Assembly: GCA_041619515.1 (NCBI GenBank) | Contig: JBFKDW010000002.1 | Coordinates: forward strand, 1-53,368 | DNA length: 53,368 nt | Direction of reading: 5' to 3' | From: Acidimicrobiia bacterium | GTDB lineage: Bacteria; Actinomycetota; Acidimicrobiia; Spongiisociales; SHLN01 | Shown here: piece after piece, positions 1 through 53,368 of the stretch | How positions within the stretch are numbered: the stretch's first letter is position 1 | How the letters are laid out: every line of letters starts with the position of its first letter | Notes under the pieces: model-generated | Told to the model about the DNA's origin: nothing | The model's input: only the letters and a program-made list of their open reading frames with translations | The model's database searches: none | Translations under genes and position numbers: made by a program

Positions 1-109
1 CGAGCACCACCCACCGCTCATGCGCGCGGACCTCCCAGTCGACGGCGTTGAGGAGATGGCGCCCATCGCGGATGACCGACACACCCTGGAGATGGATGAC
101 CTCGTTCAT
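1..109 (-). CDS. ABC transporter ATP-binding protein, N-terminal fragment (runs off the window edge)
   Basis: Manual translation MNEVIHLQGVSVIRDGRHLLNAVDWEVRAHERWVVL(G) is the segment that precedes an ABC Walker A. An alternative in-frame ATG lies at 151. Not in the ORF track. Confidence 0.7.
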   Translation of the reverse strand, partial: MNEVIHLQGVSVIRDGRHLLNAVDWEVRAHERWVVL

Positions 110-201
110 GCCGGCCTCCCGCACGATTCGCCCGGACCGTGTGACACCCATCCCTTCCTATCGGAACGGCCACGCAGGGGGCGGGGATCGTCGGCCGGCA
201 T

Positions 202-498
202 CTACGCTTGGACGTCGATCGGTTCGAGCACGACGACATCGATGGGCCCGGCCAGCATCCCCGGTACCGTCCGGCGATATTGGCGGTAGTGGGCGGAACC
301 GCGGTGCGCCTTCAGCGCGTCGGAGTCCGCGTACACCTCGAACAGGTGGTACCGGGCCGCCGGTTCTGATTCGTACAGGTCGTAGCGCAGGCAGCCGGGT
401 TCGGTTCGGCTTGACCGAACCATCGTGCCCATGGCATCCAGAAACTCTCCGGAACGCTCCGGGAGCGGCCGGAAACTCGCAAACACCGAGACGGCCAC
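202..498 (-). CDS. ABM-domain protein (putative quinol monooxygenase, YgiN/LsrG-like)
   Basis: SRTEPGCLRYDL...FEVYAD..AL.AH..S.HY motif; GTG start at 498 after AAGGA. Confidence 0.85.
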   Translation of the reverse strand: MAVSVFASFRPLPERSGEFLDAMGTMVRSSRTEPGCLRYDLYESEPAARYHLFEVYADSDALKAHRGSAHYRQYRRTVPGMLAGPIDVVVLEPIDVQA

Positions 499-643
499 GA
501 CATTCCTTTCCCGACCGGTGACTGCTGATCCTAAAGGACGGGGCTTGGGCTCCGGTGGCGCCCGACTTGACGATAGGCGCCGTGGCAATCGCGCCAGGCC
601 ACCCAGCCGTCGTGCGCGGTAGCGTGTGATCGGAGGTACCTTC

Positions 644-1120
644 ATGCGCATGTTCCAGCGAGTCCTCGTCGCTCTCGATCAGGAAGACCGCGCCGAGGCG
701 CCGCTTCGGTTCGCATACGAACTAGCGCAGAATCTGCAGGCAGAGCTGATCGTTTTCCACGCCATCTCCTGGAAAGAGCTCGAGGATCGGGAGGAGCTGC
801 CGCCTCCCCGAAACTACGTCGACGTCATCCTGGAAGACTCGGAGCGGGATCTGGCCGCGCTGGCAGAATCTCTGGAGGGGCACGGGGAAGCTCCGGCGGT
901 GCGAGCCTTGGCCCGGTCGGGCGATGCCGCCGAAGAGATCCTGCGCCTGGCGGCCGAGGAGGACTGCGACCTCATCGTGATCGGCCTCCGCCGCCGCTCC
1001 AAAGTCGGCAAGTTCTTGCTCGGAAGCAACCTCCAGGACATCCTCATGACAACCGAGCGGCCGGTCATCGCCGTCCCGATCGAGGGCGAGGACGGCGGGG
1101 CGGCCCCCGCCGCCGTCTAA
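644..1120 (+). CDS. Universal stress protein (UspA family)
   Basis: RVLVALD, GDAAEEIL..A....DLIVIG, FLLGS, RPVIAVP; GGAGG upstream. Confidence 0.9.
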   Translation: MRMFQRVLVALDQEDRAEAPLRFAYELAQNLQAELIVFHAISWKELEDREELPPPRNYVDVILEDSERDLAALAESLEGHGEAPAVRALARSGDAAEEILRLAAEEDCDLIVIGLRRRSKVGKFLLGSNLQDILMTTERPVIAVPIEGEDGGAAPAAV

Positions 1121-1198
1121 CCGCCACCGCCGGAACTCATGTCCGTCCTGTTGGGGTGGCCCGGGTAGCCTCGTGGCTACGAGACGTCGGAGGATCGC

Positions 1199-1600
1199 GT
1201 GAAAGAGCTTCAGCACATCAATCCCGAAGGCGTGTTCGACCCGTCGGCGATCTACACGCACATCGTCATACCGCCGCCGGGCCGGACCGTCTTCCTGGCC
1301 GGCCAGTGGGGCGGTGACAGAGAAGGGGTCCTCGTCGGCGGTGGCTTCAGCGCCCAGGTCGAACAGGCTCTGGCGAACGTCCAGGCGCTCCTTGCCGAGA
1401 TCGGAATCGGACCGGCGCAGGTCGCCAAACTGACGCACTACGTCGTGGGTCTGGATGGAGACAGGCGAGCCGCTCTTCACCGGCAGGTCGGCACCATCTG
1501 GCCGGGTGACCGGCCGGCGTCAACCCTCCTCGGAGTCAGTGCGCTGGCACGCCCCGACATGCTGTACGAGGTGGACGTACAGGCCGTCATCCCCGACTAG
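1199..1600 (+). CDS. RidA/YjgF family protein
   Basis: VFLAGQ, QVEQALAN, PASTLLGVSALARPDMLYEVD; GGAGG before GTG. Confidence 0.9.
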   Translation: MKELQHINPEGVFDPSAIYTHIVIPPPGRTVFLAGQWGGDREGVLVGGGFSAQVEQALANVQALLAEIGIGPAQVAKLTHYVVGLDGDRRAALHRQVGTIWPGDRPASTLLGVSALARPDMLYEVDVQAVIPD

Positions 1601-1611
1601 GGCAGGGTGTC

Positions 1612-2580
1612 TCAGGGCAGCAGCAGCACCTTGCCGGTGGTTGCCCGACCTTCGAGGGCGTCGTGGGCGGCCGCCGCGTCTCCGAGCGGGTAGGTCGCTC
1701 CGATCCGCACGCTCAGGTCTCCCTCGATGACCCACCGGAACAGCTCACCACAGCGCCGTTCGAGCTCTTCCCGGGTGGCGATGTAGCTGCCGAGGGTGGG
1801 GCGGGTCACGTACAGCGAGCCGCCCCGGGCGAGCCGGCCGAGGTCGAAGGGAGGCACCGGGCCGCTCGACTGCCCGAACAGGGCCAGCAACCCCCGCGGC
1901 CGCAGCAGCTCGAGACTGCGATCGAAGGTGTCGGCTCCGACTGAGTCGTATACGACGTCGAGGCGGTGCTCCCCCACCCGGGCGCGCACCTCCTCGGCGA
2001 AGTCCGATTCTGTATAGATGATGACGTGGTCGGCTCCCGCCGCCGATGCCAGCTCGGCTTTGGCGGCGGTTCCGACGGTTGTGACGACGGTTGCCCCGAT
2101 CCGTTTGGCGACCTGGATCAGCAACAGGCCGACTCCTCCGGCGCCGGCGTGAACGAGGCAGGTGGAGCCGGGCTCGAGCGGGTAGGTGTCGAACGCCAGA
2201 TAGTGGGCGGTCAGGCCCTGCAGCATGATGGCGGCGGCGGTGGCGGTCTCGAGAGCATCGGGCACGGCCACCAGCCGATCCACCGGCACGACGATCTGCT
2301 CGGCATAGGCACCGAGGATGCTCGTGAACGCCACTCGATCCCCGACGGCACGCCCAGTCGTGTCCGGGCCGAGACCCACCACGCGCCCGGCGCCTTCCTG
2401 GCCGAGCACGAACGGGAGGGGGATCGGATAGAGGCCGGCGCGCTGGTACACGTCGATGAAGTTGACGCCGCACGCCTCCAGCTGCACGAGGGCTTCCCCC
2501 GAACCGGGTTCGGGATCGGGCACCTCCGTCAACTCGAACACCTCGCTGGATCCGGTTCTGGCCACCCGTATCGCACGCAT
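1612..2580 (-). CDS. qor: NADPH:quinone oxidoreductase (zeta-crystallin/MDR family)
   Basis: GVNFIDVYQRAGLY, LGQEGAG, HAGAGGVG, VYDSVG, TTGKVLL. Confidence 0.92.
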   Translation of the reverse strand: MRAIRVARTGSSEVFELTEVPDPEPGSGEALVQLEACGVNFIDVYQRAGLYPIPLPFVLGQEGAGRVVGLGPDTTGRAVGDRVAFTSILGAYAEQIVVPVDRLVAVPDALETATAAAIMLQGLTAHYLAFDTYPLEPGSTCLVHAGAGGVGLLLIQVAKRIGATVVTTVGTAAKAELASAAGADHVIIYTESDFAEEVRARVGEHRLDVVYDSVGADTFDRSLELLRPRGLLALFGQSSGPVPPFDLGRLARGGSLYVTRPTLGSYIATREELERRCGELFRWVIEGDLSVRIGATYPLGDAAAAHDALEGRATTGKVLLLP

Positions 2581-2647
2581 GGATCATCCTCCTCGGCTCG
2601 AGCCTACCGGCCGGAGTCCGCCCCAGCGGCCCGGCTAACCTCATGCC

Positions 2648-3022
2648 ATGAGCTCTGAGATCCTCCAGGAGGGCACCTTCGACCCGGCCGAGTTCGCCGT
2701 TGAGCTCGCCGCCGCCCCCACCAACCTGGCCGTCGGCACCACCCTGTGGTTCGAGAACCATCGCCTCAAAGTGTGGGAGGTCAGTCTGCAACCGGGTGAG
2801 CGGGGACCATTCCACGCTCATACCCGCAACTACTTCTGGACGGTCGTCGAAGGCGGCCGGGGGCTGCAGCGACTGAGCGACGGAACGACGTGGGTTCGGG
2901 ACTATCAGGTCGGAGACACGAGCTACCTGGAGCACACGCCGGAGACCGCCCTCATCCATGACCTGGAGAACGTCGGCGACACCGTTCTCCGGTTCGTGAC
3001 CGTTGAGTTGCTCGACGACTGA
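2648..3022 (+). CDS. Cupin-domain protein
   Basis: FEN.R.KVWEV.L.PGE...FHAH and HDLENVGDT.LRF..VEL; TAACCT 6 nt before ATG (possibly leaderless). Confidence 0.85.
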   Translation: MSSEILQEGTFDPAEFAVELAAAPTNLAVGTTLWFENHRLKVWEVSLQPGERGPFHAHTRNYFWTVVEGGRGLQRLSDGTTWVRDYQVGDTSYLEHTPETALIHDLENVGDTVLRFVTVELLDD

Positions 3023-3025
3023 AGC

Positions 3026-4207
3026 GTGGCTGCACCGCAGCGGATTGCCATCGCCGGAGGCTCGATCGGTGGTCTGACGGCGGGAGTTCTCCTCCACGAG
3101 CTCGGGCTCGACGTCCACATCTACGAACGCTCGTCGTCGGCCCTCGAGGCTCGTGGCGCCGGCATCGTCGTGCTGCCGATGACCGAGCGCTACTTCGTCG
3201 AGCGCGGCGGTGAAGACAACCGGGTGAGCCTCGAACTCACCTGGTGGACCTACGTCGATGCGACCGGCCGCCAACTGAGTGCCGACCCCGACCATTTCCG
3301 CTTCAGCTCATGGAACACGGTCTACCGGTCGCTCCTCGACGCCTTCCCGGCCGATCGCTATCACCTCGGACATGAGGTTACGCGATTCGACCAGACCGAG
3401 TCGGCCGTCACCATCGGGTTCGCCGACGGGACGGTGACGGATGCCGATCTGCTCGTATGTGCCGACGGCGTTGCCTCCACGGCCCGGCATATTCTGGCGC
3501 CCGAAGCCGAACCGGTCTACGCCGGGTACGTTGCATGGCGCGGGACCGCCGCCGAATCCGACCTGCCGTCGGCCGCCGTCGACGACCTCGCCGACTCCAT
3601 GCTGTACCAGGTGCTGCGGCCCGGTCACATCCTCGCCTATGCGATACCGGGTGACGATGGCTCGACCGAGCCGGGCGCTCGCCTCCAGAACTTCGTGTGG
3701 TACAGGAACTATGCCGAGGGCGGCCCCTTCGAAGACCTCATGACCGACCGCCACGGTGAGCAGCGGGCGCTATCGGTCCCGCCCGATTTCGTCCGAGGCG
3801 AGCACCTGGCCGAGTTGCGGGCGGCCGCCGGCGCACTCGCCCCTACCCTGCGCCGGGTCTTGCTGGCGAGCCCACAGCCGTTCGTGCAGGCAATCTTCGA
3901 TCTGGAGGTACCCCGCATGGTGTTCGGTCGTGTGGTCCTCATAGGCGATGCTGCGTTCTCGGCCCGGCCGCACGTGGCGGCCGGAACCGCCAAGGCTGCG
4001 GCCGACGCTTGGGCCTTGCGGGATGCGCTCCGCGACGGCTCCGCCGACCTCGATTCGGCACTCCGAGCATGGGAGCGGGGCCAGCTCGCCCTCGGGGCAA
4101 GCGTCGTCGAGCGCTCGCGGCGGATGGGCTTGCGCTCGCAATTCGAGGACGCCATGGAGCCGGGTGATCCCACCTGGAAATTCGGGCTGTTCGAAGCCGG
4201 TAACTAG
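3026..4207 (+). CDS. FAD-dependent monooxygenase, 2,6-dihydroxypyridine 3-hydroxylase (DhpH)-like family
   Basis: GGSIGGL, ADG, YAGYVAWRG, NFVWYRN, LIGDAAF.ARPHVAAGTAKAA. Confidence 0.85.
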   Translation: MAAPQRIAIAGGSIGGLTAGVLLHELGLDVHIYERSSSALEARGAGIVVLPMTERYFVERGGEDNRVSLELTWWTYVDATGRQLSADPDHFRFSSWNTVYRSLLDAFPADRYHLGHEVTRFDQTESAVTIGFADGTVTDADLLVCADGVASTARHILAPEAEPVYAGYVAWRGTAAESDLPSAAVDDLADSMLYQVLRPGHILAYAIPGDDGSTEPGARLQNFVWYRNYAEGGPFEDLMTDRHGEQRALSVPPDFVRGEHLAELRAAAGALAPTLRRVLLASPQPFVQAIFDLEVPRMVFGRVVLIGDAAFSARPHVAAGTAKAAADAWALRDALRDGSADLDSALRAWERGQLALGASVVERSRRMGLRSQFEDAMEPGDPTWKFGLFEAGN

Positions 4208-4244
4208 GAAATAGAATACGGATCCGCCGATCCGGGAGAGGGCA

Positions 4245-5744
4245 ATGTCTGGACTACTCGAACGAGGGCTGCTGATCGGCGGTGCCGAGATCGCGGCGAT
4301 TGATGGGGCAACCCTCGACGTCATCAACCCGACCACCGGCGACGTCTTCGGCCGGGTTGCGATCGCCGGGGAGGCCGACATCGACCGGGCAGTGGCGGCG
4401 GGACGCGATGCGTTCGAGGCCGGGACGTGGTCGGAGATGCCGATCGCCGAACGGTCGGGCATCCTTCACCGCTATGCCGACCTCATCGACGGCCACCTGG
4501 AGGAGCTCTTCCGGCTGGAGACCCGGAACAACGGGCGACCGATCGCCGAAACGCGCGCCCAGGTAACCCGGCTCTCCGGCTGGTACCGATACAACGCCTC
4601 GCTGCTGCTGGCCGATCGCACCAGCGTCGTGCCGATGCCCGGCCCCTACCACTCGTACACGAGCCGCTTCCCGATCGGTGTGGTCGGGATCCTCAGCTCG
4701 TTCAACCATCCACTCATGATCAGCTCCAAGAGCCTGGCCCCGGCGCTCGCCACGGGTAACAGTGTCGTGCTCAAGCCCTCCGAGCTCACCCCGTTCACCT
4801 GCCTCATCCTCGGGGATCTGGCGGCAGAAGCCGGGATCCCCCCGGGGGTTCTCAATGTCGTTCCCGGGCTCGGCCCGGTTGCCGGCAAGCGCCTCTCCGA
4901 GCACCCCGATATCGCCAAGATCGTCTTCACCGGCGGGACGGCGCCCGGACGGTCGGTGTCGGTGGCGGCCGCCTCCCGATTCGCCAAGGCCACGCTCGAG
5001 CTCGGCGGCAAGACGCCGGTGGTCGTGTTCGACGATCAGGACATCGACGTCTCGACGCGCGGCGTCGCCTTCGGCGCCTTCATCGGCGCCGGCCAGACCT
5101 GCATTTGCGGAAGCCGCATCCTGGTTCAAGAGACCATCTACGACGAGTTCGTCGACGGGCTCGTCAACCAGGCCTCCAAGATCCGCCTGGGGGATCCGGC
5201 GCTGCCGGAAACCCAGCTCGGACCGGTGGTGAGCGAGAAGGCCCGCCGGCGGATCCTCGACTACATCGCGTTGGGGGTGGAAGAGGGAGCGACCATCGCG
5301 TGCGGCGGCGGGGTTCCCTCCGATCCTGCGCTCGGCCCGGGGTTCTTTGTCGAGCCGACGGTCCTGCGGGGTGTGCGCAATTCGATGCGATGCGCCCGGG
5401 AGGAGATCTTCGGTCCGGTGGCCGTCGTCATCCCGTTCAGGGACGAAGCCGATGCGATAGCCCAGGCCAACGACTCGTCCTTTGGGCTCGGATCGTCGAT
5501 CTGGACCAAAGACGTGGCCAGGGCCCACCGGGTCGCCGGACGCCTGACCCATGGGATCGTCTGGGTCAACGACCACCATCGTCTCGATCCCTCCTCTCCG
5601 TGGGGCGGGGTGCGCGACAGCGGGATCGGCCGGGAGGGAGGATGGGAATCCTTCCACGACTTCACCCATGTGAAAGCCGTCACCATTCGCATCGCCGAAG
5701 AACCGATCGACTGGTACGGCGGCGACAACTTGAGGCTCAACTAA
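4245..5744 (+). CDS. Aldehyde dehydrogenase
   Basis: KPSE, FTGG, LELGGK, GQTCICGSR, EEIFGPV. Confidence 0.95.
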   Translation: MSGLLERGLLIGGAEIAAIDGATLDVINPTTGDVFGRVAIAGEADIDRAVAAGRDAFEAGTWSEMPIAERSGILHRYADLIDGHLEELFRLETRNNGRPIAETRAQVTRLSGWYRYNASLLLADRTSVVPMPGPYHSYTSRFPIGVVGILSSFNHPLMISSKSLAPALATGNSVVLKPSELTPFTCLILGDLAAEAGIPPGVLNVVPGLGPVAGKRLSEHPDIAKIVFTGGTAPGRSVSVAAASRFAKATLELGGKTPVVVFDDQDIDVSTRGVAFGAFIGAGQTCICGSRILVQETIYDEFVDGLVNQASKIRLGDPALPETQLGPVVSEKARRRILDYIALGVEEGATIACGGGVPSDPALGPGFFVEPTVLRGVRNSMRCAREEIFGPVAVVIPFRDEADAIAQANDSSFGLGSSIWTKDVARAHRVAGRLTHGIVWVNDHHRLDPSSPWGGVRDSGIGREGGWESFHDFTHVKAVTIRIAEEPIDWYGGDNLRLN

Positions 5745-5747
5745 CAG

Positions 5748-6542
5748 ATGGGTGACCGGCGGATCCTGTCGGTCGACACCGTCGCCGTCCAGGTGGAATC
5801 GGAGGGGTCCGGGCCTCCGTTCGTACTCATCCACTCTCTGCTCACCGGCCCGGAGGCGTTCGCCACCATTGCCCTGCCGCTGGCCGGCCGCTACACGGTG
5901 CATCGCGTCTCGCTCCCCGGATTCGGGGAGTCGGAACCACTGTCCGACCCGTCGATCGAGGATATCGCAGCCCACGTGGCCGCTACGCTCGAGGAGCTCG
6001 AGTGCGGGCCCGACACCACCGTCCTCGGCAACGGCCTCGGCGGCTTCGTGGCCGCCGCCCTCGCTGTCGGCCACGGGGACGGGTTCGACCGCCTCATCCT
6101 CTCCAACTCGGGAGCCGCTTTCTCAACGGAACGGGCCACTGCCTTCGGCCACATGAGCCGCCTGGTTGAGGAGGGCGGGATGGGAGCGGTCGTCGATGTC
6201 GCGGTTCGGCGCATCTTCCCCGAGCCGTACCTGAAAGCCAACCCATCGGTGATCGCGCAACGGCGACGGGTGCTCGAAGCCGTCGACCCGCAGGCCTTTG
6301 CCGCCGCCTGCCGGGCTCTCGCCGACTTGGATCTGCGGCCGCAGTTGGGCGCAATCGCCAACCAGACGCTCGTGGTAGCGGGAGCCGAGGATGCCACCAC
6401 GCCGCCGGAAATGGCGCAGGAACTGGCCGCCGGAATCGCCGCCGCCCGGCTGGAGATCATTCCCGAATGTGGTCACTGCCCGCAGTTGCAGAGCCCCGAC
6501 GCCCTGCTCGGCGCCCTCGATTCGTTCATGCCCCCTCAGTAG
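5748..6542 (+). CDS. Alpha/beta hydrolase fold protein (PcaD-like) lacking the nucleophile Ser
   Basis: LPGFGES, elbow GNGLGG, GAEDATTPP, CGHCPQ. Confidence 0.85.
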   Translation: MGDRRILSVDTVAVQVESEGSGPPFVLIHSLLTGPEAFATIALPLAGRYTVHRVSLPGFGESEPLSDPSIEDIAAHVAATLEELECGPDTTVLGNGLGGFVAAALAVGHGDGFDRLILSNSGAAFSTERATAFGHMSRLVEEGGMGAVVDVAVRRIFPEPYLKANPSVIAQRRRVLEAVDPQAFAAACRALADLDLRPQLGAIANQTLVVAGAEDATTPPEMAQELAAGIAAARLEIIPECGHCPQLQSPDALLGALDSFMPPQ

Positions 6543-7494
6543 GGGCGTCGGCGAGAACACTGGCGGCCACCCCGAGCAGGACCAGGGCCAGCCCGGCAAC
6601 GATGGAAAAGGTGAGGGGCTCATCGACGAGGACCGACGAGGAGAGCAAGCCGATGACCGGCACCCCCATGAGGCCGATGTTGGTGCTGATGGCCGGGAGG
6701 CTCCGTAGCACGGTGAGCTGACCCCACAGGGCGAACCCGGTCGCCGCCGTCCCCTGGTAGATGACGATGGCAACGAGTTGAGCCGTCCAGTCGATGCGGG
6801 GAATTCCCTCTGCGATGAGCGCGACGACGACCATCGGAATCGTGGCGACCAGGAGCTGCCACGGCAACAGGGCAAGAGGAGATGCGACCCACCGGTGGCG
6901 GCGAACGTGGACGCTCACCGAGGAGTTGAGGATGGCGGCTCCCAGCAGCATCACATGGCCGAGGATCACCCGGGTGTCGCCCCAGTCGAGCCGGGTGGGA
7001 TCGAACACCAGGACGATGCCGGCGATGCCGACGGTGAGACCCAACCAGCGCAGAGGATTCATCCGCTCGCCACCGAAGGCCACCGCTATGGGGACCGTCC
7101 ACAGGGCGGCGGTCCACGTGAGGATGGACGACCTCCCGGGCGGAACGATCGTGAGTGCGGTGAACACGAGAATGAACACGAGGGAAAGGCGGAAGACGGC
7201 GACCGAGACGATCATCGGATAGTCCTCCCGGGGCGGCCGGGTGAGCCGCCCGGTCAGGGCTGCGAACGTGAACACGGTGGCGGCGCCTCCGAGCAGCCGG
7301 AACGCCACCATCCATACCGGGTCGATCGACTTGACCCCGGTGGCAAGAAACGGCCAGTTGATGCCGAGAGCGAACACGACGCCGAACAGGAGTGGATAAA
7401 CGGCGGCTCGCCGCAGCTTCGGGGCCGCCCCGGCGGTCCCGGAATCATCCCAGAGATGGCCCCGCAGACGTTGTTGTCTCGGGGTCAGCGCCAT
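6526..7494 (-). CDS. EamA/DMT family transporter
   Basis: About 10 hydrophobic segments, GINWP, duplicated EamA pattern, E-P/R motifs. Confidence 0.88.
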   Translation of the reverse strand: MALTPRQQRLRGHLWDDSGTAGAAPKLRRAAVYPLLFGVVFALGINWPFLATGVKSIDPVWMVAFRLLGGAATVFTFAALTGRLTRPPREDYPMIVSVAVFRLSLVFILVFTALTIVPPGRSSILTWTAALWTVPIAVAFGGERMNPLRWLGLTVGIAGIVLVFDPTRLDWGDTRVILGHVMLLGAAILNSSVSVHVRRHRWVASPLALLPWQLLVATIPMVVVALIAEGIPRIDWTAQLVAIVIYQGTAATGFALWGQLTVLRSLPAISTNIGLMGVPVIGLLSSSVLVDEPLTFSIVAGLALVLLGVAASVLADAPTEGA

Positions 7495-7592
7495 GGCGGC
7501 GCCCCTGTGGTCCCGCAGTCGGTGCCGGCGGCCGCATGGATCGAAAGCCGAAGGCAGCTTGAATGGAGCCGAGGCTGCAGCCGGGAGGAATC

Positions 7593-8474
7593 GTGGAGCA
7601 CATCGGAATCGTCGGAATCGGCATCATGGGGACCGCATACGCACGGAACCTCCTTGCCGCCGGGTTCCCGGTGTCGGGGTGGGATCTCGATGCATCGCGT
7701 CGGGCGGCGCTCGGCAGCCTGGGTGGAACGCCGCTCGAGTCTGTGGCCGAGGTCGCCGCCTCCGCCGCAGTCGTCATCACCGCCCTCCCGAGCACCGATG
7801 CCCTGGTGGAAACCGTGGAAGGGGCGGACGGCCTGGGAGCCGGGGCCCACCGCGGCCTGATCGTTTCCGAGATGAGCACGTTCCCGCTGGCTGCCAAACA
7901 CCGGGCCCGGGATCACCTCGAACCGCTGGGCGTGTCGGTGATCGACGCGCCCGTGAGTGGCACCGGCCTGCAGGCGGAGGCTGCCGAGATCGCCATCTAC
8001 GCCAGCGGGGATGCCGATGCGCTCGCACGCGTGCGCCCGATATTCGATGTGCTCGCCAAAGCGACGTTCGACCTCGGCGAGTTCGGGAACGGGTCGAAGA
8101 TGAAGTACGTCGCCAACCTCCTCGTATCCGTGCACAATCTGGCGACCGCCGAGGCGTTCGTACTGGGCATGAAAGGCGGTCTCGAGCCCCCCCAGATCCT
8201 CGAAGTCATCTCGGCGGGCGTCGGCAGCTCCCGTATCTTCGAGATCCGCGGACCGATGATGGTGGAGGACGACTATCCGCCGGCGGCCAAGTTGAAGATG
8301 TTCATCAAAGACATCTCCGTGATCGGAGATTTCGGCCGGGAGCTCGGGGCCCTGACACCGCTGCTGGATACGAGCCTGACCTTCTACGAAGAGGCCGTCG
8401 AGGGAGGGCTGGGTGAACTCGACGCAGCGGCACTGTGCCGGCTCCTCGAGAGCAAATCCGGCTACGTCCGCTGA
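7593..8474 (+). CDS. NAD(P)-dependent beta-hydroxyacid dehydrogenase (3-hydroxyisobutyrate dehydrogenase family)
   Basis: GIVGIGIMG, DAPVSG, GSKMKYVAN, FIKD; GTG after GGAGG. Confidence 0.9.
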   Translation: MEHIGIVGIGIMGTAYARNLLAAGFPVSGWDLDASRRAALGSLGGTPLESVAEVAASAAVVITALPSTDALVETVEGADGLGAGAHRGLIVSEMSTFPLAAKHRARDHLEPLGVSVIDAPVSGTGLQAEAAEIAIYASGDADALARVRPIFDVLAKATFDLGEFGNGSKMKYVANLLVSVHNLATAEAFVLGMKGGLEPPQILEVISAGVGSSRIFEIRGPMMVEDDYPPAAKLKMFIKDISVIGDFGRELGALTPLLDTSLTFYEEAVEGGLGELDAAALCRLLESKSGYVR

Positions 8475-9232
8475 CCGCTTGCGGCGGCCCGCTCGGCCTC
8501 CATCGTCTCGAAGCGCCCCAGGATCTTGGCCTGATGAGTGGCGAATTCGGGATCGGAGGCCTTGCGGGGAAACGGCAGATCGACGCTTGTGTCATCGAAG
8601 ACGGTTCCACCGTGGGCGAGGGTGATGATGCGGTTGGAGAGCTGGACCGCCTCCATGACATCGTGGGTGACGAAGAGAACGGTCTTCTTGGTCTCGTTCC
8701 AGATGGCCTGGAGCTGCTCTCGCAGCGACCGGGCGGTGATGGCATCGAGGTGGCTGAACGGTTCATCCATGAGCAACAGGTCGGGGCTGACCGAAAACGC
8801 CCGGGCGATGCCGACCCGTTGTTGCATGCCACCCGAGAGCTGGCCCGGGAACATCTCTCCGGCGTCCTCGAGTCCCACCATCTCGAGATAGCGCATTGCG
8901 TTCGCCCGAGCCTCTTCCTCGGGGAGATCCGAGACGTAGAGCATGTTCTGCATGACGGTGCGCCACGGCAGCAGGCGGGGGTCCTGGAAGACGTATCCGA
9001 GCCGGGCCTTCTTTCCGTCCTGGGTAACGGCAACGGTCCCCGTGCTCGGCGTGTCGACCCCCGACACGATGTTGAGCAACGTGCTCTTGCCGCATCCGGA
9101 GGGACCAACGAGTGACACGAACACCTGGCCGGACATCTCGAAGGTGATTCCCTGGATCGCTCGCACCGGCAGGCCCCCCTTGCCATGGGCAGGGAAGGTC
9201 TTGGTCAGATTGTCGACTTTCAGCGTTGCCAC
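8462..9232 (-). CDS. NitT/TauT-family ABC transporter ATP-binding protein
   Basis: GPSGCGKST, VFQDPRLLPW, LSGGMQQR, LMDEPF, VTHD. Confidence 0.95.
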   Translation of the reverse strand: MATLKVDNLTKTFPAHGKGGLPVRAIQGITFEMSGQVFVSLVGPSGCGKSTLLNIVSGVDTPSTGTVAVTQDGKKARLGYVFQDPRLLPWRTVMQNMLYVSDLPEEEARANAMRYLEMVGLEDAGEMFPGQLSGGMQQRVGIARAFSVSPDLLLMDEPFSHLDAITARSLREQLQAIWNETKKTVLFVTHDVMEAVQLSNRIITLAHGGTVFDDTSVDLPFPRKASDPEFATHQAKILGRFETMEAERAAASGQRT

Positions 9233-9247
9233 TCTTCTCCCCTGTTC

Positions 9248-10135
9248 TTAGACACCGGTCATGGTCAGCTCTTCGATCTCGGCCGCGCTCACGCCGATCT
9301 CGCCTTCCTCCGCTCGCTTGGCGCGCCAGCGGAATGCCCTCCGTTGCAACGGTCGCATGACGAAGCCGTCGAGGAGGAAGATGAAGGTGATGAAGATGAT
9401 GACCCAGCCGACGAAGCCGCGATAGCGGGCGGCGTCGTACCAGAACCGGGACCTCCACCCGACACCGTTTGAGGACCCGAACCACTCGGCCAGCAACACG
9501 GCATTCCAGCCGATGATGACTGCGAACCGGAGCCCGGTGAAGAGATAGCCGGTGATGGCCGGAAGCAGCAGGCTGCGGAGCCGCCGCATGCGGGGCACGC
9601 CGAAGGCGTCCGACATTCGATGGAGTTCGGGGGATACGGCCCGGACGCCTTGAGCAACGTTGACGGCCACGAACGGAACAGCCGACAACACCACCGTGTA
9701 GACCGGCGCCTCCCACCCGAGCCCGAACCACATGACGGTGAGGAAGGCCCAGATCACGGCCGGGAGCGCCAGGAACACCAGCATCACGTCGTGGAGCAGG
9801 GTCCGGACGAACGGGGATGAGCCGATTGCAATGCCGACGGCGACACCGATCACGAATCCGACGACCAGGCCGATCCCGAAGCGCTGCACGGTCGCGAGGA
9901 AGTGCTCCCAGAACTCGCCGGTGATACGGCCACCGTGGGAATCCCCCGTCAGCTCACGGCCGAGAAAATCCAGCGTCTCCCAGGGTTCGGGCACCCGATC
10001 CACTCGCCAAGCCAGCAGCTGCCATCCCAGGACGACTGAGATATAGAACGTGATCCGGGCCCCCCAGTCGGAGGTGATCGCCTGCCAGGCCTTCGTCCGA
10101 GTCCACCCGGGAGTGTTCGCAGTAGTGGTCGTCAT
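9248..10135 (-). CDS. NitT/TauT-family ABC permease
   Basis: TM helices, EAA-like loop, LLAEWFGSSNGVG; ATGA overlap with the upstream permease. Confidence 0.9.
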   Translation of the reverse strand: MTTTTANTPGWTRTKAWQAITSDWGARITFYISVVLGWQLLAWRVDRVPEPWETLDFLGRELTGDSHGGRITGEFWEHFLATVQRFGIGLVVGFVIGVAVGIAIGSSPFVRTLLHDVMLVFLALPAVIWAFLTVMWFGLGWEAPVYTVVLSAVPFVAVNVAQGVRAVSPELHRMSDAFGVPRMRRLRSLLLPAITGYLFTGLRFAVIIGWNAVLLAEWFGSSNGVGWRSRFWYDAARYRGFVGWVIIFITFIFLLDGFVMRPLQRRAFRWRAKRAEEGEIGVSAAEIEELTMTGV

Positions 10136-10941
10136 GCCGCCTGCTCCCAGGTGCGCCACCGAAAGAGGCGTCGTTCGATGATGGCCAGGACCCGCTCGAT
10201 GAACAGCATGAAGATGATGAAGAGGAGTGTCCAGGCCATCACCCGCGTGATGCTGAACGACTGGAAAGCGAATCTGATCTGAAAACCGACCCCGTTCGAG
10301 GATCCGAACACCTCGGTCAGCGCCTCGACCTTCCAGGCGATCGCAAACGACAACCGTACCCCGGCAAAGACGTAGGGAAGGATCGACGGAACCAGGATGT
10401 GCCGCATGGTCTGGCGGTCGCTCCTTCCGAAGGCGGCGCTCATCCGGATGAGATTCTGGTCGACCCCCTCCAGGCCTTCGGCCACGTTGAGGGCGATGTA
10501 GGGCATTGAGATGAGACCAACTGCCAGCACCGGTCCTTGGTAGCCGATTCCGAATATCACCAGCGCCATCACGGCGTAGGTGAGGCCGGGTATCGACCCT
10601 GCCCCCACCACGCCGTCGTGGAAGAAGGCCTTCCAGTAGCGGCTCCGGCCCATCAGATAGCCGATCGGCACCCCGATGAGGGCCGCGACCCCGAAACCCA
10701 AGAAGGTCTTGGAGATGCTGGAGCGGAAATCATCGACGAACTCACCCGCTTCGACGATGTCCCACATAGCCTGCCCCACCTTGACCGGACCCGGCAGTGT
10801 GAACTGGTTGAGGATGAACGAGGAGACAAAAGCCCAGATTCCGAAGAAGGCCGCCCAGCCGAGGGCGACGCCGGAGGCCCGCCGGAGCCGTGCTCCGGCG
10901 AACCTCCTGCTCGTACCCTCGAGTGCGGCGGCTTGAGCCAT
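10132..10941 (-). CDS. NitT/TauT-family ABC permease
   Basis: LPGP, PSILPYVFAGVRL, AWK..TEVFGSSNGVG. Confidence 0.92.
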   Translation of the reverse strand: MAQAAALEGTSRRFAGARLRRASGVALGWAAFFGIWAFVSSFILNQFTLPGPVKVGQAMWDIVEAGEFVDDFRSSISKTFLGFGVAALIGVPIGYLMGRSRYWKAFFHDGVVGAGSIPGLTYAVMALVIFGIGYQGPVLAVGLISMPYIALNVAEGLEGVDQNLIRMSAAFGRSDRQTMRHILVPSILPYVFAGVRLSFAIAWKVEALTEVFGSSNGVGFQIRFAFQSFSITRVMAWTLLFIIFMLFIERVLAIIERRLFRWRTWEQAA

Positions 10942-10967
10942 CTCGGTACTCGGTGCTCTTTAGCGTC

Positions 10968-12011
10968 CTACGGCGAGACGATCTCGAACCGGGGCGGGTC
11001 CTCGGTCTCGGACAGGCCCGCCTTCTCGAGCAGGGTGAACAGCTCCGACTCAGATTCCACCCACTCCTCGGTGAGGTAGATGCCCTTGGCAAACCAGTCG
11101 TGCTCGCTCAGGTAGTCCTGCATCCAGGCAATCTGCTCCTCGCCTTCGGCGGCGAAGTGCTGCGGATAGTCGGCGATGATCTGGTCCCGGTTGGCGGCCC
11201 ACTCCTTGAGACCCCGGTCCCACAGGGCCAGGAAGAAGTCGACCTCCTCAGGATGGGTGTCATACCAGTCCTCGCGGGCCAGGAAGATATTGATCATTGG
11301 ACCTTCGTGACCAGGCTTTCCGACCACCTCGGCGTACATGTCGGCCGAAGTCCTGCCGTCGTAGAGGATCTTCACCTCTTCGTTGAGCAGGATCGGGATG
11401 CTGAAGTCGGGCAGGACGATGGCACAATCGGTGTCGCCACTCGCCGCCTGGGCGGCCGTGTTCGTGATGTCCACGACGACGAGCTCGAAGTCACCCCCGC
11501 CCACCCGGAAATCGAGGCCGTGCAGCTCGTTGGCCAACACGCCCCAGATGGTCGTCGACGACAGCGTGTCCCAGACCGCCACCTTGCCACCGACACAATC
11601 GGCAAGCGTTGTGTACTCGGGGTGCTCGGGCGAGGCGACGATGATGCTCCGGTCGATGTTGTACTTGCCAAAGACCACGCTGGGAATGCCGAACTCCTGC
11701 TCGATCGTTGGCACCTCGAAGTCACCGACCGACATGATGTCGGCGTTTCCACCCGCGTAGACGCCGACCTCGTTCCAGGTTGCCGAATCGAGGATCGCGA
11801 CGTTGGCGGCGGTCTCCATCTCCTCCCGGATGCCGGAGTCGATCAGGTAGTCCCACACCGGGTCCGGTGCGAATGCAAACCGGATCACCTTGAGCGCGTC
11901 CGGGTCGGCCGTCGTGTCACTTCCGCCGGTATCGTCATCCCCACCACAGGCAGCCGCCACCATGGCAAATGCCAGCAGGACGGCGATCAATCTCAGGGCC
12001 TTCTTGGCCAT
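10968..12011 (-). CDS. ABC substrate-binding lipoprotein (NitT/TauT-type)
   Basis: Signal peptide with lipobox VAAACGG; first gene of the ABC operon; GAGGAGG RBS. Confidence 0.85.
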   Translation of the reverse strand: MAKKALRLIAVLLAFAMVAAACGGDDDTGGSDTTADPDALKVIRFAFAPDPVWDYLIDSGIREEMETAANVAILDSATWNEVGVYAGGNADIMSVGDFEVPTIEQEFGIPSVVFGKYNIDRSIIVASPEHPEYTTLADCVGGKVAVWDTLSSTTIWGVLANELHGLDFRVGGGDFELVVVDITNTAAQAASGDTDCAIVLPDFSIPILLNEEVKILYDGRTSADMYAEVVGKPGHEGPMINIFLAREDWYDTHPEEVDFFLALWDRGLKEWAANRDQIIADYPQHFAAEGEEQIAWMQDYLSEHDWFAKGIYLTEEWVESESELFTLLEKAGLSETEDPPRFEIVSP

Positions 12012-12051
12012 TCGTATTCCTCCTCGTTCTCCGGCGATCGCCTCGCCATTT

Positions 12052-12765
12052 CTACGTTCGCGTTTCCTGCAGGACCGCCGCGGTGCGGTCCCTTTCATAC
12101 AAGAGCTTCAAGATCACATTGCAGGCCGATTGGAGGTGCTCGATCACTTCTGCCTCGAGGTCGGGGCCGCTGCCCCGGGTGGCCGCATCGTAGATGCGCC
12201 GATGCTGTCGGTTGCTCTCCTCGGCCCCCAGCTCGGTTATGAGCATCCGGGTGTAGCGGCCGGTCTGCTGGCGAGCCCGTTCGACGATCTCCACCATGCG
12301 GGGACGGGGGGCGGGGCGATAGAGGCCGGCGTGAAACAGGTCGTTGGTCTCCACCCACCGGGCGAGATCATCCGTGTTCTCCATGGTCTGGAGGTGCTCC
12401 TCCATGTCGAAGTGGGACTTCCGCTTGAGGTTCGGAAGGGCGAGGCGGCAGAGAGACGGCTCGATCGCAATCCTCAGCTGATAGAGCTCCTGCAAATCGT
12501 CCAGGCCCAACGGAGCAACGACTGCGGTGGTATGGGCCTTCGTGACGACGAGCCGCTCCGCGGCAAGAACTGCGATGGCGTCGCGGACCGGGCTTCGGCT
12601 CACTCCAATTTGGGAGGCCACCTCGTTCTGGTTGATGGGAGCGCCGGGGGCGAAGTCACCGGAGATGATCCGGCGGCGTAGGTAGTCGGTTGCCATGTCG
12701 GCCGCCGTCCTGCCGTTGCCGGTTCGAGCTATCGCCACACCCACCCCGTCTCCGTTGTGGCGCAT
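12052..12765 (-). CDS. GntR (FadR/FCD) family transcriptional regulator
   Basis: LRRRIISG.F.PG..I....A...GVSRSPVRDA wHTH; FCD NDLFH and QHRRI; start uncertain (12738-12813). Confidence 0.92.
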   Translation of the reverse strand: MRHNGDGVGVAIARTGNGRTAADMATDYLRRRIISGDFAPGAPINQNEVASQIGVSRSPVRDAIAVLAAERLVVTKAHTTAVVAPLGLDDLQELYQLRIAIEPSLCRLALPNLKRKSHFDMEEHLQTMENTDDLARWVETNDLFHAGLYRPAPRPRMVEIVERARQQTGRYTRMLITELGAEESNRQHRRIYDAATRGSGPDLEAEVIEHLQSACNVILKLLYERDRTAAVLQETRT

Positions 12766-12858
12766 GTCTACCAGATACGTTTGTTGGATGTCAATCAGGC
12801 GGGTTGTATCCAAACGGTGGCGATGGGACTAGTCACTGCGTTCGCGGAACAGGGAGGG

Positions 12859-13884
12859 TTACGGCGTGGTCACATCGGGGTCGAGCCCGAGGAGCCGAAC
12901 AGCATTTCCACCGACAATGTTGTCCCGATCCTGGTCGGTGAGGCCTTCGACCCTTTCGATGAGGCCGATGGGATCCGTCTCCCCCATGTCGTACGGATAG
13001 TCGGTTCCGAGCAGCACGTGATCCGACCCGTACAGCCGGACCAGATGGCCGAGTGCGTCCTCACCAAACACCATCGTGTCGAAGTGCAGCTTCTTCAGGT
13101 ACTCGCTGGGACGCTGCGAGATGTTCTCTCGGCACTCCGGCCTCACCTCGAAGGCATGATCCATGCGATCGGCGTAGAACGGGAGGTAGCCCCCTCCATG
13201 GACGACGACGATCTTGAGATCGGGGTACTCCTCGAGAACGCCACCGAAGATGAGCTTCATGGTCCCGACCGTCGAATCGAGCGGGTTGCCGACCACGTTG
13301 ATCATGTAGTAATCGGTGAGTCGGGCGCCGTCGCTGTAGCCCTGCGGGTGGAGGATGATGGTGGCGTCGAGTTCCTGTGCCTTGGCCCAGAACTCTCGAT
13401 ACTCCGGACGGTCGTAGTCGATCCCGTTCACGCTGGTACTGATGGAGGCACCCGGAAAGCCGAGCTGGGTCACCGCCCGCTCGAGCTCGGCCGCCGCCCG
13501 TCCGGGATCCTGCATCGGAAGGGTGGCCATCCCGACGAACCGGCCGGGGGTGCCGGCGACCATCGACGCAATCGCGTCGTTTTGAATGCCCGACAACTCG
13601 GCACCGAGTGACGGCTCGGTCCAGTAGTAGTACTGGGGTGGGCCAATGGCGAGCGCATCGATCTGGATGCCCATACGATCCATGTCCGGGATGCGCACCT
13701 CGGGCCCAACCATCTTGGGACGAAGCGCAGGAAAGTGCTCGGCGTTGTACGCGGCGCTCTTCTCACCCGAATACTGGAAGAAGGCGTCGTCCTCCGGCCG
13801 CTGCATTCCCTCGACCATCTTGGCGGCCTCGGGGACGATGACATGATTGTGGATGTCGACGGTCGGCCGATCCTGGGATGGCAT
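12859..13884 (-). CDS. Amidohydrolase_2 family (ACMSD/LigW-like decarboxylase or hydratase)
   Basis: DIHNH, ILHP, HGGGYLPF, GTDYPYDM. Confidence 0.92.
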   Translation of the reverse strand: MPSQDRPTVDIHNHVIVPEAAKMVEGMQRPEDDAFFQYSGEKSAAYNAEHFPALRPKMVGPEVRIPDMDRMGIQIDALAIGPPQYYYWTEPSLGAELSGIQNDAIASMVAGTPGRFVGMATLPMQDPGRAAAELERAVTQLGFPGASISTSVNGIDYDRPEYREFWAKAQELDATIILHPQGYSDGARLTDYYMINVVGNPLDSTVGTMKLIFGGVLEEYPDLKIVVVHGGGYLPFYADRMDHAFEVRPECRENISQRPSEYLKKLHFDTMVFGEDALGHLVRLYGSDHVLLGTDYPYDMGETDPIGLIERVEGLTDQDRDNIVGGNAVRLLGLDPDVTTP

Positions 13885-13938
13885 GGGCGCAGTTCCTCCT
13901 CGATTGATGCCGGCACGATACTTCGGTGCGCGGGCAGG

Positions 13939-14628
13939 CTAGTCCTCGACGATCGCCACAGCCCGGGTCGGACCGCCGTGAGCACCGATGACCTTGAGCG
14001 GAAATCCGGCGAAGATGAATCGCTTGTTCACGACCTCATTGAGATTGAGGTTCTCGTAGTGAGTGATGTGCTCGCGACGGCACATCATGTGGACCGGATA
14101 GCTCGCAGAGGTTGGATTGTCGGGCGTGGGAGAATCGACTCCGAACGTCTTGACACCGCGGTCGACGATCCACTCGGCGCCGCTCGCTCCGAGCCCGGGG
14201 AACTCACTCAAGTACTCGTCTGTTCCTCCGTACCGATCGAAGGTTGCCGTGTAGAGGAACAGCATGTCTCCCCGATGAAGATCGAGGCCCGAGGCAGCCA
14301 GCGCCGCATCGAGGTGATCGGCGGTGATGTCGGTCTTGGCCGGCACCGCGGAGACGTCCAAGCAGATCGCCGAACCGTAGAACAGGTCAAGCGACATCTG
14401 GTCGATGGTCTGTGCCGAAGGATCGGGATCCAGGTGACTGAACGAGTCGACGTGGGTCGGCCCGTTGTCGTTGAGCATGAACCCGAGAGTCTGAAACGAG
14501 AAACCGCCCTCGAACCGGACCGCCGTTTCTTTGTGGGTGGCGTGTTGAAAGACCACCGTCTTGAGGTGGCCGGGATAGACCATCATGCCCTCGTAGATGT
14601 CCTGAGAAAGATCGATGAGTCGTGTCAT
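13939..14628 (-). CDS. Cyclase family protein (kynurenine formamidase-like)
   Basis: IDLSQ, NGPTHVD, GVDSP, ENL, PLK..GGPTRAVA. Confidence 0.9.
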   Translation of the reverse strand: MTRLIDLSQDIYEGMMVYPGHLKTVVFQHATHKETAVRFEGGFSFQTLGFMLNDNGPTHVDSFSHLDPDPSAQTIDQMSLDLFYGSAICLDVSAVPAKTDITADHLDAALAASGLDLHRGDMLFLYTATFDRYGGTDEYLSEFPGLGASGAEWIVDRGVKTFGVDSPTPDNPTSASYPVHMMCRREHITHYENLNLNEVVNKRFIFAGFPLKVIGAHGGPTRAVAIVED

Positions 14629-14637
14629 TGCTGCCTC

Positions 14638-15414
14638 CTAGTACATGACGACGCCGGAATTCACGTTCACATCTGCTCCGGTCAAGGCTTCTGCCTGCTC
14701 CGAGGCGAGGAATACAGCCGTCCCGGCCACGTCCTCAGGTCGGGTGAGGCGGTGGAGTGCCGCTTCGGCCTCGAATTCGCGCCGAACCACAGCGGCGTCG
14801 ACTCCCCGACCGTCGGCCTGGGATTTGATGACCCAGTCGAGCCGCGGGCCCGCCACGAAGCCGGGCGAGATGAGGTTGACCCGTACCCCGTACGGCCCTG
14901 CTTCGATGGCAAGTGTCCGGGTGAGACCGATCAGCGCCGCCTTGGTGGCTGCGTAGGGGGTTCGCCCCCACAACGGCCGCTTCCCGGTGATGGACCCGAT
15001 CACGACCACGGAGCCGGATCGGCGGGCAATCATCGCCGGCAGGATCGCTTTGGACACGAGAAAGACCCCTTCGACGTTGACGGCGAACGTCGCTCGCCAC
15101 TCCGCGAGCTCGACCTCCCACAGTGGCCCCGAGGGCCCGCCGATCCCGCTGTTGTTGACGAGCACGTCGATCCGGCCGAAGCGGTCGAGCGCCCGGTCGG
15201 CCATTTCCGCCACCGCCGCCGGATCGGTCACGTCGGTGGGGACGACGAGCGTTTCGACACCGAGCTCGGCCGCCCCGTTGGCGGTCTCCCGGAGGTTGGC
15301 AGCGTTCCTGGCGACGAGCACGAGCGCGTCGCCGGCGGCGGCAAAAGCCAGTGCGAGCTCTCTCCCGATGCCCTGGCTGGCCCCGGTGATGAGCGTGACC
15401 CGGGAGTCGGTCAT
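14638..15414 (-). CDS. Short-chain dehydrogenase/reductase
   Basis: TGASQGIG, NNSG, YAATK, VNLISPG; ATGA overlap with the upstream gene. Confidence 0.93.
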   Translation of the reverse strand: MTDSRVTLITGASQGIGRELALAFAAAGDALVLVARNAANLRETANGAAELGVETLVVPTDVTDPAAVAEMADRALDRFGRIDVLVNNSGIGGPSGPLWEVELAEWRATFAVNVEGVFLVSKAILPAMIARRSGSVVVIGSITGKRPLWGRTPYAATKAALIGLTRTLAIEAGPYGVRVNLISPGFVAGPRLDWVIKSQADGRGVDAAVVRREFEAEAALHRLTRPEDVAGTAVFLASEQAEALTGADVNVNSGVVMY

Positions 15415-16712
15415 GCATCCCCCTGCGCCTCGAGGGCGTCGCCGAAGTACTCGGGGTTGAGCCGCAAACGTGCACTGATGGCATGGCCGAACATGAGCTC
15501 GGCGTCGGCGACGACCGCCGCCGGCTCGGCCACGGTGGCCGAGCCCCGGGCGGTGACCCGCTGGGTGGTCACGGTCTTGAGGAACTTCCCTACCCACAGG
15601 CCGCCGGTGTATCGAGCAGCCCGCCCGGTAGGAAGCACGTGGTTGGTCCCGATCGCCTTGTCCGAGTAGGTGACGGTGGCGTGGGGGCCGACGAAGAGGG
15701 TGCCGTAGTTCCGCAGGCGTTCGGCGAACCATCCCGGATCGGCCGTCTGCACTTCCAGGTGCTCGGGGGCTATCCCGTCTGAGACGGCGACGAGCTCCTC
15801 GTCGTCCCGGCACAGAATGATGGCCCCGTAGTCCCGCCACGCCACGCCGGCAATGGAGGCCGTCGGCCACGTCTCGAGCCAGCGATCCACCTCGACGGCG
15901 ACCCGGCGGGCGAGATCCTCCGAAGTCGTGGCGAGAATCGCCGGTGATGTCGGACCGTGCTCGGCCTGGCCGAGCAAGTCGGCGGCCACCACGGACGGAT
16001 CGGCGCCGTCGTCGGCGATCACCATGACCTCGGTCGGTCCCGCCAGCAGGTCGATGCCGACGGTGCCGAAGAGCTGTCGTTTTGCCTCGGCAACGTAGAC
16101 GTTGCCGGCCCCGACGACCATATCGACCGGATCGGAATCCTCGAGCCCAAAGGCGAGGCCGGCCAGGGCTTGAACACCGCCGACACAGAAGATCTCATCG
16201 GCGCCCGCCTCGGCCATCGCCCACAGCTGGGGCGGATGCATGCCGTTCTCATCGCGGGGGGGCGCGGCCGAGGCGACCCGCGGGACCCCGGCGATCTTGG
16301 GAGTAGCGATCGTCATGAAGGCCGAGGCGATGAGCGGGTACAGCCCACCGGGCGAATACGCCCCGACCGATTGCACGGGAATGTGCTTCTGGCCGAGTAC
16401 CACGCCGGGAAGAGTCTCGACCTCGAAGTCCACCAGGCTGTCTCGCTGCAGCCGGGCGAAGTTACGGATCTGCTCCAGCGCGAACCGAGCGTGGATAAGG
16501 ACCTCGTCCTCGACCTGGTCCGTAGCGCGCCGGATGGCGTCTTCCGACACACGGAACGTCGGTGGGCTCCAATTGTCGAAGCGCTCCGAATATCGGCGAA
16601 CCGCCGCGGTGCCGTCCCGCGCCACGTCGGCAATGATCGTGCTGACGGTCGAGCGGATCTCTTCGGTCACCTCCTGCGGTTGTCGCGTGGGCTCCTTGAG
16701 ATAATCGGCCAT
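15411..16712 (-). CDS. Histidinol dehydrogenase paralogue (HpsN/sulfopropanediol dehydrogenase-like)
   Basis: PGG.YPL, GGVQA, AEAKR, AGPTE, QAEHG, APEHL, GTNHVLPT; catabolic context with no his genes. Confidence 0.88.
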   Translation of the reverse strand: MADYLKEPTRQPQEVTEEIRSTVSTIIADVARDGTAAVRRYSERFDNWSPPTFRVSEDAIRRATDQVEDEVLIHARFALEQIRNFARLQRDSLVDFEVETLPGVVLGQKHIPVQSVGAYSPGGLYPLIASAFMTIATPKIAGVPRVASAAPPRDENGMHPPQLWAMAEAGADEIFCVGGVQALAGLAFGLEDSDPVDMVVGAGNVYVAEAKRQLFGTVGIDLLAGPTEVMVIADDGADPSVVAADLLGQAEHGPTSPAILATTSEDLARRVAVEVDRWLETWPTASIAGVAWRDYGAIILCRDDEELVAVSDGIAPEHLEVQTADPGWFAERLRNYGTLFVGPHATVTYSDKAIGTNHVLPTGRAARYTGGLWVGKFLKTVTTQRVTARGSATVAEPAAVVADAELMFGHAISARLRLNPEYFGDALEAQGDA

Positions 16713-16713
16713 G

Positions 16714-17706
16714 TCAGCGGATACCCGATACGGACTCGGCCCGTCCGGATTCGCTCGACGCCACTGCGGCTTCGAGGACCTCGATCACCGCCAGCCCTTG
16801 CGGCCCACCGGTCTCCGGCCGGGCGATTCCCTGGATGGATTTGACGAACTCTGCCAGCTCGTCGGCGACGGTGTCGATGGTCTCGATCGGTTCCTCCACC
16901 AGGGTGGAATCGCCGGTTGCCTGGGTGAAGAAGCGGGCACCGTTTTCCTCGTTCACGGCCATGCCGGCGGTCCCCCGCACCGTCACCGTCGCCGTCCTGG
17001 GCACCACGAACGAGGTGCCGAGGTAGCCGAGGGGACCAGACGAGAACTCGAGAACGATCGAGGTGGCGTGGTCGATGGGCGGTCCATCGAGGATCCCCTT
17101 GCTGAACGCAAAGACCCGCTGCACGGGACCGAGCAGATACATCATGGTGTCGAGCATGTGCACGCCGAGGCTGGTCATCCCCCCGAGCGGGCTCTCCGTC
17201 CGGCTCGCCCGCCAGTAGCCGTCTTCGAAGCGGAGCGCATTGGGCACCGACTGGTTGGTCTCGATCATCGTCACCGTTCCCAGCTCACCGGAGTCGATGA
17301 GAGCCTTCAGCCGACGATTGGCGGGCTGTCGCCGCTGGTTGTGCCCTACCTGCAGGACAACACCGGCTTCGTCGGCAGCCTGCACGGCCCGGCGGGCGTC
17401 GCCGGCCGTGAGGGCAAGCGGCTTCTCGACGAAGACGTGTTTGCCGGCCGCCGCGGCCGACACGATCTGATCGGCGTGAGTGGAGTGGGGCGTCGCCAGC
17501 ATCACCCCGTCGACGTCGTCGGCCTCGAGAATGGCTTCGTAGCTATCGAACCCGCGACCCCCGAACTCATCGGTAAAGGCGGCCCGGTTGGCGGGGGTGC
17601 GCGCATAGCCGCCGGCGATCTCGCCTCCGCCTGCCAACGCCGCGCCTGCGAGCACCCGGCCCCACCAGCCCAGGCCGGCTGAGGCAAGCCGAACGTTGCC
17701 GCTCAT
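16714..17706 (-). CDS. Gfo/Idh/MocA family oxidoreductase
   Basis: GLGWWG, ATPHSTH, KHVFVEKP, GHNQR, GVHMLD. Confidence 0.92.
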   Translation of the reverse strand: MSGNVRLASAGLGWWGRVLAGAALAGGGEIAGGYARTPANRAAFTDEFGGRGFDSYEAILEADDVDGVMLATPHSTHADQIVSAAAAGKHVFVEKPLALTAGDARRAVQAADEAGVVLQVGHNQRRQPANRRLKALIDSGELGTVTMIETNQSVPNALRFEDGYWRASRTESPLGGMTSLGVHMLDTMMYLLGPVQRVFAFSKGILDGPPIDHATSIVLEFSSGPLGYLGTSFVVPRTATVTVRGTAGMAVNEENGARFFTQATGDSTLVEEPIETIDTVADELAEFVKSIQGIARPETGGPQGLAVIEVLEAAVASSESGRAESVSGIR

Positions 17707-17790
17707 GGAATCCCTTTCCTCCGGGACTTGCTGTTGATCGGAGAAATGTATGATACGCCCGCCCGTTTTCCCCCGCCCCGGAGGCATCTC

Positions 17791-18474
17791 GTGGCAAAAC
17801 CCGACGGCTACTTCAAGCGGCCACCGGGCCCGCTCGCCGGGTTCTGGTCGTGGAGATACCTCAACTGGGTGAAGAGCATCAGGCTCGTCACGTCGAAGCG
17901 GGTGCGCAGGGCGTACGAGGCTTTTCCCACCACGGTCCCGATCGGCGTCGAGTTTCCGGAGATAGAGCTCACGACGACCTCCGGCCGCGTCGTCAACACA
18001 CGGGAGTTTCAGGGGAAACGTCACTTCGTGCTCTTCACCGGCGCCATCACCTGACCGCCGTTTCGGCGGCAGTTGTCGCCCATGCATGAGCTGCGGGAGA
18101 AGTATGCCCACCGTGAGGTCGAGTTCCTGGCGATGTACGTGCGCGAGCCCCATGCCGGCGAGCGGGGGTTTCCCGACCACGAGGACCACCGCAGCTTCGA
18201 ACACAAGATGGAGGTCGCTCGCGAGCTCCAACAACTGAAGGACATGACCATTCCGCTGGGGGTCGACGACATGAGCCAGGAGCAGCACGCCCGCCTCGGC
18301 AACCTGCCCAACATGGTGTTCGTCGTTGATCGGCTGGGCCGGCTCGCCTACAGCAACACCTGGTTGCTGGCCGACGATGTCGACTCCGTTCTTGCTCGGC
18401 TCGTCACCGCCGATGATCCCGCTCGACCGATCGAGCCCACGGTCACGACCCGGCACCTCGGTCCCGGCATCTGA
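17791..18474 (+). CDS. Iodothyronine-deiodinase-like selenoprotein (227 aa; Sec88 = TGA 18052-18054)
   Basis: ORFs 17728-18054 and 18073-18474 are in frame. The joined protein reads FTGAIT-U-PPF...YVREPH...VDDM...GNLPNMVFVV, matching deiodinase motifs FGSxTUPPF / YIxEAH / VDxM / YGxxP. GGAGG RBS before GTG 17791; hairpin 3' of the UGA. Confidence 0.88.
18055..18080 (+). promoter_or_regulatory. Candidate bacterial SECIS element
   Basis: UGA-ccgccguuuc-GGCGGC-AGUU-GUCGCC: 6-bp stem with one G-U pair, loop at +17..+20; same geometry as the element at 26675-26700. Confidence 0.78.
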
Positions 18475-18502
18475 AGGCGGCGGCGTCCGCCCGGAGTCGA
18501 GT

Positions 18503-19168
18503 TCAGTCCAGGATTGCGAAGAACCGGGCGGGGGCGCCTTCTCCGCCGGTGATCTTCAGAAACGCCGCAAAGAACAGGAATCGCGAGCCGGCGGGCAGGG
18601 AACCGAAATTGGTCATCGACTGCATGAGGACTGCACCGGAATCGCCGATGATGTGGTGCACGACAAATTCGCTCGCCAGGTAGTGCTCCTTCTTCGCCGA
18701 GCGTTCGGGAAAGCAGTCGAAACCGATCGCCTTGGCGCCGGTCTCTGCCAGCCAGCGGGCGGCCGCCGGCGAACAGGAAGGCGAGTCGATGTAGTAGCGG
18801 GGGAACTCTCCCCATGCCTCATCCGACCACCCGGTGCGCACGAGCACGACGTCACCGTGACGGATCTCTGGAGCCGCCCGCTCGAGGTCGGCGACACCGA
18901 TGTCGTGGTCGGCCGCCACCGGCGTGAGATCGATGAGCACGGCCTCACCACTCGTCCGGTCGAGCGAGACGCTCTCGGCAGTTTCGCCCTCCTCGCGATA
19001 ATGGCCGGTGAAGTCGACGTGCGAACCGGCGTGCAGCGCCATCGTGATCTCGCTCACCATCCAGAAGCCGGGTTCTTTGAAGCGCCGGGAAATGCCGATG
19101 GGTTGATTCACCGACGGAGGGCTGTAGGTGTCCGAACCGATCGGCACGGTCAGATCGACGATTCGCAC
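18503..19168 (-). CDS. Cyclase family protein
   Basis: IVDLT, HAGSHVD, RTGW, GFD, GEGAPARFFA. Confidence 0.88.
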   Translation of the reverse strand: MRIVDLTVPIGSDTYSPPSVNQPIGISRRFKEPGFWMVSEITMALHAGSHVDFTGHYREEGETAESVSLDRTSGEAVLIDLTPVAADHDIGVADLERAAPEIRHGDVVLVRTGWSDEAWGEFPRYYIDSPSCSPAAARWLAETGAKAIGFDCFPERSAKKEHYLASEFVVHHIIGDSGAVLMQSMTNFGSLPAGSRFLFFAAFLKITGGEGAPARFFAILD

Positions 19169-19184
19169 GTCCCTCCTCGGCTCG

Positions 19185-20204
19185 TCAGGCGAAACTCACG
19201 ACCGACCGACCGATGATCGAGCCCTCCCGCAGCCCGTCGAGACCATCGTTCACGGCATCCAGCTCGAACTCGGCCCCGATGATCGGCCGGATGAGGCCGC
19301 GCTCCACCAGTCCAACGGCCTCCAGCAGGTCACCCCTGGTGGATCCCCGTGAGCCCATGATCGCCACCTCGTCGTAGACGAGCCGCATCATCCCCACCGT
19401 CAGCTGCGGTACGAGATACCCGACGACGACAACCCGGCCACCCTTCCGACAGGCCAACACCCCCTGTTCCACCGAGCCCTCGATGCCCACGATGTCGATG
19501 AAGGCGTGCACCCCCAGCCCCTTCGTCAGCTCACGGATCTGGCCGGGGAGGTCGCCGTCGTCCGGATCGATCGACCAAGTGGCTCCCAGCTCCTCGGCCA
19601 GGCTGCGCCGCTCCTTGGTCCGGGCGATGGCGATCACCCTCGCCCCGGCCAGCGCCGCAACCTGCACGGCGATGAGCCCGAGCCCGCCCAGCCCGTACAC
19701 CGCCACGGTCTGGCCGGCCGTGACCCCGGCCCGTTTGAGGACGGCGTGGTAGGGCGAACCGACGGCGTCGGGAATCGTGGCCGCCTCGGCGAACGTGATG
19801 GCGGGCGGGATCTCGATGAGGTTGGCGGCGGGCACGCGTACGTACTCGGCGAGGGCGCCGTCTTGCTCGAGGCCGAGACGGAGCAATCGAGCACAGTAGT
19901 CGAGCTCACCCTTCCGGCAGTACTCACAGGTACCGCACGAGATGTCGAGGCCGACGGCCACTCTCGCTCCCTCGCGGAATCCACTCCCCTCCCCCCCGAG
20001 GGCGACCACCTCACCGGCCAGTTCGTGTCCCAGGATGCGGGGCGTCGTGACCGTCGGAATGGCTCCTTCGATGATCTTGAGATCGGTGCGACAGATTCCG
20101 GCGGCGCCGGTCCGGACGATGACATCGTCGATGGCGGGCTCCGGGTCGGGTACCTCCTGCACCGTCAGGGGCCGGTTGAACTCCTCCAACACCGCTGCTC
20201 GCAT
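19185..20204 (-). CDS. Zinc-dependent alcohol dehydrogenase
   Basis: GICRTD, GHE, CGTCEYC..G...C, GLGGLG. Confidence 0.93.
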   Translation of the reverse strand: MRAAVLEEFNRPLTVQEVPDPEPAIDDVIVRTGAAGICRTDLKIIEGAIPTVTTPRILGHELAGEVVALGGEGSGFREGARVAVGLDISCGTCEYCRKGELDYCARLLRLGLEQDGALAEYVRVPAANLIEIPPAITFAEAATIPDAVGSPYHAVLKRAGVTAGQTVAVYGLGGLGLIAVQVAALAGARVIAIARTKERRSLAEELGATWSIDPDDGDLPGQIRELTKGLGVHAFIDIVGIEGSVEQGVLACRKGGRVVVVGYLVPQLTVGMMRLVYDEVAIMGSRGSTRGDLLEAVGLVERGLIRPIIGAEFELDAVNDGLDGLREGSIIGRSVVSFA

Positions 20205-20349
20205 GGCATCTCCCGTAGCCGCATTCCGAGACTACGGTCGGGACGGCCGCCTCGTCAACAGACCCCGATGATCTGCGCCATGGGCCAGGTTCCGGCCCGC
20301 TCTCGGTTACCGCCTTTGCCGGGCGAGCTCGCTCGGGTCGACGAGCCGC

Positions 20350-21285
20350 CTACGCGTAGGCTTCGACGAGCCACTCGTGCAACCAGGCGGCTGCCTCCCT
20401 GGCGGCGATCTCCAGGTGAGACATGTCGCTGTACATGCTCATGTGCGTGCTCGATTGCTGGACGAACAGCCGCTTCTTGGTGGTCACGATCTCGTTGAAC
20501 GCGGGGATCTCTCGTTCCCACATGGTGAGGTCGTCACCTTCGGCAACGATCATCAAAGTGGGGGTGTCGAGAATCATCGGCAGGTACGGCCGCATGTTGT
20601 ACGCCCACACCCATTCGACCGACTGGATGGTGCTGTAGTGCTCGTGGCGCGGTGCGGTCGTTTCCTTGATCTTCATGAAGATCGGCTTGGTTTCCGGGTG
20701 CGGCCAGGTCACCACCTCGGTCTTGGGGTCACCCGAGTGGGGAATGAAGCCGTGTTCCCCGGTGAGATACCGGTTCTTCCGGTCCGATTCCACGAGTGCC
20801 GTCAGCTCGCGGAATCCGACAGAACCGTGGGCTCGCATCGAGTTGTACCAACCCTCGATCACCGGAATCTGGGACACAACGCACTTGACGCGAGAATCGA
20901 GCGCTCCGACCGCCAGCACGTGACCTCCGCTGTAGGAGATGCCCCACACCGCTATCCGTTCCGGGTCCAGATCTGGCTTGAACTCGTCCAGGTAGGAAAC
21001 GGCGTCGACCGCGCTCCGATAATCGGAGATCTGCATCCACGGGTCGATGTGCTGTCGGGGCTCTCCATCGCTGGCCCCGAAGTTCCGGTAGTCGAAGATC
21101 AGCGCGGCCACACCTACCTCGAGGAAGAACCGGGCGTACTCGGGCATGATGAGCTCTTTCACGTAGCACCACCCGCCGCCCATGATCACCACCGGCCAGG
21201 GGCCTTGGCCCGTGTCCGGCGTGTACAGGTCGGCCCGGAGCATCTGGCCCGGCGTCTCACTTTGGAACTCGACTTCTCGGTGCAT
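20350..21285 (-). CDS. Alpha/beta hydrolase (YcjY/acetyl-xylan-esterase-like)
   Basis: FDYRNFGASDGEPRQ, WGISYSGG, C-terminal Asp and His. Confidence 0.9.
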   Translation of the reverse strand: MHREVEFQSETPGQMLRADLYTPDTGQGPWPVVIMGGGWCYVKELIMPEYARFFLEVGVAALIFDYRNFGASDGEPRQHIDPWMQISDYRSAVDAVSYLDEFKPDLDPERIAVWGISYSGGHVLAVGALDSRVKCVVSQIPVIEGWYNSMRAHGSVGFRELTALVESDRKNRYLTGEHGFIPHSGDPKTEVVTWPHPETKPIFMKIKETTAPRHEHYSTIQSVEWVWAYNMRPYLPMILDTPTLMIVAEGDDLTMWEREIPAFNEIVTTKKRLFVQQSSTHMSMYSDMSHLEIAAREAAAWLHEWLVEAYA

Positions 21286-21466
21286 GGCAGACCTCCTTCA
21301 GACGCCGTGCTCGACCTATCCGGCAAGGATCACCGCGCGCAGGCTAGGCACCGCCGTTTGGGGGCGTCAATGGTGAGGGCGGCTGCCTCGGGACCGGCGC
21401 TCGCCCCGCGACTACTCTCGCACCGGCACCACCGACCTCTGGAAAGCACGCTGACAAGGAGATCCC

Positions 21467-22939
21467 ATGGAACGCTTCCGTCATCGCATCGGTTCGGAGG
21501 ACGTCTCCCCCGCCCTCGGCGAGTATCTCCCGACACTGAATCCGGTCACCGCCCGGCCGTGGGCCGAGATCGGGCGCGGCACCGCCGCGGATGTCGAGCG
21601 CGCTGTGGATGCGGCGTCGACGGCCTTCGCCACCTGGCGGAGCACCTCACCGTCGGAGCGAGCGGCCCTGTTGTGGCGGCTCGGGGAGGTCATCTCCGAG
21701 CACGCCGAGGAACTGGCTCAGCTCGAGTCGCGCGACATCGGCAAGGTCATCCGCGAGATGCGGGGTCAAATGGTGGGGCTGCCCAAGTGGTACCGCTACT
21801 TCGCGAGCCAATGCCACAACCTCGAGGGGTCGGTGATCCCGCTCGATCGGGCATCGATTCTCAACTACACCCGCCGCGAACCGTTCGGTGTCGTCGGCAT
21901 CATTCCGTCGTTCAACAGTCCGGTGCTCCTGACGAGCTTCGCGCTGGCACCGGCGCTGGCCACCGGCAATGCCGCCGTCATCAAGCCATCCGAGCACGCC
22001 TCGACGGCCGTGCTGTTGTTCGCCCGCCTGTTCGACGAGGCAGGCTTCCCCCCCGGTCTTGTGAACGTCGTTACGGGCCTGGGCCCGGAGGCCGGCGATG
22101 CTCTGGTCGGCCATCCCGAGGTTCGCAAGATCGCCTTCACCGGCGGAGTGGAGACCGCCCGGCTGGTGGGAGCCAGGGCGGCGGAAGCCGTCAAGCCGGC
22201 CATCCTGGAGCTGGGCGGCAAATCGGCCAACATCGTGTTCCCCGACGCCGACGTCACTTCGGCGGTCAACGGAATCATCGCCGGCATCTTCGCCGCCGCC
22301 GGCCAGACCTGCCTCGCCGGCTCCCGACTGCTGGCCCACGCCGAGATTGCCGACGAGATCGTCGAACGCATCTCCGACCGGGCCGCGACCATCGTGATGG
22401 GCGACCCGCTGCTGGACGAGACCGAAATGGGACCGGTCGCTCAACCGGGGATTCGCGACCGGGTGAACACCAGGGTCCGGGAGGCCATCGGTGTCGGTGC
22501 CGTAGCCGCCGCCGGAGGAGATTTGGACGCGGTCGGGGACCGGGCCGGATGGTTCTACCCGCCGACCGTGCTCGACAACGTCACCAACGACATGGCCATT
22601 GCGCGCCATGAGCTGTTCGGACCGGTGCTCAGCGTCATCCGCTTCTCCAGCGAGGAGGAAGCGCTCAGCATCGCCAACGACTCGCCCTTCGGGCTGGCGG
22701 CCGGTGTCTGGACCCGTGACCTGAGCCGGGCCCACCGGATGGCCGCCGATCTCGAAGCCGGAACGGTGTGGGTCAATACCTACAGAAGCCTCTCCTACTC
22801 ATCGCCGTTCGGTGGACGCAAGCTGAGCGGGTACGGACGGGAGCTGGGACGGGAAGGTCTCCTCGAGTTCACCCAGACGAAGAGCGTGTGGGTGGAGACG
22901 TCCGAAGAGCCCATGGGCGACCCGTTCGTCCTGCGGTGA
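21467..22939 (+). CDS. Aldehyde dehydrogenase
   Basis: KPSEH, FTGG, LELGGKS, GQTCLAGSR, ELFGPV, VWVNTYR. Confidence 0.95.
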   Translation: MERFRHRIGSEDVSPALGEYLPTLNPVTARPWAEIGRGTAADVERAVDAASTAFATWRSTSPSERAALLWRLGEVISEHAEELAQLESRDIGKVIREMRGQMVGLPKWYRYFASQCHNLEGSVIPLDRASILNYTRREPFGVVGIIPSFNSPVLLTSFALAPALATGNAAVIKPSEHASTAVLLFARLFDEAGFPPGLVNVVTGLGPEAGDALVGHPEVRKIAFTGGVETARLVGARAAEAVKPAILELGGKSANIVFPDADVTSAVNGIIAGIFAAAGQTCLAGSRLLAHAEIADEIVERISDRAATIVMGDPLLDETEMGPVAQPGIRDRVNTRVREAIGVGAVAAAGGDLDAVGDRAGWFYPPTVLDNVTNDMAIARHELFGPVLSVIRFSSEEEALSIANDSPFGLAAGVWTRDLSRAHRMAADLEAGTVWVNTYRSLSYSSPFGGRKLSGYGRELGREGLLEFTQTKSVWVETSEEPMGDPFVLR

Positions 22940-22947
22940 GTCGCGCG

Positions 22948-24291
22948 CTACCGGCCGACGGCTCCGGGCCCCGCCAGAAAGCGGCCGGCGCGTTCGTCGA
23001 CCGGTACACCCTCCTGGGCGACCAGCCGGCCCCGCAGGTACGTGGCCACAGCGCCGCCGACCAGGGTGCGCCCGGCGTACGGCGTCCATCCAGCTTTCGA
23101 GACGACATCCTCGTCCGCCACCGTCCACTCATGGTCCTGGTCGATGAGAACCAGGTCTGCATCGGCGCCCGGGACGATGTGTCCCTTGTGTTGGAGGCCG
23201 TATCGACGGGCAGGCTCTTCGGCGTAGCGGCGGACGACATCCTCATAGGACAGCCGGCCCTGGTGGGTCGCATCGAGGAGAAACGGAAGCGTCGTATCCA
23301 GACCCGGTAATCCGAACGGTGCCTCCCACATGCCGGCGTCTTTCTGGGCACGGGTAGAGGGAGCGTGGTCGGTGGAGACATGGGTCAGGACACCGGCTCG
23401 GAGAAGGCTCCACATGCTGTCCACGTGGGCATCGGTGCGGGCCCGAGCGGGAGGTGTGAATTTGCGGAGCGGGCCTTCCGTGTGCACCTCGTCCTCGCGG
23501 AACGCGAAATACTGAGGGCAGGCTTCGGCTGCCAAATCGGCACCGAGAGAGCGTGCCCACTCGATGATGCCGGCTGCCTCCGGCGTGCTGACATGGGCGA
23601 TCGTCGCCCGGGTGCCGTGGCGGGCCGCCAGAACCCCGGCTACCGCCACCGCCACCTCCTCGGCAGTGCGATTTCTCCATTCAATGAGCAGGCCGTTGTC
23701 GCTTCGGCCCTGTTCTTTGAGCACCTTCTCGGCGCGAGCGGTGATGGCCTCATCTTCACAGTGGATGAGGGCCGCTCCCGCAAAGCCGGCGATGTCGGCC
23801 ATGGCGGCATCGAGTTGAGCAGCGTCGAGCCCGGGTACACCGTGGGTCGTACAGGTGAAGATCTTGAAGAACGTGACCCCCGCCTCCCATAGCTCGCCGA
23901 GGCGGCCGATCCGGTCCGGCCAGGTATGGGCCGCCAGGCCGTAATCGACGTTGGAACGGCCCTCGAGATATCCCCGCTTGTCCGTGAGCTCGGAGACGGT
24001 CCGGATCGGATGGCCGTGGGTGTGCTCGACGATGGTCGTGACCCCGCGTGCGGCCGCCGCCCGGCTTCCGGCAGGGAAGTCCTCCCGCGCCGGGTCGCCC
24101 GGGTCCATCAGATGCACATGGGTATCGACCATGCCGGGCAACACGAGCAGACCGCTGGCATCGATGACGGTAGCCGCCGGCACATCCTCGAGGCCGACGT
24201 GCTCGATCCTCCCGTCTTCGATATAGACGTGGGCCCGCCGCCGCCGGCCGGCGGCGACCACCGTGCCACCCTTGACGGCCAGCTCGCTCAT
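22948..24291 (-). CDS. Cyclic amidohydrolase (allantoinase/dihydroorotase family)
   Basis: PGMVDTHVH, FFKIF, IHCE, AHVS, STDHAP, GADADLVL. Confidence 0.92.
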   Translation of the reverse strand: MSELAVKGGTVVAAGRRRRAHVYIEDGRIEHVGLEDVPAATVIDASGLLVLPGMVDTHVHLMDPGDPAREDFPAGSRAAAARGVTTIVEHTHGHPIRTVSELTDKRGYLEGRSNVDYGLAAHTWPDRIGRLGELWEAGVTFFKIFTCTTHGVPGLDAAQLDAAMADIAGFAGAALIHCEDEAITARAEKVLKEQGRSDNGLLIEWRNRTAEEVAVAVAGVLAARHGTRATIAHVSTPEAAGIIEWARSLGADLAAEACPQYFAFREDEVHTEGPLRKFTPPARARTDAHVDSMWSLLRAGVLTHVSTDHAPSTRAQKDAGMWEAPFGLPGLDTTLPFLLDATHQGRLSYEDVVRRYAEEPARRYGLQHKGHIVPGADADLVLIDQDHEWTVADEDVVSKAGWTPYAGRTLVGGAVATYLRGRLVAQEGVPVDERAGRFLAGPGAVGR

Positions 24292-24301
24292 TCCCGGGCC
24301 G

Positions 24302-25519
24302 TCACAGCATCAGCTTCTCTTCGTACTCGGTCCGCGACAGCACCCGCGCATCGCCCTCGGTCACCAGGCACATGTCTTCGATCCGGACCCCACCGCCGCC
24401 GGGCACATCCGGCACCCACACGAGGGGTTCGATGGCAAACAGCATGTTCGGCTCGAGCTCGTACGTCGTAGCACCGGGCAGGGTCTCACCGATGTAAGGA
24501 GGTTCGTTGGCCCCCATGCCAATTCCGTGCCCGATGAAGAGGCTGAACAAGTGGTCTTCGTAGCCGTATGAGCCGATCTTCTCGGTAATCGCCTCGGCCA
24601 CGTCTCGGTTCGAGTTGCCGGGCCGCAGCTGGTCGATTCCCGCCATGAGGCCTTCGTAGACGGCGGTGTAGATCTCGCGTTGGCGCCGGCTCGCCTTGCC
24701 GACGATGGTGGTCCGCCCGATGTCGGCGAAATAGCCGTTCCACATGGCACCAATGTCGATGAAACACAGATCGCCGTTGCGCATGATCTTGTCCGTGCAT
24801 ATCCGGTGAGGGGGAGACATGTGCTCCCCCGAGGCAACGAAGGGTGTTATGACGTGGGCCATCTCCCCGCCGAGGTAATAGAGCGTCTGCATGGCATCGC
24901 CCGCCACCTCTTGCTCGCGGCGGCCGGCTTTCGTTTCGTCCAGAGCCCGCTGGGTGACGGCGTCACCGATGGCACAGGCCTCCTCGACGATGGCGATTTC
25001 TTCGTCGAGTTTGATCCAGCGTGCTTGCTGCATGATCGCGTCGCCGTCGAGGATTTCCAGGTTCGGGAGGTGCCGGCTGATGGATTCGATGAGAGAGAGG
25101 CCCGCCACATCCATCCCGATGCGGCCATCGGCTATCCCGCGATCTCGCAGCAGTGGGAGGAGGGTCTCGCGCACGAACCCGTCGACCAGCTCGCGTTGTT
25201 CCATGACGGGAATCGGATGCACTCCGGCCAGCCACGGCATGCCGAACGTGGCCTTGTCCAGCTCACCACCCGAACAGAGCAAAACGGGATCCTCCCCCCC
25301 AGCCAGCAAGACGCCGTTCAGCGACGAGCTCTTCCCGGCAATGATCTGGGCTCGGAGCGAGGTGAGGTAGCGAACGTTCTCGTTCTTCCACAGCAAGAGC
25401 CCATCGAGCTGGGAATCAGCCAGCTCCGCCTTGACCTTGCCGATTCGCTTGGTTCGGAGGGCGGTGAAGTCGAAGCGCTCCTCCCAGTCGGCTGCCGCCT
25501 GGCCGCGGCCGTAGCTCAT
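24302..25519 (-). CDS. M24 family metalloenzyme (Xaa-Pro peptidase/creatinase fold)
   Basis: FIDIG, YFADIGRT, GHGIG, IEP, RIED: full D-D-H-E-E ligand set. Confidence 0.9.
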   Translation of the reverse strand: MSYGRGQAAADWEERFDFTALRTKRIGKVKAELADSQLDGLLLWKNENVRYLTSLRAQIIAGKSSSLNGVLLAGGEDPVLLCSGGELDKATFGMPWLAGVHPIPVMEQRELVDGFVRETLLPLLRDRGIADGRIGMDVAGLSLIESISRHLPNLEILDGDAIMQQARWIKLDEEIAIVEEACAIGDAVTQRALDETKAGRREQEVAGDAMQTLYYLGGEMAHVITPFVASGEHMSPPHRICTDKIMRNGDLCFIDIGAMWNGYFADIGRTTIVGKASRRQREIYTAVYEGLMAGIDQLRPGNSNRDVAEAITEKIGSYGYEDHLFSLFIGHGIGMGANEPPYIGETLPGATTYELEPNMLFAIEPLVWVPDVPGGGGVRIEDMCLVTEGDARVLSRTEYEEKLML

Positions 25520-25679
25520 CGCAGAAAAGCCCGGTGGAACCGGCGGGCGTCCCCGCTCGGCGACGGCGAGATCACGATCGGCACGTGCGACTCCCTCATC
25601 GGGTGACCGGAACCGATGCTATCCCATCAGGTTGGGCCCCTCGCCATCCACTTTGCTCGCCGTTCCGTATTCTCTTTGT

Positions 25680-26339
25680 ATGGCTCAGCCCTCTCCTCCC
25701 ATCCAGACGATCGGGCCCCGCGACGACGAGCCCGACGATTCCGCCCCGGAGCGCTCCGGGGCGCTTGGGCTCCTCCTCATCTCGATAGTGCTGTTGCTGT
25801 CGGTGGTTGCCCTGGGATCCGGGTCGGGCGGGATGGAGACCGAATCGGTTGATGAAGAGCGGCGGCTGGATTCCTCACTCCTCCACGATCTCGGCGGACC
25901 GGTCGACGCCGTCGAACAGTTCATGACGGCTCTCAGCTACGGTCAAACTGAGGTGGTGGCCGCAGCGGTCGCAGCCGATGCCGATGTCATCGAGCTCCCG
26001 CTCCTGTCGGCGCCGGCGGAGCAGATTGCAAGCACGATGGCGACATTTCAGGACATCGGCGGCGTCATTCAGATGTTCGGCTGCTCGGCCGACTCGCCGG
26101 CGGTTGATTCGGCAGCGGTGGGAGTCACCTGCTCGGTGGCATACACCAGCGACTTCATTCGACACCTCGATTCCCCTTACCTGCGTGGAACCATGGACTT
26201 CCTGGTTGTCGATGGGCTCGTCGGGCGCGTCCGGGTGGAAATGGAATCACCCCTCGCCGATAAGCGGGCCTTCGACCGGTGGCTGATCGACTTCTACGCC
26301 GAGCGTCTCGCCGCCGTTCGCGACCAGCGCGAGAGCTGA
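25680..26339 (+). CDS. Hypothetical membrane-anchored protein (possible NTF2-like domain)
   Basis: Single N-terminal hydrophobic helix; fills the gap between flanking genes; no recognisable family. Confidence 0.6.
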   Translation: MAQPSPPIQTIGPRDDEPDDSAPERSGALGLLLISIVLLLSVVALGSGSGGMETESVDEERRLDSSLLHDLGGPVDAVEQFMTALSYGQTEVVAAAVAADADVIELPLLSAPAEQIASTMATFQDIGGVIQMFGCSADSPAVDSAAVGVTCSVAYTSDFIRHLDSPYLRGTMDFLVVDGLVGRVRVEMESPLADKRAFDRWLIDFYAERLAAVRDQRES

Positions 26340-26349
26340 GGCGGACCGC

Positions 26350-26883
26350 TCAGGCAGACGCCTTCCCCTCCCCCAGGGAGCGCACCACTGCCAAGGCTTC
26401 TTGCAGATCGGGCTCGATGAGAGCGTCCTCGGACACCCATCGGTACCGAACCACCCCGTCGTGGCCTATCACGAACACCGACCGCTTGGCCACGCCCGAG
26501 TGACCCTTCCAGGCCTCGTATTGGACTCCGTAGGAAGCGGCAACCGTGCCTTCCCAATCGGAAAGCATGGGGAATTGCGCACCGAGTGAGGCGGCAAAAG
26601 CCATTTGAGAGAATGTGGCCGTCACCGCAATGGCGATCGGCTCGGCACCGAAACCTCGGATCTCGTCGACGAGTTGTCCCAACTGGGACAGTTCGTGACT
26701 TCACACGTGACCGAAGTCGAACACGTAGAAGAGCAGCAGGACGGGTCCGCCGGCGGTGAGGTCGTAAAGGCCGATGTCTTCCTCGAACGTCCGGCGCAGC
26801 CGGAAGGCGGGAGCCCCGTCCCCGACGCCGATATGGCCGGACGGAGGCCCGGCATGTGTGGGGCCATGTGGCGAAGGACTCAT
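26350..26883 (-). CDS. Peroxiredoxin-like (AhpC/TSA, AhpE/BCP-type) selenoprotein (177 aa; Sec61 = TGA 26703-26701)
   Basis: ORFs 26701-26883 and 26350-26682 are in frame. The joined protein reads VGDGAPAFRL...LLFYVFDFGHV-U-SHE...FPMLSDW...AKRSVFVIGHDGVVRY, with the UGA at the peroxidatic Cys position. Hairpin 3' of the UGA. Confidence 0.88.
26675..26700 (-). promoter_or_regulatory. Candidate bacterial SECIS element
   Basis: UGA-agucacgaac-UGUCCC-AGUU-GGGACA, with a possible lower stem gucacga/ucgu(c)gac; loop at +17..+20. Confidence 0.8.
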
Positions 26884-26903
26884 GCCGCGACGCTAGTCCT
26901 CTC

Positions 26904-28655
26904 TCAGGGGGCGGGCACGATGGGAGCGAGTAGATAACCGGGCCGCTCGGGACCAAGATGGAGGGCGGAGATGCCGCCGAAAACATCGGCGGGGCGATCT
27001 ACGGGGTCGTCGTGGAGAAACGGGCCGACCCCGGTGAAGCGGTTCTTGAAGGTGGTGATCGTCGACTCGTCGGCATCGGTCTCTCCCCGGAATTCGTAGT
27101 CCCGGCCCCGGACCCACAGTCCGACGGTGAAACCGGCTGGGACCACGATGGAGGTCGGCCACAGCTCGACGGCAACCTCGTAGGGCCGGCCGGGGACAAC
27201 GGGACTCCGCTCTTCGTGCGAGTGGTAGGGCCGCCAGGGCTTGCTCAGCTCCGGATCGAGTCGGCGGTGCGAAACCCGGAGCCACCCTTGCGCCACCGGG
27301 CTGTGGGGGTCGAGCGCTCCCTGGAACGTCACCTCGGCACCCCCGGGCTCGAAGAGCTGCAGGACGAGAAAGAGGTCGGCGTCGACGGTGGTCGAGGAGA
27401 CCGACAAATGGGCCGACAGCGGGCCGGTGACCTCCGTCGGCTCAACAAACGGATCGGAACGGAAGACGAGCCCTTCTCCCATCGCTTCGAATTCGAGCCG
27501 AGCAGAATCGCGCGGTGGATCGGGGCGCAGCCCGCCGTCGGGGTGGAGGTGAAAACGCGTCCACCGGGTGCGAGGAATCGGCCATCCTGCTTCGAATCGC
27601 TCCTCGAAACGGTCCACGTGACGCACCTGAAGCTGGACCGGTGGCCGGCGGTTCCACCCGTTGGGCTCACCTTTGAGGAAATGATCGAAGAACTGCTTCT
27701 GGATGGTCCGGCCGTAGTCCGTGTAGAAATGCGTCCAGTGCTCGAGCCCGTGAACCTCGAGCCACCTGTTCTCAGATGCGGCCTGCCCGAAGCCTTCGAA
27801 GTTCCCGCGGGCATGCAGGCCGTGCCCACCCCAGTTGGCGGCGCTCAGCAGCGGGACGGTGATCTTGTCCCATTGGGGCGACCGGGCCCGGTGGTAGTCG
27901 TCATCGAGGGGATGGGAGAGGATCTCCACCCCCAGATCGCACCGGTTTGCTGCCAAGTCCTCCTCGGACAGGGTCTCGTCACCGCAGGCGGGCAAGCCGG
28001 TCACCGGGTGGCGGGGCCCCCGTTCGCCGAGGCCGTGCTGCACGGTGCGCACCTGCATGTCGTACCAGTTGGCCCAGAACGTGTTGAGGATTCCCCCGTG
28101 GTGGGTCATGTCGCGGTACCAGTCGGCGGCTCCCTCCCACACACAGATCGCCGCCAGGTGGGGCGGCCGGCGCGAAGCGGCATGCCACTGGTTGATGGCG
28201 TAGTAGGAGATCCCGTTGAGTCCCACCCGTCCATTCGACCAAGGCTGCGCGCCCGCCCACTCGATGCACTCGTACAGATCCTGCGTCTCGCGGGGAGAGA
28301 ACGGGTCGATGAACCCGGGAGAACGTCCGGCCCCCCGTGAATCCACTCGCACGCACGCGTAGCCGTCCGCCACCCACTTCTCCGGGTCGACCACCTCCCA
28401 AGCCTGGTATCGGTTGGAGGATCCGGCGGCTACGTCGGGATGGGCCTCGACCATCCGCTTCCACTGGTCCGGGTAGCCCTCCTGGAAGGCCAGCCCTTTG
28501 GCGTAGGGGCCATAGCTGAGGATGACCGGATGACCACCGTCGGCGATGGGACGAAACACGTCGGCGCGCAACACGGTGCCATCGTCCATTTCTACCGGAA
28601 CGTCCCAGGCAATGCGCATGCCATCCCTGGTCTCGATCGCCGGGCCGTCGGTCAT
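26904..28655 (-). CDS. CocE/NonD family hydrolase
   Basis: DGTVLRADVFRP, DSRGAGRSPG, GISYYA, C-terminal GWLRVSHR and VELWPTS. Confidence 0.93.
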   Translation of the reverse strand: MTDGPAIETRDGMRIAWDVPVEMDDGTVLRADVFRPIADGGHPVILSYGPYAKGLAFQEGYPDQWKRMVEAHPDVAAGSSNRYQAWEVVDPEKWVADGYACVRVDSRGAGRSPGFIDPFSPRETQDLYECIEWAGAQPWSNGRVGLNGISYYAINQWHAASRRPPHLAAICVWEGAADWYRDMTHHGGILNTFWANWYDMQVRTVQHGLGERGPRHPVTGLPACGDETLSEEDLAANRCDLGVEILSHPLDDDYHRARSPQWDKITVPLLSAANWGGHGLHARGNFEGFGQAASENRWLEVHGLEHWTHFYTDYGRTIQKQFFDHFLKGEPNGWNRRPPVQLQVRHVDRFEERFEAGWPIPRTRWTRFHLHPDGGLRPDPPRDSARLEFEAMGEGLVFRSDPFVEPTEVTGPLSAHLSVSSTTVDADLFLVLQLFEPGGAEVTFQGALDPHSPVAQGWLRVSHRRLDPELSKPWRPYHSHEERSPVVPGRPYEVAVELWPTSIVVPAGFTVGLWVRGRDYEFRGETDADESTITTFKNRFTGVGPFLHDDPVDRPADVFGGISALHLGPERPGYLLAPIVPAP

Positions 28656-28671
28656 GGCCGGCGCGCCCCGA

Positions 28672-30267
28672 TCATCCGGGTGGGCCGGAAGCCACCACCT
28701 CGGGTGGGACGGTGTCTGCGTACTTGGCGAAGTTGTCGCGGAACATGGCCGCCAGCTTGGAGGCCTGGGCATCGAAGGCGGCGGTGTCCTGCCAGGTGGC
28801 ACGGGGAGTGAGGATCTCCGTCGGGACACCCTCGATCGCCACCGGCACCTCCAGCCCGAACACGGGGTCCACGACGTACTCGGCGTCGTCGAGATTGCCG
28901 TCGAGCGCAGCATTCAACATCGCCCGGGTGTGGGGAATCTTGATCCGCTTGCCCACCCCGAAGGGGCCACCGCTCCACCCGGTGTTGATCATCCACACCT
29001 TGGCTCCGTACTCGTCGATCTTGTCGCGCAGGACGTTGGCGTAATAGGAGGCCGGGAGTGGGAGAAACGGTGCACCGAAGCAGGTGGAGAAAGTCGCCTC
29101 AGGATCGACCACGCCCCGCTCGGTCCCGGCCAGCTTCGAGGTGTACCCGCTGATGAGGTAGTACATCGCCTGCGCCCGGGACAGCCGGCTGATGGGAGGC
29201 AAGACCCCGAAGGCATCGGCGCTGAGAAAGACGATGTTCGAGGCATGCGGGCCCATCAGGCTCGGTTCCACGTTGGGCAGATGGCCCAGCGGATAGGCGG
29301 TCCTCGTGTTCTCGGCCTTGGAGCCGTCGTTGTAGTCCGGCTTGCGGGAATTCTCGTGCACGACCACGTTCTCCAAAATCGACCCGAACATCCCCGCCGC
29401 ACGGTAGATGAGCGGCTCGTCGTCCAGGCTCAACCGGATCGTCTTGGCATACGAGCCGCCCTCGATGTTGAAGCAGCCGGCTTCGCCCCACCCGATCTCA
29501 TCATCACCGATCATGTCCCGATCCGGATCGGTGGCGAGGGTGGTCTTGCCCGTTCCCGACAGCCCGAAGATCACCGCCACATCCCGGCGTTCCCGCCCGA
29601 CACTGGCCGAGGCGTGCATGCTCAGGGCACCTCGCTTGGGCAGAAGGTAGTTCATCACCGAAAACACCGACTTCTTGACCTCACCGGCATACTTGCTGCC
29701 GCCGATCAGAAGGATCTTGTGCGTGAAGCTCACGCAGATGAACACCTCGCTCCGGGTGCCATCCCGCTCCGGATCCGCCTCGAAGAACGGCGCATGGACG
29801 ACGTTGAAGTCGGCGACGAACGGCTCGGCCTCGTCTTCGGGACGGGCGAAGTGCTCGGGCAGGATGAACATGTGCCTGGCGAAGAGCGCATGCCAGGCAC
29901 TCTCGGTGACCACTCGCACCCCGAGCCGGTAGGTGAGATCGGCCCCGGCGTAGTTGTCCTGCACATAGAGGTGCTCCCGGCTCGACAAGTACTCGGCCAC
30001 CCTCGCATACAGTCGGTCGAAGACCTCTGGTTCCATTGGCTGGTTGAAGCCACCCCAGTCGATCTCGTGTTCGGTCTCCGGCTCGCGAATCATGAACTTG
30101 TCCTTGGGGCTGCGCCCCGAGTACGGAGTTGTATCGACGACAAGCTGGCCATCTGCCGCCAGCTCGGCGAGACCGGCCCTCAGTGCATGCTCGTATAGGA
30201 CCGGCTTGGTGGAATCCCAGTGGATTTCTCCGACCGGTCTGATATCCAGATCATCCAGATTCGGCAT
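28672..30267 (-). CDS. pckA: Phosphoenolpyruvate carboxykinase (ATP)
   Basis: [54 protein letters not shown]. Confidence 0.95.
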
Positions 30268-30296
30268 TTCGCCCCTTTCGCGATCTCCGCCCAAGC

Positions 30297-32591
30297 CTAT
30301 CCTGCGGATTCTCCCGCTCCTCCACTCGCTGTGCCCCGCATCGCCTCCCACACCGCCGATGGCGTCACCGGCATGTCGATCGACTCGACGCCCCAGGGGA
30401 CGAGCGCATCGAGCACCGCGTTCACGATGGCCGGCGGCGCTCCGATGCACCCGGATTCGCCCGCCCCCTTGGCTCCGAGCACATTGGAAGGAGCCGGATT
30501 GACGAGCCGCTCGACCACCAGCGGGACCTGGTCGGTGGCGACCGGCACCACGTAGTCCATGAACGATGAGGTCAGCAGCTGCCCGTCCGGGCCGTATTCA
30601 ACGCCCTCATACAGTGCCTGGGCGATGCCCTGCATGAGTGAGCCGTGGACCTGGCCGTCGACGATCATCGGGTTCACCACGTTGCCGAAGTCATCGACTG
30701 CCACGAGCCGGCGAAGGTGCACCATCCCGGTCTCGGTCTCGAGCTCGACGATCGCGACGACGACTCCGTACGGGAACGTCTGGGCGCCGGGAACATACCA
30801 TTCCTCGGCCGAAAGGGCGCCCGCCTCCTCGCCCTCGAGGAGCTTCGGCCACGTCATCAGGGTCCAGGGCGATCCGGCCACCAAAACGCCCTCGTCGCTG
30901 ATCACCACGTCGGAGGGCTCGGCCTCCAGCCTGCGGCCGGCCAGCTCCCGGGCCTGCGTTTGCACCTCCGCAGCGGTGCGAAACACCGCCGAGCCCCCGA
31001 TCATGGTCGAGCGACTGGCGGCGGTTCCGGTGCCGCGGGCTACCCGATCCGTGTCGCCCGCGATGAACCGAACCCGCTCCGGCGACACCCCGAAGGCGGC
31101 GGCGGCAATCTGCGCCCATACCGTCTCGTGGCCCTGGCCGGCCGACATGGAGCCGGTTTGCACCTCCAGCACACCGTCGGAGCCCATCTCGACCCGGGCG
31201 TACTCTCCGGTGTCGACTGCTCCACCCGCCCGCTCGATGAAAGCGGCAACGCCGATTCCGAGCGGATTCCCGCCTTCCGCTCTGCGTCTCGCCTGCTCGG
31301 ACCGAACGGCCGGCACATCGGCCAGCTGCTCGGCGAGATCCAGCGCCGCCACATAGTCTCCACTGTCATAGAGCGCTCCCGTCGGGGTCCGATGCGGGTG
31401 TGACCGGATCACGTTGCGCCGCCGGGCCGTGAACGGATCGAGACCCAGCGACCGGCAGTAGGCGTCCATGGCGCGCTCGATCGCATACGCGGCCTCGGGA
31501 CGGCCGGCGCCCCGGTATGAGCCGGTCGGTGCCAGGTTGGTGACTACGGTCGTCGAGTCGATCTCCACGTGCGGTATGTCGTACTGCCCGGTCGCCACGT
31601 ACCGGGTGAAGCTGGGAATGCGGGCGCCGTTGTGCGGGTACGCCCCGACGTCGGCCACGATCTCGAATCGGGCTCGATGGATCCGTCCGCTCCGATCTCC
31701 GCCCAACGTGACGCGGTGGCGCTGGCCGCGCCCATGGGTCCCGGTGAGAAAATGCTCGCGGCGGGTCTGGATCCATTGCACCGGCCGCCCGAGCTGCAAC
31801 GCCGCAGCGGCGACCGCGGTGTACTCGGGGAACTCCATCCCCTTCATTCCGAACGCGCCGCCCACGTCGGGGACGACCACATGCAGACGGTCGGCTTCGA
31901 TCCCGAGTTGGGCTGCCAGGTTGTCCTTGAACTCGTGGGGTCGTTGATGGCCGACGTAGACGATGAGCTGCGAGTCGTCGGGCACGGCCAGGATGGCGAG
32001 CGTCTCCATCGGGTTGGGTACCAGCCTCTGGTTGACCACCTCGATCGACACTTCGTGTTCGACGTCGGGCCACCCACCAGGAGTCAGGAATGACCAGCGC
32101 TCGGCCACGTTCGTTCCGGCAGCCGGGTGGAGCACGACGTCATCGGCGAGCGCCTGGTCCACCGTAACCACGGCAGGCAGGGACTCATAGTCGACGAACA
32201 CACGCGCAGCGGCGTCCACCGCCAGTTCCTTGGCCGACGCCACCACGAACGCCACCGGCTCGCCGGCGAAGCGGACCAGATCGCGGGCGAGCACCGGCCG
32301 ATCCATGCCGGCACAGCGAATGGGCAGGGAAGAGGCCTCGAAGTCGGCAGCCGTGAGCTCGGCCGCGGTCAGGACGGCCACGACTCCCGGCGCTTCCGAG
32401 GCATCGCCGGTGTCGATCGAGAGGATCCGGGCATGCGCTTCCGGGCTCCGCACGAACTCCGCCGACAGCACCGGGGCCGACACGGCTCCCGCGGCAGCCA
32501 GGTCGGCGACATAGCGGGCGGTGCCGGTGATGAACCGGTCGTCCTCGACTCGAAGCAGCGAAGCCGCCGGCACAGGAGGTGATTCGTACAT
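30297..32591 (-). CDS. Xanthine dehydrogenase family molybdopterin-binding subunit (form II CoxL-like)
   Basis: [46 protein letters not shown]. Confidence 0.93.
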
Positions 32592-32679
32592 GGCTGGCAG
32601 GTTGCCTCCGAACGGACTGGCACAGATCCTAGGACTGGCTGGTTCGACGATCTCGGTCGCAGCTCGATACGATCACCCG

Positions 32680-33711
32680 GTGGACAGCATGCGCGCCATC
32701 GTCCTCGAGGAGCGGGGCGGCCCCCTCATCGTGCGCGAGATGCCGATCCCCGTCCCCGGCACCGGGCAAGTGCTTCTCGAAGTCGGCGGCTGCGCGGTGG
32801 ATAGGTTCGACCTTGCGATTCGCCATGGGCTCCGGGAGCAGGCAACCCTCCCGCACATCCTCGGTCACGAGATCGCCGGCGAGGTCGTAGACGTCGGCCC
32901 CGGGGTGGAGGGATGGATACCGGGCGACCGCGTAGCAAGCACCCTCTACCTCGTCTGCGGTCGTTGCCGGTGGTGCCGGCGCGGACGAGAGACGATCTGT
33001 GAGCGCTTCGGCGGCCATGTCGGGGTCGACATCCCCGGTGGATATGCCGAGTTCGTCGCCCTCCCGGCCAGGAACCTGGCCCGGCTGCCCGACCCGATCG
33101 GCTACCCGGCCGGGTCGATTCTCGCCAACGCCATCGGGACCCCCTTTCACGCCCTCACCGCCCGGATGCGGCTGGGCCCGGGTGAGCGGCTGATCGTCAC
33201 CGGTGCCGGCGGGGGCGTCGGCCTGCATGCCGTCCAGCTGGGCCGGATGATGGGAGCTTCCGTCATGGGCGTCGACCTCGGCGCGGACAAATTGGCGGCG
33301 ATCCGCGCCTACGGCGCCGATCTCGCCGTCGACCCCACCACGGACGACCTCGTCGCGCTGGCGCGCGATTGGACGGAGGGTACGGGAGTGGACGGCGTCC
33401 TCGAACTCGTGGGGGTGGCGACCATGCCGATGACTCTGGCGACGATGGCCAAAGGCGGCCGCATGGTCGTCGTGGGCTCCCACACCGGCAACGCCTGGAC
33501 CGTTGATCCCGGTCTCGTGTTTCGCAACGAGTGGGAGATCATCGGATCGCGCAACGTTTCGGTCGACGAGCTCGAGACCGTGGTGGGGCTGGTGGCGAGC
33601 GGCGCCGTCGAGCCGGTCGTGGCCGGAACCTACCCGCTCGAGGAGGTAGAGAGGCTTCACGACCGGGTGAGCCGGGGCGAAGTCATCGGCCGCGACGTCC
33701 TGGTGCCGTGA
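32680..33711 (+). CDS. Zinc-dependent alcohol dehydrogenase
   Basis: GHE, CGRCRWC..G...C, TGAGGGVG; start GTG 32680 or ATG 32689. Confidence 0.92.
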   Translation: MDSMRAIVLEERGGPLIVREMPIPVPGTGQVLLEVGGCAVDRFDLAIRHGLREQATLPHILGHEIAGEVVDVGPGVEGWIPGDRVASTLYLVCGRCRWCRRGRETICERFGGHVGVDIPGGYAEFVALPARNLARLPDPIGYPAGSILANAIGTPFHALTARMRLGPGERLIVTGAGGGVGLHAVQLGRMMGASVMGVDLGADKLAAIRAYGADLAVDPTTDDLVALARDWTEGTGVDGVLELVGVATMPMTLATMAKGGRMVVVGSHTGNAWTVDPGLVFRNEWEIIGSRNVSVDELETVVGLVASGAVEPVVAGTYPLEEVERLHDRVSRGEVIGRDVLVP

Positions 33712-33739
33712 CCCTTATTCAACCAACCGGAGGAAACAG

Positions 33740-34735
33740 TTGAGCATCGACATCCACGCCCACATCATCCCGCCCGAGTTCCTGGCCGGCCTGCAGCGCG
33801 ACTCCTACGGCGTCGACATCGTCGTGGAGGACGGCAGGGTCCACGCTTCCATCTCGGGAGGCGATCCGATCGGAATGCTGCGAGCCGACTTGCGCGACAC
33901 CGACGGCAGGCTGGAGGCAATGGACGACTCGGGAGTGGATGTCCAGGTCCTGGCAGCCTGGATCGACCTGAACGGGTACACACTCCCCGCCGGCGACGGC
34001 GCCAGATACAGCCGTCTCTTCAACGAGTCGGTAGCGGGAGTGGTCGCGGCCCATCCTGATCGATTCCTCGGCTTGAGCAATGTGCCCCTCCAGGCTCCGG
34101 TATCGGCCGCCGCCGAACTCACTCACGCGGTCCGGGAACTCGGCCTGGTGGGAGCCCAGATCGCCACGACCGTCGCAGGCAAGGAGCTCGACGACCCGGA
34201 GCTCGACCCCTTCTGGGAGGCGGCCGAGGGACTGGCCAGCATTCTGGTCCTTCACCCGTTCAACCCGCTTCCCCGGCGGGAACTGAGGCGCTATTTCCTC
34301 TCGAATGCCATCGGACGGCCCGCCGAGACCACCATTGCCATCGGCCACATGATCTTCGGAGGTGTCTTCGAACGGTTCCCGGACCTGACCGTGTGTGTCG
34401 TCCATGGGGGCGGGTTCCTGCCGTATCAGGTCGGTCGAATGGACCAGGCATTCCGGGCCAAGCCCGAATTGGCCGCCACCCACCTCACCCGCCTGCCCTC
34501 CGAGTGGCTCGGCCACCTCTACTACGACACCGTCACGCACAACTCCGACGTGACGCGGTTCCTCATCGAGCAGGTGGGAGCGACCCACGTGGTGATGGGC
34601 ACCGATTACCCGTTCGAGATGGGAGATGCCAGCCCGGTCGACACTGTTCGCGCCATACCCGGGCTCTCAGAAGATCAGCGCCGGCTCATCCTCGAGGGGA
34701 ATCTCCGCCGGCTGCTGGGCGACGTCCGGCACTGA
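33740..34735 (+). CDS. Amidohydrolase_2 family (ACMSD-like)
   Basis: DIHAH, VLHP, HGGGFLPY, GTDYPFEM; TTG start after GGAGG. Confidence 0.92.
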   Translation: MSIDIHAHIIPPEFLAGLQRDSYGVDIVVEDGRVHASISGGDPIGMLRADLRDTDGRLEAMDDSGVDVQVLAAWIDLNGYTLPAGDGARYSRLFNESVAGVVAAHPDRFLGLSNVPLQAPVSAAAELTHAVRELGLVGAQIATTVAGKELDDPELDPFWEAAEGLASILVLHPFNPLPRRELRRYFLSNAIGRPAETTIAIGHMIFGGVFERFPDLTVCVVHGGGFLPYQVGRMDQAFRAKPELAATHLTRLPSEWLGHLYYDTVTHNSDVTRFLIEQVGATHVVMGTDYPFEMGDASPVDTVRAIPGLSEDQRRLILEGNLRRLLGDVRH

Positions 34736-35933
34736 CGTCTTCGAGCCAACGGGTCTCGGGGAGGAACAAGGCCACCGCCGCCCCCGTGGCAGCCAGGAGG
34801 CCGGCAACCGGGAGCACGGCGGCCCCGGTCCCATAACTCTCGAACACCCGGGCCACGATCACCGGTGACAACACCAGACCCAGGTCGCCGGCGAAGCGAA
34901 AGGGACCGAGGCGCCGTCCCACTCCGGTGCCGTGCGAGAGATCGGCCAGCATGGTGGCGGCGACTCCGATCCCGAGCGAGCTGATGCTCATCACCATGAT
35001 CGAGGTGAGCCAGATGGCCGTGCTGGAACCGACCGCCAGCAGGGCGACGCCCAGTGCCGAACCGAACAACCCGGGGACGAGGGCAATCTTGCGGGAAACA
35101 CGATCGGCCACCTGTCCCCCCGCGACGGAACCGACGAGGCGAAACAGGCCGCCGGCCCCCAGCGCAAGACCGATCGCTCCAGAAGAGAGGCCCAACTCCG
35201 AATCGCCGATGATGGGGATGAGCGTCTGGCTGAGGGCACCGAGACTGGCAAACATCGCGAACGGCACCAGGTAGAGCAGACCCCGGTAGCGGGCCGGTAT
35301 GTCGGGGCCCCCATCGTGCACCGGTCTGCCGGCTGACCCGGCGCCGACGCCGGCCGAGAAGGGCCGGCGCCCGAGGAGGACGGCGGCGACGACGAAGGCG
35401 ATGGCGCCGGCTACCGCTTCAGCCAGGCGCCAACCGCCGAGGGAAGCGAGTAGCCCCCCCAGGGTGGGGCCGATCGCCTGACCCACCAGCAGCCCGGCGG
35501 CGAAGATCGACACAGAGGCGCCACGGCGCCCGGCGGAGGCGGTCGAGGAGAAGTGGGTCATGCCGGTCGTATTCGTGAGGGCCGAGCCGAGCCCGAGCAA
35601 GAAAGCAGCGACATAGGCCACGAGCGATACCGGCGCCATTGCCAGCACCACGCTGGCCAGGCCCACCAGCATCGCCGAGTTGGACATCATGCGCCTCACC
35701 TTGACGCGGTCGGCCAGCCGGCCCGCCGGGATGTCGGTGATCAAGCGCCCGAGGGCAAAGACGGTGGTCAGGATCCCGAGGTCGGCTGCCGACATCGAGA
35801 GATCGTCACCGATCTCGGGCAGGAGCGGCACCCGGAAGAATGCCGCCGTGGTGATGACCACGGTCGCCAGGCCGACCGGAAGGGAGCTGCGCAGCAGCGA
35901 CGGCTGGGCTCCACGTGATGGGTCGGCAGACAT
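34686..35933 (-). CDS. MFS transporter
   Basis: About 12 TM segments; G.LADR motif repeated in both halves. Confidence 0.9.
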   Translation of the reverse strand: MSADPSRGAQPSLLRSSLPVGLATVVITTAAFFRVPLLPEIGDDLSMSAADLGILTTVFALGRLITDIPAGRLADRVKVRRMMSNSAMLVGLASVVLAMAPVSLVAYVAAFLLGLGSALTNTTGMTHFSSTASAGRRGASVSIFAAGLLVGQAIGPTLGGLLASLGGWRLAEAVAGAIAFVVAAVLLGRRPFSAGVGAGSAGRPVHDGGPDIPARYRGLLYLVPFAMFASLGALSQTLIPIIGDSELGLSSGAIGLALGAGGLFRLVGSVAGGQVADRVSRKIALVPGLFGSALGVALLAVGSSTAIWLTSIMVMSISSLGIGVAATMLADLSHGTGVGRRLGPFRFAGDLGLVLSPVIVARVFESYGTGAAVLPVAGLLAATGAAVALFLPETRWLEDVSAGRRPAAGGDSPRG

Positions 35934-36035
35934 GGGAGCGAAGCGTACCCGGCCGCTTTTCGCCCGGAGGACCGACTGGGGCAGGCTCCGAATTGCCCGG
36001 TAAGCTGCCACACCCCACGGAGAGGATGATCCAAC

Positions 36036-36962
36036 GTGACGAGTGAACACCGGCTGGGCTGGGTTGGCACCGGCAGGATGGGCTATCAACTGGTCGAGCG
36101 CCTGCTGGCGGGCGGGTGCGACGTGGCCGTGTACAACCGCACCCGGGCCAAAGCCGAGCCTCTCGCCGCCGGCGGCGCCACCATCGTGGACTCGCCCGCC
36201 GAGCTCGCCGACCGCGACATCGTCTTCACCATGGTGGCGGCCTCGGCCGACTTCGTCGAGGTCGTCACCGGTCCAAACGGGATCCTGTCGCGCCCCGGGA
36301 CTGCGCCCGGCATCATCGTGGATTCCTCAACGGTGTCCACTGCCGCAGGAGAGCAAGTCCGGGAGGCCGCCTCGGCCGCAGGGACGCTCCTCGTGGCGGC
36401 ACCGGTCAGCGGCAACCCGAGCGTTGTGCGGTCGGGACGGCTGACCTCGGTCGCCTCCGGGCCCCGGGAGGCCTTCGACATCGTCAAGCCCTATCTCGAC
36501 CTGTACGGGGCTGGCGTGACCTACGTTGGAGAGGGCGAGGTCGCCCGGCTGGTGAAGATCTGCCACAACCTCTTGCTGGGCATCTATACCCAGGCCCTGG
36601 CCGAAATCATTGTTCTGGCCGAACGAGCCGGGGTGTCACGCGCCGACTTCATGGCCTTCATCAACGAGAGCGTGATGGGCTCCACCTTCAGCAAGTACAA
36701 GACGCCCGCCATCGTCAACCTCGACTGGACCCCCACCTTCACCGGCCACCTGCTGCGCAAGGACTTCGAACTGGGGCTGGAAGCCGGACGCCGGTCCGAC
36801 GTTCCGCTCCCCACCACCGCCCTCGTGCATCAGATTGTGGTCGGGCTGATCGGAAACGGCCTCGGCGAGGGCGATTTCATGCGGCTCCTCGAACTGGAGG
36901 CCAACGGAGCCGGCCTGGCGCTCACCAGCGAGGACCGCGAGGTGTCGGACGGACTGAGCTAG
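36036..36962 (+). CDS. NAD(P)-dependent beta-hydroxyacid dehydrogenase family
   Basis: GWVGTGRMG, YNRT, APVSGN, KICHN, LRKD. Confidence 0.92.
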   Translation: MTSEHRLGWVGTGRMGYQLVERLLAGGCDVAVYNRTRAKAEPLAAGGATIVDSPAELADRDIVFTMVAASADFVEVVTGPNGILSRPGTAPGIIVDSSTVSTAAGEQVREAASAAGTLLVAAPVSGNPSVVRSGRLTSVASGPREAFDIVKPYLDLYGAGVTYVGEGEVARLVKICHNLLLGIYTQALAEIIVLAERAGVSRADFMAFINESVMGSTFSKYKTPAIVNLDWTPTFTGHLLRKDFELGLEAGRRSDVPLPTTALVHQIVVGLIGNGLGEGDFMRLLELEANGAGLALTSEDREVSDGLS

Positions 36963-37007
36963 CGGCACAGGCCATGGCTCCACGTCATCCAGGCACCGGG
37001 GATCGCC

Positions 37008-37724
37008 CTAGCGGCCGAGGTTGAACTCGGTCAGGAACGCCACACCGGCCCCGGCAGCCTCGTCGGGGTGCATGTAGGTGGATTGGCGGAAGAAGGCCTT
37101 GCAGGCCGTGAGTGCCTCGGCGTCCAGTGCCAACAGCTTCTCGACCCACCGCTGCCCTTCCTGTTCCAGTTCCCCGGGCGGAACCACCCGGTTCACCAGC
37201 CCGAGATGTGCTGCCTCGCCCGCGCTGATCTCATCGCCGGTGATCACCAGTTCGAAGGCCTTCTTGCGCGCCGTCCACCGGCTCAGGTAGGACATCACCA
37301 CCGAAGGGGGAAAGCCGGCTTTGATCTCCGGGAAGCTGAAGCGGGCGTCGTGCACCGCCAGGGTGATGTCGGACTGCACCGCCAACCCGAACCCGAACCC
37401 GCGCACGTCTCCCTTGGCGAGGGCGATGGTGATCCCGGGAAAATCGGCCACGGCGCGGTTCGTCTCCACGATTCGACCGAGAGCCGTGGTCCAGCCCTCT
37501 GCGCTATCGGGCCTGGTCGGGCCGGGATCGCGTCCACCGCAGAAATGCTCGCCGACGCCGCCGAGCAGCAGGACTCGCACCCCTCCGGCAGTCCCGAGGC
37601 GGTGCAGCGAGTCGATGATTGCTCCCATCATCCCGGCATCCACCCGGTTGTGCTCGTCGGGGCGATTCAGAGTCAGCGTGGCGACGGCGCCCTCCTGATC
37701 GACGATCAGGTTGGGGTGAATCAT
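37008..37724 (-). CDS. Enoyl-CoA hydratase/isomerase family
   Basis: LNRP, FCGGRD, FSFPEIKAG, GLVNRVV. Confidence 0.88.
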   Translation of the reverse strand: MIHPNLIVDQEGAVATLTLNRPDEHNRVDAGMMGAIIDSLHRLGTAGGVRVLLLGGVGEHFCGGRDPGPTRPDSAEGWTTALGRIVETNRAVADFPGITIALAKGDVRGFGFGLAVQSDITLAVHDARFSFPEIKAGFPPSVVMSYLSRWTARKKAFELVITGDEISAGEAAHLGLVNRVVPPGELEQEGQRWVEKLLALDAEALTACKAFFRQSTYMHPDEAAGAGVAFLTEFNLGR

Positions 37725-37737
37725 CGGTTGTCCGGGC

Positions 37738-38232
37738 TCAACTCGTAGCCGGCCGCCGGACCCAGAGCATCTCGGTCTTGACCCCGGCGTCGGTGACGAG
37801 GTTGAACACGGGGCAGCGGCGCTCGGTCTCCTCCACCACCTCGGCGAGGCGCTCCTCCGATTCGTCGGTGGTCACGACGGCCTGCACCCGGATGGTCTGG
37901 AAATGCGGGCGAACCTCCTGATGACCCATCCGGCCCCGAATGTCGATGGTGAACTCGGCCTCGAATTCGATTCCGGCATAGGCGAAGTCGAGGTCGGCGG
38001 CCGTCCGATTGAAGGTGACCGCCTCACAGCCGCAGAGCGCCCCCAGCACCGTTTGCAGTGGTGAGGGGCCTTGACCGGTCCCGCCGTGGGCCGTCGGCTC
38101 GTCGGTCACCATCGATCCGAACTCGCCGAAGTCGATATCGGTCTTCATGGTCCCGGCCGTGCGGGCCGACAGCTTCTTGCGGCGAACGATCGGTTCGGTC
38201 AGGTTCTCTATCGAGACAATCTCGCTGGCGAT
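37738..38232 (-). CDS. OsmC/Ohr family protein
   Basis: DEP..HGGTG.GPSP....GALCGC and RCPV; start uncertain (ATC 38232 after AAGGAG, or ATG 38148). Confidence 0.85.
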   Translation of the reverse strand: MASEIVSIENLTEPIVRRKKLSARTAGTMKTDIDFGEFGSMVTDEPTAHGGTGQGPSPLQTVLGALCGCEAVTFNRTAADLDFAYAGIEFEAEFTIDIRGRMGHQEVRPHFQTIRVQAVVTTDESEERLAEVVEETERRCPVFNLVTDAGVKTEMLWVRRPATS

Positions 38233-38290
38233 GGCGGCTCTCCTTGCTCGTCGTGCTCCGGCCGGCAAGACCATAGCGAAACCGGACCGT

Positions 38291-38301
38291 GCAATCGATT
38301 G
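38291..38301. promoter_or_regulatory. Palindromic operator candidate (LacI-like GCAATCGATTG)
   Basis: Perfect palindrome CAATCGATTG in a divergent intergenic region; near-copy at 50272-50282. Confidence 0.35.
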
Positions 38302-38363
38302 TCGCAGCCGGGAAGGGATTGCGGTACATTCCGGATCGCGTTCACACAGGAAGGGCACGCATC

Positions 38364-38738
38364 ATGGCAAAGGCAATCCGGGCCGCGGACCTGCCCCGTC
38401 TGCAATCCACCCGGGACACGCGCGACCGGGTTGACCTCGTCACCGAGGAGACCTTCGGCCTCACCGACCTCAAGGCCGACCGGATCACCTATCACCCGGG
38501 CGACACCGCCGCCGCTCACTATCACCTCGACTGCAAGCACTTCTTCTTCGTCCAGTCGGGCAGGGGAATCATGCATGCCGGCGAAGAGACTTTCGAGCTC
38601 GGGCCCGGAGATGTGGCCCTCATCGATGAGAACGAAGTCCACTGGTTCGAGAATCCCCACGATCAGGATTTCACGTTCATCGAGCTGTGGGTCCCGGCCC
38701 CGCGCGAGACGGTGTGGGTGGACCCGGACGACATATGA
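38364..38738 (+). CDS. Cupin-domain protein
   Basis: PGD..AAHYH..C.HFFFV..G.G, GD.ALI..NE.HWFEN. Confidence 0.88.
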   Translation: MAKAIRAADLPRLQSTRDTRDRVDLVTEETFGLTDLKADRITYHPGDTAAAHYHLDCKHFFFVQSGRGIMHAGEETFELGPGDVALIDENEVHWFENPHDQDFTFIELWVPAPRETVWVDPDDI

Positions 38739-38790
38739 ACGTGGGGACCACCGGCGTGAGTTCACGCCCCCGCAAGACAGAGGCCGAAGC

Positions 38791-39534
38791 CTGGAACTCT
38801 CAGACCTCGTCGTAGCGTTCGTTGCCGTCGCCGTCGGCGCCTTCGTCAAGGGCGTCACCGGATCGGGCCTCCCGCTCATCGGGATTCCCTTCATGGCATC
38901 TTTTCTCGGTGTCGAACACGCCGTCGTGGTCATGCTCATCCCATCGACGGTGGCCAACGCCTGGATCATCTGGGCCAACCGGGCCGCCGCTCCCCACGCC
39001 CGCCATCTCCTCCCGCTGTTCATACTCGGAGGCGTGGGTACCGTCGCCGGTTCCTGGATCCTGGTGTCGTTCGACGACCGCTGGCTCTCACTCGCGCTGG
39101 CAGCGATGATCGTCACGTACGCCATCGTGTTTCTCACCACGCCGGACCTCCAGTTCACCCGCCGATTCACAGATCGGGCGAACGCGCCGGTCGGCCTGGC
39201 CTCGGGCCTCCTCCAGGGAGCAACCGGCGTCTCCGGCCCGCTCATCGCGACCTATCTGCATGGGATTCGGATGGAGCGCCAGACCTACCTGTTCGCCATA
39301 ACCGGGTTGTACGGCACCTTCGGCACGGTTCAGATCTTCTCCTTGCTCGGCCTCGGATCCTTCACGATGACGCGGTTCGGACAGGGCCTCGCAACCCTGG
39401 TGCCGCTTGCCATTGCCCTTCCCCTTGGACTGGCAGTGTCGAGACGGATCTCACACCGGGCGTTCGAGCTCAGTGTTCTGGCGCTGCTCCTCGTGGTAGC
39501 CATCAAGCTGGTGGCAAACACGGTGAGCGGATGA
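38791..39534 (+). CDS. TauE/SafE (TSUP) sulfite exporter family
   Basis: GAFVKGVTGSG.P and G..SG...GATG.SGP repeats; about 8 TM segments; start uncertain (CTG 38791). Confidence 0.85.
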   Translation: MELSDLVVAFVAVAVGAFVKGVTGSGLPLIGIPFMASFLGVEHAVVVMLIPSTVANAWIIWANRAAAPHARHLLPLFILGGVGTVAGSWILVSFDDRWLSLALAAMIVTYAIVFLTTPDLQFTRRFTDRANAPVGLASGLLQGATGVSGPLIATYLHGIRMERQTYLFAITGLYGTFGTVQIFSLLGLGSFTMTRFGQGLATLVPLAIALPLGLAVSRRISHRAFELSVLALLLVVAIKLVANTVSG

Positions 39535-40391
39535 CGGCAGCCGGGGGCGGGCCGTCGTTCTCTTTCAAGGTATGGCCGCGGGACATCAGCTGGCCCACAC
39601 TGCGCGACATCTGGATGGCCGCCGATGCCGATGAGGCCTACCGGGGAGCGTGGCTCTTCGATCACTTCTACCCTCCCCGCCCCGGACAGCGCGCCGCCCT
39701 CTTCGAAGCCTGGACGCTCCTCTCTTCACTGGCCGCCGTCACCGGACGCCTCCGCCTCGGGGTGATGGTCTCGAGCAACACGTTCCGGCATCCGTCGCTG
39801 CTGGCCAAGATGGCGATCACGGTGGACCAGGTGTCCGGCGGGCGTCTCGATGTCGGCCTCGGCGCCGGCTGGCATACGGAAGAGCACGAGGCCTTCGGCA
39901 TCGACCTTCCGGGGGCCGCCGAGCGGTGGGAGCGACTGGCCGAGACCTGCGCCATCCTCGACGGGCTCATGACCCGGAGTGTCTTCTCGTTCGAGGGGAA
40001 ACACCATCGGCTTGTGGCCGCCGAGGCCGGCCTCGAGCCCGTACAGCGGCCGCGGCCCCCGATCGTGATCGGTGGCGTCGGCCCCAACCGGACTCTTCCA
40101 CTGGTGGCACGCTGGGCCGACCACTGGAACTACTACGAGAAGCCCATCAGCCTGGCCGGGTTCCGAGCCGCACGCGAGCGGCTGACCGAATTGTGCGTGA
40201 CGGCGGGGCGGGACCCCGCCGCGATCGAGATCTCGGTTCAGATGCTGTACCCGGACGACCCGGCCGCCGCCCGGGCAAACGCCGCCGACTACCTGGATGC
40301 CGGCGCCGACCACATCCTGATGAGCTTTCCGACCCCGGTCGATCCCGGTGCGGTTGAGGCATGTGGACGGGCGCTGACCACACTGCGATGA
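39531..40391 (+). CDS. LLM-class flavin/F420-dependent oxidoreductase
   Basis: WLFDHF, EAWT.L..LA..T..LRLG.MV..N.FRHP..LAK, SGGRLD.G.GAGW. Confidence 0.92.
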   Translation: MTAAGGGPSFSFKVWPRDISWPTLRDIWMAADADEAYRGAWLFDHFYPPRPGQRAALFEAWTLLSSLAAVTGRLRLGVMVSSNTFRHPSLLAKMAITVDQVSGGRLDVGLGAGWHTEEHEAFGIDLPGAAERWERLAETCAILDGLMTRSVFSFEGKHHRLVAAEAGLEPVQRPRPPIVIGGVGPNRTLPLVARWADHWNYYEKPISLAGFRAARERLTELCVTAGRDPAAIEISVQMLYPDDPAAARANAADYLDAGADHILMSFPTPVDPGAVEACGRALTTLR

Positions 40392-40443
40392 TCCACCTCC
40401 GACCCGGTCCCTCTAGGGTGTACGGCTCGCGAAGGAGAACCCA

Positions 40444-41379
40444 GTGAACCCACCCAGCATGGATCCGGAGCACGTCGTGATCACCGAGGAGCTCGACGGG
40501 TCCGACATCCCTGTTCATCTCATGTACGTCGAAACCCGAGATGGGCTGTATGCCCCCATCGGTCTCCGCAAGCCGTCCGGCGAAGGTCCGTTCCCCATCG
40601 TCCTCCTAGCTTCCGGCAACGGCGGCGAAGGCATGCGCTGGATCCGGAACTGGGTTCGCACGCGCAGCTACATCATGGACCGGTTGCTGGCAGCCGGCTA
40701 TGCCTGCGCCTGGATCCGCTACCGGACCGAGGTAGAGCTCGGCTACAACGAGGGCGGCAAGCTCATCGTGGATAGGCGCCAGGGCCGGGAGATGTTCAAC
40801 CGGTCCCCACTCGAGTACGAGGACGAGATCGCCATCATCGAGTACGTCAAGACATTGCCTTTTGTCGACGCCGATCGGGTCGGGCTGGTGGGAATGAGCC
40901 ACGGCGGCGAGATGGTGCTGAAGATCTTCTCCGAGTACCACGGGGCGGCCGTCGGGGTGGCCAGCGAGCCGGCCGCCCACGAGTTCCTCGCCCTCGCTCC
41001 CGACGACACGGTGAGCGTGAACGAGGAGACTCACCTCCGCAACATCGAGGAGATGCAGATGGCCGAGGTCGAGAAAGTCAAGGCCCGGATCGACACCGCT
41101 CTTGCCACCGAACGGATCGCCAGCATCGAGACCCCCATCCTGGTCATGGGACGGAAGGACGACCATCTCCAGGGAATCTTCCGTACCTCGTATGACATGC
41201 TGGCCGAGGCCGGCAAAGATGCCGAGTGGGTGTCATTCGATCACCCTCTGCACGGATACATCTTCCCGGTGCAAGCCGATGACGGCGAATACCACGTCGA
41301 CGCGGTGGCCGACGAAGCGATCGGCACCGTCATTGCATACCTCGACCGTTACCTGCAGACGAGATCTCCCCATGAGTGA
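40444..41379 (+). CDS. Alpha/beta hydrolase (S9/dienelactone hydrolase-like)
   Basis: GPFPIVL, VDADRVGLVGMSHGG, HGY. Confidence 0.85.
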   Translation: MNPPSMDPEHVVITEELDGSDIPVHLMYVETRDGLYAPIGLRKPSGEGPFPIVLLASGNGGEGMRWIRNWVRTRSYIMDRLLAAGYACAWIRYRTEVELGYNEGGKLIVDRRQGREMFNRSPLEYEDEIAIIEYVKTLPFVDADRVGLVGMSHGGEMVLKIFSEYHGAAVGVASEPAAHEFLALAPDDTVSVNEETHLRNIEEMQMAEVEKVKARIDTALATERIASIETPILVMGRKDDHLQGIFRTSYDMLAEAGKDAEWVSFDHPLHGYIFPVQADDGEYHVDAVADEAIGTVIAYLDRYLQTRSPHE

Positions 41380-42949
41380 GCAATACGACATCGTGGTGGC
41401 GGGGGCCGGCCACAACAGCCTCATCGCCGCCGCCTACCTGGCCAGGGCCGGTTTTCGCTGCCTCATCCTCGAAGCGCAGGACCGCATCGGAGGAGACACC
41501 GCCACCGAAGAGATGACCCTCCCCGGATTTCACCAGGACAGCTGCTCCACCGCTCACAACCTCATCCAGTCCAGCCCAACCATGCGCAACGACGAACTGC
41601 GCCTCTCCGATTACGGCCTCGAGTACTTGCATCCCGACCCGGTCGTGCACGTGCCGTTCCCGGACGGCACCTGGCTCACGCAATGGCGGGATCTCGATCG
41701 CACATGTGAGGAGTTCGCCAAGTTCTCGGCAGCCGACGCCGCCACCTACCGGACCATGATCGAGGAGTACCAATCGGTGGCGGCCGACTACCGCGCCCAC
41801 CGCTACACCCCCATCGGGTGGGGGCCCTCCCTGGCCCAGCGCCTGGCCTCCCACACCGATGGAAGCACCTGGTTGGCTCGCGCCCAGCAGTCCTCCCGTG
41901 ACGTGATTCTCGATGCCTTCGACGATCCGCACTCCCAGGCGTTCATGCTGTGGATGGCGACGCTGACCGTGCAGCCGATCGAACGTCCCGGGACCGGCAT
42001 CCTCGCCTATTCACTGGCTGCCGGGCGCCAGGCGAACAGCTGGGTGATTCCCCGGGGCGGATCCGGCGCCCTGCCGACGGCCCTCGCCCGGCTCATCGAA
42101 GAGCACGGCGGCGAAATTCGCACGGGAGTACCCGTCCGACGACTGCTCATCGAGGGCGGGCGCTGCGTCGGGGTGGAGGCGGCCGACGGCCGGCAGTATC
42201 GGGCCGGGCGGGCGGTCCTGTCGACCGTTCACATCAAACATCTCCTCGACATGGCGCCGGCCCGGGAGTGGGATCCCGACCTCATCGCGGGAGTGGAACG
42301 CTGGCAGCCCGGCATGACGCTCTTTGCCGCCTACTACGCAACCACCGAGGCGCCCTGCTTTCCGGCGGGCGAAGACGCGATCAGTCCGGTGGCGGCCGGC
42401 CTGCCCACCTCGGTCGAGCGCATGCTCCGCACGACGTCAGATTTCGCCGGCGGGAAGCCCGACACCGACGAACCCGTGCTGCTCGTGCTGTGTCCCAGCA
42501 TCGCAGACGATACGCGGGCGCCCGCAAGACAGCACACCCTCAAGATCGTGGTGCCACAACCGTACGAGCTGGAGGGTGGGGCCCATCACTGGGACGGGCT
42601 CAAGGAGGAGGTTGCCGCCGCTTGTCTCGACCACCTGCGCCGATACGCTCCCAACCTCACCGACGACAAGATCCTCTCCTCCACGGTGAAGAGCCCGCTG
42701 GACTTGGAGCGCAGCAACGAGCACAACTGGCATGGCTCGTGCCACGGGGGCGACATGTCACCGGAGCAGATGGGAGAGCGGCGGCCGGCTCTCGGCTGGG
42801 CGCAGCATCGCATGCCCATTCCCGGGCTTTACCAAACCGGAGCGACCACCCATCCCGGCGGATCGGTATCAGGCGCCCCGGGGCGCAACGCGGCCACGGT
42901 AATGCTGACGGACCTCGGTACGAGCATCGAGGAGGTGATCGGCGGCTGA
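41372..42949 (+). CDS. Phytoene-desaturase-like FAD-dependent oxidoreductase
   Basis: GAGHNSL.AA.YLA, GGSGAL, SP.DLE, GLYQTGATTHPGGSVSGAPGRNAA. Confidence 0.9.
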   Translation: MSEQYDIVVAGAGHNSLIAAAYLARAGFRCLILEAQDRIGGDTATEEMTLPGFHQDSCSTAHNLIQSSPTMRNDELRLSDYGLEYLHPDPVVHVPFPDGTWLTQWRDLDRTCEEFAKFSAADAATYRTMIEEYQSVAADYRAHRYTPIGWGPSLAQRLASHTDGSTWLARAQQSSRDVILDAFDDPHSQAFMLWMATLTVQPIERPGTGILAYSLAAGRQANSWVIPRGGSGALPTALARLIEEHGGEIRTGVPVRRLLIEGGRCVGVEAADGRQYRAGRAVLSTVHIKHLLDMAPAREWDPDLIAGVERWQPGMTLFAAYYATTEAPCFPAGEDAISPVAAGLPTSVERMLRTTSDFAGGKPDTDEPVLLVLCPSIADDTRAPARQHTLKIVVPQPYELEGGAHHWDGLKEEVAAACLDHLRRYAPNLTDDKILSSTVKSPLDLERSNEHNWHGSCHGGDMSPEQMGERRPALGWAQHRMPIPGLYQTGATTHPGGSVSGAPGRNAATVMLTDLGTSIEEVIGG

Positions 42950-43010
42950 CGAGCGGGTTCGAGCCGCCGCCAACCGGGACAGGGCGTCGGGGTTGGGGTC
43001 CGCATCGAGG

Positions 43011-43829
43011 TCAGAGGGATTCGAGCGCCGCTCGCATGACGGGTCCGGCGTCCGCCACCCCGGTCCACCGTTCGAAGGCGATCTCGGCCTGGGAGACGAG
43101 CATGCCGAGCCCATTTGCCACCCGCAGCCCGCGGGCGCGAGCTCGCCGCAGCAGCTCGGACTCGGACGGGTCGTACACGAGGTCGAAGACGGCGGCAGTC
43201 GGCGGGAGTGATCCGACGTCGAAGGCAACCCCGGGCTCGATCATGCCGACGGTGGTGGCGTTCACAGCCAGGTCCGCCTCGGTCAACGCCTCGTCGAAGG
43301 CGGCACCAAATCCCGCCCCCCGCACCGAAGGACCGAAATCTTCTGCCAAGGCTCGCGCCCGTTCCCAGGTGCGGTTGCCCACCGTGATATCGCCGGCGCC
43401 GGCTACCACGAGCGCAGGAACTACGGCCCGGGCCGCACCCCCGGCTCCGCCGACGCAGACGGACAGGTCGGAGAGGCCAAGCTCCAGCTCATTCTCGACG
43501 GCTCGCCGAAACCCCTCGGCATCAGTGTTGTGCCCGGCCAGCGAGCCGTCTTCGCGACGCAAGACGGTGTTGACCGCACCGATTTGCCCGGCATCGTGCT
43601 CGATTTGGTCGAGAAGCTCCATGACGATTCGCTTGTGGGGAGTGGTCACCTGAAACCCGAGCCAGTCCGCACCACGGGCTTCGTCGACGAAGCCGGGCAC
43701 CTGCTCGAGGGACACATCACGCAGCTCGTATCGGGCATCGATACCGAAATGGTCGAAAGCGGCGTTGTGCATGACCTCCGAATGACGCCTCCGCAATGGC
43801 CGCCCGATCAGGGCTACCCGCCTCGTCAT
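43011..43829 (-). CDS. aroE: Shikimate dehydrogenase family
   Basis: MHNAAF, VTTPHK, GAVNT, NTD..GF, GAGGAARA, NRT, NAT, DLVY, G..ML..QA. Confidence 0.85.
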   Translation of the reverse strand: MTRRVALIGRPLRRRHSEVMHNAAFDHFGIDARYELRDVSLEQVPGFVDEARGADWLGFQVTTPHKRIVMELLDQIEHDAGQIGAVNTVLRREDGSLAGHNTDAEGFRRAVENELELGLSDLSVCVGGAGGAARAVVPALVVAGAGDITVGNRTWERARALAEDFGPSVRGAGFGAAFDEALTEADLAVNATTVGMIEPGVAFDVGSLPPTAAVFDLVYDPSESELLRRARARGLRVANGLGMLVSQAEIAFERWTGVADAGPVMRAALESL

Positions 43830-44836
43830 GTGCCGGCGGGAAAACGGACATGGGGCACGATCTCGGTGGCCCATTGCTCGAGCTGGGTCAGGCCGGGCGT
43901 CATGGTGTGCAACATGAACCGCTGGACACCGGCATCGACCCGCGCTTGCAGGGAGGTGATGATCTCGTCCGGCGTGCCGAACAAGTAGACCTGTTCGAGA
44001 TAGGCCGGTCCCCTCGCCTCGCTCATGATCCGCAGGAACGCCTCATGCTGTTCGGCACGGGCGGTGGCAGGGTCGTCGGTGGGCACGAAATGCATGAAGT
44101 TCTCGTGAGCCACGGTCAGCTCGGCGGGATCTCGACCGTTCGTTCGGAGGTATGCCTGGAGCTCTTCCCAATCGCGGGCGATGTCGGCCGGCGGACAGGT
44201 GGGCCGAGGGATCCACCCTTCGGTCTTGAGGATCCGCCTCTTCACTGCGTCTACGAAGCGGGGCAGGTCGGGCGATCCGGTGTCGGCGAGCTGCGATCCA
44301 CCCCCGATCCAGATTTCCGGCCGCTTCCGAGACCGCGGCTCGATCCGAACGTCTTCGATCGAGTAGTACGTGCCCTGGTAGCTGACCGTGTCACCCTCCA
44401 GGAGAGGCAGGAGGATGTCCAGGATCTCGTCGGTGCGGGCGCCGCGTTCGCGCTTCTCGACGCCGACGGCTTTGAATTCCGGGGGGTACCAGCCGATGCC
44501 GGCCCCGAGGATGAACCGGTCCTGGGACAGGAACTGAAGCGTGGCAATCTGTTTGGCGAACATCACCGGATTCCTCACCGGCACCACGACGACCGACGTA
44601 CCCAGCTTGACTCGATTCGTCACGCCGGCCACCAGCGCCAAGGCAACGAGTGGCTCCAGGTACGAAACGGCGTAGAACTGTTTGGCGGCCAGCAGATGAT
44701 CGGTGACGAATATCGAGTCGAAGCCGAGATCCTCGACCTGCCGGGCGAAATCCTTGATGCCCTGTGCTCGCTCCGGCCCGTCTCCCGCCCAGACGAACGA
44801 GGGAAGGAATACTCCGAAACGGTCCATGTTCTCCAA
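43826..44836 (-). CDS. LLM-class oxidoreductase
   Basis: GFDSIFVTDH, KLGTSV...P.RNP, GAG.GW...EF, IWIGG. Confidence 0.9.
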   Translation of the reverse strand: MENMDRFGVFLPSFVWAGDGPERAQGIKDFARQVEDLGFDSIFVTDHLLAAKQFYAVSYLEPLVALALVAGVTNRVKLGTSVVVVPVRNPVMFAKQIATLQFLSQDRFILGAGIGWYPPEFKAVGVEKRERGARTDEILDILLPLLEGDTVSYQGTYYSIEDVRIEPRSRKRPEIWIGGGSQLADTGSPDLPRFVDAVKRRILKTEGWIPRPTCPPADIARDWEELQAYLRTNGRDPAELTVAHENFMHFVPTDDPATARAEQHEAFLRIMSEARGPAYLEQVYLFGTPDEIITSLQARVDAGVQRFMLHTMTPGLTQLEQWATEIVPHVRFPAGT

Positions 44837-44860
44837 GCGGTGCTCCCTATTCGTTCTCGT

Positions 44861-45637
44861 CTATTCGCTCTTGAATCTGGGGTCCCGCTTCTCGAGGAAT
44901 GCGGCCACCCCTTCCAGCATGTCTTCCGACGCGAACACGCGTTCGGACGCCTCCAGCTCCCGGGCGCGATCCGCATGGGTCGGAGCGCCGAGTGTGGAAT
45001 CGAGCAGCTGTTTCGCCTCGCGCACCGCCATCGGGCCACGGGCGGCCAGGGCCTCGGCCAGATCGACGGCCACGGCCTCGGCCCGGCCCGGCGCGACCAC
45101 CCGATTCACCAGACCGATCTCGAGGGCTCTCGCAGCGTCGATGATCTCGCCCAGCAAGATCATCTCCTTGGCGGGCGCCAGGCCGATGAGCCGCGGCAGC
45201 CGGAGCGTCCCGCCCGAGCCCGGCATGACCCCCAATCGGACCTCGGGGAGCCCGAAGCGAGCGGCCTCACTCACCACCCGGAGGTCACAGCACAGGGCCA
45301 GTTCGAGCCCGCCACCCAGGGCCCCTCCCTCGATGGCGGCCACGGTCGGCACGTCCAGCGCAGCGAGCCGGTCGTAGACCTCGTTCTCTCTGATCAACTT
45401 GCCCTCGCCGACCCGGCCTCGCAGCGAGGAGAACTCCTTGACGTCCGAGCCGGCCGACCAGACCCGATCACCGGCAGCGGCCACGACCACCGCCCGAACC
45501 GAACGGTCCTCTTCAACCGCCGCCAGGGCGGCGTCGAGGTGGGCGATCAGTGCCTGAGAGATCAAGTTGAGAGGCGGGTCGTTCAGCCTGAGGACCGTCA
45601 CAATCCCAGGTTCGACGTGAATCAAGCGGTCGGTCAT
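44861..45637 (-). CDS. Enoyl-CoA hydratase
   Basis: SAGSD, GGGLELALCCD, FGLPEVRLG (both catalytic Glu present). Confidence 0.93.
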   Translation of the reverse strand: MTDRLIHVEPGIVTVLRLNDPPLNLISQALIAHLDAALAAVEEDRSVRAVVVAAAGDRVWSAGSDVKEFSSLRGRVGEGKLIRENEVYDRLAALDVPTVAAIEGGALGGGLELALCCDLRVVSEAARFGLPEVRLGVMPGSGGTLRLPRLIGLAPAKEMILLGEIIDAARALEIGLVNRVVAPGRAEAVAVDLAEALAARGPMAVREAKQLLDSTLGAPTHADRARELEASERVFASEDMLEGVAAFLEKRDPRFKSE

Positions 45638-47196
45638 GGCCTGCTCCCGACGAGACGCTGCCGCAGTCCCATCGTGCCGGCCTCGAACACTGACGGATCG
45701 ATCGTATGCACCGTGGCGGCAACCTCGGGCCGGAAGCCCATGTGGGCGATCACATCAGTCTCGGCGTCGAGGCCGGCCGCCGTCTCGGTGAGCGTCACCT
45801 TCCCGCCGATGAGCGCGAACACCGCCCGTTCGGTTATGTAGCGAACCTCCTGACCGCGTTGCGCCGCCATCGGTCCGCTGAAGCTGACCTCCCGCACCCG
45901 TTCGACGAACCGCCGGGTTGCCCCCTCCCTCGATATCCCGATCCGGTTGTCCGCAATGGAGGCCCGGAGGCCTCCGGTGGTCAGGGTGCCGACGAAGCAG
46001 ACCTTCTTGGCTCCGGTAGAGATGTTGGGAAAGCCGCCGGGACCGCGCAGCCGATCGCCGAAGGCATGGACGTTCACATTTCCCGTGGCGTCGACCTCGG
46101 CGAATGAGAGGCTGGCCACGTCGATCCCACCGCCGTCGTAGAAGTCGAACATCGCCGGCTGATCGATCAGTGCCTGGTAGTTGAAGCCTGCGCCGCCTTC
46201 GCTCCCCCCGGCGGGAACGCCTCCGAAGACACCCTGTTCGACCGTCAACACGAACAGGTCGGCAACGCCTTCCTCCTGGGCGATCGCCCCGATGCCCTGG
46301 CTGATGCCGAACCCGAGATTCGCGACCTGCCCAGGTCGGAACTCGAGCAGAGACCGGCGAGCGATGGCCTTGCGCACGTCGAGCGGTGCCGGTTCGGGGT
46401 GGCCGGACGGCTCCATGCGTTCGGCTCCGGCGTAGAAGGGCGAGAAGTCGGTGTCATAGGTCTGGGTCTGATGAGGGTCGAGGAAGGCATAGTCGATCAG
46501 CGCACCGGGGACCTGCACCCGGCGGGGAATGAGGCTCCCTTTCGGAACGATCCGCTTGGCCTGGGCGATGACGATGCCTCCCGAGTTGCGGGCCGCCATC
46601 GCCATCGGCAGCATCTCGCCGTTGATCGCCTCGTCATCGAGCGTGAGGTTGCCATCCTCGTCGATGGTCGACCCCCGGATCACCGCCACGTCGATGGGGA
46701 AGGCGGGAAAGAAGAGCCATTCCCGGCCGGCCAGTTCTACCACCTCGACCAGGTCCTCGGTGGCGGCCCCCTGCTTGCCACCGGTGTGGCGCGGATCGAC
46801 GTACGTGTTGATCCCAACCCTGGTAATGAGACCGGGCCGTCCGGCGGCGATCTCCCGGCACAGTTGCGAAAGCACTCCCTGAGGAAAGGAGTACGCCTCG
46901 ATCTCACCGTTCTCCACCATCTCACCGAGTCGAGGCTCGTTGCCGATGTTGGAACCGATGGTGCGACGCATCAGCCCGGGGATGGCCAGCTGCGAGAACC
47001 CACGGTCGGCGAAGTCGCCGATTCCGACCACTCGTACCGTGGTGAGGTGGCGGGGCCGGCCCTCGGCGCGGTAGACCTCGGCGAGGGTGTCGATGAACCG
47101 TTGGGGAACCGCATGGCCCGCACCGGAGCCGCCGACGATCACGGTGGCCCGGTCGGGGATGAGCCGGACCGCTTCCGCCGCCTCGACCAGCTTCAT
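45634..47196 (-). CDS. Family I CoA-transferase (YdiF/propionate CoA-transferase type)
   Basis: PQG, G.NTYVDPR, NLGFGI, VEQG, FDFYDGGG, GNVNV, GPGGF.NI, YITER.VF. Confidence 0.92.
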   Translation of the reverse strand: MKLVEAAEAVRLIPDRATVIVGGSGAGHAVPQRFIDTLAEVYRAEGRPRHLTTVRVVGIGDFADRGFSQLAIPGLMRRTIGSNIGNEPRLGEMVENGEIEAYSFPQGVLSQLCREIAAGRPGLITRVGINTYVDPRHTGGKQGAATEDLVEVVELAGREWLFFPAFPIDVAVIRGSTIDEDGNLTLDDEAINGEMLPMAMAARNSGGIVIAQAKRIVPKGSLIPRRVQVPGALIDYAFLDPHQTQTYDTDFSPFYAGAERMEPSGHPEPAPLDVRKAIARRSLLEFRPGQVANLGFGISQGIGAIAQEEGVADLFVLTVEQGVFGGVPAGGSEGGAGFNYQALIDQPAMFDFYDGGGIDVASLSFAEVDATGNVNVHAFGDRLRGPGGFPNISTGAKKVCFVGTLTTGGLRASIADNRIGISREGATRRFVERVREVSFSGPMAAQRGQEVRYITERAVFALIGGKVTLTETAAGLDAETDVIAHMGFRPEVAATVHTIDPSVFEAGTMGLRQRLVGSRP

Positions 47197-47209
47197 GGGA
47201 TGAGTGCAC

Positions 47210-47968
47210 TCATTGCATGAAGCCCCCGCCGTTCGGGTTCAGGGTCTGGCCGTGATGGTGCCCGGCGGCATCGGAGAGAAGGAAGACGACGCTGGCGGCC
47301 ACATCCTCGGGCTCGCCGAATCGACGGGCCGGCAGCTCGGCGAGACGGCGCCGCCCCGAATCGGTGTCAACGAGGTGCCGGGTCATGTCGGTGACGGTGA
47401 ATCCCGGCGCCACCGCGTTTACCCGGATGCCGTGCGGGCCGAACTCCCTTGCCAAGGATTTGGTGAGGCCGAGTAGCCCCGCCTTGGAAGCCGAGTAGTG
47501 AGCGAGCTCGGGCCAGCCGATCTGCCCGAGCCGGGAGGAGATGTTGACGATGGCGCCGCTCCGTCGCTTCACCATCTTCGGGAGCACCGCCCGGGCGCAA
47601 TAGAAGGGACCGAACAGATTGGTTCGCAGCACCCGCTCCCATTCCTCATCGGATATCTCGGTCAGCGCTCGGGAGGGCATGATTCCGGCATTGTTGACGA
47701 GGCCGTGGATCTCTCCGAACAAGCTCTCCACCTCGGCGACCATCCGCTGCGCTTGCACCGGGTCGGAGACATCGGCCTGAAACGACGCCGACGAGCGCCC
47801 GAGAGCCTTCACACCGTCGACCACGGAGGCAGCAGCATCGCGGTTCTCCAAATAGCCAACGGCGACATCGGCACCCGCCTGCGATGCCGCCCGGGCGATG
47901 GCAGCACCGATCCCCCGGCCACCCCCCGTCACCAGCACGACCCGACCCGAGAGCGAGAAGAGACTCAT
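47210..47968 (-). CDS. SDR (FabG-like)
   Basis: TGGGRGIG, NNAG, YSASK, VNAVAPG. Confidence 0.93.
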   Translation of the reverse strand: MSLFSLSGRVVLVTGGGRGIGAAIARAASQAGADVAVGYLENRDAAASVVDGVKALGRSSASFQADVSDPVQAQRMVAEVESLFGEIHGLVNNAGIMPSRALTEISDEEWERVLRTNLFGPFYCARAVLPKMVKRRSGAIVNISSRLGQIGWPELAHYSASKAGLLGLTKSLAREFGPHGIRVNAVAPGFTVTDMTRHLVDTDSGRRRLAELPARRFGEPEDVAASVVFLLSDAAGHHHGQTLNPNGGGFMQ

Positions 47969-47992
47969 CGATGCACCTTCTTCATAGCCGCT

Positions 47993-48757
47993 TCATAGCC
48001 GGGGCACGGTCAGTCCCCCGTCGATCGTGAGCACTTGCCCGGTGGCGTACGGTATCGCTCCACCCGCCAGGACCGAGACCGCAGCGGCGACGTCCGCCGG
48101 GGTTCCCCAGCGGGCGTCGAGGGCCAGGCCCTGCTCGAACAGCTCGTCGTACTTCCCGGTGACTTCGGCCGTCATGTCGGATCTGATCACCCCGGGGCGC
48201 ACCTCATACACGTCGATGCCGTGCCCGGCCAGCCGGGCCGCCCACAGACGGGTCGCCATCGAAACGCCCGCCTTGCTGATGCAGTATTCGGCCCGATTGG
48301 TCGATGCCAGAACGGCACTGATCGAGGAGATGTTGATGATGCAACCGCGCGCGTCCGGGTCGGCTGCGCGTTGGCTGATCATGTGCCGCGATACGGCCTG
48401 GGTGAGCAGAAACGGGCCTTTCAAGTTCACCGCCATGACCTTGTCGAAGTCTGCTTCGACGACATCCAGCATGTCGGCCCGACCCGGTGAGGTGATGCCG
48501 GCGTTGTTGACCAGCAGGTCGATGCGCCCGAAGGCGGCCAGCACGGTCGGCACGATTTCGTCGCGTGCGACGGGATCGCCGACGTCGCCGCGGATGTAGA
48601 TCACCTCACCTGCGAGCTGGGCGATCGCAGGTTGTGCCTCCGCCTTCGAACGGACGCCGTTGGCAGCCACCCGGTAGCCGTCCTCGAGCAGCCGGCGGGT
48701 GATCCCGAGCCCGATCCCCCGAGCGCCCCCCGTTACCAGCGCCACCCGGTCGGTCAT
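47993..48757 (-). CDS. SDR ('3-ketoacyl-ACP reductase'-annotated type)
   Basis: TGGARGIG, NNAG, YCISK, EVRPGVI.SDMT. Confidence 0.92.
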   Translation of the reverse strand: MTDRVALVTGGARGIGLGITRRLLEDGYRVAANGVRSKAEAQPAIAQLAGEVIYIRGDVGDPVARDEIVPTVLAAFGRIDLLVNNAGITSPGRADMLDVVEADFDKVMAVNLKGPFLLTQAVSRHMISQRAADPDARGCIINISSISAVLASTNRAEYCISKAGVSMATRLWAARLAGHGIDVYEVRPGVIRSDMTAEVTGKYDELFEQGLALDARWGTPADVAAAVSVLAGGAIPYATGQVLTIDGGLTVPRL

Positions 48758-50136
48758 GAGTCACCTCCCGCAAAGAACGTGAAGTACGGCTCGCCGCCGG
48801 CGAGACGGTACACGAGCAGTGCCAGCTCCACGAGGTGGTAGTCGCCCCACAAGACCGATTCGCCGGAGGGGACTACGCTCCCAGCCCGCCGGTGATCCCA
48901 GCCTCGCGGCCGGTGGTAGAGCCCATGGAGCAGGAGACCTTCGTGGTCGGGATCGGTGCTCAGGTACCGGTCACCGAGAAGCGAACGGAGCACGGTCAGC
49001 CCGGCCAGCATGTAGCGCGAGCCCTCGGGATCATCGCGCTGCGTCAGATAGCGGCCCAGCCGCACCAGGCCCTGGGAGGCGATGGCCGCCGCCGAGCTGT
49101 CGACCGGTTCGTAGTCGTTTTCGGGCTCGGCGGGACGATCGAGGTATGCGCCCATTCGTCCCAGGCCGGGAGCTCCCGTGTCCCAGTAGGGGATTCCATC
49201 CGTTGGGCTGTTCGAGATGTAGAAGTCGGCGGTCGCCCGGGCGGCCCGCAGCATCGTCCCCTCGACTCGCGGCCGGCCACCGGAAGGCTCGAGCGCCTCA
49301 TCGGTGACGGTGGCCATGAACTCCAGGATCTCGGCGTACCCGGCGATCACCCACGCCAGTCCTCGGGTCCAGGTCGTAAACGGCGAGTACCCCTGCTGGG
49401 TGCTCGGGGCCCGGTAACTCCCGTCTGTGACGTTGAAGACCGACTCGTGGGCGACCCGACCCCGGATGTCGTAGATGTCGCGGCCCTCGCCGTAGTAGAC
49501 GGCATACTCGGCCGTGGAGGCGGCGTGGGCAACCGCGCGTTCGAGCAGTGAGATCCGCTCGTCGTTCTCTGCCAGCAACACCTGGCCGAGCCGGTGTGCC
49601 AGCAGCAGCGACCGGACCGACCGAATGGTGTCGCAAAACAGCGAGTGCGGGCCGTTGAACGAGTAGATGTATCCGCCGGCGCCGGCGTGCGACCAGCGGG
49701 CCGCTTGCACCGCGCCGCTCACTTTCAGCGCCTGCTCGTAGAAGGCGCGTTCCCACCGGTCCATCGGGAGGCGGCCTTCGAGCATGAGCCGTCGCAGGTT
49801 CCCGAAGGTACTGACGTTGTTGAAGCCATGGTCGTGAACGCCCGTGTGCGTGAGGTGCTTGGCCATCCGCTCCTGCGTGAGGGTGCGCCCCAGTTCCAGC
49901 GCCTCAGAATCACCGGTGGCGTCGTAGTGGAGGATCGCCCATCCGTAGAGGAAGCCTTCCGTCCACTCGGTCCAGCCCTGCGGTCGGTACCTGCCTCCTG
50001 CGGTGTACACCGGAGTGCCTGCGTCGGGTGCGTGCCTCATGCAAAGACGCTTCACCTTGGGCCCCGACAGCTCCCACATCCGCTCGATTCGCGGCCACAA
50101 CGCGGCGGCATCGATCTCCTGGTCGATGTCGATCAT
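48754..50136 (-). CDS. Glycoside hydrolase family 88-like (unsaturated glucuronyl hydrolase fold)
   Basis: WTEGF, HDHGF, QGYS..TTWTRG.AW, PYWD, DSSAAAI, WGDY. Confidence 0.85.
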   Translation of the reverse strand: MIDIDQEIDAAALWPRIERMWELSGPKVKRLCMRHAPDAGTPVYTAGGRYRPQGWTEWTEGFLYGWAILHYDATGDSEALELGRTLTQERMAKHLTHTGVHDHGFNNVSTFGNLRRLMLEGRLPMDRWERAFYEQALKVSGAVQAARWSHAGAGGYIYSFNGPHSLFCDTIRSVRSLLLAHRLGQVLLAENDERISLLERAVAHAASTAEYAVYYGEGRDIYDIRGRVAHESVFNVTDGSYRAPSTQQGYSPFTTWTRGLAWVIAGYAEILEFMATVTDEALEPSGGRPRVEGTMLRAARATADFYISNSPTDGIPYWDTGAPGLGRMGAYLDRPAEPENDYEPVDSSAAAIASQGLVRLGRYLTQRDDPEGSRYMLAGLTVLRSLLGDRYLSTDPDHEGLLLHGLYHRPRGWDHRRAGSVVPSGESVLWGDYHLVELALLVYRLAGGEPYFTFFAGGDS

Positions 50137-50343
50137 CAGCGGTCGCTGCGAGCGGCACCACCGGTCGCTACCGGAGGAAGCTCAGCCGATTCGGGCATAC
50201 AGGAGACCTCCCGGCGACGGTTGGTCGGGTTCATGTTCCCCGAAACTAGCAGCCGGTCTTTGCCCCCTTTTCAATCGTTTGCTTTCCCCAGAGCAACTCC
50301 GTACGCTGCCCCGGGACGGGTCAGTTTTCCTCTGGAGGCATCA

Positions 50344-51741
50344 ATGAGACAGATCACCCGAGTTCTCGTGCTGCTTGTTGCATTGGCGATGGTTGCGGCA
50401 GCATGTGGTGGCGACGACACTTCCGACGATACGACGACGACAACTGCCGGTGACGGCGGGCAGGCGACGACCACCACGGCAGCGGACGTCACCACGACCA
50501 CCGGCGCCGAGCCGATGGAGCCGTACGTCTTCGCAGCGTCGCTCCCGCTGACCGGTGACTTCGCCATCCCCGGCTCCAAGCACAACGACGGCTACAAGTA
50601 CTGCGTCGACGAGATCAACCGCCTGGGCGGGCTGGACGGTCATCTGGTGGAGTACATCGGCGACGACAACCAGTCGACGCCGGAGCAGGCCGTTGCTCAG
50701 ATCCAGCGGCACATCGACGTCGAGGGAGCCGACGTCTTGCTCGGCACGTTCTCGAGCCTGCTGACGTTCCCGGCTTCGACGGAAGCCTTGAGCGCCGGGA
50801 TGGTGTACCCGGTTCCGTCGGGTGGAGCCCTGCGAATTTGGGAGCGGGGTTACGACAACATCTTCTACTTCCAGCAGAACGCAGCCGAGCTCATCGGCTT
50901 CTCACCGCTGGCCATGATCGAGTACTACGTCGACCAAGGGATCATCGACGCAACGCCTGCCTCGGTTGCCATCGTCGACGCCGACGATTTCTTCGCTTCT
51001 GCGATCGTGACCGGCCTGGTGGGCGGCGACGTTCGTTTGCCCGGGGGTGGGGACGTCATCGCTGAGGTTCCCGGCTTCCTGAACGACCCCAGGTTCTCCG
51101 ACACCAAAGTCGTCTTCCAAGAGACGTGGCCGATCCCGTTCACCGACTGGATCACGCTGGCCAACGGGATGAAGAACAGCGGAGCCGAGATGGTGTTCGC
51201 CGCCACCGCTTCACCAGATGAGACCATCTCGCTGGTGAACGCCATGGCCACGGTTGACTATCAGCCCAAGCTGGTGTGGATGTCGCAGGGCGCACAGAGC
51301 GAGTTCAGGGATACGCTGGCGGGCAATGAGCAGCACATCACCGTGCATGCCTCGTGGCACCCACTCGCCAACTACGCGAGCACGCTGGCGGGCCAGGACT
51401 ACACCAACCAGGACTTCATCGACGGGTTCACCGCTTCCTTCGGGCGTCCCCCCGACGAGGACGAGGCGATCCCGTTTGCGGTATGCCAGGGTATGGCTCA
51501 GGCAATCCTCGGCGCCGGGAGCGCAGACAACGCCGCTTTGCAGGAGTGGCTCCACGCCCGTACCGCCGACGACCCGGTGAAGACCGTGCTCGGTGACTTC
51601 TACTGGGACGAGCGCGGGCTGCCGATCGAGCGCTCGCACATCATGGTGCAATGGCAGGACGAAGAACTGGTGTTCGTCTACCCGGTGGGCGACTTCCCCG
51701 GTACGGTCGACCTGGTCTTCCCGAAGGCAGAGTTCCAGTAG
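50344..51741 (+). CDS. Branched-chain amino acid-type ABC substrate-binding lipoprotein
   Basis: Lipobox VAAACGG, Thr-rich linker, LPLTG, IN..GG..G, DNQS.P. Confidence 0.9.
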   Translation: MRQITRVLVLLVALAMVAAACGGDDTSDDTTTTTAGDGGQATTTTAADVTTTTGAEPMEPYVFAASLPLTGDFAIPGSKHNDGYKYCVDEINRLGGLDGHLVEYIGDDNQSTPEQAVAQIQRHIDVEGADVLLGTFSSLLTFPASTEALSAGMVYPVPSGGALRIWERGYDNIFYFQQNAAELIGFSPLAMIEYYVDQGIIDATPASVAIVDADDFFASAIVTGLVGGDVRLPGGGDVIAEVPGFLNDPRFSDTKVVFQETWPIPFTDWITLANGMKNSGAEMVFAATASPDETISLVNAMATVDYQPKLVWMSQGAQSEFRDTLAGNEQHITVHASWHPLANYASTLAGQDYTNQDFIDGFTASFGRPPDEDEAIPFAVCQGMAQAILGAGSADNAALQEWLHARTADDPVKTVLGDFYWDERGLPIERSHIMVQWQDEELVFVYPVGDFPGTVDLVFPKAEFQ

Positions 51742-51761
51742 CCGTACGGACAGCACTGCTG

Positions 51762-51797
51762 GGCAGATGGGGCGCCCCCCGCGGTGCCCCATCTGCC
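51762..51797 (+). terminator. Strong intergenic hairpin (mRNA-stabilising or partial terminator)
   Basis: GGCAGATGGGGC...GCCCCATCTGCC, a 12-bp perfect stem just after the SBP stop; no U-tract. Confidence 0.6.
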
Positions 51798-51843
51798 TTC
51801 GCCTCCGGCGTGGCCGAAGGCAATGGGGAAGGGAGGAAGTGAC

Positions 51844-52581
51844 GTGGCGGTGACCCTGGAGGTCTCCGATCTCAACAAGCGCTTTGGCGGAATCCACGCC
51901 GTCAAAGACTGCAGCTTCGCCGTCGAACGCGGCTCGATCACGTCGCTCATCGGACCGAACGGGGCCGGCAAGACAACCTGCTTCAACCTCATCAACCACG
52001 TCATTCGCCCCGACTCGGGCACCGTCCGGTTCGAAGGGCGCGACGTCACCGGGAAGATGCCACACAAACTCACCCGTCTCGGCATAGGTCGGACATTTCA
52101 GGTGACGCGAACGCTGGGTGACATGACCGTGCTCGAGAACATGGTGGTGGGCTCGTCGGACGGAAACGTCCGGAGCATCTTCGGTTCGCGAATGCTCGAC
52201 CACGAGATCGACCGTGCCCTCGGACTGCTCGAGTTCGTCGGCATCGCCGAGTACGCCTACACCAACGCCGAGGCCCTCTCCTACGGGCAGCGCAAACTGC
52301 TCGAGTTCTCGGCGGTGCTGATGTCCGATCCGCAGATCGTGCTCCTCGACGAGCCCGCCGGTGGCGTCAATCCCTCTCTCCTCAAACGGATGGTGGCCCG
52401 TATCAGGGAACTCAACGGCCAAGGACTCACCTTCTTCATCGTCGAGCACAACATGGACCTCGTCATGGACATCAGCGATTCGGTGATCGTCATGGCCCAC
52501 GGAGAGGTGCTCCTGCACGGGACGCCCGATGAAGTGCAGAGCGACCGGCGGGTCCTCGACGCCTATCTGGGGAAGGCGTGA
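51844..52581 (+). CDS. livG: ABC ATP-binding protein, LivG-like
   Basis: GPNGAGKTT, RTFQ, LSYGQRK, LLDEP..GVNP, VEHNM, AYLG. Confidence 0.92.
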   Translation: MAVTLEVSDLNKRFGGIHAVKDCSFAVERGSITSLIGPNGAGKTTCFNLINHVIRPDSGTVRFEGRDVTGKMPHKLTRLGIGRTFQVTRTLGDMTVLENMVVGSSDGNVRSIFGSRMLDHEIDRALGLLEFVGIAEYAYTNAEALSYGQRKLLEFSAVLMSDPQIVLLDEPAGGVNPSLLKRMVARIRELNGQGLTFFIVEHNMDLVMDISDSVIVMAHGEVLLHGTPDEVQSDRRVLDAYLGKA

Positions 52582-53318
52582 TGGCACTCCTCGAGATCCG
52601 CAATGTGAACGCCGGCTACGGGAAGGGACCCGACATCCTCAGGGGCTTGTCGCTCGAGATCGAAGCCGGCCAGTCGTACTGCATCATCGGGCCAAACGGG
52701 GCGGGCAAGTCGACCCTGCTCAAGGTCATCTCGGGCCTGCTCCCACCGCGCTCCGGCGAGGTGGTTTTCAAGGACGTGCCGTTCAACGGAGCTCGCCCCG
52801 ACCAAGTCCTCGCCGCCGGGATCTGTTTCGTGCCCCAGGACCAGGCGGTGTTCCCGGAGATGAGCGTGCGGGAGAACCTGACCATCGGTGCCTACCTGGA
52901 GCGAGACCGAAAGGTGATCAAGGAACGGATGGAGCGGGTGTTCGAGCTGTTCCCGATCCTGGCCGAGCGCGCTTCGCAGGACGGCGGAACGATGTCCGGC
53001 GGCCAGCAGCAGATGCTGGCGCTGGGGCGAGCCCTCATGATCGATCCGGCAGTGATGATGCTCGACGAGCCCAGCCTGGGACTGGCTCCTCAGATCGCCG
53101 ACCAGATCTTCGCAACGATCAGGGAGCTGGAAGCCCTCGGGATCACCATTGTGATGGTCGAGCAGAACGCAGTGCGCGGGCTGGAACTGGCAGATTGGGG
53201 CGTCGTCCTCGACCTCGGTATCGTCCGGTTCGAGGGACCGGCCGACACGATTCTCGATGACCCGCGCATCCGCGAGCTGTACCTCGGCAAGGCGGTCGGC
53301 AGTGAGGGCACGACATGA
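52578..53318 (+). CDS. livF: ABC ATP-binding protein, LivF-like
   Basis: GPNGAGKST, FP.L.ER, MSGGQQQM, DEPSLGLAP, VEQN, YLG. Confidence 0.93.
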   Translation: MMALLEIRNVNAGYGKGPDILRGLSLEIEAGQSYCIIGPNGAGKSTLLKVISGLLPPRSGEVVFKDVPFNGARPDQVLAAGICFVPQDQAVFPEMSVRENLTIGAYLERDRKVIKERMERVFELFPILAERASQDGGTMSGGQQQMLALGRALMIDPAVMMLDEPSLGLAPQIADQIFATIRELEALGITIVMVEQNAVRGLELADWGVVLDLGIVRFEGPADTILDDPRIRELYLGKAVGSEGTT

Positions 53319-53368
53319 CCGAGATCATCCAGGTCGTGATATTCGGTCTGCTCCTCGGCGGCGTCTAC
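53315..53368 (+). CDS. ABC permease, LivH-like, N-terminal fragment
   Basis: MTEIIQVVIFGLLLGGVY; ATGA overlap with livF. Confidence 0.75.
   Translation, partial: MTEIIQVVIFGLLLGGVY

What the first reader, a model, noticed from the sequence alone, without database searches (positions are those of the whole stretch)
18052..26703. Shared recoding signal: identical SECIS-like architecture behind both in-frame UGAs
Seen: two unrelated genes on opposite strands, 8.6 kb apart, both read UGA + exactly 10 nt + 6-bp stem + AGUU loop. They are UGA-CCGCCGUUUC-GGCGGC-AGUU-GUCGCC (18052-18080, +) and UGA-AGUCACGAAC-UGUCCC-AGUU-GGGACA (26703-26675, -). The stem sequences differ but both pair, while cAGUUg at +16..+21 is invariant. 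It forces Gln-Leu with a TTG codon, which is unusual in GC-rich DNA. Known: bacterial SECIS elements lie just 3' of the UGA and present an apical-loop G to SelB, and they vary by lineage. Inference: this is the SelB recognition motif of this lineage, distinct from the E. coli fdhF loop, and can serve as a probe for further hidden selenoproteins.
Basis: partly seen in the sequence, partly recalled or inferred. Interest (0 to 1): 0.9.

Follow-up and report, generated by a model that had tools for sequence, protein, structure and literature searches.

The report
Two ordinary selenocysteine hairpins, not a lineage code
Both in-frame UGA codons are followed by real selenocysteine-insertion hairpins that fit the published bacterial model, but the shared AGUU loop belongs only to these two gene families and is not a special signal of this bacterium.

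Summary
UGA 18052-18054 (+) lies in a deiodinase-like gene and UGA 26703-26701 (-) in an AhpC/TSA peroxiredoxin-like gene. Each is followed by 10 nt, a 6-bp stem and an AGUU loop.

These are the only 2 of 60 such hairpins in the 3.1-Mb genome with TGA at that distance. The genome has tRNA-Sec, selA, selB and selD.

The element is kept in 23 of 23 Prx-like orthologues and 7 of 7 deiodinase-like orthologues of the order. Leu is always the rare TTG codon, and one stem pair covaries. Cys homologues lack Gln-Leu and the hairpin.

Both hairpins meet every criterion of the published bacterial SECIS consensus, with spacing at its lower limit of 16 nt.

- Six other selenoprotein genes of this genome (fdhA-like, selD, two DUF3179, an AhpC-TSA_2 gene and a TlpA-like gene) use other loops. 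Five of them are E. coli-like GGUC-type loops, conserved across the order.
- What all eight share is a G followed by U or G in the loop, as in E. coli.
- As a probe, the exact pattern and a covariance model found no convincing new gene in this genome or in two samples of 151 genomes.

Verdict: new members of a known kind, of low interest.

The parts
17728..18474 (+). Deiodinase-like selenoprotein gene (thioredoxin fold), Sec at codon 109 counted from TTG 17728. The true start may be ATG 17746. It ends at a genuine UGA stop, 18472-18474.
   Evidence: Translation with TGA=U. Pfam T4_deiodinase 5.4e-14 (52.5 bits, cut-off 27), also AhpC-TSA and Redoxin, all spanning the UGA. Seven loci (G000 plus 6 orthologues) keep the TGA.
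18052..18054 (+). In-frame UGA read as selenocysteine (motif GAIT-U-PPF).
   Evidence: It aligns to Cys (TGT) in 3 more distant homologues of the order, L046, L047 and L051.
18065..18080 (+). SECIS upper stem-loop 1: 6-bp stem plus AGUU loop, 10 nt after the UGA; G and U at positions 21-22 counted from the U of UGA.
   Evidence: Hairpin energy -9.0 kcal/mol. 97.6% of cells paired in 7 sequences, with G-U/G-C/A-U exchange at one pair. The rival hairpin is only 73.8% paired and does not covary.
26350..26883 (-). AhpC/TSA-family (peroxiredoxin-like) selenoprotein gene, Sec at codon 61. It ends at a genuine UGA stop, 26352-26350.
   Evidence: Translation. Pfam AhpC-TSA 6.1e-25 (88 bits) and Redoxin. 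Found in 23 of 201 genomes of the order, all with the TGA.
26701..26703 (-). In-frame UGA read as selenocysteine (motif DFGHV-U-SHEL).
   Evidence: It aligns to Cys (TGC/TGT) in 11 Gemmatimonadota homologues.
26665..26699 (-). SECIS 2: upper stem-loop 26690-26675 (6 bp plus AGUU loop) on a lower helix predicted from 26699 to 26665.
   Evidence: MFE equals centroid, -18.0 kcal/mol, z -2.2. Upper hairpin alone -8.7 kcal/mol. The core CCAGUU plus two following G's is invariant in 23 of 23 orthologues; one stem pair covaries: U-A 7, U-G 4, A-U 3, G-C 3, G-U 1.

Best explanation
These are two canonical bacterial SECIS elements. Each is a hairpin inside the coding sequence just after a UGA. It is bound by the C-terminal winged-helix part of SelB, which then delivers Sec-tRNA(Sec) to the ribosome so that the UGA is read as selenocysteine.

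The host genes belong to two known selenoprotein families of the thioredoxin fold: deiodinase-like and AhpC/TSA (Prx-like).

The AGUU loop 16 nt after the UGA is a version fixed within each of these two families in this order (called Acidimicrobiia in earlier scan notes, not checked here). The same SelB also reads GGUC-type loops in at least five other genes of the genome. Its likely determinant is therefore a G-U (or G-G) in a small loop on a G+C-rich stem, as in E. coli.

Shown here: the anatomy, the conservation, the codon bias, the covariation, the Sec machinery and the other SECIS elements. Inferred: SelB binding and actual Sec insertion.
For: Sec machinery in the genome:
- tRNA-Sec at C51.
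- selB 319 bits and selA 419 bits, adjacent on C59.
- selD with its own in-frame TGA.
- SelB aligns end to end with E. coli SelB (5lzb, E 1.4e-69) and carries the SelB-wing_3 domain.

Fit to the published bSECIS consensus (review PMC13188914, section 5 passages). The criteria are a loop of 3-9 nt, a stem of 4-16 bp, G in the first two loop positions followed by G or U, 16-37 nt from UGA to loop, and MFE at or below -7.5 kcal/mol. Here the loop is AGUU, the stem 6 bp, the spacing 16 nt, and the energies -9.0 and -8.7 kcal/mol.

Conservation:
- 23 of 23 Prx-like orthologues keep the TGA and the CCAGUU core. Of these, 19 have Leu, always TTG, and 4 have Phe TTC.
- 7 of 7 deiodinase-like orthologues keep the TGA, the AGUU loop and the stem.
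- Paired cells and covariation score exceed all 500 shuffles and all slid registers in the Prx set and in the joint set.

Cys homologues lack Gln-Leu, AGTT and the hairpin: 11 Gemmatimonadota Prx and 3 deiodinase-like.

The genuine UGA stops of both genes have no such hairpin.

Other SECIS elements in the same genome:
- fdhA-like: loop GGUCU.
- selD: loop GGUCC.
- two DUF3179 genes: loop GGUCC.
- AhpC-TSA_2 gene: loop GGUCA.
- TlpA-like gene: loop AGGCU.

These loops are conserved in the order: selD 30 of 30 loci read, fdhA-like 25 of 25, and DUF3179 16 of 16 Sec forms, two of them with one stem mismatch.
Against: - No experiment: Sec insertion and SelB binding are inferred.
- Site 1's 49-nt fold is not better than shuffles (z -0.6), and a rival hairpin dominates its ensemble. 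That rival is not conserved.
- The deiodinase-like set has only 7 sequences and no double-sided compensatory change.
- Gln-Leu-Gly is also conserved as protein, so part of the nucleotide conservation is confounded with coding.
- In the Prx set, 12 of 22 distinct sequences do not pair at the outermost stem position. Four sequences need a 5-nt loop register.
- Why two families share the same loop and spacing is not explained; it may be convergence or chance.
Confidence: 0.9

Rival explanations
1. One reading: cAGUUg at a fixed distance is the SelB recognition motif of this lineage, different from E. coli, and marks all its selenoprotein genes.
For: Identical loop and spacing in two genes without detectable sequence similarity. 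The loop is invariant in 30 of 30 sequences.
Against: - Six other selenoprotein genes of the genome carry other loops. These include selD and fdhA-like, the two most widespread selenoprotein families.
- Those loops are conserved across the order.
- The exact pattern occurs nowhere else in the genome.
- Model R1 scores 41.0 and 33.1 bits on the two sites; the next hit is 14 bits, E 4.3.
Confidence: 0.03
2. The shared Gln-Leu (CAG-TTG) reflects protein constraint, or descent of both thioredoxin-fold genes from one ancestor. The hairpin would then be incidental.
For: Both proteins match AhpC-TSA and Redoxin, with Sec at the equivalent position before the first helix. Gln-Leu-Gly is conserved as protein in the Prx set.
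Against: - Leu is TTG in 26 of 26 Leu-bearing sequences, although TTG is 7.6% of Leu codons.
- Cys homologues have other residues at these positions.
- The third base of the codon before Gln is always C, and the pair formed by the first base of the Ser/Thr/Ala/Ile codon with the third base of the Gly codon covaries.
- The stems of the two families are entirely different in sequence, yet both pair.
Confidence: 0.03
3. The AGUU tetraloop 16 nt from the UGA is a functionally distinct compact SECIS subclass, for example with a different insertion efficiency. It would have been reached independently by two genes and be read by the same SelB.
For: - The two genes share the shortest UGA-to-loop distance among the 8 SECIS elements of the genome (16 nt, against 17-33 nt).
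- They have a 4-nt loop without the closing N1-N2 pair seen in the GGUCN and AGGCU loops.
- The spacing sits at the lower limit of the published range.
Against: - The elements still fit the published consensus, so no new class is needed.
- Eight Prx orthologues are best read with a 5-nt loop AGUUC or AGUUG (my reading).
- There are no functional data.
- Two families are too few to separate convergence from chance.
Confidence: 0.15

Closest known systems
Bacterial SECIS consensus model (bSECISearch model of Zhang and Gladyshev, as summarised in the review PMC13188914, section 5 and the legend of Fig 2)
   Same: In-ORF hairpin directly after the Sec-UGA. Loop of 4 nt (allowed 3-9), stem of 6 bp (allowed 4-16), G at loop position 2 followed by U, 16 nt from UGA to loop (allowed 16-37), energies -9.0 and -8.7 kcal/mol (limit -7.5).
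   Different: The spacing sits exactly on the lower limit. The loop has no N1-N2 closing pair. Otherwise nothing differs.
E. coli fdhF SECIS (17-nt upper stem-loop 11 nt after the UGA, with U17, G23 and U24; review PMC8659212, passages)
   Same: A small upper stem-loop at a fixed short distance from the UGA, with a G-U dinucleotide in the apical loop, read by a full-length SelB homologue.
   Different: Here the spacer is 10 nt rather than 11, G-U falls at positions 21-22 rather than 23-24, no bulged U is predicted, and the loop is AGUU rather than GGUC. The fdhA-like gene of this same genome has GGUCU with G-U at positions 23-24, as I count from the sequence.
Known prokaryotic selenoprotein families: peroxiredoxin / Prx-like and deiodinase-like (PF00837), listed in PMC13188914 and PMC1794560
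   Same: Pfam matches span the UGA, and Sec sits at the redox-active Cys position.
   Different: - The Prx-like protein has Gly, not Thr or Ser, three residues before Sec. PMC1794560 defines Prx by a T/SxxU/C site.
- The deiodinase-like protein has U-P-P-F, whereas the review's table lists UxxC for that family.

Membership tests
Bacterial SECIS (published consensus model) | Lies immediately 3' of an in-frame UGA that aligns to Cys in homologues | tested here: met
   Cys codons stand at the aligned position in 3 deiodinase-like homologues and 11 Prx homologues.
Bacterial SECIS (published consensus model) | Apical loop of 3-9 nt on an upper stem of 4-16 bp | tested here: met
   A 4-nt loop and 6-bp stem at both sites.
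Bacterial SECIS (published consensus model) | G in one of the first two loop positions, usually followed by G or U | tested here: met
   Loop A-G-U-U, invariant in 30 of 30 sequences.
Bacterial SECIS (published consensus model) | 16-37 nt between the UGA and the apical loop | tested here: met
   10-nt spacer plus 6-nt stem arm gives 16 nt, the lower limit. The alignments of all 30 sequences have no gaps.
Bacterial SECIS (published consensus model) | Folding energy of -7.5 kcal/mol or lower | tested here: met
   -9.0 and -8.7 kcal/mol for the 16-nt hairpins.
Bacterial SECIS (published consensus model) | The genome encodes tRNA-Sec, SelA, SelB and SelD | tested here: met
Bacterial SECIS (published consensus model) | Binds SelB and drives Sec insertion at the UGA | not testable with these tools
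   Needs reporter, labelling or binding experiments.
E. coli fdhF-type SECIS | Bulged U (U17) in the 5' arm and a GGUC-type loop, 11 nt after the UGA | tested here: not met
   No bulge in the predicted stems, loop AGUU, spacer 10 nt. Only the loop G-U is shared.
   Six other genes have GGUCN or AGGCU loops. The exact pattern and model R1 find no further site.
Peroxiredoxin (AhpC/TSA, PF00578) | Pfam match above the cut-off, with Sec at the peroxidatic Cys position | tested here: met
   88 bits against a cut-off of 26. Sec aligns to Cys of the ...FTPV-C-TNEL... homologues.
Peroxiredoxin (AhpC/TSA, PF00578) | T/SxxU/C active-site motif (PMC1794560, legend passage) | tested here: not met
   Gly stands three residues before Sec in 23 of 23 Sec forms. 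I therefore call it Prx-like.
Deiodinase-like protein (PF00837) | Pfam match above the cut-off, spanning the Sec | tested here: met
   52.5 bits against a cut-off of 27, residues 42-208.

The most novel reading that the evidence does not exclude
The AGUU tetraloop exactly 16 nt after the UGA is a compact SECIS subclass. It would have arisen independently in two thioredoxin-fold genes and be read by the same SelB that reads GGUC loops. That would show that this SelB needs only purine-G-U in a small loop, and that loop type and distance can be traded against each other, perhaps to tune Sec insertion efficiency.
Probability: 0.2. Interest if true: 0.3.

Novelty: new member of a known kind. Interest (0 to 1): 0.2.

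Why it matters
Practically, two genes that gene callers would cut at the UGA should be annotated as single selenoproteins. The set of eight SECIS elements gives a small, internally controlled picture of what one SelB accepts in this little-studied group: loops AGUU, GGUCN and AGGCU, at 16 to 33 nt from the UGA.

A preprint on a sister order, Actinomarinales (10.64898/2026.04.03.716425, passages read), reports that the Rfam SECIS models find nothing there. Family-level alignments like these could therefore seed usable models.

None of this changes how Sec recoding is understood. It also warns against turning one family's SECIS into a lineage-wide probe.

Tried and rejected
- Rfam at gathering thresholds found nothing in the window. 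There is no tRNA in the window.
- A codon-usage screen for read-through ORFs was too noisy: 361 and then 142 candidates, and site 2's downstream score was only 0.13. I used it only to spot candidates by eye.
- A relaxed hairpin rule fits 2,476 of 74,246 TGA trinucleotides, so it is useless alone. The rule was a spacer of 7-16 nt, a stem of at least 5 bp, and a loop of 3-7 nt with GU at the first or second position. With ORF filters 28 sites remain, and I read 6 of them as selenoprotein sites.
- searched with a wrong reading frame of gene 1 by my mistake. Its hits only reflect DNA similarity and were not used. One search repeats the search correctly.
- Model R1 in 151 genomes of the order gave 16 hits weaker than the orthologues (E 4.3e-4 to 0.042). 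I inspected 7 (L078-L084), and none had protein-like open flanks. The other 9 were not inspected, and none was tested by homology.
- Model R1 in a sample of 151 genomes of the class hit 6 genomes, all of this order, and none of about 114 genomes from other orders. Strict filters were in use.
- The search for related loci returned only Cys-type Prx homologues from Gemmatimonadota and one doubtful archaeal hit, L105, which I dropped.
- L045 is a fragment that does not cover the Sec region and was dropped.
- Literature: a search for 'SECIS' with 'AGUU' gave two irrelevant papers (listing only). I therefore found no paper describing an AGUU-loop SECIS in the held library. The original bSECISearch paper was not available to me, and I did not look at any supplementary tables.
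Full report
**1. The observation**

- On the + strand: TGA 18052-18054, a 10-nt spacer, a 6-bp stem (one G-U pair), loop AGUU, ending at 18080.
- On the - strand: TGA 26703-26701, a 10-nt spacer, a perfect 6-bp stem, loop AGUU, ending at 26675.

Reading TGA as Sec joins the flanking frames into two proteins.
- One has 248 residues (17728-18474) and matches T4_deiodinase (5.4e-14), AhpC-TSA and Redoxin.
- The other has 177 residues (26883-26350) and matches AhpC-TSA (6.1e-25) and Redoxin.
- In both, the Pfam matches span the UGA.

Both genes end at a second, genuine UGA that has no comparable hairpin.

BLASTP finds no similarity between the two proteins. They do share the thioredoxin fold families, so 'unrelated' is too strong.

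**2. Is it more than chance?**

The window is part of contig C2 of a 3.10-Mb, 146-contig genome of 66.5% G+C.
- Both strands hold 25,043 hairpins with a 6-bp stem and 4-nt loop. Sixty of them have the loop AGTT.
- Only two of those 60 have TGA 13 nt before the stem, and they are these two sites.
- TTG is 7.6% of Leu codons, and CAG-TTG is 7.2% of Gln-Leu pairs, in long ORFs.

**3. Sec machinery**

- tRNA-Sec is on C51.
- selA and selB are adjacent on C59, both above their curated cut-offs.
- selD carries its own in-frame TGA.
- SelB aligns over its whole length with ribosome-bound E. coli SelB (5lzb, E 1.4e-69). It has the C-terminal SelB-wing_3 domain.

**4. Conservation in relatives**

Prx-like gene. 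It was found in 23 of 201 genomes sampled from the order, G000 included.
- All 23 have TGA at the aligned position, followed by an ungapped stretch in which the core CCAGUU and two following G's are invariant.
- Nineteen have Gln-Leu, always with TTG. Four have Gln-Phe (TTC).
- One stem pair is formed by the first base of the Ser/Thr/Ala/Ile codon and the third base of the Gly codon. It covaries: U-A 7, U-G 4, A-U 3, G-C 3, G-U 1.
- Paired cells (82.6%) and the covariation score exceed all 500 shuffles and all slid registers.
- The outermost pair is weak: 12 of 22 distinct sequences are unpaired there. Four sequences fit better with a 5-nt loop.

Deiodinase-like gene. It matched in 14 of 201 genomes.
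- Seven loci (G000 and six orthologues at 53-73% identity) keep the TGA, the AGUU loop and the stem. 97.6% of cells pair, and G-U, G-C and A-U exchange at one pair.
- The rival hairpin right after the UGA of site 1 pairs in only 73.8% of cells and shows no covariation.
- Three more distant homologues have Cys and no hairpin.
- Three others are a separate Sec subfamily (FGSFT-U-PYC) with different downstream sequence. One fragment did not cover the site.

Eleven Cys-type Prx homologues from Gemmatimonadota MAGs have other residues in place of Gln-Leu and no hairpin.

The Gln-Leu with TTG is therefore tied to the Sec forms. It is imposed by the RNA.

Two of the 23 Prx rows come from genomes flagged unpublished (G004, G195). 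The result does not depend on them.

**5. Comparison with the published model**

The review PMC13188914 (section 5 and the legend of Fig 2, passages read) gives the bacterial SECIS consensus:
- a loop of 3-9 nt on a stem of 4-16 bp;
- G in the first two loop positions, mostly followed by G or U;
- 16-37 nt from the UGA to the loop;
- a folding energy of -7.5 kcal/mol or lower.

Both sites meet every criterion: AGUU, 6 bp, 16 nt, and -9.0 and -8.7 kcal/mol. They sit exactly on the lower spacing limit.

The review PMC8659212 (passages) describes the E. coli element as a 17-nt stem-loop 11 nt after the UGA, with U17, G23 and U24 as the fixed bases. Here the stem-loop has 16 nt, lies 10 nt after the UGA, and has G-U at positions 21-22 with no bulge.

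Prx, Prx-like and deiodinase-like proteins are listed as known selenoprotein families.

**6. Test of the 'lineage motif' idea**

Other selenoprotein genes of the same genome were found by screening read-through ORFs. They were confirmed by Pfam and folded.

| Gene | Place in G000 | Loop | Distance from UGA to stem |
|---|---|---|---|
| fdhA-like molybdopterin oxidoreductase (CNRT-U-HAPS) | C4:57847 | GGUCU | 12 nt |
| selD | C8:28233 | GGUCC | 26 nt |
| DUF3179 paralogue 1 (W-U-PLC) | C22:35937 | GGUCC | 13-14 nt |
| DUF3179 paralogue 2 (W-U-PLC) | C34:13145 | GGUCC | 13-14 nt |
| AhpC-TSA_2 gene (FG-U-LTC) | C27:27423 | GGUCA | 14 nt |
| TlpA-like gene (WAPH-U-PTC) | C61:5873 | AGGCU | 9 nt |

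These loops are conserved in the order.
- selD matched in 114 of 121 genomes. All 30 loci read have TGA and the core CGCAG-GUN-YUGCG, with a compensatory G-C to A-U change.
- The fdhA-like gene matched in 54 of 81 genomes. All 25 loci read have TGA and an invariant CGGUCUGG, with compensatory stem changes.
- DUF3179 matched in 25 of 81 genomes. Of 25 loci read, 16 are Sec forms with the GGUNC hairpin (two with one mismatch). Nine are Cys forms without it.

So this SelB reads E. coli-like loops in most of its clients. What the eight elements share is a G followed by U or G in a small loop.

**7. Test of the 'probe' idea**

- The exact pattern finds nothing else in the genome.
- Covariance model R1, built from the 30 sequences, scores the two sites at 41.0 and 33.1 bits in the whole genome. 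The next hit has 14 bits, E 4.3.
- In 151 genomes of the order, every hit down to E 2.2e-4 lies in a Prx-like or deiodinase-like orthologue. Of 16 weaker hits I inspected 7 and saw no protein-like open frame. Nine were not inspected.
- In 151 genomes sampled from the class, only genomes of this order were hit.

**8. Context and lineage**

The neighbouring genes are ordinary metabolic genes: histidinol dehydrogenase, a cyclase, a zinc alcohol dehydrogenase, an aldehyde dehydrogenase, an amidohydrolase, an M24 peptidase and two S15 peptidases. There is no selenium island.

Earlier notes of this scan call the genome Acidimicrobiia. I did not check this. A preprint on Actinomarinales (10.64898/2026.04.03.716425, passages) reports Sec machinery there and no hits with the Rfam SECIS models.

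**9. Verdict**

The hairpins are real and the recoding reading is right. They are ordinary members of the known bacterial SECIS class, sitting in known selenoprotein families.

The shared AGUU loop at the minimal distance is a mild curiosity, due to convergence or chance. It is neither a lineage-specific SelB code nor a useful probe.

Noticed in passing
G000 contig C70, TGA at 476 (+), outside the window (locus L091): A DUF411 (PF04214) ORF has an in-frame TGA in the motif PG-U-GCC-SGW. The fold downstream is only weak. It may be a further selenoprotein. The terms DUF411 and PF04214 do not occur in the main text of the review PMC13188914.
   Followed up: partly
window 26701-26720 (-) and loci L012-L033: All 23 Sec forms of the Prx-like protein have Gly three residues before Sec (DFG-x-x-U). 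The Cys homologues have the usual Thr (AFT-P-V-C). The catalytic Thr of peroxiredoxins is missing, so the enzyme may not be a standard peroxidase.
   Followed up: no
window 18052-18066 (+); loci L048-L050: The deiodinase-like protein has U-P-P-F with no Cys three residues after Sec, although the review's table lists UxxC for this family. A second Sec subfamily with U-P-Y-C occurs in three genomes of another family of the order.
   Followed up: no
window 18472-18474 (+) and 26350-26352 (-): Both selenoprotein genes also end in UGA. The same codon therefore means Sec once and stop once in each mRNA. The stop-UGAs lack a SECIS-like hairpin.
   Followed up: yes
window 18055-18069 (+): A 6-bp hairpin with a UUU loop directly after the UGA of site 1 competes with the SECIS stem in this genome (centroid fold). 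It is not kept in the orthologues.
   Followed up: yes
G000 C8 near 28233 (-) and loci L106-L113: In the window's own genus, selD has a second conserved 8-bp hairpin 7 nt after the UGA, upstream of the GGUN SECIS hairpin. The two form a tandem pair with a strong fold (z -3.7).
   Followed up: no
G011 contig C19 (loci L012, L039): In a genome of the same genus the two selenoprotein genes lie on one contig about 17 kb apart, on opposite strands, as they do here. A DUF3179 pair sits on the same contig.
   Followed up: no

Follow-up and report, generated by a model that had tools for sequence, protein, structure and literature searches.

The deiodinase-like gene described here lies in the window, by which we mean the whole 53,368-nucleotide stretch of DNA that was analysed. 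Its in-frame UGA would almost certainly be read as selenocysteine (Sec) by SelB and tRNA-Sec through a hairpin 16 nt downstream, giving one protein of 227 aa. Translation of the plus-strand frame 17791-18474 gave 227 codons with TGA 18052-18054 as the sole internal stop, and 3' of the TGA the same frame holds the motifs YVREPH, VDDM and GNLPN. An earlier note on this DNA had read two annotated ORFs as one frame broken by this TGA alone and had described the joined product as a 227-aa protein without Cys; translation bore out both statements. The elements of the gene are as follows.

17791..18474, plus strand: deiodinase-like selenoprotein gene, 227 aa, no Cys, predicted active site A-I-T-U-P-P-F
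17780..17784, plus strand: probable ribosome-binding site GGAGG, 6 nt ahead of the GTG start at 17791
17821..17931, plus strand: clade-specific N-terminal segment PPGP..WSW..Y, residues 11-47, three predicted helices
18052..18054, plus strand: TGA, the Sec88 codon (codon 88), in the context FTGAIT*PPF
18065..18080, plus strand: putative bacterial SECIS, with a stem of 6 bp and an AGUU loop that begins 16 nt beyond the UGA
18136..18240, plus strand: deiodinase-type insertion, residues 116-150, with YVREPH, loop D, His133 and helix D

The GTG at 17791 lines up with ATG in relatives, most of which have a GAGG- or GGAG-like stretch upstream. A plain ORF caller split the frame into 17728-18054 and 18073-18474. 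Of 112 matches in the public protein collection, none spans the TGA (coverage 38-59%); 109 of them are downstream fragments of 127-136 aa, the window's own included, and all 112 records retrieved are fragments that start or stop at the Sec codon. The splitting of the gene in two that the earlier note expected of standard pipelines is thus what the databases hold, and annotation or pathway tools fed on such records would miss it. The read-through protein matches PF00837 (E 5e-14, 52.6 bits against a cut-off of 27) over residues 21-187, spanning the TGA, and the TGA is unchanged in assembled contigs from three of four sequencing runs, two of the three possibly being the source of this DNA and one a separate study, so that chance or an assembly error can be dismissed; a TGC or TGT, which the note had considered, appears in none of these three.

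The host genome (66% GC, 3.1 Mb) carries the Sec machinery on which the reading depends. We detected selA (419 bits), selB (319) and selD (396), all above cut-off, with selA and selB adjacent, and a tRNA-Sec (RF01852, 72.4 bits) with anticodon TCA (UCA); the host selD itself has an in-frame TGA. We rejected an alternative code in which UGA means Trp or Gly, since these same genes end in TGA, TAG and TAA interchangeably and the UCA tRNA is tRNA-Sec. All eight genomes in which the TGA was seen have selA, a co-occurrence that gives weak support to recoding because selA is present anyway in 274 of 401 class genomes (a count that takes in one unpublished genome, G275). Sec use is the rule in the class, and within it 52 of the 65 genomes of a family with ~1-Mb genomes have selA. 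For Acidimicrobiia it has been reported in Actinomarina (bioRxiv 10.64898/2026.04.03.716425), where the main text, as far as available, does not mention deiodinases.

The homologue set comprised 6 genome-contig loci, 55 metagenome loci and the 401-genome class sample. Sixty-four tblastn rows over column 88 (the window's own two included) reduced to 55 distinct contexts, of which 52 have TGA and 3, all distant, a Cys codon; at 39% identity or more TGA is found in 43 of 43, and many distant full-length proteins have Cys at this column. As the earlier note anticipated, homologues carry either TGA or Cys at position 88 with conservation on both sides, and the TGA, shared by every close relative and seen in further assemblies, is not private to the strain. 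In a quick tree of 89 rows, built without animal sequences and with deep branches poorly placed, the window falls in a 34-row clade (SH-aLRT 95), all of it TGA. The terminal stop 139 codons after the TGA is TGA in 19, TAG in 12 and TAA in 5 (36 of 51 close rows). The internal TGA is fixed whereas the terminal stop varies freely, indicating that the internal codon is not an ordinary stop. Over 91 pairs among 14 close sequences, uncorrected pN/pS came to 0.205/0.601 before the TGA (codons 12-87) and 0.161/0.636 after it (codons 99-218). By these values the halves on both sides of the TGA are under purifying selection, and the decay of the downstream half that the note had raised is not seen. Two relatives depart from this pattern: L014:5001-5681 has an extra TAG and His121Arg, in a genome that retains selA, and L056:6001-6679 is broken into three frames. 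Both appear to be decaying, sequencing error also being possible.

The nucleotides after the TGA are conserved beyond what the protein needs to encode. Among 42 distinct sequences Gln94 is CAG in 42/42 and Leu95 is TTG in 39/39, TTG being used elsewhere in 8/38 at Leu81 and 3/35 at Leu101; Arg92 is CGG in 38/41 and Arg93 in 37/42, compared with 5/39, 9/40 and 14/34 at three other Arg. This freezing of synonymous codons from R92 to L95 points to a SECIS constraint on the hairpin codons, and pS is only 0.176 over codons 92-97. Contigs of other homologues match the window DNA almost solely over the TGA and hairpin (18025-18084), and a match so confined is a direct sign of constraint at the nucleotide level. 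The loop is AGUU, with AGGU in 3/40, and the hairpin agrees with the bSECIS consensus, including the G-then-G/U alternation, in the accessible part of a review (PMC13188914). Of 240 stem cells 97.9% are paired, two pairs being compensated; shifting the register by -3 gives almost the same figure (96.7%), and covariation at the stem is thin (2 pairs), weak support if taken alone. The folding energy is ordinary (z -0.04 to -0.30), and an alternative hairpin is lower in energy in three of four folds. Rfam at the gathering threshold matched no SECIS model at the locus, and no sigma-70 promoter or terminator match was obtained.

The best PDB sequence match of the read-through protein was mouse Dio3 (4TR3, E 2.9e-9), with U88 aligned to Dio3 Sec170. 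An AlphaFold model from the 89-row alignment, in which Sec88 was modelled as Cys, reached pLDDT 92.6 and pTM 0.91; it consists of three N-terminal helices, a Prx-like hairpin, a thioredoxin core and the deiodinase insertion, and residue 88 sits where helix 89-104 begins. A wide structural search returned Dio3 (4TR4) on top, with Z 17.6, rmsd 2.7 and 164 residues aligned, and DsbE/ResA at 16.5-16.3. Foldseek listed ResA-type chains first by E-value and Dio3 ninth, yet with the top query TM-score among the matches listed.

Dio3 numbering of window residues was taken from the sequence alignment, counted from Sec170. Thr87, Tyr116, Glu119 and His121, aligned to Dio3 Thr169, Tyr197, Glu200 and His202, are kept in 34/34 clade rows, and His133 (Dio3 His219) in 31/34 as well as in 95 of 109 fragments. 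By alignment, five of the six residues of the Dio3 proton network as given in the available parts of PMC12025243 and PMC11592359 are kept; the sixth, Ser167, is replaced by Ala85, so that the Ala that the earlier note saw at the Ser of SxxU recurs in 33/34 clade rows. Dio3 Cys168 and Cys239 correspond to Ile86 and Ile154, and both resolving Cys are therefore absent. Dio3 Phe258-Glu259-Arg260 is Pro173-Asn174-Met175 here, and Arg275 is probably replaced by Trp191, judging from an ungapped extension of the alignment. Pro173, present in 34/34 clade rows, stands ahead of strand 176-179, at the position that in the part of PMC2757866 available is cis-Pro in thioredoxins and Arg in peroxiredoxins. 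The proposal that Sec88 is the only redox residue agrees with the lack of Cys in the window protein. No Cys besides column 88 occurs in 32/34 clade rows (several rows extend only over the match); among 109 downstream fragments, 9 contain one. Column 91 is F, Y, S or T in the 34 rows and never Cys; the broken locus L056, outside the alignment, has Cys.

The N-terminus is also characteristic of the clade. As the note described, it is basic and Trp-rich with no transmembrane helix: residues 1-50 include 10 K/R, 2 D/E and 3 W, and nowhere in the protein does the Kyte-Doolittle mean over 19 residues exceed 0.75. P11, G13, P14, W19, S20, Y42 and F45 are found in 33/34 clade rows, the 34th being without the region. 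Helices 14-22, 26-34 and 36-47 are predicted at pLDDT ~74-88, and this segment could form a lid or a dimer surface.

The gene is embedded in a group of catabolic genes, which also contains a second candidate selenoprotein gene; the earlier note mentions neither of these, nor the SECIS.

7563..28913, boundaries approximate: catabolic cluster around the gene
26350..26883, minus strand: companion Prx/AhpC-fold selenoprotein gene (predicted), ~177 aa, start uncertain, TGA at 26703-26701
26675..26690, minus strand: putative companion SECIS, a different 6-bp stem with the same AGUU loop and the same 16-nt spacing

The cluster encodes a NitT/TauT-type ABC transporter (its solute-binding protein at 10968-12098), GntR, amidohydrolase 2, two cyclase-family hydrolases, an SDR, an HpsN-like (HisD-family) dehydrogenase, Gfo/Idh/MocA, a Zn-ADH, an alpha/beta hydrolase, an ALDH, a hydantoinase-like amidohydrolase, an M24 hydrolase and a CocE/NonD hydrolase. 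Gfo/Idh/MocA (16714-17706, minus strand) is the divergent neighbour of the deiodinase-like gene, which points away from the run of Gfo/Idh/MocA, HpsN-like, SDR, cyclase, amidohydrolase, GntR and ABC-transporter genes and faces a run of cyclase, Zn-ADH and hydrolase genes, beyond which lie the ALDH, hydantoinase-like, M24 and CocE genes. This make-up, of which we found no described counterpart in the literature covered, suggests that the cluster breaks down a small N- or S-containing ring compound. The HisD-family dehydrogenase (15411-16712, minus strand) scored 385 bits with HpsN against at most 262 with HisD; with 13939-15414 and 16714-17706 it lies in a conserved module of HpsN-like, SDR and cyclase genes found in at least a dozen class genomes. 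Another HisD-family gene, more distantly related, is on contig C74 of the host genome. Catabolism of the sulfonate DHPS was rejected as the role of the cluster: only the HpsN-like score fits, and nothing else tested links the cluster to DHPS. A molybdenum hydroxylase large subunit (30297-32591, minus strand) and a PRK07236-type FAD monooxygenase (3026-4207, plus strand) flank the cluster; similar genes of both kinds adjoin the deiodinase-like gene in locus L032, and the monooxygenase alone does so in L056.

A 60-93% orthologue of a window cluster gene stands beside the homologue in 15 of 25 loci (of at least 2.5 kb), in reshuffled order; after duplicates were merged, 12 of 21 loci have a close cluster orthologue and 9 do not. 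In the 401-genome class sample we found the deiodinase-like clade in 4 genomes and the HpsN-like orthologue (at least 68%) in 15, so the deiodinase-like gene looks accessory to the cluster. The HpsN-like gene is present in three of the four clade genomes, and the fourth has a partial copy at a contig end.

The companion gene, ~8 kb from the deiodinase-like gene within the same cluster, has the motif FDFGHV-U-SHEL, no Cys and no PxxxTxxU signature; read through, it matches PF00578 (E 6e-25), and no NCBIfam model accepts the protein. In all 18 matching genomes its column has the one TGA, and AGTT follows at 16 nt in 18/18 with an unbroken stem of at least 4 bp in 13/18; Cys is absent from 16 of the 18 matched stretches. 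This gene, too, would be missed by tools that rely on fragment records. Of the 15 HpsN-like genomes 12 carry it, as do all 4 genomes of the deiodinase-like clade; these genomes are related and not independent. Its distribution agrees better with that of the HpsN-like cluster than does the distribution of the deiodinase-like gene. Among the 74,156 TGA triplets of the genome only the two window genes show the arrangement of an AGUU loop at 16 nt, a scan whose pattern was fixed after both genes were known and which shows rarity rather than providing an independent test. Other in-frame TGA codons with SECIS-like hairpins are found in G000 at C2:74417(+), C4:57847(+), C22:35937(+), C27:27423(-), C61:5873(+) and C8:28233(-), belonging in this order to an OsmC-like protein, FdhA, a W-U-P-L-C protein, a Prx/SelU-like U-x-x-C protein, a Trx-like U-x-x-C protein and SelD. 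The host genome would thus hold about eight selenoprotein candidates, with all labels except SelD taken from motifs; the genome-wide TGA screen was crude and itself missed selD and the companion gene.

We tentatively propose, with a probability of roughly 0.45, that the protein works as a single-selenol reductase in an accessory role, taking a halide or thiol group off a small substrate. It would act as an 'unblocking' reductase for the catabolic cluster: the Sec88 selenolate would attack a soft electrophilic substituent of a small imported ring substrate, either a halogen (iodine or activated bromine) or else sulfur, as in a thioether or S-conjugate, and the leaving carbon would be protonated by the Thr87/Tyr116/Glu119/His121/His133 network, as proposed for Dio3. 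Because the protein has no second Cys, resolution of the resulting Se-X or Se-S intermediate, and with it recycling, would depend on a thiol from outside, either thioredoxin or one of low molecular weight, and the product would pass on to the dehydrogenase and hydrolase steps of the cluster. TrxB is present in the host genome, the mycothiol genes score below cut-off (MshA-like 433 of 462.5 bits, MshC-like 295 of 485) and our search of this genome returned no glutathione synthetase GshB. In favour of the proposal, Dio3 is the best match in both sequence and structure, five of the six network residues are kept, and a gene rarer across the class than the HpsN-like gene fits an accessory step. Against it, no cluster gene points to halogens; Ser167, Phe258 and probably Arg275 are replaced, and Pro173 occupies a cis-Pro site typical of disulfide reductases; in structure Dio3 is only slightly ahead (Z 17.6, with a DsbE/TlpA protein reaching 16.5); and 9 of 21 distinct loci are without a close cluster orthologue.

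A narrower form of the same reading, counted within its probability, is true dehalogenation. The protein would then be a Cys-free aryl dehalogenase, a soluble counterpart of the deiodinases, which together with the companion would serve an undescribed pathway for consuming an iodinated or brominated natural product in marine and sediment Acidimicrobiia. We regard this as unlikely. The thyronine-binding and Sec-resolving residues of the animal enzymes are lost, which makes a dehalogenase one of several readings; selenium mimics failed to remove Cl or Br according to the portion of PMC12025243 available.

A less probable account than the single-selenol reductase, and one that we find doubtful, is a monothiol thioredoxin- or glutaredoxin-like disulfide reductase, in which Sec88 reduces mixed disulfides of proteins or small thiols, for example keeping cluster enzymes reduced, and the deiodinase insertion serves only partner specificity. 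Sec88 aligns to the first Cys of the ResA CxxC at the start of helix 89-104, the invariant Pro173 occupies what the accessible part of PMC2757866 describes as the substrate-binding cis-Pro position, more distant relatives have U-P-Y-C, and ResA/TlpA folds nearly match Dio3 in structural score. However, the CxxC partner is missing (position 91 is Phe), His133 and the Tyr/Glu/His network persist although disulfide exchange would not need them, and the invariant N-terminal Pro, Trp and Tyr suggest a defined pocket.

More improbable still is a one-Sec peroxidase that clears H2O2 or organic peroxides formed by nearby flavin and molybdenum oxidases. The AhpC-TSA and Redoxin domains score above their Pfam cut-offs, the model has a Prx-like N-terminal module, and the FAD monooxygenase and molybdenum hydroxylase lie within the window; yet the PxxxTxxU motif, as listed in the part of PMC13188914 available, is absent with Ala at -3, the Arg that peroxiredoxins carry at the cis-Pro position (PMC2757866, in part) is absent as well, and the companion Prx-fold selenoprotein is a better candidate for this role. 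That the TGA is a real stop, so that the gene is either a pseudogene or split with Met98 as the start of its second half, is scarcely credible: Met98 is found in 34 of 42 sequences, every public protein record found is a fragment and L014 and L056 look decayed, but some relatives have a non-start codon at position 98 and no ribosome-binding site precedes it, at identities of 39% and above the internal codon is never anything but TGA, in contrast to the variable terminal stop, both halves are under purifying selection with the SECIS codons frozen, and termination at the TGA would, in the model, split the fold right at the catalytic residue, with strand 1 on one side and helix 1 on the other.

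The clade is a handy test case for the family, since its members are small and soluble, have a single redox residue and are linked to a cluster that combines a transporter with catabolic genes, and the cluster can serve as a route to the substrate of a deiodinase-like protein. Were dehalogenation true, it would supply a first function for the bacterial deiodinase-like family, indicate the ancestral chemistry of animal deiodinases and shed light on the origin of thyroid-hormone deiodination, and it would add a selenium route to marine halogen cycling; were the protein a disulfide reductase, the family name would seem to mislead.

By profile and Sec position the predicted protein belongs to the prokaryotic deiodinase-like family, from which bacterial Sec and Cys members were reported in 2005 by Zhang, Fomenko and Gladyshev (PMC1088965, available in part) and again in the GOS survey (PMC2398784, whose survey table gives no motif in the part available). 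The reviews PMC9312934 and PMC13188914 give UxxC as the family motif in the sections available, and the latter, of 2026, calls the function of the prokaryotic proteins 'largely uncharacterised'. In the literature covered, mostly openly accessible, we found no account of the window clade or of an assay of a bacterial deiodinase; figures and supplements of the surveys may contain members, and the clade is set apart here from the motif listings of the reviews, as far as these are available, rather than from the 2005/2008 survey sequences themselves. No NCBIfam model accepts the window protein; it scores 64.4 bits with NF038285 (deiodinase_rel), where 250 are needed. One of our profile searches spanned the C-terminal 130 positions only.

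Two other groups of relatives were compared with the window clade. A 14-row clade (SH-aLRT 100; P0150, P0151, P0154, P0165, P0168, P0173, P0181, P0183, P0193, P0215, P0245, P0260, P0133 and P0235) separate from it consists mostly of membrane-anchored A-M-T-C-P-P-A-R proteins, five of which were looked up and are unnamed in the database. They share with the window Ala at -3 (13/14), the E-x-H-x-G-E-x-G-aromatic loop, P-N and Trp191, and differ in having Cys in 12/14, a hydrophobic N-terminal helix in 13/14 (KD19 at least 1.8) and no His133; they are probably the nearest Cys counterpart of the window clade. Two have Ser or Asn at the catalytic Cys. The loci L063:5611-6996 and L067:661-2106 encode Sec deiodinase-like domains with S-F-T-U-P-P-F, fused, judged by eye, to EF-hand-like repeats and a C-terminal CxxC thioredoxin-like domain. 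This last domain looks like a built-in reductant, which the window clade does not have.

Compared with TlpA/ResA/DsbE proteins, the window protein shares the core fold (Z 16.3-16.5), a nucleophile at the first CxxC position and Pro at the cis-Pro site, but has U-P-P-F in place of their CxxC dithiol, no second Cys or anchor, and a deiodinase insertion; PRK03147 gives 28 bits against a cut-off of 170. The peroxiredoxin signature PxxxT/SxxC(U) is absent from VLFTGAITU, which has Ala at -3 and no Pro at -7. With animal Dio1-3 (PDB 4TR3/4TR4, 9H48) it has in common the fold, with Prx-like module and Dio insertion, and T-U-P-P-F; in contrast to them it has no membrane anchor and no equivalents of Cys168 and Cys239, its SECIS is bacterial and in-frame, and the thyronine-binding Phe258 and Glu259 of Dio3 are replaced by Pro173 and Asn174. 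On these comparisons it is not a member of the iodothyronine deiodinases and represents a distinct Cys-free, cluster-linked variant. Like the prokaryotic PF00837 family, it scores above cut-off, has the Sec position and a bacterial SECIS, and has Cys homologues; the family motif, in the part of the literature available, is UxxC, whereas the window clade has U-P-P-F, is near Cys-free with Ala at -3, and is further set apart by its PPGP..WSW N-terminus and catabolic-cluster setting. Forms with U-P-Y-C fall in a clade separate from the U-P-P-F clade of the window, and the UxxC mismatch marks a variant, not exclusion from the family. The prokaryotic deiodinase-like selenoproteins have been known as a class since 2005; what differs here is a soluble, near Cys-free clade linked to a catabolic cluster.
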